Assembly: GCA_050084985.1 (NCBI GenBank)
Contig: JBITNC010000001.1
Span: 76,322,001-76,386,000, forward strand
Length of the DNA stretch: 64,000 nucleotides
Source: Nageia nagi
Taxonomy: Eukaryota; Plantae; Pinophyta
Direction: 5' to 3'
Position numbers and translations under genes: made by a program. Below the pieces are notes generated by a model that did not search any database, was not told the origin of the DNA, and saw only the letters and a program-made list of their open reading frames with translations. Below are positions 1 through 64,000 of this stretch, piece after piece (positions within the stretch are counted from its first letter, which is position 1; the number at the start of each line of letters is the position of its first letter).

Positions 1-769
1 GGATGTTTACTTTTGTGAATACTATATGAAATCTGCTTATACACATTTTGATGTTAGAGTATATGTTAATGTGAGAAAATAATTGATGATTCAAAATAAC
101 CTTTTTCATGAATGCTTAGATGTTTTTGATGATAATAATAGCTTTCTTCAAAATCATTTATTGTTTGGAGACCTTCATTGGATGAAAGATTGCAAAGCAT
201 TTGTGGACACCATTTTGTTATTGAAGAGGAATTTCTAGGATGAGTTTTATGTTGAATATAATTATTTATTGGTTGTACATTGCATGTTTAATAACAATTT
301 CTTATTGGAAAAGGCTATTTTGCAAGTTGACTATGTGATTATTAAAAGCTTGCCTATATTTTATTTACTACTTTGTTGTAATGCTAAAAATCTAAAATGC
401 TTATCATTACCTTACTGTCAACTTAACAAACCCTAAAAATTCTTACATATATGTTTTTTTTTTTAAATAAAACACTTGAATGATCTAGGAATGAACTTAG
501 GTGATCTAAATGAGTATATCCACATTGTTAGCTACCAACATGGATATGGAAATATTGGTAGAGTCTAGAATAACCAATATTGATTAAAACCTTTCTGGTG
601 TTCACTCCATAATGCTCATCCCATTGAGGAGACACCTTGTAGGTGACCCAACCATTCCTATCCTAAGAAATATGTAATATACATTCCATTCATGATGTTA
701 TGGTTTCTTGCATGGGGCCCATATCACCTAAGAGAACACTCTTCCACAAGATTATACATCCTCACCTTA

Positions 770-3700
770 TATCATGAACCACCTCAAGACACTACTTGAC
801 CTCAAGTACTATCAATGATTTGGATGGATCATGTTTGGAATAATGCTATGGTGATGACAACTTTGATAAAAAAATATGTAATATTTGAGTTGATTTGATG
901 TTGGATTTGAGGTTTTCCATGATTCAAATAACAAGTTACCTTGAGATGGAGAAAATGATCCACAGACCCTAAAGACCAAAGGTAAATTAGTGATGGGAAT
1001 AGAAAGGTAAGAAGGAGGAAATGATTTTCATTGGATTGTTGACACACCTTATGACCATCGTAGTTGCATGCAAAATGATTATTATGATTGCTAATGTTTG
1101 GTGGAAATGTGTTTACGAATATGTGTGAAATAATAATCTTGCCATATAAGATGAGATGACCATTGCAGATAAAGGTGTATTTCACTTTTTGTGTTTTGAG
1201 TTTTGAATTTGAAAATAGATGGAAAAAGGAATATACCTTATTTAAATTTGAATTTTTACACAAGGTTAAAAAAATAAATTTATATGGGATAAAAGTTAAA
1301 AATGAGTGCCCATATTATTATCACATGAGGCTAATAGTGAAAATACTATTAAAATAGACTTTAGTATCAAAGGATATCTTGGACTCATTTACAAATTATT
1401 AAGCAATTATTGGGAGGAAGCACATGTCTTTCATCTTGTTATATGTGGTGTTGAATAATAATGGTCTTAATAGTACCTTAAATGTACTTAATAGTAACCT
1501 ACCTTGATTTAGGAGTAATACCTCCAAAAAGGACATGACCCCACTAATATTTATTTTAGTTATTTAGATTTCACTTTAGATTTAAATATTATTTTTTATT
1601 AAAGTGGGAATAATAAATATTTTAGCTAATTCCTAAAAATTAAGGCTATAAATACAAGGGCCTAACCTTAAGCAACAACCAAGTAATCAAGAATATCAAG
1701 CTTAGAAGCCCATGGAAAAGACAAGCCTTTCCCCTTGGGATAATTTGGAAGTTCTTAAATAATAAGGCAAAATCATAGTTCAAGGAATAAAACCCAACTT
1801 AAGTTTAGATTCTACCCTATTCTAGCCAAGGACCATGGAGAATCTTGAAAAGAATAATCTGACCCAAAGGAAATTTTGGGATGGATGCAATAACACAAGC
1901 AATAATGCAAGGAAAACGATAGATAACATTCACCAAATAAACCTACACTGCTAAATGACAAGTGCAAAAAATATTCATTATGTGAGGATCAATTTATGTT
2001 ACATTACATTTGTAGTAATAGCAAGTAAGGACCTTACCTCACAACTTCCTACTTTACGTATGCATGAGGAAATTCAAAAAGTAGACCCATATACATTAGA
2101 CAATGTATATTGGATAAATAGAACCCTATGACTTCCTATGCAAGCCTATATTTTAAGAATTTTTATGTACACTTCTTAAGAAAAGATGAATAGTGCCAAA
2201 TCCTAGGTTAGAACTTGGTGTACATTATGATCAATTATTATGCATGGTATCTTATACCATCATCCTATTTGGGATCATTATTACTAGAAGGTTATTAGGT
2301 TGTGGGTTGTTTCTTTTGTCAATATATATATTAATAAATTAAAATAAATAACCACTCTAGGGTATTATTTAATACCCATGGCTCTCCAAGTTATGGGCAT
2401 AGAGAAGTCAAACCACATGGTGGGCCTAGTTGATAGTTATGGGAAGGCTAGTGACTCATATCCTTTAACAAGTGTGTCAAGTGGAGATAGCAATAAAAAA
2501 AACTACATTTATTAGATGAGCGTAATTAGTAATCATACCACTTAAAATTAGTATATAGGGGTATAAAAATTGTTCCATAGGCAATGCTACTCACTCATAT
2601 GGAAGCTTTCCTAGGATGAGCTATCTTCTTTTATGAGTTAAAGAGTTACCATTAGGTATTGATGCTAACTTAGTGGAAGTACAATCTCTTGGGTGGTATG
2701 GAACCTGAGAAGAAAACCACTACATCATGATTAGAAATCTTGTAGCACATGGGACATGAAATAGGAATGGTGGGACCACCTTTTAGGCATATTCTCAATA
2801 GGGTAAATGTTGAGGAGTAAACACCAAAAAAATTTATTAAGGTTGGTTATCTTGATTGTTGACCAATCTTGCCATGTGAGTGCTAAACTAGCTAATAGAA
2901 TTATTAAACTCATGTAGGATCACCTAGTCCATTCCTAGATCATTCAAGTGTTACATTAAAAAATAGGTCTAAAATTTAGGATTTTGGTTGATGGGAATAG
3001 GTGGATGTGTTACATAGAGATCAAAGCATCAAGTTCAAAGCCTTGGGCCTATGGTCCATAAATCTTTTGTCGTACAAGTCTAGAAAGTTTAGAATGAGTG
3101 TGCATGAGCCTAATGATAATACCATTTGGTGGACATAGATTATGGAACTCGTAAGACTTGTAACCAAAGCTTAAGCCAACTTGTAATAAGGTATCACAAA
3201 TAGCTCTCTTGTAAATGCCAATGCTAGGGAAAATAGAAGACTAGTAAGGGGCTTAAATGCTAGATGTGGAATAATGATGAATGTTAATCGATGGGTTCGT
3301 ATAGATGATACTAAGAGTTATTCTAGTCATTTCAATTAGAACAATGGAGGAGAATAAGCTATTAGAAGGCTCCAAGAGTAGTTGATAGAGCAACAAGAAT
3401 TGATAAATAATTTATTGAGTTAAATAATTGAGCCTGCAAGATAAGAATCTAATCCAGTCATTCCAACATAAGCAAGATTGGGTGGAATGGACAACAAAAT
3501 TCAAAAAAAGATCAAACAATAACTTACAATTGATTTGAAGAAAGCCTAGATACCTAAGTTGAATGGAAAACATGAAGGTGAGCACACAAAAGTGTGGTTA
3601 GAGGAGGTTGAAACATACTTCTCAATGAAAAATTTATCACCGAAAACCAAGACCATGTGGGCTACCTATAATTTTCTAAATATTGCTCTTGAATGGTGGA

Positions 3701-6700
3701 CTACCTACAAAGTTGAGCATGGATTTTAGTATTTGAAGTGGACAAAATTTGTGGGAGCATTTTGAAAAAGATTTATTCCTCATATCTATTTTGATAAGAA
3801 ATATAAATAATATTATACACTTCAGCAAGGCTCCATAAGTATGCAAAGCTATCATCAACAATTCATTAGACTTCTTAAGTACATCCTAAATGATAAAAAT
3901 CACCCAAAGGTTCATAGATTCCTAGTGGATTTGGATTCCAAAATCAATACTGTGGTCAACATCTGAAACCCTAAGAAATTGGAATAAGCTTATGATATGG
4001 CCAATAGAGTAGAAACTAACTTGGGCATTACAAAAACCTTTGTAAGCTATTTTCCAAATAAAAAAGATAAGGAACCTTTCCAAAAGAATATAGGTGCTGA
4101 ACAATAGGCTCTATACAATGATAATAGAAAGGCCAATCAGAATCATAAAGATGGAAACTTTCCTAGATTTGATAAGAAATAACTTGCGAACAAATGTTTC
4201 AAGAAGAATAATTTCTAAAAGAAGAATCAACATTTCAAAATGTAGAATCAAAACTATGGGAATGAAAATCAAGGATTTAAGAACTAGAATTAAGGATTCC
4301 CTAAGCAATAAAATAATCAATATGTGCCTAAGGATAATAATGTAGAGCAAAAGAAACCTCTACATGATGGATGTTGGAACTATGGTGGAGCACATTATGT
4401 GAGTCAATGCCATCTAAACATAGACCCAACTAAGGATCATCAAATTTTTGTAATGATTGGATCAAGATAAACTTGAGGATAAGCTACACCTCTCTAGATC
4501 TCAAGTAAAAGTTTTAGCTAAACTTTTAAAGTTTTGATAGATTGTGGTGCAATGGAATGTTTCATTTCAAATTCGTTTGTTAAAGATATGTTAAAGGCAT
4601 GAAAATTTTTGACAAATAGATGGCACATAGTATTTGGGTATGGTCAAAAGTGTTATGTTAAACAATGCTTTAGGAATGTTGAGATTGAGTTAACTAAAGG
4701 GTTTATATTATAGTATTTTTATGTGGTTCCCTTATCCTCCTATGATATTATCCAAAGAATGGATTGGTTAATGGCACATAAAGCCTTGATCAATTTTTAG
4801 GAAAAATGGGTGGAATACATTGATTTATCCCAAAACTGATATAAGGTGTTAAGTGATCAAGGACCATTTGAACCATACATGATCATAGCTATGCAAATGA
4901 GAAGAAGTATTAGAAGGATGGAAATGATCTATGCAATTAAGGTCAAAGAAGTAGAACCAGAGGGTAAATATGTAGAAATGTTAAACAAGTATTCTATGTT
5001 GAAGAAATATAAGGATGTATTTCCCAAGGAACTACCAGGTTTTTCCCCAAAATGAGAATTTGAATTCTTGATATATCTAGTGCTAGGAGCTAAACCTATC
5101 TCTATAACCCCTTATAGAATGAACACCATTGATATGCAGGAGTTAAAAGTGCAATTACAATATCTTTTGGAGAAAGGGTTGATAAAGCTTAGTGTATCAC
5201 ACCAGGGAGCTTCTATATTATTTATCAAAACAAGGATGAAACATTGAGATTGTGTATTGACTACAAGATATTGAACAAAGTCACCATCAAGAATAGGTAT
5301 CCTCTACCTAGGATTGATGACTTATTTGACCAACTCAAAGATACTACTATATTTTCCAAGATAGATATGAGATTGGTATATGATTAGTTAAGGATAAAAG
5401 AAGTAGATACCCATAATACATCCTTCAAAACTAGATATGAACATTATGAGTTTTTGGTCTTACCATTTAGGCTAATGAATGCTCCTACAGCATTCAGAAA
5501 TATGATGAATAATGTTTACCAAGAATACTTAGACAAATTTATGTTAGTCTTTCTAGATGATATTCTTATATACTCAAGGGATGAAGAGGAGCATAACCAT
5601 CATTTGAGAGTAGCCTTAGAGGTTTTGATATGACATCAACTATATGGTAAATTTTCTAAGTGTGATTTCTATGTTTCTCACATTCAATACTTAGGTCACA
5701 TTATTTTTGCCAAAGGAATCTTAGTTGACCCTAAAAAGGTAGAAGTAATAATGAGTTGGCCTTCACCAAAAAATGTGACTAAGGTAATAAGTTTCATGGA
5801 ATTAGTTGGGTATTATAGAATATTTGTTAAGTATTTCTCAAAGATAGAAAATCCTATCACTAGTCTGCAAAGAAAAATAAAGTGTTTAAGTGGACTAAGA
5901 GGTGCAAAAAGGCTTTCACAACTTTGAAAGAAAAGCTTACCTTCGCACCAATTCTCACTATCCCTGACCCACACAGTGACTTTGTAGTGTGTACAAATGT
6001 GTCATTAGAGTTTTAAAGTGGAGTACTATTGTAAAATAGAAATCTCATAGCATATGAATCCAGAAAGTTGAAGCCACATGAGTTGAATTATGCTACACAA
6101 GATCTTGAGTTGGAAGTTGTAGTGCACGCACTCAAAATGTGGAGGCATTACTTGCTAGGAAAATCTTTCAAATTGGAAATATATCATCGAAGTTTGAAAT
6201 ACTTGTTCACTCAGCTCAACTTAAATGCTAGGTAATGGTGATGGATGGAATTCCTCATAAAATATGATTTTGGTATTGAGTATATCAAGCGTAAGGAAAG
6301 CAAGGTGGTAGATGCATTAAGTTGAAGAAGATATGTAAATGCCATGAAAAGAAGCCATTATGACCTATTTGATCAAGTGAAAATCTTTCAACAAGAAGAC
6401 CTATACTATAAATCCATCAAGGAAATGATAAAGAAAGGTAATCCTTCATCTCATGAATTTATTGAAAAAGATGGAATTTTGTATTTTAGAGACTGATTAC
6501 TCATCCTAAGAAAAGGAGATTTAAGAAATTTAATCTACAAGAAGCCCATCATCCTCCATATGTAGCACATCCAAGAGGAATGAAGATGAGAGAATACTTG
6601 AAATAAAAATTCTATTACAATGGAATGAAGAAGGATATAATTGATTTTGTGGCAAGATCCTTGGAATATCAGAAAGTGAAATTGAAACATCATATAGGTG

Positions 6701-9700
6701 GATATTTGTAACCCCATGATATTCTGACACATAAGTGGTAAGTAATTTTGATGGATTTTATAGTTGGTTTGCCAAAAATTAGATTCCATCATGACTTAAT
6801 ATTGGTTGTGGTTGATAAGTTAAGCAAGGTTGAAAACTTTATACCTGGTAACACTAGAGATGATGCCCCTGTAATAGACAATAAGTTTACACATGAAATA
6901 TTTAGATTAGATGGACTTCTTTAAGTGATATTCTCAAATAGGGATTCTAAGTTCATTTCTATATCTTGGAAATCATTAAATAAGGCATTGGGTACAAAAT
7001 TGAATATGAGTTCAACTTATCATCCTAAAATAGATAGGAAGATAGAACATGTTGATAGGTTCCTCAAGTACATGCTCAAAATCTATTGCATGGAATAAAA
7101 TGCCAAATGAGAAGATTATCTCTATTTGCTTGAGTTCACATATAATAATGGCTATCATTCATTATTAGGAATGGCTCCTTTTGAAGCACTATATGGAAGG
7201 AGGTGTAGAACTTCTTTAACTTGGGAAAATCAAGAGGATCAAATGATGATCCAATCATAAATATTAAAGCAAATGGAGAAGTAGCTAAAGTCCATTTGAT
7301 GAAAGTTGAAGAAGGCTACTGATTGACAAAAGATTTATGTCTATCTTAAGAGAAATCCTTGAGAATTTTCTATTGATGATAAGGTCTTTTTATGAGTTTG
7401 ACCCATGAAAAGTTCCATAAAGTCAAATGAATTAGATCCCCAATTTGTTGGTCCTCTTGAAATTAATGAAAAGAAGAGTCCAATAGCCTACAAACTTACC
7501 TTCCACCAATTTTGTCCAAAATACATGATGTATTTCATGTCTCTTTGTTACAAAAGTATGTTATTGGCCCTCCCATATTTTGGATTTCTCTAATTTATAG
7601 ATGTTATACCCTCATGTAATTGAAGTAATCCCTATCAATATCTTAGCTTTTAGGACTAGGAAGCTAATAAATAGGGAAATTAATGAATGTCTAGTCCAAT
7701 GGGACAAATATTTTGACTCATATTCTAGATGGGAAGATACAATCACTATGAAGAGATAATTTCTATATTTGTTTGTTTAAGTAAGTATGTGAAATATTTA
7801 TAAGTTTGTTTTTGTATGTAAGAACGCAGGGGACTATGTTCTTTTTAAGGGGGGTTGTATGTCATGACCCACCTCAAGACACTATTTGACCTCAAGTACT
7901 ATCGATGATTTGGATGGATCATGTTTGGAATAATGCTATGGTGATGATAAATTTGATAAAGAAATATGTAATATTTGACTTAATTTGATGTTGGCTTTGA
8001 GGTTTTTCATGATTCAAATAACAAGTTACCTCGAGATGGAGAAAATGATCGATAGACCCTAAAGACCAAAGATAAATTGGTGATGGGAACAGAATTGTAA
8101 GAAGGAGGAAATGATTAGTGTTGAATCATTGATACGTCCTATGACCATCATAGATCATGTAGTTGCATGTAGAATGATTGTTATGATTGATAATGTTTGG
8201 TGGAAATGTGTTTGCAAATATGTGTGGAATAATAATCTTGCCTTATAAGATGAGATGACCATCGTAGATAAAGGTGTATTTCACTTGTTGTGTTTTGAGT
8301 TTTGAATTTAAAAATAGAGGTAAAAAGGAATATACCTTATTTAAATTTGAATATTTACATAAGGTTAGAAAAATAAATTTATATGGGATAAAAGTTAAAA
8401 ATGAGTGCCCATGCTATTATCACATGAGGCTAATAGTGAAAATACTATTAAAATAGATTTAGTATTAAAGGATATTTTGGACTCATTTGCAAATTATTAA
8501 GCAATTATTGGTAGGAAGCACATGTCTTTCATCTTATTATATGAGGTGTTAAATAATAATGGTCTTCATAGTACCTTAATAGTACTTAATAGTAACCTAC
8601 CTTGATTTAGGAGTACTACCTCCAAAAAGGACATGACCCCACTAATATTAATTTTAGTCCTTTAGATTCCACTTTAGATTTAAATATTATTTTTTTATTA
8701 AAGTGGGAATAGTAAATATTTTGGCTAATTCCTACACCTTAAGGTTATAAATACAAGGGCCTAACCTTAAGCAACAACCAAGTAATCATGAATATCAAGC
8801 TTAGAAGCTCATGGAAAAGAAAAGCCTTTCCCATATTTTATTTTATCAGGTGCTCTTATTTGCCAAAATCTAGTAGAAGAGAAATGGATGTTTAATTGAT
8901 TCATGTATTTATCTTATGTATTGCCTTTTGGATAAAGTTTAATTCCTTATTACAGATGTAAATTATTTTTAAATTTCAACTTGAGAATCTATTATTTGGA
9001 ATAATATTTTAATATTACTTGTTCTATTTTTATTTTGAAAAGTGAGCCATCATGTGCTCCTCAAAATTTTAAATTCCTTTGTATTTTTCCCTCATAGAAT
9101 AGATGACTTTTTTTTTACTATGTCACATTTTATCACCTCCTTGAACTTGAGAAAGCCAGAGGATAGCAATGTGATATTGGTTCACTATGCCTTCCATAAT
9201 AATTTGTGTAACATAATGATTCTTAGGCTTCTCACCTTGGAAATAAGGTGTAGTCCTCTTTCCATGTCATGTAGACTCGAAAGTCTCACCTACAATAGCA
9301 TAGGATTTAAAATTGTAGAATTTCATTTACAGAGTTTTCCTCAAACCATGAATGAAAGAAAATAATGTTGAATCTGGTAAGAATTTTGTATGGCCATTTA
9401 TTATGTGTCTTCATTACATCTATTTAGGAACCTCATGTACTCATTGAGAAGATTTCAAACACTATTAATATGAATAACTTGATCTAGGAATACTCATCTC
9501 TATGTTCTTACAATAAAAAAAAAGAATCTCTTGATAGTGTACTTCCCTAATATTGGTGCCTATCAGAATTATTGAAAGGTAAAGCTAAAACAAAATAAGC
9601 ATAGTATATATACGAAACACCTATCAAGTTAAACTCTCTATCATTTGTAACCAAGGTACTTTCAAGCATGATTAGAATCCCTTTGGATTCTTACTTTGGT

Positions 9701-12236
9701 CTATTAGAGAGTTCATAGAGATTGGTTCCAAATTTGATCCTTGGGGTTAAATCACCCATAGTTAAGAATTATTTCCCTTTTTATAAAATGAACACAAGCA
9801 AATCATAGATCCTTGCCTTTGAGCTCATCCTACAAAAATAATTTGGGAACTCTATCCAAATGGTCCAAGTATTTTATTAATCCACCCTATACTCTTTCAA
9901 AGTCAAGACTAGTGTACATAGTGATAAACTATGTGCACCTTTCCATTGAGAGAATGCCATTTGATAGATTCATTCCATGATTAGTCATTGATTAGAGATT
10001 AAATTTTCATTAAGTAATAAGGTTATTGAGTAATTAAGTGTAGTTAATTTTTGTATATAGTGATTGCATTTTTATCATTATTTGTTTGAAATAGATTTAT
10101 GGAATGAATTCCAATTAATTAAGAATACCATAATTACTAATACAAAAAGATATAGTAATGGGCTATAAAAGTAAAGAGGGGGATTTAAATGTAATAACTT
10201 GACATTGATAATAATGAAAAACAAAAGTTATGAAATTTTGTATTTATACTTGAAGTATAAGATGATCTATGACCAAGGAAGAGAGCTAGTCTGAAAAGGA
10301 CCTAAAATACTCTCAAGGTATCTAGTGAATGAGTGCATTGCATGTATCATGGTCAATTAAAAAAAGGCATGTCTTGATCTTCCTCCCTTGTAGTACTCAA
10401 TCCATTCACCAAAGTTCCATGGAGTTGTTCATTTCTCATAGATCGATGGAGGTATTCCACGATGAGACAAAGATGACTTACTAATCCATTGATATGAGAT
10501 GATATGATTATATTTGTATTACAAGTTAAGATGTATTATGATCCTTTGTAATTGTTTGTAATTAAATGAAAGTAAATTTCATTAATATAGATGTATTATG
10601 GATGGATTTTACTAAGTGTATTTGATCTTCTTATAATTAATTAATTAATGAAGATTGTTTTGTATTAATACCTTATTCGTATATTGAAATGGTAAATGAA
10701 AAGTAAATGATTTTATGTGAATTGGTTTTTATTAAATAAATGCTAGCATTATGATTTAATGATTTTCCTTTATGAAAGATATTATGATTGTTAAATGCTA
10801 TGATGAATAGGAATTAAGAATTGTTGTTACATGAAAATGATTAGTGGGTATTACAAATTGATGAAGTAAATGATTTTACCAAAACTACTAAAGAAGTAGA
10901 TTGATTAGGTCATTAATCCTAATAAATTCAAAACTATCCCAAATACTTAGAAATAATCCTAAATTAGAGTTAGGGTTCCAAATGATAATTTGGGATCACT
11001 CAAGAAATTTTAGGGATCATTGGGTACAAATGGGATCCATTGGGAATAAATAGGACCATTTGGGAGTCCTTGGGATAACTAGGGAGTTCTTAAATAATAA
11101 GGTAATAATCATAGTTTAAGGAATAAAACCCAACTTAAGTTTAGATTCTATCGTATTTCGACCAAGGACCATGGAAAATCTTGAAAAGAATAATTCGACC
11201 CAAAGGAACTTTTGGGATGGATGTAATAACGAAAGCAATAATGCAAGGAAAATGATGAAGAACCTTAAAAAAATAAACCTATACTACTAAATGAAAAGTA
11301 AAAGGAATATTCCATATGTGAGGACCACATTGTGCTGCATTACCTTTGTAGCAATATTAGGAAAGGACCTTATCTCAAGACTTGCTACTTTATGTATGCA
11401 TGAGGACTTTTAAAAAGTAGACTCCTATACATAATACAATACATATGGAATAAATAGAACCCTGTGACTTCCTATGCAAGCCTATAGCCAAGAATTTCGA
11501 TGTACGCCTCTTGAAAAAAGATGAATAGTGCTAAATCCTAGGTTGGAACTTGGTGTACATTATGATCAATTATTATGCATGGTGTCTTATACCATCATCC
11601 TATTTGGGATCATTATTACAAAAAGGTTATTAAGTCATGGGTGGTTTCTTTTATCAACACATTTATTAATAAATTATATTAAACAACCAATCAAGGGTAT
11701 TATTTAATACCCATGGCTCCCCAAGTTATGGTCATGGGGATGTCAAACCACATGGTTGGCCTAGTTGATATTTATGGGCAAATTAGTGACTCATATCCTT
11801 CAAAAGGTGTGTCATGTGGGGATAGAAATAAAAGAAACATATTTACCAAATGAGGATAACTAGTAGTCATACCACTCACAGTTAGTAGATAGGGGTATGA
11901 TGATCTCTCAGGTGGTATGAGACCAAAGAAGAAAATTAATATACCATGATGAGAAATCCTGTTGCAAACTAGAAGTGAAATAGGAATGGTGGGATCAACT
12001 TTGAGGCATCTTCTCAATAGGGTGAGTGTTGAGGAGTAAAAAATAGAAAATTTTATCAAGGTTGGTTATCCTGATTCTTGACTAATCTTGCCATGTGAGT
12101 GCTAAACTAGCTAGAACCATTATTAAACTCATGTGGGATCACTGGGTCCATTCCTAGATTATTTGAATGTTATATTAAAAAATATTTGGTTTAAAATTTA
12201 GGGTTTCAATTGATGGGAATAGCTGGATATGTTACA
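770..12236 (+). mobile_element. Element B: Ty3/Gypsy chromovirus (decayed, formerly autonomous) nested in A's LTR
   Basis: LTRs at 770-3014 and 7860-12236 (TGTCATGACC...GTTACA). Degenerate PBS tagagatcaaagc at 3015-3027 and PPT at 7843-7859. Degenerate TSD cctta/cttga; the uninterrupted site in the other A LTR reads cccaa. TATAAATA at 1647 and 8746. Confidence 0.93.
3480..7770 (+). pseudogene. gag-pol of B (gag, zinc knuckle, protease, RT, RNase H, integrase, chromodomain), with many stops and frameshifts
   Basis: GCWNYGGAHYVSQCH ~4369, VLIDCGA ~4531, [13 protein letters not shown] ~5297, FLDDILIYS 5550, HALKMWRHYLLG ~6125, MDFIVGLPK ~6751, PQFVGPLEI ~7438 and ECLVQWDKY..SRWED ~7685-7738. 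Confidence 0.93.
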
Positions 12237-14009
12237 CTTGATGTATGACCCTTTGATTCATATGCATAGATAGATTGTTCCAGGAAATCCTCCATATGAA
12301 TGGATAGCATCATCACCTATGAAATGGTCATCATACTCCTATATGCTAAATTGTACGCCATATGACTACTTATTTACCCTCACCTGATAACCATAGTTTT
12401 ATCAACTGCTACCCTCATCTAGCACCCTATCAAGGATATGAGACACTAGCCTACCTATATCTATCAGCTAGGCCCACCATGGAGTCTAGCATCCCCATAC
12501 CCATATCTTGGGGAGCCATGGGTATTAGATTAACAATACCATAACTAGTTGTTTAAGTGTAATAAATTTTGTTAGTAATCATGTTTATCAAATGCAAAAT
12601 CAATAACTCATCAATCATATGTAGGAAGTTATACCAAAAAGCTCAATTATGAAATCAAAAAGGTAAATTCAACCATAATTGCGCAACATAAAGCAAGATC
12701 ATTACTTCACAAGCAAGTAACAAGGTATTTTGGCATAGAATGTATCTCCAAAACTTCATTGTTTATGGAATACATCTTATAACTAATCTAATACTTTACC
12801 TTTAAAGTAAGGTATTTCATTGGTTCACCCATCAAGGGATTACATTATATTTAGTATGATCCTAACCATGGATTGTGATCATTTTCAAGAGTACATAATA
12901 TTTTCCATGAGTCATTGATTCTCCATACATAGTATATCAAACTAGGGTTTTCCTTTATGGTACAATTTGTAATAATCTTCTTTTTCAAGAACATATTCAA
13001 CTTTAAAGGTGTTATGTGGCTCCATCCTTATCTTTAACAAGCCTCAATCCATCTACTATCATCCTTGAGCATGCCTCCATCCATAGAAACCAAGGTGATA
13101 TGATTTTGAGTACTAGTATTAGATTAGAGTTTGGGAGGATTGGGATAACTCTTGGATTTATGAAAATGCATCCTACCCTAGATGCAAACACATCATATAC
13201 TTTAAATACACAATACTCTCTCTTGATCTCAATAGAATTTATGTATTTCCAAAGGCTACCTATCTTCCTCGACCATGGAGTCTATTAATACATCATCCAT
13301 TCAAAATTTCATCTCAAACAAATACTCCATTTCAAATCTCTATAGATTCTAGGTCTCATTGAGAGATTACCCATCTTCCTCGATCATGGAGTCGATTGAA
13401 AATATTATACATTATCATTCATTCTCATAAAGCAAGATCATATCCTTTTAATATCATTTTAATAACAACCAGTGTCCTCATGATCTTGAAAGGATTTTTA
13501 AACTACCTCTTTTAAAAGTAAAATCACAGAAAATTATTATTTACTTCCACAAACCACATATCGTATCATGATCAAAAGATCAATCATGACATGAATGTAC
13601 TTCTATTAGCATTAATTAAAGCTTTAAAAAAAGTCTCATCCATATCATTATAATAATATACTTTTCTCTTCTAAATCAATGAGAAGTTAGCACTTCTAGT
13701 TTGATATCCAACTTGCTAATTTCTTCAACCCCAAGTACTATACTTAGTAACTTAGTCATATCACTTATTAGTCAAATTCTTGTGCTAGCATTACACCCTT
13801 GAGGTCTAATGTTTTCACATCCTCGTTTGATATCATAATGGTATAGCGAGGAAAGATAAAGAGGACTTGTTTATCATCTTTTTGTGAGTGATTTTGATTT
13901 ATACTATTGTATGCAAGTAAGAGAATTATAATTACCAATATACCATTGATCAAGAAATTTATTTATTTTTCTTTATTAACACGTATATTTCCATGACATG
14001 TAAGGTCGG

Positions 14010-15830
14010 TCAAAATGAAATGATCTTAGGATATAGAATAAACAAATATAATGAAAGGGCCTATGATTTGTTTGATAAAATATTTCATCTAATAATAACC
14101 AAAAAGCTGAAGGAAGTGTTGATAGAATCTTTAGTATTGTTTGGCATAAGGTTTCATAGAATGCCCAAAATAGATAAGAGGAGAAAAGTTTAGTATTGTA
14201 CAGCAAAATGTTTCAACGTATGCCAAGAAAAGTATGTTGAAAAGAGCTTAAATTGTTTAACAAAATACTTCAACGAATGCCACTCAAAACAAACATATTG
14301 AAAGGATCCTCAAATTGTTTGATAAAAATATATAGAACTTCCAAAGTGGACACGTTAAAAGGGGATCCGCGAATAGTTTGACAGAGTGATTCATCCATTA
14401 GAGTCTCTATTACTATATGAAGGATGCCAACAGGGATGTCAAAAGGGTTTGTACGAATTTGGCAAGGAGCCTCACTGAGTTGCAGTTTCATGAAATGTAA
14501 TGACCTTGAAGTGACTACAAGCGGGTAAACTAAAAAGGATGCTTGATTTATTTGACAAAGTTCCTCAACAAATGCGAATTCAAGAGCACAGTAGTGGATG
14601 TGATCTGCGTTAAAAAAGAAATGCATATTTAATTGAAAAGCCGCCCACATTGAAATAATGTTTGATTGAAGGTAAATGACGCAACGAGTACTCAAACAAA
14701 TATGCAAAAAGGGTTCTTAAAGTATTTGAACAATCATTTCATCGAGCGCAGTCTAAAATGATCACATGAAGTGAAAGTATTGAAGGGATATGAAAATTTC
14801 TTTATGGAATTCCTCATTAAATCTAGTCTCACTTACTACAATGAGCGAACAAAAACTAGACAAACTATAGGGCCTCTGAATTGTTTGATAAAATGCTTAA
14901 TAGGATATAGTCTAATACGATGCAATGATGGGATAATATGCTATTATCAAGCATAGAGCCAAACTCTGCAATGTCTGAAAACGTTCTTACAATATGTAAA
15001 CCATACAAGGTCTCGTTTGCCAGACTACGATCGCAGCAAGATTTGTATAAAATGGGTTCTGATAAAGGTTATAGAAATATAAAGCAGATGCAATCATCAA
15101 GTGTAAAGCCAAAATCTGCAACCTCCATGAGCATTCTTCCAAAACAGCCACCATGCTCATAATGGGTTTTCTGAGAGAAGCGACATTTAAGTAGATGCAA
15201 TTGTCAAATGTAAAGCCAAGTTCTGCAATCTTTGTGAGCATTCTTCCAAAATGACTATCGAGCGAAATGAATACACAAAGTCTGGGTCTTGTGGGCTGCA
15301 ACCATGGTAGGATATGTACAATTTGATGCATCAATAGGGCCTATGGATTATTAAATAGAAACCTTCGATAGATAACCCCAAGGACGCAGTGACTTGCTAC
15401 CTAAAATATCTATGCAATGACCACTGATTTAAAAATAAATGAGCATATTAAAGAGCTCAAAAATTGTCTGGCACATCAAGAATAGCCACCGATTTGTTTA
15501 ACATACTACTCTATCGAATTGCATTGCTTGCACGATCAAAAAGGTAAAACAAAGGGGATTTAAGACCTTTCCGAGAAAAAGCTTCACAGAATATCAATAT
15601 TAGACAATCGAAGTGATCATATGATGCAAATCGTAACAAGGATGTTAAGGAGGCCTGAGAATAGGCGACATGGATCCTCTTATGCTATCCCAAATGGGCG
15701 TAAATAAGTTTGTTAAGAAATCCATGGGAACACAACACATCTTGGAACTGTGGACTTCATGGATGTCACTAATCACGACTATGTAGGTATAGTTGTGAAC
15801 GAAGATATGCTAAGATTTGACAAGCACTTA
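14010..15830 (+). pseudogene. PPR (PLS-class-like) motif-fragment array in the 3' LTR of A, non-coding
   Basis: Translated fragments include NEMILGY..ERAYDLFDKIFHL, LKLFDK, LDLFDKVPQQ, SELFDKMLNR, KQMQSSSVKPKSATSMSILP and MQLSNVKPSSAIFVSILP. These match PPR consensus pieces WNAMIAGYAQNG..EKALELFDKMPQR and KQMQLAGVKPNSTTFASILP. Frameshifts and stops occur throughout. Confidence 0.88.
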
Positions 15831-17156
15831 TTTCAAGTTAAAATTTGTTTAAAATCACGATTAAACTCAAGGAGACTTCCATACCATCAGTAAAAAATAA
15901 GGTGGTACTAAACCCAATGTGATTTATCTATTATTCCTGTTTCCAAGTACTATTTCTGCAAAAGTTAGTTCACGTGCACTCGCATGGCCATAAATTTTCT
16001 GTATTTAAATTTTTTCTTTATCTTTAGTACATATGTAGACAAGATGTATCCATTTTCACATGCAAAAGTATGAAATAAATACAAAGGTTACATCTTATAA
16101 TACAAATAAAATAGAACCTTTGAAAACTAATAATCTTATTAATAATTCTCACAAACTTTGTTTTTAAGAAGTCTTTCCATCAAAAATTACTAAACAAATT
16201 CAAAACCAAAACTAAACACTTAGTACTAGAGTCTTGAGATTAGCATTGGACATAAATGGAGAAGAGTTATTTCCTCTATGTCCCTCTAGGCCAATGTTTT
16301 TGAGAGAAGAGTAGTGTTTTTATAAGGTTCACTCATCTAGTATTTATAGGCATATTTTGATATAGTCCCTCCAAAAGTAGGACTATTTGGCCAACTAATT
16401 TTAATTTTTTTGGTAGATGTAGGTCCTTTACTTTTTGTTTTGTGGGGGATGTCAATTAATTATGTTTGTAGGTGGACTATCCTCTAAAAACAAACTTTAG
16501 TCATCTCATACTATGTTACAAATTTTTTCTAATAATTTCTTACATCGAACACATGAAGACAAATTGTATGGGTGCCTTCTTTCAATTATTGGTACAAATT
16601 CCAAGTCCACTTACAATTAGCAAAATAAGACAATTAATCTTTTCAATTTCTAATTTTATTTTCATCTTAGTTTATTAAATTATTTTGATGAAAAATTCAA
16701 ATTTAAACCATTGGAACATTCCTTCCCTCCTTAACCAATTTTTACAATACATATACTTTTAAAAATCATTTTTACTTGGAATGACCTTTCATCCTATAAG
16801 GTAATTCATGAGTGCATACATGCATGCATCATCGAAATTGAAACTAATGCATGATGATGATATGCATCTACATGATTCCTTATGGCTATCAGCAATTCAA
16901 TGCTAATCATTTCTTCACTCTTACCAATTTGTTCCCTGCAACCAACTTATCTTTGGTTCTTCAAGGTCTCCATCTTGACATTCCCATTAGTCGACCTATT
17001 ACCTATGTCATAATAACCTTGAAGCTAGCATCAAATTGATACAAATAGTGCATAAATCATTCATATTCCATTTCACTTGATATATTTGTTTGCAATTTAG
17101 TTCAAATCCCCCAAGGTCATTAGGTCTCCTCAAGGATGTTTGGGTGGGTCATTGCA

Positions 17157-17175
17157 TACTACCCCCTTTAAAAAG
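17157..17175 (-). promoter_or_regulatory. Polypurine tract of A
   Basis: Minus strand TTTTTAAAGGGGGTAGTA immediately before the TG of the 3' LTR; nearly identical to B's PPT. Confidence 0.85.
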
Positions 17176-19770
17176 AATACAATCCCTTATGTTCTTAATC
17201 TACATCAATAATAAAGTGTAATAATGTTTACATAACCATTCATATAGATAATAAATTTATCTTCTCATAAAATATAGCTTCTCAAAATGGAAAGAGATTC
17301 ACACAAATTCATCTTATTATGCTAAACATGCGTATATATTTTAGCTACTCATCTTTTTAGTCCTAAAACTAAGATTTGATGAAGAGATTTCAACATCTAG
17401 GTGATCCAATACTTGTAAGATTAAAGAAATCAAAGCACACAATTGATCAAACATTTCTTTTTTGAAGAAGATACATAGAGACATCTTATCCCTTTTGATA
17501 ATTTGGGTGATAGTTCAAGCATGTAAACCATTTGACTCCCTTTTTAGTTATACTCAAAGGACCAATTAGGATTTTGTTTTCTTTGGAACTTATGGCATAG
17601 CTATAGTAAATTCTTGAAGAGAAATCCTTGCTCCTCTAATTGCTCATAAATTTTGGATGGATCATGACTAGATCCTCCATATCATCAGTAGGAGTTCTCC
17701 ATCTCCTTATATTAAAGCATGGAATCAATTTTTTTCAAGAAGATAAATATGACTCAGTACTAGGAAACATTTTTCTAATTAGTCAAATATTCTCTGAATG
17801 CTTGAAGCTTTGTGGTATAAACATAATTCATAGCTTCCACAAAGTCATCATTGGTAGGTTTTTAGCATACTAATTCGATTAACATAACCACCACCAAGTA
17901 AATGTACAAATCCATCAAGCAATTTTTGAATGGAAATTTCATAGAGAATATTAAATTTCACTTCACTTTGTAAACATGCTTTGTACTAGATTTCATCATT
18001 CCCATTTAATCTACGAGGAATTCAATGTCCTAATACCTCCTTTCATCCTTAGATGGCAATTAATTCCTCTTCTTTCATAAGACCTATTCTTATGAATCAA
18101 ATTTTATCCTTTGTAGGGAATTTTCCTTAGTAATTCAAGACACCTTCAAAGTGAAATATTTTCAAATGAGTACAATTATATTAACTTTTTGAAGAAGTTT
18201 AGCCTATTTTCACACTTATTTACTCACCTTTTGTCAAAGATTTTAATGATCTCAACTTGTTTCGTCCAATGATGCTAAAATTAATAAAAAAATTCAAAAA
18301 TCTAGAAAGGTTTTATGCACAAATACCCAGATTTGAAGTGGTAGTGGTGGTATTCTTTGGTTGTTCCTTTTTAAAGGGATATTGATTCTAAAAATGCTTT
18401 CCACCACATGCCTAACAACCTTTGGTGTTTTTATTTCCAAACATTATTTTTTTTAAGATTGATTTGTTCTTTGTCCATGCTTTTGATTACTACATTTTTT
18501 GTATACTTCATCAAGAAGTAGGTTTAATAGTTCTTGTTATTCTACCATTCAAAATTGCATATCCTTCAGTTACTTTTGAATCAATATGAAATTTTCAAGG
18601 ATTTGGAATGCATTTACATCATCATTCTCTTGAGATATATTTTTCTTGATGACATCATCTTGAACTTTCTAACTTGAATTATCCATTAGTTTGGATTCCA
18701 TTACTTGACATAGTAACAAAGTTGAGTCACTATGCTAAAAGGTCTAATTCCTTATTGCTTATAAACTACAGTAATTTTAATTTAGCCAAAAGAGACTTTC
18801 ACATATTCTACTTAATACATTATTGAATTAATCACGTCTTTTCAAATGATGGGATTTTAAAATCTTTTGTTGACCTTGAGCATATTCTTACAGTAATATT
18901 CATTCACATCACCATAAAAAGTAATGATATTGTACTTTTATTCTTTTTATTGTACACCTAACTTGGATCACTTTTAAAAGTTTTTGCAACATTCCTTTTT
19001 CTTTTATCATTTTTGACTAAATTGATGTAGACCTATGAGGTTTTCATTCAACTATGTTTTTAATATCCTTTTTACTTTTGACCTAGTATTATCTTATTTT
19101 TGCATTTCAACTATCATTGTAGTTTATTTCACAAGGTTCCTAATCTTAGGGTAAGGCACCTCCTAATGAACATTTCTTTAGCTTAATATCAAATATTTGA
19201 TGGTACTTTATTGAATCATCAACTCCCATTTGGATGATTCTCCCTAATTTTCATATTTTATTACCACTTCCAAGGCTAATTTCCACTAATAGTCATGTTC
19301 TTATCTATTTCTCAAGTAATACTATCAAGAAGTGTTAACTTAGTCTTATCTAGGTACCTTTTTCAAGTCCATAGGGGTATATACTTTTCTTACTTTCGAT
19401 GGGGTAACTAAAATTTCATTCATTCAATCCTTCTCCTAGTACACTATGGAATATGTATCCCTTTTACACCTTAAGGGTACCTTCCAAGTTCTTAATATCT
19501 ATTCCTAATAGGTCATCCTACCTAGATAATACCCATTTCCTTGGGTGTAATTGAGATAGTTTTCTATTTTAGATGAAAGAGATTAGGTTAACCCTAATCA
19601 TTAACATTACTAACATGTCATCTCTTTCTATAATGAGGCAAGTTTTCAAATGCTCTAATGAATCATGGGGGGAATGCCATAAGTTAATTCCATAAAAATA
19701 AGTTTAATTAAATTGAGTAACTTTTTCAGTAAAAGGTCATGGATCGTAGGCTCAAGATTTTGAACTTGAA
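17176..19770 (-). pseudogene. Deleted gag/pol remnant of A (gag zinc knuckle, RNase H end/integrase pieces, GPY/F-chromo region; PR and RT not seen)
   Basis: Minus strand GC*ACGGKHF zinc-knuckle remnant at ~18385-18420 and a GPLSITKKG..VYMLELSP GPY/F-type remnant at ~17500-17565. Only 2.6 kb separates the PBS and PPT. Confidence 0.65.
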
Positions 19771-19782
19771 GCTTTGATACCA
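19771..19782 (-). promoter_or_regulatory. Primer-binding site (tRNA-iMet type) of A
   Basis: Reverse complement TGGTATCAAAGC, 1 nt from the LTR end; the canonical site is TGGTATCAGAGC. Confidence 0.9.
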
Positions 19783-21803
19783 ATGTTGTGAGCTACTAGC
19801 ACCCATATGCCAAGATTGGTAGAGTCTAAAATAACCAATCCTAATTAAAAACTTTTTGATGTTCACTCCACGATGCTCATCCCATTAAGAAGATACCTTG
19901 TAGGTGACCCCACCATTCCTACCCCATAAATTGTGTAACAGATATTCTAGTCATGATGTTATGGTTTCCTACATGTGTCCCATATAACTAACGAAACTCT
20001 CTTCCACAAGATTATACATCCTCACCCAATGTATGACCCTTTGATTCATAGGTGTAGATAGATTATCTTAGGAAATTCTCCATATGAATGGGTAGCATCA
20101 TCATTTATGAAACAATCATCATACTCCTATATGGTAAACTATAAGCAGTATGACTACTAAATTACCCTCACCTGGTAACCATTGTTTTATCAATTGCTAC
20201 CTCATCTAATACCCTATTAAGGATATGGGACACTAGCTTTTCCATATCTATCAGCTACGCCCACCATGGAGTTTGGCATCCTCGTACCCATATCTTGGGA
20301 AGCCATGGGTATTAGATTAACAATACCCTAACTAGTTGTTTAAGTGTAATAAATTTTGTTAGTAATCATGTTTATCAAATGGAAAATCAATAACTCATTA
20401 ATCATATGTAGGAAGTTTTTCCAAGAAGCTCAATTATGAAACTGAAAAGGTAAATTCAACCATAATTGCACAACATAAAGCAAGATCATTACTTCACAAG
20501 CAGGTAACAAGGCATTTTGGCATAGAATGTATCTCAAAAACTTCATTATTTATGGAATACATCTTATAACTAATCTAATACTTTACCTTTAAAGTAAGGT
20601 ATTTCATTGGTTCACCCATCAAGGGATTACATTACATTTAGTATGATCCTAACCATGGATTGTTATCATTTTCAAAAGTACATAATATTTTCCATGAGTC
20701 ATTGATTCTCCATACATAGTATATCAAACTAGGGTTTTCATTTATGGTACAATTTGTAATAATCTTATTTTTCAAGAGCATATTCAACTTTAAAGATGTT
20801 ATATGGCTCCATCCTTATCTTTAACAAGCCTTAATCCATCTACTATCATCCTTGAGCATGCCTCCATCCATAGAAACCAAGGTGATATGATTTTGAGTAC
20901 TAGTATTAGATTAGAGTTTGGAAGGATTGGGATAACTCTTGGATTTATGAAAATGCATCCTACCCTAGATGCAAACACATCATATACTTTAAATACACAA
21001 TACTCTCTCTTGATCTCAATAGAATTTATGTATTTCCAAAGGCTACCTATCTTCCTCGATCATGTAGTCTATTAATGCATCATCCATTCAAAATTTCATC
21101 TCAAACAAATACTACATTTCAAATCTCTATAGATTCTAGGTCACATTAAGAGATTACCCATCATCCTCGATCATGGAGATGATTGAAAATATTATACATT
21201 ATCATTCATTCTCATAAAGCAAGATCATATCCTTTTAATATCATTTTAATAACAACCAATGTCCTCATGATCTTGAAATGATTTTTAAACTACCTCTTTT
21301 AAAAGTAAAATCACACAGAAAATTATTATTAACTTCCACAAACCACATATTGTATCATGATCAAAAGATCAATCATGAAATGAATGTACTTCTATTAGCA
21401 TTAATTAAAGCATTAAAAAAAAGGTCTCATCCATATCATTATAGTAATATACTTTTCTCTTCTAAATTAATGAGAAGTTAGCACTTCTAGTTTGATATCC
21501 AACTTGCTAATTTCTTCAACCCCAACTACTATACTTAGTAACTTGGTCACATCACTTATTACTCAAATTCTTGTGCTAGCATTACACCCTTGAGGATTAA
21601 TATATCACACCCTCATTTGATCTCATAATGGTATAGTGAGTTAAGTTATAGAGGACTTGTTTATCATCTTTTCGTGAGTGAGTTTGATTTATACTATTGT
21701 ATGCAATTAAGAGAATTATAATTACCAATGTACCATTGATCAAGAAATTTATTTATTTTTCTTGATCAGCACATATATTTTCATGACATGTAAGATCAAT
21801 CAA

Positions 21804-23680
21804 AATGCAATGATATTAGGATATAGAATAAAAGAATATAATGAAAGAGCATGTGATTTGCTTGACAAAATATTTCATCTAATGACAACCAAAAGGCTAA
21901 AGGAAATGTTTATAGAACCTTTAGTATTGTTTGACATAATGTTTCATCGAATGCCCGAAGATAAGAAAAGTTTATTATTGTTTGGCAAAATGTTTCAACG
22001 TATGCCAAGATAAGTATGTTGAAAAGAGCTTAAATTGTTTAACAAAATACTTCAACGAATGCCACTCAAAACAAACATATTGAAAGGATCCTCAAATTGT
22101 TTGATAAAAATATATAGAACTTCCAAAGTGGACACGTTAAAAGGGGATCCGCGAATAGTTTGACAGAGTGACTCATCCATTACAGTCTCTATTACTATAT
22201 GGAGGATGCCAACGGGGATGTAAAAAGGGTTTGTAAGAATTTGGCAAGGAGCCTCACTGAGTTGCAGTTTCATGAAATGTAATGAATGACCTTGAAGTGA
22301 CTACAAGCGGGTAAACTAAAAAGGGTCCTTGATTTGTTTAACAAAGTTCCTTGACAAATGTGAATTCAAGAGCGCAGTAGTGGACGCAATCTGTGTTAAA
22401 AACGAAATTCAGATTTAATTAAAAAGCCACCCACATTGAAATAAGATTTGATGGAAGGTAAATGGCGCAACAAGTACTCAAATGAATATGCAAAAAGGGT
22501 TCTTGAAGTGTTTGAACAACCGCTTCATCGACCTTCAATATACTGCTCACGGAGAAGAGCGAAATCGTTAGAAGAACTCAAGATTTATTTGATAAAACTT
22601 TTCATTGAGGGCAGTATAAATGATCCCATGAAGTTAAATTATGGAAAGGATATGTAAATTGCTTGATGGAATTCCTCATTAAATCTAGTCTCTCTTACTA
22701 CAATGAGTGAACAGAAAACAGACACGCTAAAGGGCTGCTGAATTGTTTGACAAAATGCTTATTAGGATATAGTCTCGTTTGATGCAATGATAGCAAAATA
22801 TGTTATTGTCAAGCGTAAAGCCAAACTATGCAATCTCTGCAAACATTCTTCCAATATGGCAACCATACAAGGTCCAGTTTCCTAAACTACGATCACAGCG
22901 GGATTTGCACAAAATGGGTTTTCTGAAAAAGGCTATAGAAATATAAAGCAAATGCAATCATCAAGTATAAATCCGAACTCTACAACCTCTGTGAGCATTC
23001 TTCCAAAATAGACACCATGCTCAAAATGGGTTTTCTAAGAGAAGTATATTTAAGCAGATGTAGTTGTCAAATGTAAAGCCAATCTCTGCGAGCATTCCTC
23101 CAGAATGACTATCGAGCGAAATGAATATACAAAGGCCGGGTCTTGTGGGCTACAACCATAGTAGGATATGTACAATTTGATGCATCAATAGGGCCTATGG
23201 ATTATTAAATAGAAAACTTTGATAGATACCCCAAGGGAGCAGTGACTTGCTACCTAAAATATATATGCATTGACCACAAATTTAAAAATAAATGAGCATA
23301 TTAAAGAGCTCACGAATTGTCTGGCACATAAAGAACAGCCAATGATTTGTTTAACATACTCTCCATCAAATTGGATTGCTTGCAAGATAAAAAAATGTAT
23401 TTTAAGGGGATTTAAGACCTATTCGAGGAAAACCTTCACAAAATATCAATATTAGACAATCAAAGTGATCGTATGATGCAAACCGTAACGAGGGTGTTAA
23501 GGAGGCCTGAGAATAGGCGACATAGATCATCTTGATGCTATCCCAGATGGGCATAAATACATTTATTTAGAAATGTCATAGGAACACAACACATCGTGGA
23601 ATTCCAGACTTCATGGATGTCACTAATCACTACTATGTAGGTATAGTTGTGAAGGAAGATGTGCTAAGATTTGACAAGCA
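21804..23680 (+). pseudogene. PPR motif-fragment array in the 5' LTR of A (second copy)
   Basis: Fragments NAMILGY..ERACDLLDKIFHL, LLLFGKMFQRMPR, KRVLEVFEQ, gaattgtttgacaaaatgc (ELFDKM) and KQMQSSSINPNSTTSVSILP. Colinear with 14010-15830 plus one extra unit. Confidence 0.88.
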
Positions 23681-24191
23681 CTTATTTCAAGTTAAAATTT
23701 ATTTAAAATCACGATTAAACTCTAGGAGACTTCCCTACCATCATTAAAAGATAAGGTGGTGCTAAACCGAATGTAATTTATCTATTCCTATTTCGAAATA
23801 CTAAGTCCGCAAAAGTTAGTTAACATGCACTCACATGGTCACAAATTTTCTTTATTTTAAATTTTATCTTTATCTTTATTACATACGTGGATAAGATGTA
23901 CCAACTTTTACATGTAAGAGTACGAAATAATACAATGGTTACATTTCTCATGATTCAAAAAAATATAACCTTTGAAAACTAATAATCTTATTAATAACTC
24001 TTACAAATTTTATTTTAAACAATCCTTTCCATAAAAAATTAGCAAACAAATTCAAAATCAAAACTAAACACTTTAGTATTCAAGTCTTGAGAATATCACT
24101 AGGACTTAAAAGGGGAAGAGTTCTTTCCTCCACATCCCTCTAGGAAAAATTTTGAGAGAAGAGAAGTGTTTTTCTAAGGTCACTCACCTAG

Positions 24192-24199
24192 TATTTATA
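24192..24199 (-). promoter_or_regulatory. Putative TATA box of A 5' LTR (equivalent at 16341-16348 in the 3' LTR)
   Basis: Minus strand gccTATAAATActagg followed by a pyrimidine-rich tract (cttctcttctctc), a typical LTR promoter layout. Conserved in both LTRs. Confidence 0.7.
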
Positions 24200-25041
24200 G
24201 GCATATTTTGATATAGTCCCTTCAAAAGTGGGACTATTTGGCCAACTCATTTTAATTTGTTTGGTAGGTGTATGTCTTTTACTTTTTGTTTTGTAGGGGA
24301 TGTTAATTAATTATATTTGTGGGTGGTCTATCCTTCAAAATAACTTAATAGTGTTATCTTCAAATAACTTAGTCACCTCATACTATGTTACAAAATGTTT
24401 TTAATAATTTCTTGCACCTAACACATGAAGACAAATTGTATGGGTGTCTTCTTTCAATTATAGGTGCAAAATTTCAAGTCCACTTGCAATTAAAAAAATA
24501 AGATAATTAATCTTTTCAAATCCTAATTTTATTTGCCCTTTAGTTTATTAAATTATCTTGGTGAAAAATTCGAATTTAAACCATTGGAACATTCCTTCCC
24601 TCCTTAAGTAATTTTTAAAATGCATATATTTTTAAAATTCATTTTTACCTCAAATGACCTTTCATCCTGCAAGGTAATTTGTTAGTGCATACGTGCATAC
24701 ATAATTGAAATCGAAACTAATGTATGATGATGATATGTATCTACATGATCTATAAGATTCCTTGTGGCTATCAACAATTCAATGCCAATCATTTCTTCAC
24801 TCCTACCAATCCATTCTCCACAACCAACTCATCTTTGGTTCCTTAAGATCTCCATTTTCACATCCATGTCAGTTGACCTATTACCAGTGTCATAATAACC
24901 TCAAAGCCAACATCAAATTGATACAATAGTGCATAAAATTATTCATATTCCATTTCACTTCATAAATTAGTTTGTAATTTAGTTCAATTCCCCCAAGGTC
25001 GTCAGGTATTCAAGGGCATTTAGGTAGGTCATCACATTTGT

Positions 25042-25440
25042 GTGAAGATATGTAAAGTTATTTAGAAAAATGAAGTGAATCAACATGATGACAATGTTGG
25101 TGAAGTTTTTGAATTAATGTTTACAATTGCTCATAGAGAAAAAAATGTTAAGAATACAAATTTTGATGAGAATTATAAGTTTTATGATGAAGAGGGAATT
25201 TATCCTATGATGACATTCGTGTTTGTGATAAGTTCGTTGCAAAAAGTAATAGACATGAAGGAAACCATGTTCGAAAAGTAAACGTTTATTAGGTTTTAAC
25301 AAAGAAAAAGTTTCAACTTTTATAATTTTTAATTACAAAACTAAAAGAAATAGGAAGGAAGACCAATCAATCAAGTTTTCAAGTATGTAATGCTTCCAAA
25401 TTCATTCCTAAGTTATGTTAGCATCAAGGGGGAGAATTTT
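25042..25440 (+). mobile_element. Old Copia-like 3' remnant (host sequence of A; continues from 1-371)
   Basis: Decayed coding-like AT-rich sequence on both sides of A's TSD, ending in a Copia-type PPT gcatcaagggggag at ~25421-25435. No LTR pair was found. Confidence 0.35.
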
Positions 25441-25543
25441 AAAGTCTAACATTTATTGAAGATATTTTGAAATGCTAAATATGGCCTCAAAATTGATGTT
25501 TCAATATTTTACCTAGAAACACACCCCTTGTGTTTCATAAGCT

Positions 25544-25616
25544 AAAATATTACCATATTTTATAAATGTTATCATATTTCATAAATATTATCATATCCTA
25601 AAAACATGATCATGTT
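25544..25616. repeat. Short tandem repeat, ~20-21 bp x ~4
   Basis: aaatattaccatattttat / aaatgttatcatatttcat / aaatattatcatatcctaa / aaacatgatcatgtt. Confidence 0.7.
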
Positions 25617-26307
25617 TTAAGCCCTGATATTTCTAGGAGTTATTGGTGACTTCCAAATTCACTTATTTTTTATAAACATCAGGTAAATTTGAATTTATAA
25701 AAAAGTAAGAGTTTTAAAAGGTATTTGCAAACCTTTTACAAAAAAGATGGGGTATAACATTAAGTGTAGTATAATACAAAACCTAAAAAGGGAGTTATTA
25801 AAATACTAAATCAAGCCTTCAATGTTATGCTTTTAATGTAAACCATTTACAATAAATAGATCATTTAAGAAATCCATATGCTATCTACATAGAAGTAGTA
25901 TCAAACTTTAAAATATATTCATTTAAATATTTTTGAAGTCAACATTATCATCTAGTTTCAAAATTTGAATTTTCTCATATCAAAATGATTTTTCATATTT
26001 TCCTCTAATCATCTAAGACTTCAAATAATCTAATAACTCTTCTTATCTTTGTTAAGCCTTTTTGAATCCAAAATTCCATTAGTAATCCATACATATTGAT
26101 GCAAACCAGATACCTAGTTACCTTATCAGTAAGGGTATTGAATATTTTAAGCCATTTTTATATATAGATCCCCTTTTCCCAAACAATAAGTTGAGTTTAT
26201 GCTTCAAAACCAATTTATAGTTGTCAATATTTTTAAAATGAATATAAAAAAGTTATAGGGGAGTAGCCTCAAACTAAGCTCACCCTCACATGAAAAAATA
26301 GCTATTG

Positions 26308-27204
26308 GGGTAAGTGCAAGAAGATGAGTCCCACTTTAAAGGAAGTCTTAGGAACTACTAGGTTTTCATAATAACTTTTTATTTTTTTGGAACTATGAAA
26401 AAAATATATATGTACTTAATCTACATATAATTCTTCACAAGTTTCAAAAAAATTAAAATTAAAAATTATAAGTTTAATAAAAAATAATTAGGGCTAATAA
26501 AAAATTAATAAAAAATAAATAGTTATTAAAAAATTATAAAAAATATCTTGTACAATATTTAGTGTCTTAAATATCATTTCCCAAAAGTATTTAAAAAATA
26601 TTTTAATTTAGGTTCAATTATGCTTACTAGACATGATCGAATATGGTCATGAAACTATCCTTTTGAATAATAGGTTTCAATTTTATTTAATAAGTTTTTA
26701 TTTTTTTATAATTATAAAACATAATATATGCACAATTTGCATATAACTTTTCATAAGTTAAAAAATAAAAAATAAAAAACATTCATAAGTTTAGGTCAAA
26801 TTATGCTTATCAGACATGAAAACATTTTGAAATGATAATCAGGGTTAATAAAATTTAATAAAAAAGTAAATATTCATTAAAAAAAATTATAAAAAAATAT
26901 CTATCATAATCTTTAGTATCTTAGAAATATTTACCCAAAAGGAAATAAAAAAATATTTTAATTTAGGTCCAATTATGCTTACTAGACATGATGGGGTATG
27001 GTCCTAAAATTGTATTTTTTAAATAGTGGGTTTTGAACATGTATATAAAATATTAATTTATATCATCTACATGTTGGAATAAATTACATATTTAAAAACT
27101 AAACTTCTAGAACTACATTTTTACCAAGTGATCTTTTTTACGATTCAAAATCTAAGTGATTCAAATTTTGAGATCAAGTGGGACTCATCTTCTTGGACTT
27201 ACCC
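26308..27204. mobile_element. Non-autonomous TIR DNA transposon (MITE-like), 897 bp
   Basis: 29-bp TIR GGGTAAGT(G/C)CAAGAAGATGAGTCCCACTT with 1 mismatch, flanked by ATTG on both sides (26304-26307, 27205-27208). AT-rich interior with a ~170-bp direct repeat (~26490-26655, ~26841-27010). Confidence 0.92.
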
Positions 27205-30200
27205 ATTGTATGTTGCAATAGGTCTTTGTTATCCTAATGCTAACCTCTGATTTTCTATTTAATGGATCTTATTTGTAGCTCTTAGAGATTCACTATTATT
27301 TCATCATCATCAATATTGATAGAAATATGAGGTTCCTTAGTACCGATTGCTAAATCATGGTGATTTTTGTAGATTACTGAATCATAGTGAAGGGTTGCAT
27401 GTGGTAATTTTTAAAGAATCAAATTATGGAATTTTCTTTTTTATGTGGTTGAAGGGTTTCATTCTTCTTGATACGATGTGAAGGGTTTCATTGAGATATC
27501 CTTTACATATATATACTACCTTTCCCATGCAGTAGGTCCTTTTCTATTCTTGAACCTAGATGATATAAAAAAATAATATAACATAATTAGTTAAAGACTT
27601 ATATGAATCAAGTATGATTGAAAAGATGAATCTATTTCAATAAATATTGGATTTCTTCAAGAAATGATTTTTGGATATTTCTATTTTAGTTTCATAAAAA
27701 AATAACTCCATCATTGCATAAGCTAAGTAAATATCTTAGTTAGAAGAGACAAAATGCACCATAAATGTACAAACTAAATACATCTCATAGTTAGAAAATT
27801 TAGTAATCAAGCTTCAATTAGAGATCTCTTGAAGAATCTAAATCTTAGAAGAAGTTATTAGTTTTTCATGCTAAAATCATTAGAACCTAGGAGAATTAGA
27901 AGGATTTTGCTTCTAAATTAATATCAATAAATTTTACAAATATTACCAATCTTCATACATAGGTATTTGTTAATCAAAAAGATCAAAAAAACCTATCATC
28001 TAAACTAGAGATAGCAAATACAAAAATAACATGGACCCAAGTGGTAAGAGGTAATAAACATAATAAAACCCCCCTCTTGTTGAAGAAGTCATTCAAGATA
28101 AATTTCATGTAGAGAAACACCAAATATAATTTAAATCATTGAATCTTCATATGAGAAGCTTGAAACATTAAGAAGATGCCATAGTAAGTACCACTAAATT
28201 TTTGTGTAATACCTTAAACCAAAAGGAAATTCCACTATAAAGGGCATGGTATACACAATACAGCTCCCTAGTCATTCATTTTTTCACTCTTCAGGATAGA
28301 CTTAAGGCCCTTCAATATAAGAAAATTCTTTTGAGCATGAAAGATAAGATCTATCTTGATGAGGATATAACCAAATTACAGTATGAAAAAAATAAATATA
28401 ATAAAAGAGCATCTTATAAGAAAGAATGAAAGAAAGGTAAATGGGTTATTCTTCAAAATGTAAAGTCATGGATTATAGATACTCCTACTCCTAGACATGG
28501 CCCAAAAAATGGCCAAACCCCTCAACATTACGCTAGAACTTAAGTCTTCAAAATGATTTATCAATTTTTATATGGAATTACAATGGTTCTCTCTTCTTTT
28601 TCCTAAGTTCAATAGATGATGTGATTCAAAATAGAGATATTATAATATTCAAAGAAATACATGATACTAGCATGAAGTCATTGCCCTCTTATATAGGTTA
28701 CCCATGGCTATTTTTATATATATCGAAGACTGAACATGGTGCTAAGGGTTTTGGAGGTTATGTTTGTTTGTTCTATGATCATATTTCCTCTTATATACAT
28801 TTAGAATGCTCAAATTTTCATGCAAGATTTATATGTCTGTATCTATATAGAAATCCACCACTCAGTCAACTCTATATATCAATATATTATTTAACCCCCA
28901 CCTACACATCAAATATTATGATATCATATGGAGATTCACAATATTTAGATCTTTTTCCAAAAATTTCAAAATTCTCCTCCCTTGGTGATAGTCTTCTTGT
29001 GATGATTTCAATGCCTATAGAAGTATCATACAATTCTTTATATATGATATTTTTTAGATCTAATTTATCTAAAGAATATTGATCATGATAGTTTAGGCAT
29101 TTCTTGCTACTTGGTCGATGCAAAAATTGTAATCACACCATATGGTAAGTATTTGATTAACCTTGGTGATTCTCATGACATAATCATTTTAAATAGTATC
29201 AAGTAGTTCCCTCCTTCTAGTTATTTCACATGTTTACCATATGTTGGTGGAGCTAGTGTTGTTAACTATGTGATGGCCAACCTACCTTTTTCCTTAACCA
29301 TATATAATCTATGCATCTCAATTATACCCTCTTTTGCAAATCATGCCTTCCTCACCTTTAAACTTCCTTTTTTTCCCAATCATGAACTTGTCCCTCCATT
29401 TTGTTCCAAAATAATTACAAAATTCCACTTTAACCATAATTATGATGATACATATATTGAAAATCTTAAAACCTACCTTACCCATATTCAAACTATTCAT
29501 GATACTATTGAGAAAGAAAACTATTTTTCCACATAATGTAAATCCTTACATAGGCTCACTCAATGAATTGATCCCTATAATCCCTTGAATTATAAGCTAG
29601 CCCAAAATCATTATCATTAATTTCTTAGGAAGGAAAGGTGCTAATTCTTATCAAGAAAAAGGAAAAAAATTATAAACATGTTCAAACTTAACCTCAAAAT
29701 GTTTTGGCATATATTCCTACCAAAAAAGAAAACTTATCCCATTTTTTACCATCGTAGTTGGTATACCTATGCTAGCTCACTCTATGATATCCCAAACCAT
29801 AACCTAATTATCCTCTACCCATGACCATCACATTATAACTTATTCATTAATGAAATGATTATTCAAGCTATTCATAAACTACAAACTATTAAAGTAGTTA
29901 ATATTGATAATTTGAAGGAATAATTTCTTAAATATATCCCTATAGTCTTGGCTACATATATTTCTAAACTCTTCAACAATATAATTACTCATTAGTTCCC
30001 ATTCTCTTGGTCTTAAAATATCATACACCCCATCCATAAATTAGGTGATCCACTAAACCTACAAAATTATAGAACTATTACGGTTGGCCATACACTTACA
30101 AAATGTTTTGCAATAGTTCTTAATATTTTTATTTCCAATTTTATTAAGGATTAGAAAATTCATACCAAAGAGTAAGTTAGTTTCAAAAGAAATCATTGCA

Positions 30201-30452
30201 CTAGTGATCATATTCTAACTCTTAGGGCTATCATTAAGAATCTAAATCTAATAAACATATGGTATATTTTTTTTTATTGACTTCAAGAAAGAATTTTATG
30301 CTATGCCCAAGTAGTTACTACTTTAGAGGTTAAAGGATCTAGAAATTCCAGAGGAGGTTCCTTTGTTGGTTATGATCTTATATGAGAAAGTTATTAGACA
30401 AGTTTAGATTAGATTAATCAGAAAAAAAAATATGTTCACAGTACCATAAGGG

Positions 30453-32154
30453 TGATGTAACTCAACAATCCACTTTACATTTTTTTTAAATTTTTGGACC
30501 TTTAAATAGATTAAAATTACAAATAATACCACATGGTTTTAGTACATGGTAAAGATACAAGTAATACCACATGGTTTTAGCATATGGTAAAAATACAAGT
30601 AATAACACATGGTTTTCAAATTAGCCTCCACTAACAATTAACTCTCTATTTTCTAATTATAAAAAAGAAATCCTATAATATAGCTAGTATGAGGCCCAAA
30701 ATAGAACCATGCATCCATTACTCAATACAAGCAATTATTTCAAAAATAGGTAATAAACTTAAATGCTAAATTTAGACCATAAGATAAACTCTTCATGGCT
30801 TAAAAACATCTTTAAAGGAGATGTTACCAAATTAAAGATATTTTAATTCTATGCAATCTAAAAAAAATGAGCTCAAAATGATAGCAAGATCAAAAGTTAT
30901 GACCTCTACAAGGTACATCATTCTCCTTTGGTTGACAAGAACTTAGCCCCTGAGTTCCTCTAATTTTAGGAAGTGATCACATCTTGGAACAAGAACTAAT
31001 CCTCAAGAGAATCACTAAGATCAATGTGTTAGTGTTTATGGTAAACACCAAAATTATAGTATTTTATGCCTAAAACCTAACCTTGCAAGTGTTTATGGAG
31101 AACATCAAAACTATGGTATTTTATGGCTAATAACTAACCCTACAAGTGTTTATGGAGAACACCAAAACCATGGTGTTTTATGGCTAACACTAAACCTTAA
31201 AAGCTTCCAAAGTAAGAGCAATGTGTAAGATGAATCTATAAGTGTTTATGGTTAATACTTGAACCTGTAGACTTTTAAAACCCATTCATCTACATCATCA
31301 AAACTTTCCTCCTAGGTTACACAAGTCCTTTTGTAAGTACTTTTACACCAAGCACAAATAGCCTTCAAGTATTTATGGATAACACCAAACCCATAGGCCT
31401 TTCAAAAGCCATCCATTTACATCATCTAAACTCTCTCATTTCTATTTTCCAAGGATGCACAAGCCTTGTGCAAAATATGTTTATCCTTAAAAAATATCCA
31501 TATATAAGGAAAATTATAGATCAGCTCAAATTTTAACATATCTCATACACAAAAATATAGATCCATTCATAGCTACTCCTAAATATTCTTCAATTATCTA
31601 GATCCTTTAGAACATGCATGCATGTATCAAAAGAAATGCAAAATCACTTGAATAAGATGAGAGAGGACTATCAATGGGTAATCCCTCTCACATGAATGAT
31701 TTTACTTGCTCTTATACTAGATGATGTAACTCAAAAACCCACTCTACTTTTCATTAAACTATTGGGCCTTTAAATAGGCTAAAATTATAAATAATACCAT
31801 ATGGTAAAAAGGCAAGTAATACCATATGGTTTTAGCACATGGTTTTAAAATTAGCCTCCACTAACATTTAACTATCATTTTTATAATTATAAAATAATAA
31901 ATTCAAGAATATATCTAAGATGAGGCCCAAAATAGAACCATGCATCCATTATTCAATACATGCAATTATTTCAAAAATAGACAATAAACTTAAATGCTAA
32001 ATTTGGACCACAAGATGAACTCTCCTAGGATTAAGTATATATTGTTTAAAGGATATGTTATGGAATTATAGATATTTTAATTCTTCTTGATATAAAAAAA
32101 AATAGGATCAAAATGATATTAGATGAAAAGTTATGACCTCTACGAGGTACATCA
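30453..32154 (-). mobile_element. TRIM-like non-coding LTR element inserted in the LINE RT
   Basis: LTRs 30453-30920 and 31722-32154 with TGATGTA...TACATCA ends. TSD aaggg/agggg. Minus-strand PBS-like tagtataagagc at 31708-31719 and PPT-like aaaggagaa at 30921-30929. Removing it restores LINE STIGVKQGCPLSP. Confidence 0.92.
31030..31400. repeat. ~57-bp tandem repeat inside the TRIM-like element
   Basis: aagtgtttatggagaacaccaaaaccatggtgttttatggctaacactaaacc-like unit x3 (31031-31197), with partial copies at ~31240 and ~31367. Confidence 0.8.
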
Positions 32155-35100
32155 AGGGGTTAAACAGGGATGCCCACTTTCACCTACACTCTTCGAATTA
32201 TATATTGATGAATTAGAGATGCTCATTATGGAATCTCTAGCTAATAGAGTAGGTTATTTACTTTTTGGTATTGTAATTATTATTTTCTATTTGTTAATGA
32301 TATTATCCTAATGTCACATACAATAGTAAGACTTCTTAGCACATACTCTAAATTACAAGGGCTAGAAGTTAATCTCTAGAAAATAAAATTCATGACATTC
32401 AATCTACATAAGAAAGATCTCTCTTTAGTTCACATCATATATAAAGGGAAGGTTGTTGAGGTTGTACAACATATACATACTTGAGATTTCTTTTTATAGT
32501 ACCCACCTTCATCATGATCCTTGCATCTCAAGAAAGGCTAAACAAAGGTTATGCTACCTTAGCCTCTCTAGAAAAAAATGCTTTCAGCTCTAGTTTCAAG
32601 ATATTAACATGAATATCAAACTCTTCTATATTATTGTTACTCTTACACTACTTTATGATTGTGAAGTCTAAGTAACTAGCCATAAATAGATGAATTGATC
32701 TCATATTGAAAGGGTTATAATTTCATCTCTATCCATGTTAATTTGTTTCAAAAGAATTGTTCCACATCCAATCATTCTAGTTGACTTTGGTGCTCGTCTA
32801 TTATTTACAACAACACTATTTCATATTATCTCTTTTTTTTTGTAGACTTGATTTTATGGAAAATATTGATTTTGATTTGAGAAAATATCCATATTTAGCA
32901 CTACATTCCTCAATATAGTTGGCCAATCAAGGAAAAAATAATTGATGGTATGCTCAAACTACTACTCTACTTCAATCTCTTGGTTTAGAAATCATGAGAC
33001 CTCCTCCTACTAAGCCATTAATCAATGTATCATATTCTAATAAAGAGGTTCAAGATGAGATATATTCAACATATATGAAAACTATTTGGATTGATCCAAA
33101 GGAACTTTTGTCACCAAAATTGCTCCATTACTTTGGTTTTATCTCTAACTACATAATGGATTGATCACTACTGATCCATAATTAGAAGGATTAAATTTTA
33201 ATTTAATTCCTTCCTCAGATCATATCATGCTTAAATTAATTGTGTGCTTGAAAACTTGAAGAATTATAGAATTTAAATAGAATCTATGTGCAAAACTAGA
33301 GAAGAAAACACACCACAAAAAGACACAATAATTTACCCTAGTTCACTTAGTATGGGATATATCCAAGAATAAAAGATCTCTTCAATCAGTGGATGTTGAA
33401 AAATGTACAATAGCCTCTATAGTACTTCAGTACTTCTCCTCATAATTACATAAAACCTTATTTCTAAAAAATACAAAACTATACTCTCTATAATCCTCTT
33501 TATTAGACACCTATCACTTACCTATTTATATAAGAAATTAACTAGTCAAGTTTGGAGTATTTACAATAAGAAGATAAGAAAAAAAAATACTAATTTTATA
33601 TACCCATTATGCTTATCCACCTCTTGTTTAAATTTTGCCTCAAATGGTTGAGCCAATCCCCTAGTAAGGACTTTTGAAGATAAAAATGTATGCTCTCTAG
33701 AAATACATAAGCTTGCAAATAAACTCAACATTGTAATAGGCCTAAACACCAATAAAATAAATAACACACCTTAAAATACCATAAAGTAAATGTAAAAATA
33801 TGCAATATTTCAAAAATTGGAATGAGAAAATGAATTGGTGCAACTTGGTATCATGCAAATAATAGTCAAACCCTTATTGTTAGATAGATTGATGTCAACA
33901 GCAAGTTGGTAATTTTAATGGCTTAGTCAAGAGGTCATTTACCCATTAGACATGTTCCACTAGCATGAATGGTGTGGCTCTATGTGGGTTTCACATGGTA
34001 GGGTTGTCAGAGTGGATCACCTCCATGGCTCGAGAACTTTATCTCCCTCAATGCATCAACGAGCAGGTATAAGCCCATGCCTTCCCTACACAATCATACA
34101 TTGTAATGTTGTTCTTTCATAATCACACTCCAAAGATAGGGTAACATTATAACATTCTTTATTCTTTCATTATTTTCAAATAAATCATTCTTAATTCCCA
34201 TATCCTACTCCCCTTTCATGACTTTATAAATATTGGAAGTGATCTTTCTTTTTTATACTTAGTTAATTTTATAATATTTTGCTTAGTCTTGACAAAGTTC
34301 AATTACTATCAATAATCTAGGTCCTATAAATGTAATTAAGTCTTAAACAATTTTGGTAAATTAACCACTATATTATTTAAAAATAGAAATTATTATGTAA
34401 ATAACTCTCAAAGGTTCATCATAGTTTAGTCAGGTGTATTACGGTAATTGTACATAGCTTTAAGGTCACAAGTTGTTGCAAATATGTCTAAGTCATGTCC
34501 AAGAAGTGCTGTGATATGTCTAAGAAAAATTGTAGCATGTAAGGGAAGTAAATTTCTAAGTCTACTGTAGAAATCTAAGTCTTTAAGAAATATTGTAAAT
34601 ATAAGTTTTTATTGAGTCAAAGTTACTAGCAGGTATTACTGTAAAGCCCATGAATTTTCAGAGGAAAAGTTTCATGATGCACCAAAACTCAGTGGAAGAT
34701 ATTGTAATAAGTCTATCTTTTAAGACCCATCGATTTGAATTAATGATGTCATACCTTTTGTCTAAAAATAGTGGGTGTTAAGATAATCTTCAATGGGTAC
34801 TACATAAAGAATATTCAATGGTAGATATTTTAGAAGATCAAAAAATAGAACCTATCGATTTTGAGTGATGATGTCAGATATTTTACAAAAAATTGATATG
34901 AGTCAAAGAAAATCTTTGCCATCACTAAACCCTACCAAAAGAAAGTAGAACCCACCATACTAAGAAAGGAATAATGAGTTAAGGAGAACACTTAGGTCCA
35001 CTTAATCATGAGTGTTTGACCCTCAATGCTCTATCAATGTGTTGACCATAACTCATTTCCACACGATAGTAGTAGTTCTTCCTTAGATTTCAATAATATA

Positions 35101-36302
35101 TTCTTCATTTCCCTCCCTATTCCATGTAACTTGGAGCTATATTAATGACCATAAATGGTTGCAAAAAATTACATGGCTACCAAAAGAACATAGAGACATG
35201 TTGTACCAATCAAGCTAATGGACCATGCCTTCATAATCATCTATAGTCATAATAAGATGTAATCAATGATAGAGCAAAGTGATTGCGATTGGGAGGTATA
35301 GCAGTTAAGAGATATTAAACTCCTATACCTTAGCATTGATTGTACTTAATCATTGTATAGTAATTATGATTATAATTTGTACAATTGTAAATAGTTCCTT
35401 ATACTACAATAGTTCCTTATACAGTTCTTAGTCAATAGAGTAATTAAGAATAATAATAGTGGACAACCACCCAATGGTAGATGTAAATATATAAATAATG
35501 GACTATTATAAGTCCAAAAGATCAAACATTCTAGCAAATTTTCTCAGTGTATGAGATGCTTTATGTATGATAATACAATACAATGATGCTTTTCCGTTCA
35601 TAGTTTGTGGTTCTTCATTATGTTTTGGTAAATGTTATGCATGAAGTATTTTCTTAAGTTATGGTTGTGTATTATGATTGTGAGACCCCAAGAGTAAGAT
35701 AGTTTGCTATTCATAATAATATTGGTTATGGATTACTTCTTGTGTGGTAATTCCCAGGCTTGTTAATTTTAGTTTACTTTTTTTATCTTGTTCATTTTTC
35801 TCTTTCCTATTACTCTCATATGTTATCTCTTTCTAGCCACTTTTAACCTTACTATAGATAGGAACCAGCCTATAATCTGAAGATTGAGCATAAAATCCTA
35901 AGTACACTCTCCCACCACCTTGTGCTCTTTCAAGAATCCTTCTATTGTGGGCAATGGAGTACATGACTAGACCAAACCCTTAAGGTTACATGATATTGAT
36001 CAATAGTAAAAAAAGTCCATTTTTAGCATGCTCGATGGGATGCAAACTAAATTCAAAATTTAGTGTGAATGAAGAGGCCAGATAACTATGTTTGGTAATC
36101 TATCATTTAGTGCTTTTAAATATTATAAGGTTTTTCTTTCCTTATTGGCAACTCTGCTATCAACCAGTCAATATTTTGAACCATGGCACCATCAAAATAT
36201 AGACTTACTAGAAGTAGTGCTAGAAATTCCTTAAGATAGCCCAGATTTCAAGAGCTATCAATTCCTAATAGGAGGATTAGGTGAAATATTTCCCATATAT
36301 TA

Positions 36303-39300
36303 TTGCCTCAAACTCCCTTGATATCTATCCCATTATCAACCATGTTTGACTCTACCCCACAAAATCCTCCACCTAATACTAGTGGTCCAAACATGGCCAA
36401 AGTTGCTCCAGCTAATTTCTTTACTTGGAATAATGACCATCCCTTGGTTTTTCCTACTAATTCCTTAACTATTCCTCAAACAAATTTTAAAGTTTTGCCT
36501 AAATATGATGATTCTAGAAACACCCCATATAAGCATTATTATGATGTCTCTCTTTTGGCCTTAAGTTTTGATATTATTGATGAAACTGTTATGACTAAAT
36601 TGTTATCATATTCATTTGAAGGAAAAGTAATTGAATGGGCTAGAACACTCACCCTCCAATCTATAAATACATGGGAAGATTTATTTCAATATCTAATCAA
36701 AAGATTTATTATTGATGGTGATGATAGCACCTTTTTGAGCCTTATAGCATGTATCAAAAAGCACACTCATGAGTCTATCAATGATTTCAATATAAGATTT
36801 GAGAAAATATAGAAGTTTATTCTAGTAAGAATTAGATTGAAAAATGCATAAGCCTTAGTATACTAAAGGAAAGCTCTCCTCCTTGATCTCAATATGCTTA
36901 TTGTCATGTTTGGAGATACTTTCCCTGATGTCTACTAGATAACCAAAACTTCTGAACATACCCTAGTATCCTTTGGAAAGATGCAACTAAGATATATCAT
37001 GACTTTGTTTCCTTATTTGTCTCCTAAATAAGCTCCATAAATATTCCATCCTAAAATATTAGTGTTTCCACACCCTCCTCCTAAGCCCATAATATAATAC
37101 ATAGTTAAATACCAACATTACCTACCTTTGCATCTACAAGTACAAATACTAATCCTAAATCTCAAGAGGAAGAATTAATAAGGCAATTGGAGGTAACCAT
37201 GAAGAACCTTACAAATAAGCTCACTCTACAAGAAAGGTAATATTAAGGCTTCAATTAGAAAAGATATGATAACCAGTATCAACCAAGATTCTAGCCTAGG
37301 AATAATAAAATAGAATAGCCTATTATTCCTAAAGAAATTGATAATATGGTTATGACTAATGCTATAGATAATGATGCTATGGGCATTATAGAATGGTATC
37401 CTCCATGTTTAGCTCCTCATTTCCTAGACTCTTGTGTGATATATCAACATCAACACTTGGGATTACATTCTTATCAAATGGTAGAACCTACATTAAATCC
37501 TATTACAAACCTTACCATGGTTAATTTTTAGCTTCTAGGTAATGTTGGAGAATAATATAAGTATGTTCAAACTAGAGCCTCTTTTTTAATGATTCCAAAA
37601 CAAGCCCAAGTCACTCAGCAAAATCAATAAACCATTTCAACTCAACTAGATCCAAAAAGAGCTAAGGGTCCTATGCTCCAAATACTGAATCAAGAGAATT
37701 AACTTCTTGGATATCCAAGTCATATTTCTTAGACCCAAGTATAACTACCTCTATAGCAAGAAATCCTGATGTAACCAAAAAAGAAGTCCTAGAAAAAGAA
37801 AGGTCTCATCCATTAAGATATCCTTTCATCACTAATCATCATAAGGAAAAGGAAACTCAGCATTTTAGATCAAATCAAGTTGCTAAAATAAGTAATTTTT
37901 CCCCTTATGCTCCATACAACATTGTGGAAGAATTAAAGAAAACACCTTCTATAATGATAATATTTGATGTATTAAAGATTCTTGATCAAATTGGTCTTTT
38001 GCAAGAATCTTTTAAGTTTAAAAATAATAAGAAAAGGGTAAATGAGGGCAATGTTAATTTTGCAATATCTAATGATGTCCCTTTAGCTCCTATAGGAATA
38101 AGAAAATCTCCACCTTTATACCTATCCCTTAGGTAGTTAATAATTGTATGATAGATACTGAAGTTGTTATTACTATCATTCCTAAATTAGTTGTAAATGA
38201 AATGAAACTGTACATTACTTGATGCATAAATGAAGTCATACAATTAGATTCTTCCTCTGTAGATGTTTTTGCTAGTGTTAAAAGAGTTTCAATAACTCTA
38301 AATGCATTCTTTGATATCTATTTCATTCAAGATATTATAGTTATTGATATTCCACCTCTATTTGGTATTTATATATCTAGAGTTTACTACTAAATTGGAA
38401 GGGTATCTAGCTTTAGATTGTACACATCTTCTACTCCTCTTCCAAAATAAATAAGTAAAGATTGTAAATGAGGGTACCAAAAGTATTCATATTAAGAAGA
38501 TCACAAAGCAAAATTATATGAATGACCCTGAACTAGTAGAAGTGTTTGAAAAGGATTCACTCAAAGAAACATTATTAACCATGAAAATTCTTTCAACCAA
38601 TGATCTCAATTACCAAGTCAATGGCATTAGCATCGATAAATATTATTTATATGAAAATGTGCAACCAATCTCAGTCAAACTAAAAGGGAGAATGAAATAT
38701 GAAAAATGTACTTTGATTAAGCTAGATGTAAACATGGCTATGGGGTTGGTGTTGTCTTTAAATCACTAGAAGAACTTATAAGAAGATTCTCATTCAGATT
38801 CACATAGCTTTGTATAAACAATGTTGTTTAATATGAAGCCCTTTGTTTAGGGTTATCAAAAGCTTTCAACATAGGCATTAGATTCTTAGTAGTCCATGGT
38901 GATTATCAACTCATCATAAAGTAAGTTAGAAACTATATCAATGTAAAACATCACTATTTGAATACATATTGGAATAGGGTAGGAGACTTACTAGAGTCAT
39001 TTCTAACAATTAATTTTATCTCTATTCCTAGAAGGTATAATTAAGTTGTTGATGCACTTGCTAGTAAGGAGGCATGTTGTAACTTTGCTCATTATAGAAG
39101 AGGAAGCTTTAGAATCAAAATACAATGTAGGCCATTAGTATTTGATACTACAAACTTCTACCAGGTATTTGACTCTAATGAGAATATCATGAATTTCCTA
39201 TTAGATGAAGCAGTTGCTAATACCTTTGGTATTGAAGAACTACTTGACTATTTTTAGGAGTTAGATGTAATACAAATTAGAAACAATATTATACTAAAAG

Positions 39301-42090
39301 CTTTACTCTCTTTTGAAAGGGTATTCAACTTTAAAGATGTTCAAAAAGCTAAAACATTGGCTATTCAAAAAGAGGGTATTATTGAACTGGAAGTAGAACC
39401 TAGGAAATATATAAAGGTTGGATTAGATTGTTCTAAAGAAGAGAAAAGGATCATTTTTCAAATTTATCATTAGTTTCCAAATCCAATTTCTTGGAATTAT
39501 GATGATCTAAAAACATATGATAAAAATATGATCCAACACACAATTGATCATGAGCCAAAGGTAAAACCATAGGTAAAAGCAAAGGTCAGTCAACCTAAAA
39601 ATAGAAGAAGCCATGTATCAAGAGTTAAATAAACTACTAGATTCTAAAATTATCTATCCTATCAAGCATTCTTCTTGGATTTCTAATCTTGTCCTAGTAA
39701 GGAAAAGAGTGGAAAAATTAGGTTTTGTAGACTTTAGAAATTTGAATCAAGTGTCTCTCAAGGATAACTATCCCCTCCCTCCCATGGAGCAAATCTTGCA
39801 TAGAGTAGCTAGAGTATAATATTTTTCTATGATTGATGGCTACTCTAGATTCAACCAAATTTGGGTAAAGGATGAGAATCAATTCAAAAATACATTCACA
39901 ACCAAATGGGGGACATTTGCATTTCAGAGAATACCTTTCAATCTCTCAAATATTCAGGCTACATTTCAAATATCCATGGGCCATACTTTTGGTGATCTAA
40001 TAAATAAGATTATTCTTATCTACCTAGATGGCATTAATGTGTTTTTCAAAATTAGAGAAAATCATTTGCATCATCTTAGGAAATTTTAAAAAATCTATAA
40101 AATTTAGTATTTTAATTAATTCCAAAAAGTCTATTTTTTATGGTAAACCAAGGAAAAATGTTTGGTTATATTATCTCAAACAAAGGATTGGTAATTGATT
40201 CAAACAAAATGAAAGCTATTGAAGCATTGCCTTTACCTTTAAACAAGAAGGCTCTATAATCTTTCTTTGGTCAAATCAATTTTGTTAGGAAAATTATTAA
40301 TGATTTTTCAAAAATAGTTTCTCTAATCATAACAATGTTATAGAAAGATGCTATATTCTCTTAGTAAGAGAAAGCAAACCAAACTTTTTAGGATATTAAA
40401 AAGGCCATAACAGAAGTTCATATTTTGAAGAATCCTAATTTTTAAAATATTTTATTATGTATGCATATGGAGTAGAAAAAAGTGCTACTATTATTCTAGC
40501 ACAAAAGGATGAGCATAAGGAAGAACATCCCATTGTTTTTCATAGCCAAACACTGCAAGATCATCAAGGAAGGTATTCATTTTGAAAAGCAAGTATTTTT
40601 CATAATGAAAGGACTTAATAAGTCTAAGAATTATATGTAGATTCTTGTATATACTATTCATCTTGATGTAAGAAATTATGTCATTCAAAGAGAATGGATG
40701 AAGGGAAAGCTAGTTGGATTACAAAAGTAATGGAATATGATATAGAAACTAATCTAACTAATATTATTAGGGGCAAGGCTCTCTATGAAAATATGACAGG
40801 GGTTTCACATATGATTATTATCATAGAGGATGAAGAGCATATTAATCAAGAAAGTGATTGGATAAAATGATATATCTTTTATTTTAGAACTAGTAAATGT
40901 TCCAAATTTCTAGATAGATTTCAAAGAAGGAGATTCAAATTGCAAGAATTAAAGTTTGTGATGATAAATGCTCATCTTTATAGGAATAATTTTTATCAAA
41001 CCTCATTAAGATGTGTAACTCATGATGAAACCCAAAGATTTTTGTATGAATTTCATTATGGATTCTAGAGGACACTACAGTAGTCCAACTACTACAACAA
41101 AAATATTGCAAGCCAAGTACTATTCGCCTACCATATTTTAGGATTCATTCAAGATAGCCTAGGAATGTGATAAATGTAGTAGATATGTGGGAAAAAGAAG
41201 ACAACCTACAATGACTCTTATGCTTGTGGTTGTTGAAGAGCCTTTCCAATAATGGGCTCTTGACTTCATTGGGATTATAAATTCAAATTCCTCAATGGAC
41301 CATAAGTTTATTTTGATTGCAATGGATCATTTCACAAGATGGTTAGAAACCATACCATATAAGGATCTAGATCAGGAGGTAATGATAGAGATGATCAAAA
41401 GAATAATTACTCACTTTGGTATCAAACAATGGTGTTACATTCATGGGAGCCAATTTATCGGACTTTGTTGCTGAGTATGGGATCTACTAGTTATTCTTTT
41501 CAAATTACTACCTAGAAGGAAATTGGTTAGCAAAATCAACAAATAAGAACATAACCCAGATTATCAAAAGGATAATTGGATGGAATCCTAGACAATAGCA
41601 TACATAACTAGACTATGCATTATGGGAAAATAGAATCAGTATCAAATTAGCTATCAAAACATCCCCTTTTGCATTAGTGTATGGTAAAAGACCTATATTG
41701 CCAATTCATATTGAGTTACTTCCATTGAAAATACTGCAAGGGTTGGAAGATTAGATTTTAAGCCATTACAAGTGAGATTCAATTAGCTTATGAAATAGGA
41801 ATAAAATAGAAATAGAGCATATGAGTCTTTCTAGCATTGACAAAAGATAGGTAAGAAGTGGTTTGATAAGAAAAAGTCTTCATAGGTTAAGTTTGAAACT
41901 TGAGACATTATCCTCAAATGGGATGAGTAAAGAGCGAAACTTGGGAAACATCAAAAGTTTGTTTCCTTATGGAGTAAGCCCTATATCATCACTCAAGTAA
42001 TGCAAAATAATGCATTCAAACTTCAAGATATCATCAGATCCTTGTAGCTACCTATCCCAATAAATGGGATCTATTTAAAACATTACTAGG
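36303..42090 (+). pseudogene. gag-PR-aRH-RT-RH-INT of D (decayed)
   Basis: Gag ORF 36303-36812, CMIDT protease ~38145, and aRH motifs NNVV*YEALCLGL / VHGDYQLII / SIPRRYN*VVDALA at ~38817-39062. RT motifs SSWISNLVLV, DNYPLP, MIDGYSRFNQI and IYLDGI. Integrase WALDFIG ~41253. Confidence 0.9.
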
Positions 42091-42639
42091 TGATTACATA
42101 ACACCTACCAATGATTGTACAATGTATATAATGCTATCTTCTTTAAAAAGAAAACTTTAATGCTTGTACATTCTAATTTATGTAGGATTCACTTCCCAAG
42201 GAGATAGGTAGTCATTAAGTCACCATCAACTAAGCATGGTATGGAACTAAGCTTATCTAATGCAAATAATTCAATTAAAAAGATAATATTTAAGAAGGTG
42301 ATCTCCTTAAAAAACCCACCAATCATGCCCTATCTCCTAATTTAAGTTTAGCACGCTTGAAATCAATGTATTCTCTCTTCTCATCCATGACACCATACTT
42401 CATGCATACCCCAACATTCCTTGGTCATCAATTACCATTAATAGACCTCAATTTTAAACCTTTGGAAAATAAAATATACTCCCCAACCCTTTATTTCTTC
42501 ACTTAGCAACATTTAGATCATAAGTTTCTTAGAGAACTAAAGTAGAGAACCTACAAAAAAGATAACATGAAGAGAAGGATAGTTTTAGAGTTTGATCTTG
42601 TAAGGTTTCATATTTTTGATGTTTAACCATGCTACAAAG

Positions 42640-45600
42640 AAGATAGTAGACACAATGATAGCTACCAAAGAGCCATCAATAAGTGACCAAGAGAAGGTGG
42701 ATATGGACCTTATCATAATTCAAGAAGAATATTTGGAGAATGCTCTTAGTGACAACTAGATGGAGATGGGGGATCGAGGTAATAAACCATATGGATACTT
42801 GGCATGTTGATCCCATGAGGATCCTATTACAACACCTGAATCTCAAGGTCATGGAAAAGGCAAATCATTGGTCGAATCAAAGAGGGATGGTATGATTGAC
42901 TAGGGCCTTGATTATGTGCCCTATGAATCTTTCACCTACCCTAAGTTATTGTATGTCATCACAATCAAACATAACCCAAAGGGTTATGAAATTAAAACCT
43001 ATAAGGAGTAGCAAATAGGGGTTTCTAAGTCTACATACTAGTCTTATATTCTTTTATACTATTCACCTAAGGGTATTGTGCATGCATTTGTAGTCCCTCC
43101 TGACAAGAACTTCCACATTAAAAAGAAAATAGACCTTAAGTGTGAGAAAGTTGACTTTTATCAAAATGAAGTAGAAATGTTAGACTAGATTGACAAAAGG
43201 TATGATGGAAGGAACATAAAGCTTCTACAAAGCTATAACATTGCTTCCTTATAGAAGTCTTAAGATAGAAAGGTCCTACAAGCAATAGAGGTCATTCTTG
43301 GTAAGAAGACCCAAATAGAGGAAGATGAGCCCATGATGAGAATGGCCTACAATATTATAGAGGTTGATGTCTGTTATGATTTTCTTGCCTTCATTTAAAA
43401 TAATGTAAGGAAAAATCTCTTTAAAATAGAAAAATCAAACTTCCAACACATCCTATTTGTGGTGGCTCATAGTCCACCAAAATTTGAAGGTCCTAGTGGA
43501 AGGAGGACTTCAGGTCAAAGCAGTGATCCTAACTAAAACACCCATGCCAATGGAATTGAGATTACTATTTCTAACAAAACTTGATGGCTCATACTATGAG
43601 TTCATAGACAAATTTTATACCCTAGTTGTGCAGATTCTAACAAGGAAGGTTGCTTGCAGATTGTGCTAGTAAGCCATGCTAGAGGTAACAAAATAGGTGA
43701 TTGGTACTTCTTAAAGGATAAAACAATTATAATAACATATGAGTATTTTGAAAACCCATTTTTCTTATCAAAATTTATTATCCCCCAATTGTATTCTATA
43801 GAAATGGAAAGATAGATGAGTTCCATAGAGACAAAATATGGGTTTGATGGTAGTTTCAAGTCTATTATAGATATGTCGACCATTACTAAAAATTTTACAT
43901 TGTTATAAATAGGGTGTAAAGATACTATAAATGATTTTATTGTACAAAATTTCAAGTTAGAAATGGCATATTCCCCTTGGTTGTATGACCCATCAAGATA
44001 AGTTACAAAAATTATAAAGTTCAATAGAAAGCATCCAACTTTTTCCCATGAGCATTGGCCCCATGTTCAATATTTTTTGAATTAATCTGAATAGGAAGCT
44101 GAGGTGTCCCATGAGTGGGAATTTGGAATTTTGAATAAGGTATAGTTAACCCTTTAAGGGTATCAAAAAATATAGAAATTAGAAAGATAGACTTTAAGAG
44201 TTTGCCTTGAACCTAGAAGTTATAACCCAGTTAAGGGATGAGTTAGGTTGGGGTACAAATAAGATTGATTATTTTACAAAATTTAGATTTGAATATACCA
44301 TTAAGATACACCACATTGAAAAATAACACTTTAGCAAATTCCAATACGATAAGTATTGGGAAGATTAGTATATGCAAGACCCGTTATCAAAAATAGGGCA
44401 ACCATTCCCTACCAACTTTCAAGGAATATCAACAGGAAATAATCAACCAAAGGCTCCACTACAAAAAGGGCTAACAAATAAGAGAGAAGCAAGTGAACCA
44501 TTTGGTTCATGATAACTACTGAAAAACAAAAAAGAAGATAACTGAAGTTGAAATAGTTGTTGCTTCTTAGGATTCCTCTCCAAAGAAGAGAAGAAGAATC
44601 TAAAATTTATTATAGGCTCAACCACAACAAGCCCCAAAGAAGGAAAAGATACCCAAAAAGAAACCCCAAACCTCATAGGCATGGGTAACCAGGAGTACAC
44701 AAACTTTGTCTCCTTAAATAGGTCATGAAATTCTAGAATCAATCATGAGAGAAATAAAGATGTTAAGTGCCAGAGACACTCAAAAGCCCCAAAGCACAAA
44801 CATTGTTATCTACCAAAGATGCATAGAAAGAAATAGAGGATGAAGTGCAGTAAGGACAAGGCAATATACTAGGCATATGTGGTACTATAATAGATAGAGG
44901 TGAAGTACGTGGAGATGGAGATGATGATGATGATAAAGATCCCAAGAAGATGAAGGACTCCAACCTAGAGGATAAGACACCTAAGAAGAAGAATCCTTCT
45001 AAAGAGGAGGAAGAGGAAGATATACAAATAACCTCCTCTATAAATAAGACATTATAAGAGATTGCACAAGACATACTAACATCCACTTCAATGGTAGGTG
45101 CACCCCCACATTCTTTGATTCCTTTTTCCATAACCTAGCAATAGGAAATAAAAAGTATATTTTCCACTCAGATTGTAAAGCCCATTAACTAGGAAATATT
45201 TGTGAATATACCCCTTATGCTTTGAGAGCAATAATGAATACTTTAGAGCAAAGTGACATAAATATGGGATATTAAAATTGCCCAAATGCCTTTCAAAGAA
45301 GGGCAACTAAATACTACCCCAACAGTTGTGGTAAATGTAAGTATGCAAAGTACTTCAACTATAAATCAATATAGAATTCTTGTAAATATTTCCATGATGG
45401 CTAGCAAAAGCCTCCAATCCATGGAAAATAAGATTGATAGGTTAAATAAAAAAATAGATCAATACAAAAAGACTACTCCCTAATGGATAAAATAATAATT
45501 GGGTTGTAGAATCTGAATAAAGACTTAATAGGGAAGCTAGATAAGCAAAAATTAAAGTTTGAAAAAAGCCTAGCATAAGGTAATTCTAAGTTGGAAAATA

Positions 45601-46470
45601 TAAAGAAACAAATGGAAGAATTGAAAGCTCAAGCCACTATTATTGGTAATCAAAAATCCCCATAGATTGAGAGGAGTTGAATAAGTAAGTTGCAGTAAAT
45701 AAAGTACTTGATGATGATAAGATAAAGTTGCTACAAATTGTTAAAAACTTCAAAAAATCCTTAGTTGAGAAAATAGGAGAAAGAATGGTGAGTTTTTTAT
45801 ATCTACATTTGTTGAAAAATCAAATAAAACAAGCTCTCCAATAGTATATCACCTAAGCTACTCTACATAAATTGGCACTAAATATACCTGGATCAATAAT
45901 TGAAAATATGAAGATTTGGTTGAAAGCCTTAATAGAAAAGGATTTAGCTACCATCACTCCAAGGCTAAGGTAAACATTTTTTAGGAGAACTTGTGATATC
46001 TACAAATTATAGAACCTAGTGTTTAATATGAATATTCACAAACACCAACTAACGATAGAAATTGGTTTTGTTAATAAATTCATTCATTCTTTAATTGAAT
46101 TAAAGGCTCCCAAATTATGGGAATAACAAGATGTACAAGGTAGTGCTAACTTTTGGGTGGAAAATACCATACAAATTTTGGAATAATCTTAATTTTAGAA
46201 AAAAATCTCAAATTTGTAATAAATAAATGACCTAGCTCAAAAAGCAATTGCAATGTTTCTAAACATAGAAAGACTAGAGAATGTGCTAACAGGTTTCATA
46301 GCAGATACAGTTAAACTATAAACATACCCTAGTTTGTCACAAGTAGATTATCATTACTTGAAAGATTTGAATAAGAAACTCTAATCTTTGCTCCCTACAA
46401 AAGTTAATTCCAACACTTGAAACCCATACAAAAGATTCTTATGGGTAGGCAAGTGGAAGCAGTAAGTAAA
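42640..46470 (+). pseudogene. Decayed extra 3' ORF region of D (between integrase and 3' LTR)
   Basis: ~3.8 kb of purine-rich coding-like sequence with acidic tracts (DDDDKD, EEEEED at ~44915-45020) and coiled-coil-like stretches (MENKIDRLNKKIDQYK). Extra 3' ORFs are known in Tat/Ogre/Athila elements. Confidence 0.6.
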
Positions 46471-47801
46471 GGTTTGATTCTCAAGCAAGATGGGACCTTG
46501 AGAGCTACCAGAAGACATTTGTTATTTTAGAATCACACTCTGAAGATAGGGTAGCATTATGATATTCTTTATTCTTTCATTCTTTTCAAAAAAAAAATCT
46601 TAATTCCTATTTCTTGCTCCTCTTTCATGACTTTGTAAATATTAGAAGTGATCTTTCTTCTTTAAACTTAGTCAATTTTATCAAATTATGCTTAGTTTCA
46701 GTAAAGTTTGGCTACTTTCATTCATTTGGGTCCTATTAATGTAAATAGATCTTAAATAATTTGGTAACTTAACCTCTATATTGTTTAAAAGTGGGCATTA
46801 TCATGTAAAGAACTCCTACATATTGGTCATAGTTTAGTCAGGTGTATTTTGATAATTATACATAGGTTTAAGGTCATAAGGTGCTATAAATATGTCTAAG
46901 TCATGTCTATGAAGTGTTGTAATATGTTTGGGAAATATTGTAGCATGCAAGGGAAATAAATGTTTAATTCTAATCTAGGTACTGTAGTAATCTAAGTCTT
47001 TCCAAGAAATATTATAAATATGAATTTCTATTGAGTCAAAGTTAGCCAAAGTTACTAGTAGGTAATACTGTAAAGCCCATGGATTTCTAGAGAAAAAGTT
47101 CCACCATGTGCCAAAAATTATAAGGAGATATCGTAAGAAGTGCATCCTCTAAGACCTACCAATTTGAAGCAATGACATCATACCTTTTATCTAAAAAAAA
47201 TGGGTGCTAAGATAATCTTCAATGGGTACTACATAAAGAATATTTAATGAAAGATATTTTATAATATCAATAAATAGAACCCATCAATTTTAAGTGATGA
47301 TATCATACATTTTACCAAAAATCGATGGGTGTTAAAGAAAATCTCTACCATCACTAAACCTTGCCAAAAGAAAACAAAACCTACCATACTAAGAAAGGAA
47401 TAATTAGTTAAGGAGAACACCTAGGTCCACTTAATCAAGAGTGTTTGACCCTCTTAGAGCTCTATGAATGTGTTGAACATAACTCATTTTCACATGACAA
47501 TAATAGTTCATCATTGGATTCCAATGATACATTCTTCATTGCCCTCACTATTCCATGTAACCCAAAGCTATAGTAATGAAGAACACAGAGACATGTCATA
47601 CCAAACAAGCTAATGGACCATGCCTTCATAATTAGCTATAGTCATAATAGGATGTATTCAATGATAAATCAAAGTGATTGTAGTTAGGAAGTACAATAGT
47701 TTAGAGATATTAAACTCCTATACCTTGGCATCGATTATACTTAGTCATTATCCAATCTAGCATAGTTGTGATTATAATTTGTACATTTGTAAATAGTTCC
47801 T

Positions 47802-50800
47802 CATGTTCGCTAGTGCAATATGATCTTATCTTCTTTTCCAATAATACATCCTCAAGCAAAACACTCATGTGCTCAAGGGCTAAATAGTCAATAGATGGTA
47901 ACATAATCCCTACATATTTCACAACCAAAGCTAGTTCATACAAATTCAAATTCTTAATATTCACAATAGAATATATCTACATATAGTGTGGAAGGTCTAA
48001 CTAAAATGTATTTTCACTAACTTGTGGAATAACAGTGAATGGTACATACCTTATCGGTTTCAATTTTCTCCCTTTCCCATGCTTCCTTTACTTGCTAAGA
48101 TGAAGTTATACTTGATATCCATCCTGGAACTTATGATCCACTCTATGAGATCATGCCTTTCCTTATACTTATTAACTCTTCTCCAATTGTTCCTAAACCT
48201 TTTGATGAACCAACTTTATTCTCTCAACAAAACTCTTAGCTCGCTCCTCCTTATTATGAAGAACCTCATATCCATTACTAGGTAAAGCAAGAGCCATATC
48301 GAAAGGTGATTTTTAAAAAATAGCCAAAACATGTCTCAAAAGAAGATTTATTAGTTGAAGAGTGTATAGCTCAATTATATGCATGCGGTATATAACTCAA
48401 ATGTTCATGTCAAGTCCTAATATGCTTACCATAATAACCTCATAAAAGATGGATTGCTATCCTATTTACCACTTCTATCTACTCATCTATCTATGGATGA
48501 AATGTTATGATCCTTTTTAACTTAGTGTCTATCCTTTCCCACAAAGATTTCCCAAATCTCCCAAGAAACTTGGAATCCTTGTCAAAAATAATCTAATTAG
48601 GAAGACCAAAATGAATCCATACATAAGTAAAGAAAAGATTAGTTGCTTCTTGACATGTCATTGTCTCTTTACATGGAATCAAAATACACATTTTACTGAA
48701 TTGATCCATAACCACATAAAAATAATCATATCCTTTTTTGAAATAGGTAAATCTCCAACAAAATTCATGGAAATATTTTCCCAAGGTTGTGTAGTACTTG
48801 ACAATGGCATGTAGAGGCTAAACTTGTTGTTACTTGGTTTGCTAACATTGCATAACATACAACCTCTAGTATACTTGGATACATTTTCTTGTATTTTAGG
48901 CCAATAACAATATCTTTGCAAATTAGCAAGAGATTTTCCAACACCAAAATATCCTAAAATATAAGAAGTGTGAGCTTCCTTAATAAGATCATTCTTCTCA
49001 CTATTAGGAATACAAGGGTTACCTAAATGAAAAAGTAATCCTTGATGTATATGAAAGTAAATATTTCCATTTTCATTACCATGATTGAATATATGATAGA
49101 TATCTTGAAAATCATGATGAACAACATAGTATTCTTTATATCCTTCATGCATCAAAGAACTATTTTATAGGATTATACCAACTGCTACAATTGGAGGTCT
49201 AGACAACATATCAACAATCTTATTTTGTGAACCCTTTTTATACATAATCATTAAATGAAATTGTTGCAAAAATCCCATCCAATAGAAATGCTTAGATTGT
49301 TGCAATTTAGATTGTGATTTAATATATTGTAAGGGTTGATGATCTGTATGTATTATTATCTCTTTACCCACCAAATAATATTTTCACCTTTTTAACACTT
49401 TGAACTAATGCAAATAATTCTTTATCATAAGTGGGATAGTTTCTTATCACACTATTGAACATCTCTCAGTGATAACATACCATATATCTTTCCTATAACA
49501 AAACTACATCCATAGCATAATCAGTTGTATTAGTTTCTATTTTAAAGGATTATTGAATATTAGGCAAAGTAAGAACTAGAGCATTATTGATTTTTATTTT
49601 CAACAAATCAAAAGTATATTATTGTTTTTCTCCCCACTAATATCCATGATTCTTCCTTGTAATGGCATGGAGTTGAGAAGCAATAAATGAAAAATTGGTA
49701 ATAAAATTGCAAAGGTATTGCACTGCTCTAAGAAAACTCCTTGTTTCTATCACATTAATGGGCATAGGCCATATCATAACAACCTCTACCAAGGTAGTAT
49801 CTATCCTTAGTTGACCTCCACTAACAATATGATCAAGATAGATTAAACTTTTCCTGACAAAATCACACTTAGACATTTTCAAAAAGAGTTTAGCTTCCCT
49901 TAACTTCAAAAAGCTTATGAATGTACATCATATGATCATTTCAATCATTACTATAAATAAGAATATCATCCAAATACACAATAATAAAATCATTAAGAAA
50001 AGGCCTTGAAACTTTATTCATGACTCTCATGAAAGTAGAAAGTGCATTGCATAAACCAAACAGTAATACTAACCACTCAAACAATCCTTGTTTTGTTTTA
50101 AAAGCAGTTTTTCAAGCATACTCATCTTTAACCCACACTTGATGATAACCACTCCTTAAATCAAATTTTGTAAAGAGTTTATCCTTTTGCAATTGGTCCA
50201 TTAACTCATCAATGCATGGTAATGGATATCTATTCTTTACTGTTATTTTCTTAAATTCCCTACAATCCACACACCATACACTAAGATCCATCTTTCTTTG
50301 GGATTAACACAATTGAAGAACCACATGGTAATGTACTAGGCCTAATGACTCCTTAATTTGACAATTCCTTGACTTGTTTTTTAATTTCTTCACTTTCCAT
50401 GATAAAATTTCTATATAAGCCAATATTAGGAAGTGCAACATCTTGATGCATCTGAATCTCATATTGAATATCTCTTTTAGGTGGAAGTTCTTTAGGTTCT
50501 TGAAATAAATCCTCAAATTCAAAAATTACATCTTTCACCACTTCTTTGTAGCAAGGATCACATTCATCAAGAGATTTCATAATCTCCACTTAATTTTTAG
50601 ACCTCACCATTACAAGTGCAAACTTTTGTCTTGTATTAATAATCCTCTTTGCTAATAAACCTCTTTCCTTGTCTTGCAGTGATCAAAGAAATATTATTTT
50701 CCTTATTTCGATGATTATTAACCATATATTCAATCCCATCCTTAATGAGTCTATATATTCAATCCCATCCTTAATGAGTTTATATTTATTTTCCTTTCTA

Positions 50801-52120
50801 TAAAACAAAGCATCTCTATCATATAGATAAGGACTTCTTAGCACAATCTTATAAATGTCCAAAGGAATAGCATCAAGTAATACCTCATTTATGAAATCCC
50901 TATTAATTCCAAACCTCAATTTGCATTGATGAGTAACTTGTAATTTAATCATTCCATGAACCCATCCTAATAGATATGCATGTAGGCGTGGCTACGTAGT
51001 GAGTGCAAGTGTCTTAACATACTCCTTTACAATCAAGTTATCTTATGCATTAGGATCAATTAATGTATCAATTCTAGTTTTCTTAGCTTATACCTTGATA
51101 TGAAAAGCTGAATTCATTTAATTTTCTCATTATTGTTAGATGATCCTTACAAAGCCATACATGTCATTTTCTCATCTACATCAGACCCATCTTCTACTTA
51201 TTTTACAAGAGTGGTTGTTTTTTTCTTATTTTCTTTCCATTTAGATTTAGGATGTTGCTCAGTGTATAATTTCCAACACTTAGCCTATAAATATCCTTCT
51301 TTCCTACAATGATTACATTGATCTTTAGACTTTTCCTTTGGAATAGTGGAAGTAGTTTTTCCCCTTATTTTTCCCTTTCCTTTATACTTTTTAGAATTAT
51401 TACTAGAAGCATTTTTCTTATTTCCTTCTCATAAAAATTTACCCCTTTCTTCTAAGTGTGTGGCTTGTACACAAACTTCATCGAATTTAGTTGGATTGAA
51501 CATTAACAATGTATACTTCAAATAATTATGCAAACCACCTATATACTTAAGAAGATTATTTTCAATATTGAGAGGAATACCTATCATAGTAGCTCTTTTC
51601 TAGAATTACATAATGTACTCTTGCACACTTTATCCTTTGCCTTGGTAAAAACTTTGCCATTCCATAATTTCCTTTTGCCAATAGTCTAATGGATAAAATT
51701 GTTCTCATAGAAAATATGTAAAATGATCCCAAGTAGTATGGAATCCTTGAGATTCTCATTTACTAATTGAAGATGACCTTCCCGCCAAATAAGTGTTGAA
51801 CCATCCATCTTGATGGTTGCTAATTGACTTTTATCTTCATCATTATAAAATTGAATTTATTTTATCTAATAATCCAACTTTTCAGCATTTACTTGACCAT
51901 TAAGCATAGGTAAATAAAATTTAACTTCTAATTTCAAAGGAGAAATTCTTACAGGAATTTCTTGTCTCCCAGTATTGATATTATTACCTCCACTTATTTT
52001 AGCTTCATCTTTCTTAGCTTGATTTTCTTGAAAAGATTGGATTTGTAATGATATTTTTTGAAACATAGTTGTAAGATTTGAAAGTTGCACTTTAACATTG
52101 GTTCCTCCTGAATTCATGGT
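47802..52120 (-). pseudogene. gag-pol of C (decayed)
   Basis: KLEVKFYLPMLNGQVNAEKLDY (gag), QCNHCRKEG..C knuckle ~51275-51322, KIDTLID protease ~51057, VYLDDILI ~49956-49979, HTDHQPLQY (RNase H) and EAHTS..GYFGVGK..C..C / PWENISMNFVGDLP (integrase). Confidence 0.92.
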
Positions 52121-52383
52121 TGTTAGCTCTCTTTGCTTCCTTAGCCAAATTCTAGAACCAATTTCTGGATCTCCTTCCACAATATCTCCTTCTTCCTTGT
52201 TGTTCTCTAATCTACTAATCATGCAAGAACAATTTACAGCAATAACAATAACAATTTCCAAGAAAACAACGTTTCTTTGATACTAAAATATAATACAATA
52301 TTATAGAACACCCAACAATAAACTAGCAATAACAAAGATTAATTTCCAAGAAAATAACATTTCTTTGATACTAAAATATAATC

Positions 52384-53657
52384 TGTAATTAGAAGGATTA
52401 AATTTCAATTTAACTCCTTCTTGGGATCACTTCATACTTAAATTAATTAATTGCTTAAAAACTTAAAAACTATAGAAGAAAATGCATCACAAAGAGACAC
52501 GATAATTTACCCTAGTTCACCCGGTGTGGGCTACATCTAGCAACAAAATCTCTCTTCAATCAATGGATGTTGAATAATATACAATGGCCTCCATAGTACT
52601 TCATTACTTCTCCTCACAATTACATAAAATCTTAGCTCTAAAAAACTAAGAAATCTACTATCCAAACTATGTATAATTCTCTTCTCCAAACACCTCCAAC
52701 TTACCTCTTTATATAAGAAAAGAACCGACCAAGTTTGAAGTATTTTACAATGAGAAGATAACCACAAAAATAATATTTTTCAAATACCCATTATGATTCA
52801 AATTTGAACTCAAATGGTTGAACCAATATCCTAATATAGACTTATGAAGATCAAAAATCATGCTCTCTGGAAATACACAAAGTTGCAAATAAACTCAGCC
52901 TAATAATAGGCCTAAACACCACTAAAACAAATCGTACACCTTAAAATACCATACAATACATGCAAAACTATGTAATATTTTAAAAACTGGGCGGAGCAAA
53001 TGAATTGGTACCATTTTGCGGCACGCAAACAATTCAACCCCCTATTGACCAGTAGGCTGATGTCATTGGCAGGTTGGCAGCTTTACTGGTTTGATCAGGT
53101 GGTAATTTACCTGTTTGGTAGGTTTGGGTAGTGTGCATGATTGGGCTCTATGGGGGCTTCACACGATAGGGTGGTCAGAGTGGATCACCTCTGTGACCCC
53201 CGTTCTTTGTCTCCCTCGTTAGTGCACCAACGACCGGGTATAGCTCTGCGCCTTCCCCATGCCATCAGACTTGGAAACAATCCCCAAGGCAGCGTCCTCC
53301 ATGTGTGCACCTAATTTTTCACTGTTTAAGGCTCCCTTGGTGTCTCTCTACAACACATCCATGACGGCCTCCATGTTATCCCAAGTGGTGCGTCCTGGTC
53401 CCCATTTGCAATGCCACCCCTTGGGCTTACATATATAATTTTAATATTGTTTTATTTTTTTGGCATTTTTTATTTTTATTTTGTATTTTAATAAAAAAAT
53501 ATTATAGCTTCAAAACTACATATTTTCCACATACAAAGTTGAATTTTTGATCTAGAAAAAATGTCACATAGTTGGAGACAAATAGAAAATCATAAAATTG
53601 AGTAAACTGAATATCGAGATGATCCACATTTTGGATCAACTAATCCAAAATATGACC
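52384..53657 (-). repeat. 5' LTR of C (complete copy)
   Basis: Aligns to 33177-34109; minus-strand TATATAAA at ~52708-52715; adjacent to the PBS. Confidence 0.8.
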
Positions 53658-55019
53658 TGATACAAATGTCACATAGCCTTAGGTTCCCTCTAACCCAAAT
53701 ATGAGTTTGCTCCCACTAGTTGGATATTGAGAAAAGTCATCACCTCCCTAGAGATTAGCGTACTTGTAGATTATGCAATCTTGATATAGAATTTGAGGAG
53801 CATTTCATTTTTACTTTTCCTATTTACTATGAGATATGTGGTAAATATTATTTATTATCCAAATATACTCGTACACTGAAATCTTGGATTAATTATAAAG
53901 ACCAAAGATTCAACACCCTTTTCATCAAGGAATTATTCAATCTTAGAAAATCCTACTTAGTAATAGTTTCAAGAAGACAAATAGTTCTAGACTCATCCCC
54001 TCATTCTTCCTACCTTAAGAAGCCACAACCAAGAAGCGACAAGGTGACCATATAGACAAAACAAGATCAATTCATTTCCGACTACAACAAAGACTATTTA
54101 TGGTGACATTGAACTCCTACACTACTTTTCAATATTGAATGTTGGGAGTAATTCTTGATTTGCAGATTTTGTATATCATTTGTTATACTTATTTGGTACT
54201 TTTTTGTTTTCTCTAGAGCTACATTAGGAACTCCCATTTCTTTTGTATAAGTCTATATTACAATCGCACTGACCTCTTTTGGTCACCAGTGGACACTAAT
54301 ACAAAATTCAAATTCAAATTACTATTTGTTTCCCTCTACTCTTCATGCTTTGTCCTTCCTCCATTTTTTTTGTTTACCATCTAACTAGACTCTTACATGT
54401 GAGTCTGTTTTTGTCTCGCTTCCCATTGATGCATAACTAGTTCACCACCGTAGGTTCCCATTATTATCTATGATAATCACAAAAGTGAAACGTTCATGAC
54501 TTCCAAATTAAGGGTTGCCTTGTTTAGTTTTGTACAATAGTGAGATCATACCAGAACATCTTAGGAGTAAAAATAAAGATTATCCTTTATGATTTGTAAG
54601 TAGTGTGATGAAGATCCATCATCCTTGAGTACATTTGGATTTCATACAAAGAGTTTGATATAATGTCACTCTTGTTTTGTACTTAATAAAACTCCATGTT
54701 TAGATTCTATAAGAATTGTGTTGATTTATTGTTATTACTTTTATTATTGTTAATGTTATTGGATCAATGTATGTTAATGTATATTGAATTGGGTGAATGT
54801 TTGAGTTTCATGAAACACTTTAAAAATCTTATATTGTACTTGTAATCACCATTTTGATCTCCATAATGAAGAAGAGATCTTAAATTGGATGTACTTTCAC
54901 CTTGGGAAAAACTAATAACAAGTTGATTGCGATATTTTGTATAAATATTAATTTCATTAATATTAGTTATTTTCTTTCAATTTTTTTGAAATCACACTTA
55001 ATTTTGTAAATAAAATGTA

Positions 55020-56600
55020 CTGGAAGAAGAGCATCGACATCCTACTTATAGTCATTTTAGGACACCTATGTCATATTTCTTGTATAATTCAATTCAAAAA
55101 TTTAGATTCATAATTTTGAACTCTTGAATAGCATTACTGGTAGAGTTTTATAGTAATAACAAAAAGCTAATATATTTGTAATGAAATCTATATCATTAGT
55201 TTGAGTAATTTAGCATTAACAATTATGAGGATTAAATATGTATTTACTACAATGATATCATTGTCATCATAGAGCATGATAACGATGTCATTCTAGTTAT
55301 TGTGTGTTTGTAACATAATATTTGTTTATCTTTAGCACAATATCTTGAATGTTTACAACATAATACTCTTTGACTTTATAATTAAAATACAACGACATCG
55401 TTTTCGTTCTTGGATAAAACTATGATTTTCTTCTGGCCTTTAATAACTAAAATCTTGTCAACGTTTCTAAGTCGTCTTGTTCCTTGCCAAGCTCTTATCT
55501 AAATTACGTTTTGTCTGCGTCGAGTGTTGAACCTAATTTTGAAAGGCTATCAAAGATTGGCGAAGTCCGACCAAAGTTAACTGAACTTTCCCTTCTCCTC
55601 TGGAATGAAAAGTTCATCTTTTGTGGGACCTCGTATTCGTATGTATCTTATATGAGCTATACTTTTGGTATATAAATTAGTTCCCCTACTGCTATAACTT
55701 GTCTATTGTTGCGTTCTTCTTTGTGTATTTTTCTTAAAATATTGGACGATAATGTCGTTTTGGTCTACTTTAAGAACGATGTCATTGTGGAGGTAAAATA
55801 CCATATATTTTCAGGCTAAAGTGAATGTCTTTTCCACACAAAACTCTATCTATTTGGTTAAGGATATCGATCTAGGAAAGAACAACAATGTCATTGTTGT
55901 GTTATAAAATTATAATAATTACAAAGGATCAATTACAATTTCAATTGTAAGTATGAACATTTAAGTATTGTAATGAGTATTTCCAATTTTAATTGTATAG
56001 AGTATGACAACTTTGCAAAAATTTCAATTATATGGAATACAGAGTATTTGTAATTTCAAAAAATTCAATTGTATAGAGTGTTGAGTATTTGCAAGTTCTA
56101 AAATTTCAGTTGTATAAGATTTAGCAATTTTGAATTGTATGTAGTATTTGGAAAATTTTACTTTTTATTTATTTCATGATGGTTATTTGATATCGTGTAT
56201 TAAGAAGTATTTTATTTTATATTTAAGATTTATCTACAATTCAAAAAAATTATTTTTTTTGTATTTTAGAACTGAAGTTCATTTATTCAATGATAAACAA
56301 GAGTTAATCAATCTCACTATGATTATTTGAAAATGTTCAAGGGGTCAATTATGATGACTTTACAATTTTGAATTGTATGAAGTATTTATAATTTCAAAAA
56401 ATTTAGTTGTAAATAGTAGTACATAAATCACAGTGAAATTGGGTTGGTTAAGAGTGAATGATTTAGTTTTGATATTCCATAAGTTTATAATGTTATATCT
56501 AACTGAATACATTCTTAATCTTATTCTTTTGTTTTTCCAAGATGGTTATTGGATGTCATATATCTAGAAGTATTTTATTTTATATTTAAGATTGTATTTT
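55020..56600. other. Probable DNA-transposon remnant: dispersed AACGACGTCGTT-like palindromes and an internally repetitive AT-rich tract
   Basis: Motif variants at 55281, 55392, ~55749, 55775 and 55884. Degenerate aattgtatagagtatttgtaatttcaaaaaattt repeats at 55930-56420. A ~60-bp duplication at 56172 and 56535. Confidence 0.4.
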
Positions 56601-58375
56601 TCCACCACCTTGTTCTTGCACTTTCTCCCCTTGATTTATTATAAACTTCGACTACCATTACTCCATTACCTATGTAGATCATTTACATCAGATTTTATCT
56701 AGCCCTCCTTCTTTTCCCACTATTGCTAATCACTCCACTTTTATAGTCCAAGCACTTTGGACAACTGCATTGCAATCCTATCCTCATACCATACAACCCC
56801 CTCAATATTTGGTATGATGAGAAATGCAAACTTGCTCATCAAACATTGAAACATATCATTCGTTTCTCTCCCCATATCAAAAAAACTTCTCATAGAACTT
56901 ATAAGATGCTTCTTTGAAAGAAAAAGTGTATGTTTCTCTCCCAACGTAGGCTTGATCTTAACCACTCCTTTTGACATTCTCCTAAATCTTTTTGGCACCT
57001 TATCCTCCCTAAAGACCATGTCAACCATGAGATCAATCTTTCCACTTGGACTTCCCATGCTTCATGACTCTATACCATCCCTAATCAACCTCTTATTAGA
57101 GTTCCTCCTCCCCACTTCTTACCATATTTTCACTACCGAACTTATCAAGTGGGCTATAAAAAATCTTTGTATAGGAAAAGCAACAATTTTGAATGGATAA
57201 GAAAAACATTTGAAACATGACTTTGACTCACTTATTGGACCCCTTCTCAATCTCTTCAATCTTACAATTTGCTAGGTTTTCTTGATTCATGGACTCAACA
57301 TATCATCCATCCCATTCACAAAGAAGGGGATCCACACAAAGCCAATAACTATAGAACCATCATGATCGAGAATATCTTTGCCAAGCTCTATGCCACAACA
57401 TTAGATGTGCTTCTATCTCATAGATTAGAGGATGAGGGACATGGGGCCATGGGTCAACTTGTTTTTCATCAAGACTATTAGAATATAGATCATATCCTAG
57501 TTCTCAGATCTATCATAGAGAAGGCATGCTCTATATCATTCAGATTCTTCTACTACTTTATGGATTTTAGAAAAGTCTTCGATACCATGCCTTATCATAT
57601 GCTATTTAAGAGACTTTAGTCAATTTTTATCTTTGGAGATCTTTTTATAGCAATTTCTAGATAGTACAAGGTAGTGATCAATTACTTTTACTTCTCTCAA
57701 GGACTCTTTAAAAACATTCTCAGCACCAGAAGAGTGAAACAAGGTTTCCTCTTTCCCAAGCACTTTTTGGGATACTCATAGATGAGCTTGAGTCTTTTCT
57801 CCAAGAACATACACATGCAGATAATGGATGCTTACTTCATAATGTCTTGATTTATATCCTCCTTTGGGCTGATGATGTTATTCTCTTAGCTTCAACTATT
57901 AAGGGACTCCAACATCAATTAGATGCATTAGCTAATTTTTATGCTTAGAGATAGTTGTCAACTAACCTTACCAAGAAAAAGGTTATGGTGTTTAATACTA
58001 CCAAGGATTTTGTATCTTATCTTCATTTCCATCTTCAAGGATGAGTTGTAGAGATCACCAACTTCTATGTATACCTTGGAGTTCTTTTCATTAGACCTAC
58101 ATTTCATATGAAGTCTTCTCACAAACTCGTATTTGTAAGGGATATGCAACACTTTCCTTACTTGAGTGAAGTTGCTTTAGAGCTCATTTCTAGGACATTC
58201 CAGTCCATATAAAGATTTTTGACACCTTGGAGAAGCCAACTATAACGTACAGATCAAAAATATGGGGCCCTAGTCTTATTCTGACTTAATGGTCTCGTGT
58301 CAAATGAGTACAAACTCTTTTTATTTGAAGGTTTAAATGTTGCGAGTGCATGGTTCCTCATTCTATTATCCTTAC
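56597..58375 (+). mobile_element. Second RTE/RTEX-like LINE fragment (5'-truncated RT region), interrupted by Copia
   Basis: WYDEKC ~56810, PIHKEGDPHKANNYRTIMI, MDFRKVFDTMP, RVKQG and ILLWADDVILLA ~57856-57891. Confidence 0.9.
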
Positions 58376-61300
58376 TAAGAGAATTGAACTATAACATGAA
58401 CAACTCTAAACTACCAAGTTCACATGAAAGCTCACAATACACATCTAACAAATTCACAAAGTAATTTCACAAAGATAACATAAGATGTAAGTGGTTCCTC
58501 CAACTAAGAGTACATCCACTAACTAGATCTCTCTTAATCTTAAATATGAACTCTTACAATTCTCTTAACTCATCTCCTAAACACTATCCTATAGCATAGC
58601 TTTACTCCATAAATTGATGTGTGATCAAAAAGAGGGAGCCTTTTATTTATAGGCCAAAATTTCTCTTTGGATCACCCTTTTATCCAATGTACAAAAACAT
58701 AACATGCACATCCTTTTACCCAAGGGGCATGCTCATGACATGGAGTGTAGGACAAGTTACATTATCATATTCATTTAAATACTTAAGGTATCAAATGATA
58801 CCTTTAAGTATTAGTGAATATACATAGAAGATTATTACATAACCTTTACAATAATGTATTATACATTCCAACACTCCTCCTTAATGCAGTATTGGGATAG
58901 AGTGAATACGAGAGAAGAAAAAGAAAAAGTAAGAGAGTTCTCTTCCAAATAGATACAACAGAGATAAAATTTTTTACATATTTGTGAAGTAAGAAAGATC
59001 TAGTTTGAGACTCATTACTTTGCCAAATACAATCACTAACCACAACTAGTTTCAATGTACATGAAGTAGTCATCCAACTGGAAGTCATGAAGAGTCTCTA
59101 AGAGCTTGCATACTTGAAGTAAGTAACCTTCAATCTCAAGGAACTTGCAAGTCATAAGCTACTCAAATAATAAGATCAGTTAGATGTACCATATTCATAT
59201 CAATAAGGGTAGATGAATCACTCAAATGCCATCATAAACTAATCAATAGTGCACTATAAGTCATCACAAAGATGCTAAGCCAAAACTCATAGTCACCTGC
59301 TATATATAAAACATGTGTTGATTATCATTACAAAATAAAGCATGCACATACGAGTTTCTCACATATGGATAACTAAACAATGCTAAAAGACACAAAAGAA
59401 TTTCTCACACATGGATAATTGAATAGTGCTAGATTGGCCAAAATATTTTTTCTTTAAAAATTTTTAGCATAAGTTCCTCATGCATAGCAAACTTACTATG
59501 AAGGTGTACAACAAAATCAATACTATATAGCATAAAATTCTTCTAGAGGTGAAGTTGTAATCATAAATATGAATTCAACAGAAGAATTCAAACTTTACTC
59601 CCCCTTAAGGGCAACTTTACCAACTTGATAGCATCCTTAAGCCTACAAAATTAAGCTTATAGGAGTGGCTTGGTGAACAAATCAATAGAGTTCAATGTGG
59701 ATAGATAATACTCTAGGTGTATGATGTTATCAAGAACCTTCTTCTTGATAAAATGGGTATGGATTTTCATATGTTTTGTTCTCTAATGGAACATAAGGTT
59801 CTTAGCTAAAGAAATAGCCAATTGATTGTCTAAAAAATCAAATATATGCCACCTTGCTCATATCCAATTTATTTCAAAAGATGCCTTAGCCAAATAGCTT
59901 CCTAGGTTGCAATAGACATGGCATGATATTCAACTTCTATAGTGGAAAGAAAAATAGTAGGCTACTTCTTGGAAGCCTAATAGATAGCACCGAAACCAAT
60001 GCTAAACACATATGTAGAGGTTGATTTCCTATCATCTCTATCTCCCCCATAGTAAGAATCTAAGAATACATAGAGAACAAATGAGGGCAACTTAGAATAC
60101 TTGAGAGCAAGATCCTTAGTCTTTGCAACATACCTCAAGATTTGCTTAATAGCATTGAGATGCTCAACATATAATTTTTGCATGAATCATGCCATTAGAT
60201 TCATTGCAAAGGTAATATCTAGCGTAGATATAATCAAACATAAAATACTACCAATTAATTACCTATAAGCTGTAACATCAGTTAACTAAGAATTCAAGCT
60301 CAAAGAAATAATGATTCTATAATAGACTAATATTACAACATATCTACACTCCTTCATTCCAAACTTCTGTAAGATGTCTGATATATACTTATATTGACTA
60401 AGATAAGTACAATCTTTGCATTAATACACTTGCATTCTAAGATAGTAGTGTAAGAGACCAAATTTCATCATTTCAAATGTTTTCTTAAGTTTGGATATGC
60501 ACTCTTGAATGATTTTATCATTATTCTTAGTTATCAGAAGATCATTCACATAAAGGAGAATCAAGACCATATCTTTTTCTTGATTGAGTACATATAAATT
60601 AGAGTAAAAAAACACTTAGATTAAACCAATGTCTACAAAAATACCTTAAAATCTTCTTATACTAGGCTCTAGGTGATTACTTAAGTCCATATAATTAATG
60701 ACTTCTTTAGCTTACACACAAAGGACTTTTTACCTTCTACAAAAACCCTTCTAGTTGATTCATGAAAAGTTTTACATTTAAGTCACCATTAAGAAATGCA
60801 CTTTTTACATTAATTTGAAAAACTTTCCATCCTCAAGCTATAGAAAGAGTAAAGATAATTCTCATAGGCATCTTTGCTATAAGAGCAAAAGTTTTCTCAT
60901 AATCTACATCGTATTTCTAAGCAAAACCTTTAGCTACTAACCTTGCCTTATATTTCTCAATATCCATAATATAATTGAACTTGACCCTATAGATCCACTT
61001 ATTTCCAATCACATTTTTTTTATTAGGATACGAAACCAAATCCTAAGTTTTATTTTTCATAAGCACCTCATACTCCATTTTCAAAGCTTCCATCTAGTTT
61101 AGAGGCTTCTTTGAAGGTTGAGGGCTCATGCTTGTTATCAATCTTGGCAAATAAGGATTTGTTTAAGGTCATGCTTATTGTTACCCTTTGTGTTGGAGAA
61201 TTTAGTTCTTGAGGTGATTTTTCTAGATTAATATCTAACTAGGTAGATGCAACTAAAGATTCTTTTATATCATCAATATCCTTATTAGAAGTAGATTCTT

Positions 61301-64000
61301 TAGGAAGTTCATTAAACTTTACATCTCTTGAAATAAACACGACTTTGTAGGATGGAAAGTAGAGCCTATAACCTCTATGCTGACTGACACAACCTATAAA
61401 AATGCATTTTTTATATCTTTTTTCTAACTTCTTTCTTTTATTAGAAATAATGTAAGAGAATGCTCCACTACCAAACACCCTAAGGTGAGAAATGTTAGGT
61501 TTTCTTCCTGACTATGTCTCAAAAGGAGTTTTATCCTAAACAATTTTTGTGAGACACCTATTCAAGGTGTAAATAGTAGTGTTCATAGCTTCAACCCATA
61601 AAAAATTAGAAAGATTACCCAACATGCATCTAGCCATTTCTATAATTATTTTATTTTTTCTTTCAACAATACCATTCTACTAAGAAGTGCAAGGAATCGT
61701 AAATTGCCTTTTGATTCCATGCTTAGCATAATAGTCATTAAAATCATTGCTATTATATTATTCTCCATTATCTAATATCAACATCTTAATTTTAAGGTTA
61801 GTTTGATTCTCAATAAAGGCCTTAAAAACTTTAAAACTCTTAAAAGTTTGATCCTTATGCTCAAGTAGATACCCAAAGGTCATCTTATAAAAGTTATTAA
61901 TGAAGGTGAAGACGTAAGATAATCCTCCAAATGACTTAGTCTTAAATGGACCCATAAAATTTGAATGCACAAGTTAAAGAGGTTGAGATGCTCTTATTGC
62001 CTTATCTTTTTCAAACTTTTATCATGCATCTTACCAAAAATGCACTTCTTTCATAAACTAATCGATGGAGAAATTGAAGGCAAACTTTTCATAAGTTCTT
62101 GGTCTTTCATGAATTGAATACTCTTATGGTTAAGGTACCGTAAATGTTGGTGCCAAAGATTATCTTTAGAACACACATTTGTAGCAAGACACATCTTTGA
62201 TAGAACTTGTTCTACAATGTAGAGATCATCTTTCACTGATCCTTTAATCAACATGGCAAGTCTTTTCTTAATGCACCAATATTGAGAGTCAAACTCAAAA
62301 GAGTACACTTTTTAGCAACTTGGATCATGGAGAGAAGGTTTATCCTAAGCTTAGAAACATAGAGCACATTATCAAGAACCTTCTCATGAATCAACACAAT
62401 TCAAATTCTTTGGACGTCAAGGGTAGAGTTATCACCTATCACAACCATATATTTTTTATACTTGCAAAAGTTTTCAAACTTTTTTTTTTCAAAGCATAGG
62501 TGATTAGTGCAACCAGAGTCAACAATCCAATTAGATGAAAAAGTGTGATACATTGAGTAGAGCACCACAATAAAGTCAGCTTGAATATTCTTCCTTTCTT
62601 TGAAGTTCTTTACATTTCTATTAGCTTTATTCTTTTCCTCTCTATTCTTTTTGTAGCAATAAACTCTTTTATGATCTTGAATGCCACAATAGTTATAACT
62701 ACCATCAAACTTTTCTTAAAAAAATAGATTGCTTATTTTACTTTTTCCATCTCTTTACTTGAAGTGGTTGTTATTGCCGTTATTCCTACTGCTATTATTC
62801 CCATTGCTTCTTTTCTCAAATCTTTTAGAGAAAGAAGGATAAGATTTCTTTTGATGGTTGACCTTCTTCTTGAAACAAGTTTTGGTTGCTCCAAGAGCAA
62901 TGTTATTATCCTTAGGAGAAGAAATCAACACCTTAATATTAAGAGTTTTTTTATGCTTCAAAAGGTGTCTAAAAAGATTTTCAAAGGAGAATACTTCTTC
63001 TTCATTACCAAACCTTATTTCCATAAATGTTACAAAGTTTTCAAACCTTGAAGAAAGGATTTAAAGAATGATAAAGACCATGAACTTATCATTGATCCAA
63101 TTACATTCATAAGTAACAAGTTGAGTCTTTAGATCAATGATTTGATTCAAGTAGATAGCTAATTTTTATTTTTCTATTGATAAGATTGAAGCAAGTTTTA
63201 GAGAATAGTAAAATTTCTTGAAAACTTTGAACTAAAGTAGATTTGCTTAAGCTTATCCCAAGCTTTCTTTTCCAAGGTTGAAGAGAAAATCATTAGAAGC
63301 ATATCATCTAAAATTGTACAAAAGATCATGGAGGTTGCTAACTCATTCTTCATATTGTAAGCCTCTAGTGGCTTTTCATTTGTAGGATGTACAAGGTTCT
63401 CATTCACTGTTTGCCAAAGCTTCCTTACTTGCAACTTAGCTTTCATTCAAGGTTCTCAAATCCCAAAGTTGGAGCCATCAAGAATGTGTTTGGGTAAAAA
63501 GGAATCTCCCATTTACCATACAAAAATATAAAATAATAAGCATGTAATAAATAACATTATATGTTTAAATTTTAATGAAGTAAGTAATACATGTTACGTT
63601 TAATTAATTAAGACATGCTTGATTTGATTCACTAGTGTAAATGTTTTACAACATAAATAATAATCAATGTATCCAAATACATTTTTCATCTCAAAAATCA
63701 TAGATGTAGAGTGACATTGTTGAGGCTTATTTTCTTATCTAAAATTAGACCTTCACTAGATGCCCACATAAGAGGATCCCAAGTACTACCAATCCTCAAC
63801 TAGTTCACTTTGGTCAGTATTATACTCTCACAAAGAGAAGTACTTACTATTTTTCAAGGTTATAACTTATATTGGGTCAGTCAAATTATTAAGATAATCT
63901 TTAAATAGACATGCAAACATATGGTATCACTACATACATGCTTGTTCACCAATTGGAGTTATATTCAGACCAACAAAGAACTTAAAGGCATTTGAGAAGT
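58376..64000 (-). mobile_element. Element E: Ty1/Copia LTR retrotransposon (5' LTR outside the window)
   Basis: 3' LTR ~58376-58873 (minus strand starts TGTTGGAATG) with PPT TAAGGAGGAG at 58874-58883. Domain order is gag-PR-INT-RT-RH. Confidence 0.93.
59600..63512 (-). pseudogene. Copia gag-pol (decayed)
   Basis: MKAKLQVRKLW (gag), NYCGIQDH..YC knuckle, WIVDSGCTNHL protease ~62497-62529, LWHQHLRYLN, HSNFMGP (integrase), KCIFIG, LYVNDLLI (RT) and DSYYGGDRDDRKSTS (RNase H). Confidence 0.93.

Follow-up and report, generated by a model that had tools for sequence, protein, structure and literature searches.

A probable fossil LARD-like retrotransposon of Nageia nagi with a decaying antisense PPR pseudogene in both LTRs

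The window analysed here, a 64,000-nucleotide stretch of Nageia nagi DNA, contains an LTR retrotransposon, element A, both LTRs of which carry a non-coding cassette that resembles PPR genes. We think it probable that A is a fossil LARD-like element with a captured, decaying antisense PPR pseudogene. The cassette most likely has no selected function.

Under this account, A would stem from a Ty3/gypsy chromovirus lineage, of which a decayed autonomous relative, element B, is nested in the 3' LTR of A. Ahead of its last transposition, the A LTR presumably lengthened from some 2.2 kb to some 5.3 kb, and in doing so would have taken in, in antisense, about 1.9 kb of a PLS-type PPR gene of the host. 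The PPR piece would already have been broken, and partly amplified into units of about 60 nt, before that transposition. Reverse transcription would then have put the cassette-bearing LTR at both ends of the new insertion, a doubling that follows from the way LTR elements replicate. In its later decay, the cassette probably lost CpGs through methylation-type changes, acquired indels and, in patches, underwent gene conversion between the LTRs. Once silenced, A would yield at most ordinary heterochromatic siRNAs, some perhaps matching close PPR relatives.

The host retrotransposon and its nested relative

Element A lies on the minus strand and is about 13.2 kb long once the nested element B is excluded. 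The parts of both elements are as follows.

377-25036, minus strand: element A, one LTR retrotransposon with LTRs of ~5.3 kb, target site duplication (TSD), PBS and PPT
372-376: left TSD copy of A, TTTGT on the plus strand, read as ACAAA (minus) after the 3' LTR end ...GCATTACA
25037-25041: right TSD copy of A, TTTGT, read as ACAAA (minus) ahead of the 5' LTR start TGTGATGACC
377-769, minus strand: distal, U5-end part of the A 3' LTR, separated from the remainder by element B
12242-17156, minus strand: main part of the A 3' LTR, aligning with 20029-25036; minus-strand start TGCAATGACCC, directly 3' of the PPT
19784-25036, minus strand: A 5' LTR, 5.25 kb, without ~148 bp of the U5 end (the counterpart of 377-524)
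19782->19771, minus strand: A PBS, TGGTATCAAAGC, matching 11/12 positions of the plant initiator tRNA-Met PBS, one base past the LTR end
17157-17177, minus strand: A PPT, TTCTTTTTAAAGGGGGTAGTA, immediately ahead of the TG that opens the LTR
17157-19770, minus strand: A internal region, 2.6 kb, non-coding
770-12236, plus strand: element B, the decayed remains of a Ty3/gypsy chromovirus, nested within the A 3' LTR

The LTRs of A form a repeat pair (12241-17152 against 20029-25032, with identity of 92.6% and then 85.2%) that reaches left to 377-769 after excision of element B. Within this distal part, 525-766 aligns with 19786-20026, and 377-524 with the ends of the B LTRs. Both LTRs (5.25 and 5.3 kb) have TG...CA termini, with minus-strand starts TGTGATGACC and TGCAATGACC and ends ...ACA and ...TTACA. 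The 5-bp TSD is intact at both flanks, AAAGGGGGTAGTA precedes the 3' LTR as PPT, and the PBS match is the sole one within the window. The interior has no ORF longer than 77 aa and no Pfam match. Tandem segmental duplication, as an alternative to an LTR element, is ruled out by the PBS, the PPT, the TSD and the homology to B.

Element B has LTRs at 770-3014 and 7860-12236, the latter holding a 2.2 kb insertion (8833-11067), and an imperfect target duplication (CTTA / CTTGA). Its PPT, AAGGGGGG, lies directly ahead of TGTCATGACCC, and Pfam finds the domains RVT_1 (E 1.5e-12), RT_RNaseH (E 1e-16) and Chromo (E 0.0085). The two elements resemble each other at the ends of their LTRs (A 98-509 with B 108-531; A 4632-5236 with B 1525-2118) and of their interiors (A 8-66, 430-573 and 2221-2625 with B 6-65, 2512-2663 and 4434-4841), at an identity of 62-77%. 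In the interior of A, this resemblance covers only the 5' leader, a stretch of about 150 bp and the final ~400 bp. The PBS and PPT of A are both homologous to those of B. Since A and B have LTR ends and interior ends in common, A is apparently a LARD-like, non-autonomous derivative.

The PPR-derived cassette

The cassette, about 1.9 kb long, occupies matching locations in the two A LTRs and is antisense to the element.

13990-15890, PPR sense plus: PPR-derived cassette, copy 1, within the A 3' LTR, with many stops and frameshifts
21780-23745, PPR sense plus: PPR-derived cassette, copy 2, within the A 5' LTR
14044-14380, plus strand: five tandem units of ~57-69 nt each, anchored at 14068, 14137, 14196, 14253 and 14315

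An earlier, sequence-only reading of this DNA had described the same PPR array in both LTRs of A, and we confirm it within the slightly wider limits given above; judged by CpG density, the cassette would extend up to about 15981 and 23923. The opposed orientations that it proposed, PPR sense plus and element minus, also hold, as both priming sites read on the minus strand, the PBS from 19782 to 19771 and the PPT across 17157-17177. Each of the five units retains solely an 'xLFxKMxxRMPxK' stretch. Self-alignment with a shift of about 60 (14130-14265 against 14189-14327) gives 71% identity. Similarity among the units is just 70-85%; TRF reports no arrays in the cassette apart from a 26-nt, 2.2-copy repeat at 14422-14447. 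A 77-nt indel at 22531-22607 gives copy 2 one LFDK unit more than copy 1, and is a microhomology deletion of one unit from copy 1.

We agree with the earlier reading that the array is non-coding. Its longest stop-free stretch is 100 aa, and several stops and frame changes are common to both copies. Because identical stops and the ~60-nt unit array are present in both, the cassette would already have been non-coding at insertion. ORFs of 145 aa and 115 aa on the minus strand of the cassette were rejected as genes: they have no Pfam match and are truncated or missing in copy 2.

A PPR origin of the cassette, though heavily eroded, is well supported. Motifs of the LFD.MP.R type number 4 in the plus frames of one cassette and 6 in those of the other, with 0 in minus frames; dinucleotide shuffles of the cassettes (n=1000) gave a mean of 0.06-0.07 and a maximum of 2. 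Across the window, the 10 occurrences in the cassettes are all on the plus strand, compared with 8 on both strands in the other 60 kb. VKPNSAT-type motifs were found solely in the cassette in a scan of the window. With phmmer, a 77-aa piece (14929-15159) matches two PPR proteins (E 4e-13 and 1.8e-10), both of which carry PPR_2 at ~1e-89. When the repeats of these two proteins were made into a small HMM, it matched each cassette at the orthologous site alone, with weak scores of 5.5 and 3.1 bits. The source looks like a PLS-type PPR gene of the RNA-editing-factor type with E/DYW remnants, the PLS-E-DYW assignment being a motif order read by eye.

The array might instead be a transposon-internal repeat with PPR-like motifs by chance, a reading that could draw on the many blank searches. 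Among 20 stop-free cassette pieces, 19 have neither a PPR nor a DYW match in Pfam; two pieces run against the sequences in PDB matched nothing, a word-based homologue search with a 100-aa piece returned no candidate, and the protein Atlas gave no usable match. We nevertheless find chance mimicry scarcely credible. The plus-strand enrichment exceeds all 1000 shuffles, phmmer matches PPR proteins only, and the best of the Pfam pieces (22886-23008) has PPR_2 as its sole match (E 0.012, under the family threshold). Further, a sharp CpG-rich boundary separates the cassette from the transposon DNA.

The region in which an E/DYW deaminase (HxE, CxxCH, DYW) was looked for, at 15564-15890 and 23416-23744, has no match in Pfam or PDB. 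By eye, it contains remnants in the expected order with the catalytic motifs gone, which we note as a lead only.

Decay of the cassette and readings of its function

The cassette has a CpG-rich composition that is foreign to the transposon. Its two copies contain 37 and 36 CpGs (o/e 0.63 and 0.60), compared with 5-9 in the LTR flanks (o/e 0.15-0.32, with 0.18-0.19 for the flanks of copy 1) and an o/e of 0.17 for the window as a whole; in round terms, the cassette stands at 0.6 against 0.12-0.19. Of 54 cassette CpG positions, 14 are retained in both copies and 27 are CG in one and TG or CA in the other. High CpG content together with fast CpG loss suggests younger, gene-derived DNA rather than a protected island. 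Divergence between the LTRs (K2P) is 0.13 in the cassette outside low-divergence tracts and 0.15-0.18 in the flanks. The tracts, and one further site used below, are these.

12497-13792: low-divergence tract 1 between the LTRs, K2P 0.037 against 0.13-0.18 elsewhere, outside the cassette
14193-14492: low-divergence tract 2 between the LTRs, K2P 0.038, within the cassette unit array
16342-16348 (partner 24193-24199), minus strand: TATA-like site, TATAWAW

These tracts make gene conversion between the A LTRs likely. Tract 2 spans three LFxKM units; outside it, 23 of 180 sites in the LFDKM cores differ between the copies (12.8%), and the VKPNS cores differ by 18%. The cores, which the sequence-only reading had proposed as conserved segments, are thus no better kept between the LTRs than the rest. 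Non-CpG divergence is ~0.105 in the cassette, somewhat under the 0.14-0.17 of the flanks (z ~2.3). Together with tract 2, this may reflect weak constraint on the cassette, as seen in a comparison of two copies. The CpG loss, the unit loss and the unprotected cores look neutral, as though the cassette decays like its LTR surroundings.

The same divergence bears on when the cassette arrived. It might have entered one LTR after insertion and been copied to the other by gene conversion, so that it was never mobilised. Conversion between the LTRs is likely, and the non-CpG divergence of the cassette is slightly under that of the flanks, both of which would fit. However, divergence over most of the cassette is close to that of the flanks (0.13 versus 0.15), and conversion of a 1.9 kb heterology is rare. 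A search for a poly-A tail, TSD, TIR or CACTA ends flanking the cassette and recurring in both copies found none, so the footprint of a separate entry is missing. We regard late entry as exceedingly improbable. The matching location in both LTRs and the intact TSD of A instead bear out the earlier proposal that the cargo was within the LTR at the last retrotransposition.

The sequence-only reading went further, suggesting that an LTR promoter produces an antisense-PPR non-coding RNA from which TAS-like 21/22-nt secondary siRNAs act against numerous PLS-PPR mRNAs, so that the element would be a mobile regulator of the whole family. Indeed, the cassette runs antisense in both LTRs, and would be present in that orientation in any full-length RNA of the element. 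In element sense, a TATA-like site common to both LTRs precedes the cassette by 0.3-0.45 kb, and TAS1/TAS2 and TAS-like loci are known to target PPR families (PMC5902766). The predicted TATA is present in both LTR copies, but its role as promoter is not supported: the LTRs have three minus-strand TATAWAW sites in common, all conserved to an equal degree, and the two others, with starts at 14334/22116 and 13903/21693, would put the cassette in U3. The marks of a TAS-like regulator are also missing: no miR390 target site was found with up to 3 mismatches allowed (miR390 being the sole miRNA trigger searched), no inverted repeat or hairpin in the cassette, and no Rfam match over the window. At 70-85% similarity between units, a single siRNA would seldom suit many targets. 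The element is old (K2P 0.13-0.18), bears a nested insertion and has a 5' LTR without its U5 end. Neutral decay like that of the flanking LTR had been named beforehand as speaking against a regulator, and decay of that appearance is what we see, in deamination-type CpG loss and microhomology unit deletion. To our knowledge, PPR-targeting tasiRNA systems concern P-class PPRs in eudicots, not the PLS class. A TAS-like small-RNA role finds no support in the sequence, and we judge it very improbable.

A humbler effect is possible, if on balance doubtful: 24-nt heterochromatic siRNAs from a silenced A might match the PPR gene from which the cassette came, or that gene's nearest relatives, causing methylation cross-talk with no selected role. 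The strong CpG depletion of the window and the fast CpG loss of the cassette fit long-term methylation, and the mechanism is documented for captured maize gene pieces (bioRxiv 10.1101/777037). Against it, ~13% divergence between the LTRs, added to divergence before capture, means that few 24-mers may still match any gene. It is very unlikely that PPR cargo is kept in transposons because anti-PPR small RNAs modulate the RNA-editing PPR family, or because the cost of silencing cross-talk shields the transposons, with this LTR family as one mobile carrier.

Comparison with known systems

LARD-type non-autonomous LTR retrotransposons were reportedly described by Kalendar et al. in 2004. LARDs are defined as non-coding LTR elements of more than 4 kb (PMC13570524). 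Like them, A combines long LTRs of ~5.3 kb with a short interior of 2.6 kb that does not code for protein, and it retains a PBS, a PPT and a TSD. It has LTR and interior ends in common with an autonomous-type gypsy relative that could have mobilised it in trans. Unlike them, its LTR contains a recognisable host-gene wreck. Triticeae LARDs are defined by genome-wide copy number and conservation; A is likened to LARDs by its structure.

The Bs1 element of maize is an example of gene-fragment capture by an LTR retrotransposon. A survey of rice and sorghum found gene pieces captured by LTR retrotransposons, PPR domains included (PMC3726574), and pieces captured by maize Sireviruses can cause siRNA cross-talk with their donor genes (bioRxiv 10.1101/777037). 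In A, too, a host gene piece lies within the element's borders and was apparently moved by retrotransposition; host-gene sequence carried in this way would be gene capture (transduplication). The cargo of A differs from those captures in lying inside the LTR itself, and thus being present twice, in its antisense orientation and in its partial amplification into ~60-nt units. Capture inside an LTR means that the cargo is doubled at each insertion.

Loci of the TAS1/TAS2 type relate to P-type PPRs, and the cassette apparently to the PLS/DYW type. The cassette resembles TAS1/TAS2 and TAS-like loci (PMC5902766) in being non-coding and complementary to PPR genes. Unlike TAS loci, it shows no miR390 site within 3 mismatches and sits inside an old, methylated-looking transposon. 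A CpG-rich patch in CpG-stripped transposon DNA can be younger, undecayed gene sequence, and not a functional or protected island. If PPR cargo in transposons proved to be conserved, or to be a source of gene-targeting siRNAs, it would link gene capture to the control of organellar RNA editing. The sober reading, if true, is that two known things have been joined in A: a LARD-like gypsy derivative and the capture of a host gene.

Anatomy of element A and its nested relative

Self-comparison of the window recovers a direct repeat pair (12241-17152 versus 20029-25032), in which identity is 92.6% for the initial 2.5 kb and 85.2% for the remainder. The segment 525-766 additionally matches 19786-20026, so the left repeat copy is interrupted by 11.5 kb of foreign DNA. 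The junctions can be read as those of a complete minus-strand LTR retrotransposon, element A, whose anatomy is fully resolved. Its target duplication is intact, showing that a single insertion gave both LTRs.

Features of element A and of element B, a retrotransposon nested within it (window coordinates)
372-376 and 25037-25041: target duplication TTTGT of A, perfect, 5 bp
25036 to 19784, minus: 5′ LTR of A
19782 to 19771, minus: primer-binding site of A, TGGTATCAAAGC, one base past the 5′ LTR; sole match in the window
2.6 kb between the primer-binding site and the polypurine tract: interior of A
Reverse complement of 17157-17177: polypurine tract of A
17156 to 12242 plus 769 to 377, minus: 3′ LTR of A, in two pieces
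770-12236, plus: element B, splitting the 3′ LTR of A
770-3014 and 7860-12236, plus: LTRs of B
8833-11067: unclassified 2.2 kb insertion inside the second (3′) LTR of B

The primer-binding site agrees at 11 of 12 positions with the consensus for plant initiator tRNA-Met. About 148 bp are missing from the end of U5 in the 5′ LTR of A but kept in its 3′ LTR and in both B LTRs (377-524 versus 19784); this deletion stops exactly at the primer-binding site and shows ACA microhomology.

Element B is a decayed Ty3/gypsy chromovirus whose interior still shows a reverse transcriptase remnant (RVT_1) at E 1.5e-12, an RNase H remnant at E 1e-16 and, weakly, a chromodomain at E 0.0085. The LTRs of A and B align only at both ends (A 98-509 versus B 108-531, 62%; A 4632-5236 versus B 1525-2118, 70%), and those of A, at 5.3 kb, are more than double the 2.25 kb of B. 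The primer-binding and polypurine regions are homologous between the two, and similarity of their interiors is limited to three parts: the leader, a piece of about 150 bp and the final 400 bp. By these alignments A and B are relatives. The interior of A holds no ORF longer than 77 aa and no Pfam match, which, together with this kinship, makes A a non-autonomous, LARD-like derivative, the term being used, as in PMC13570524, for LTR elements over 4 kb without coding capacity. The related LTR ends of B and A, lying head to head, also give rise to a 119-nt inverted repeat (11702-11820 / 12412-12530, 77% complementary).

Elsewhere, LTR-type repeats of 76-85% identity (33292-35399, 46519-47801 and 52466-53242) belong to another old, rearranged retrotransposon cluster. 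Two ORFs are found between these repeats, one encoding an integrase zinc finger (48679-49155, minus) and the other gag-like (36303-36812, plus). The whole window has 31% GC, a CpG observed/expected ratio (o/e) of 0.17, an excess of TG/CA and no ORF above 169 aa. It is DNA of a large plant genome that is filled with transposons and looks heavily methylated.

An eroded PPR gene in both LTRs

Both LTRs of A contain the same plus-strand stretch, here called the cassette (copy 1, 13990-15890; copy 2, 21780-23745). The sequence-only reading had described it as a PPR-like array in plus sense within a minus-strand element, a description borne out by self-comparison, the primer-binding site, the polypurine tract, the target duplication and motif counts. 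Three-frame translation is crowded with PPR-like pieces, including ...AYDLFDKI, LFGKMFQRMPR, LDLFDKVPQQ, ASELFDKMLNR, IEPNSAM, VKPKSATSMSILPK and ITAGFAQNGFSEKGYRNIKQMQSSSINPNSTTSVSILPK. Matches to an LFD.MP.R-type pattern number 4 in the plus frames of copy 1 and 6 in those of copy 2, with none in the minus frames of either, against a mean of 0.06-0.07 and a maximum of 2 in 1000 dinucleotide shuffles; the other 60 kb of the window hold 8 occurrences, both strands counted. In a search of 1.84 billion proteins, a 77-aa piece (14929-15159) matches just two, at E 4e-13 and 1.8e-10, and each is a PPR-repeat protein. Another piece (22886-23008) matches Pfam PPR_2 below threshold (E 0.012), and the remaining protein searches of cassette pieces (Pfam, PDB sequences, homologue and Atlas searches) found nothing. 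Origin of the cassette from a PPR gene, now badly eroded, is well supported. As a lead only, the stretch from ~14930 to 15870 resembles, by eye and against the published PLS-class motif order, remnants of L-S-E1-E2-DYW in the correct order with the catalytic motifs destroyed.

The initial 350 bp differ in kind, comprising five tandem units of 57-69 nt, 70-85% alike, each retaining only an LFxKMxxRMPxK stretch. Stops, frame changes and this unit array are common to both copies; consequently, the cargo was non-coding before element A last moved.

The cassette is also a sharply bounded CpG-rich patch, its copies holding 37 and 36 CpGs (o/e 0.63 and 0.60), compared with 5-9 in the LTR flanks (0.15-0.32) and an o/e of 0.17 for the whole window. 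At insertion it had ~80 CpGs and an o/e near 1, by a simple two-copy estimate. We infer that gene-derived DNA joined an already CpG-stripped transposon lineage shortly before this insertion, and that its CpGs have since been disappearing through methylation-type deamination. CpG is found in one or both copies at 54 positions; both copies still have it at only 14 of these, and at 27 one copy reads CG and the other TG/CA, so the cassette is no protected island.

Decay of the cassette and the small-RNA proposal

LTR-to-LTR K2P distances in element A
Left end: 0.18
Right flank: 0.15
Cassette without low-divergence tracts: 0.13
Tract 12497-13792 (partner about 20284-21580), outside the cassette: 0.037
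Tract 14193-14492 (partner about 21975-22275): 0.038

Two tracts thus differ by ~3.7% between LTRs, compared with 13-18% elsewhere. Since the larger lies outside the cassette and their distances are equal, the simplest account, and a probable one, is that a single gene-conversion event acted patchily between the LTRs. Such tracts make LTR-based dating unreliable for element A.

The cassette had been proposed as a mobile anti-PPR, TAS-like small-RNA locus, transcribed antisense from the LTR promoter. Its putative functional cores are not spared from change: LFDKM cores outside the tract show 23 differences between LTRs in 180 sites (12.8%), and for VKPNS cores the figure is 18%. Copy 1 is short of a complete LFDK unit, removed by a deletion of 77 nt bounded by TTCATCGA/TTCATTGA repeats (14737 / 22531-22607), and copy 2 retains this extra unit with its four CpGs. 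By K2P distance, unspared cores and unit loss, the cassette decays as the flanking LTR does, a pattern that the sequence-only reading had itself named as counting against the proposal, with the caveat to neutral decay that its non-CpG distance is slightly lower (about 0.105) than that of the flanks (0.14-0.17).

The defining marks of TAS-like loci are the miRNA that triggers them, siRNAs in 21-nt phase and targets in trans (PMC5902766). An Rfam search found no family anywhere in the window, a search for a miR390 target site found none, and the cassette contains no inverted repeats of note; the low likeness of its tandem units (70-85%) also counts against the proposal. The TATA-like site advanced as the promoter (16348/24199, minus) is real and common to both LTRs, but its assignment is not unique, two further sites (14334/22116 and 13903/21693) being likewise common. 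If either of these were the promoter, the cassette would lie in U3. Whichever site serves, full-length A RNA would bear the cargo antisense, a consequence of layout and not evidence of function. The regulator hypothesis finds no support in the sequence.

Capture of the PPR fragment

The cargo is a captured PPR pseudogene, broken beforehand and decaying alongside its host element. The borders of the two copies share no poly-A tail and no target duplication, nor do they share terminal inverted repeats or CACTA ends. The antisense orientation would make it unlikely that reverse transcription simply switched template to a co-packaged mRNA. In maize, siRNA cross-talk has been shown between captured fragments and donor genes (bioRxiv 10.1101/777037). 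Capture of gene fragments by LTR retrotransposons, PPR domains included, is already known (PMC3726574), and element A represents a further example.
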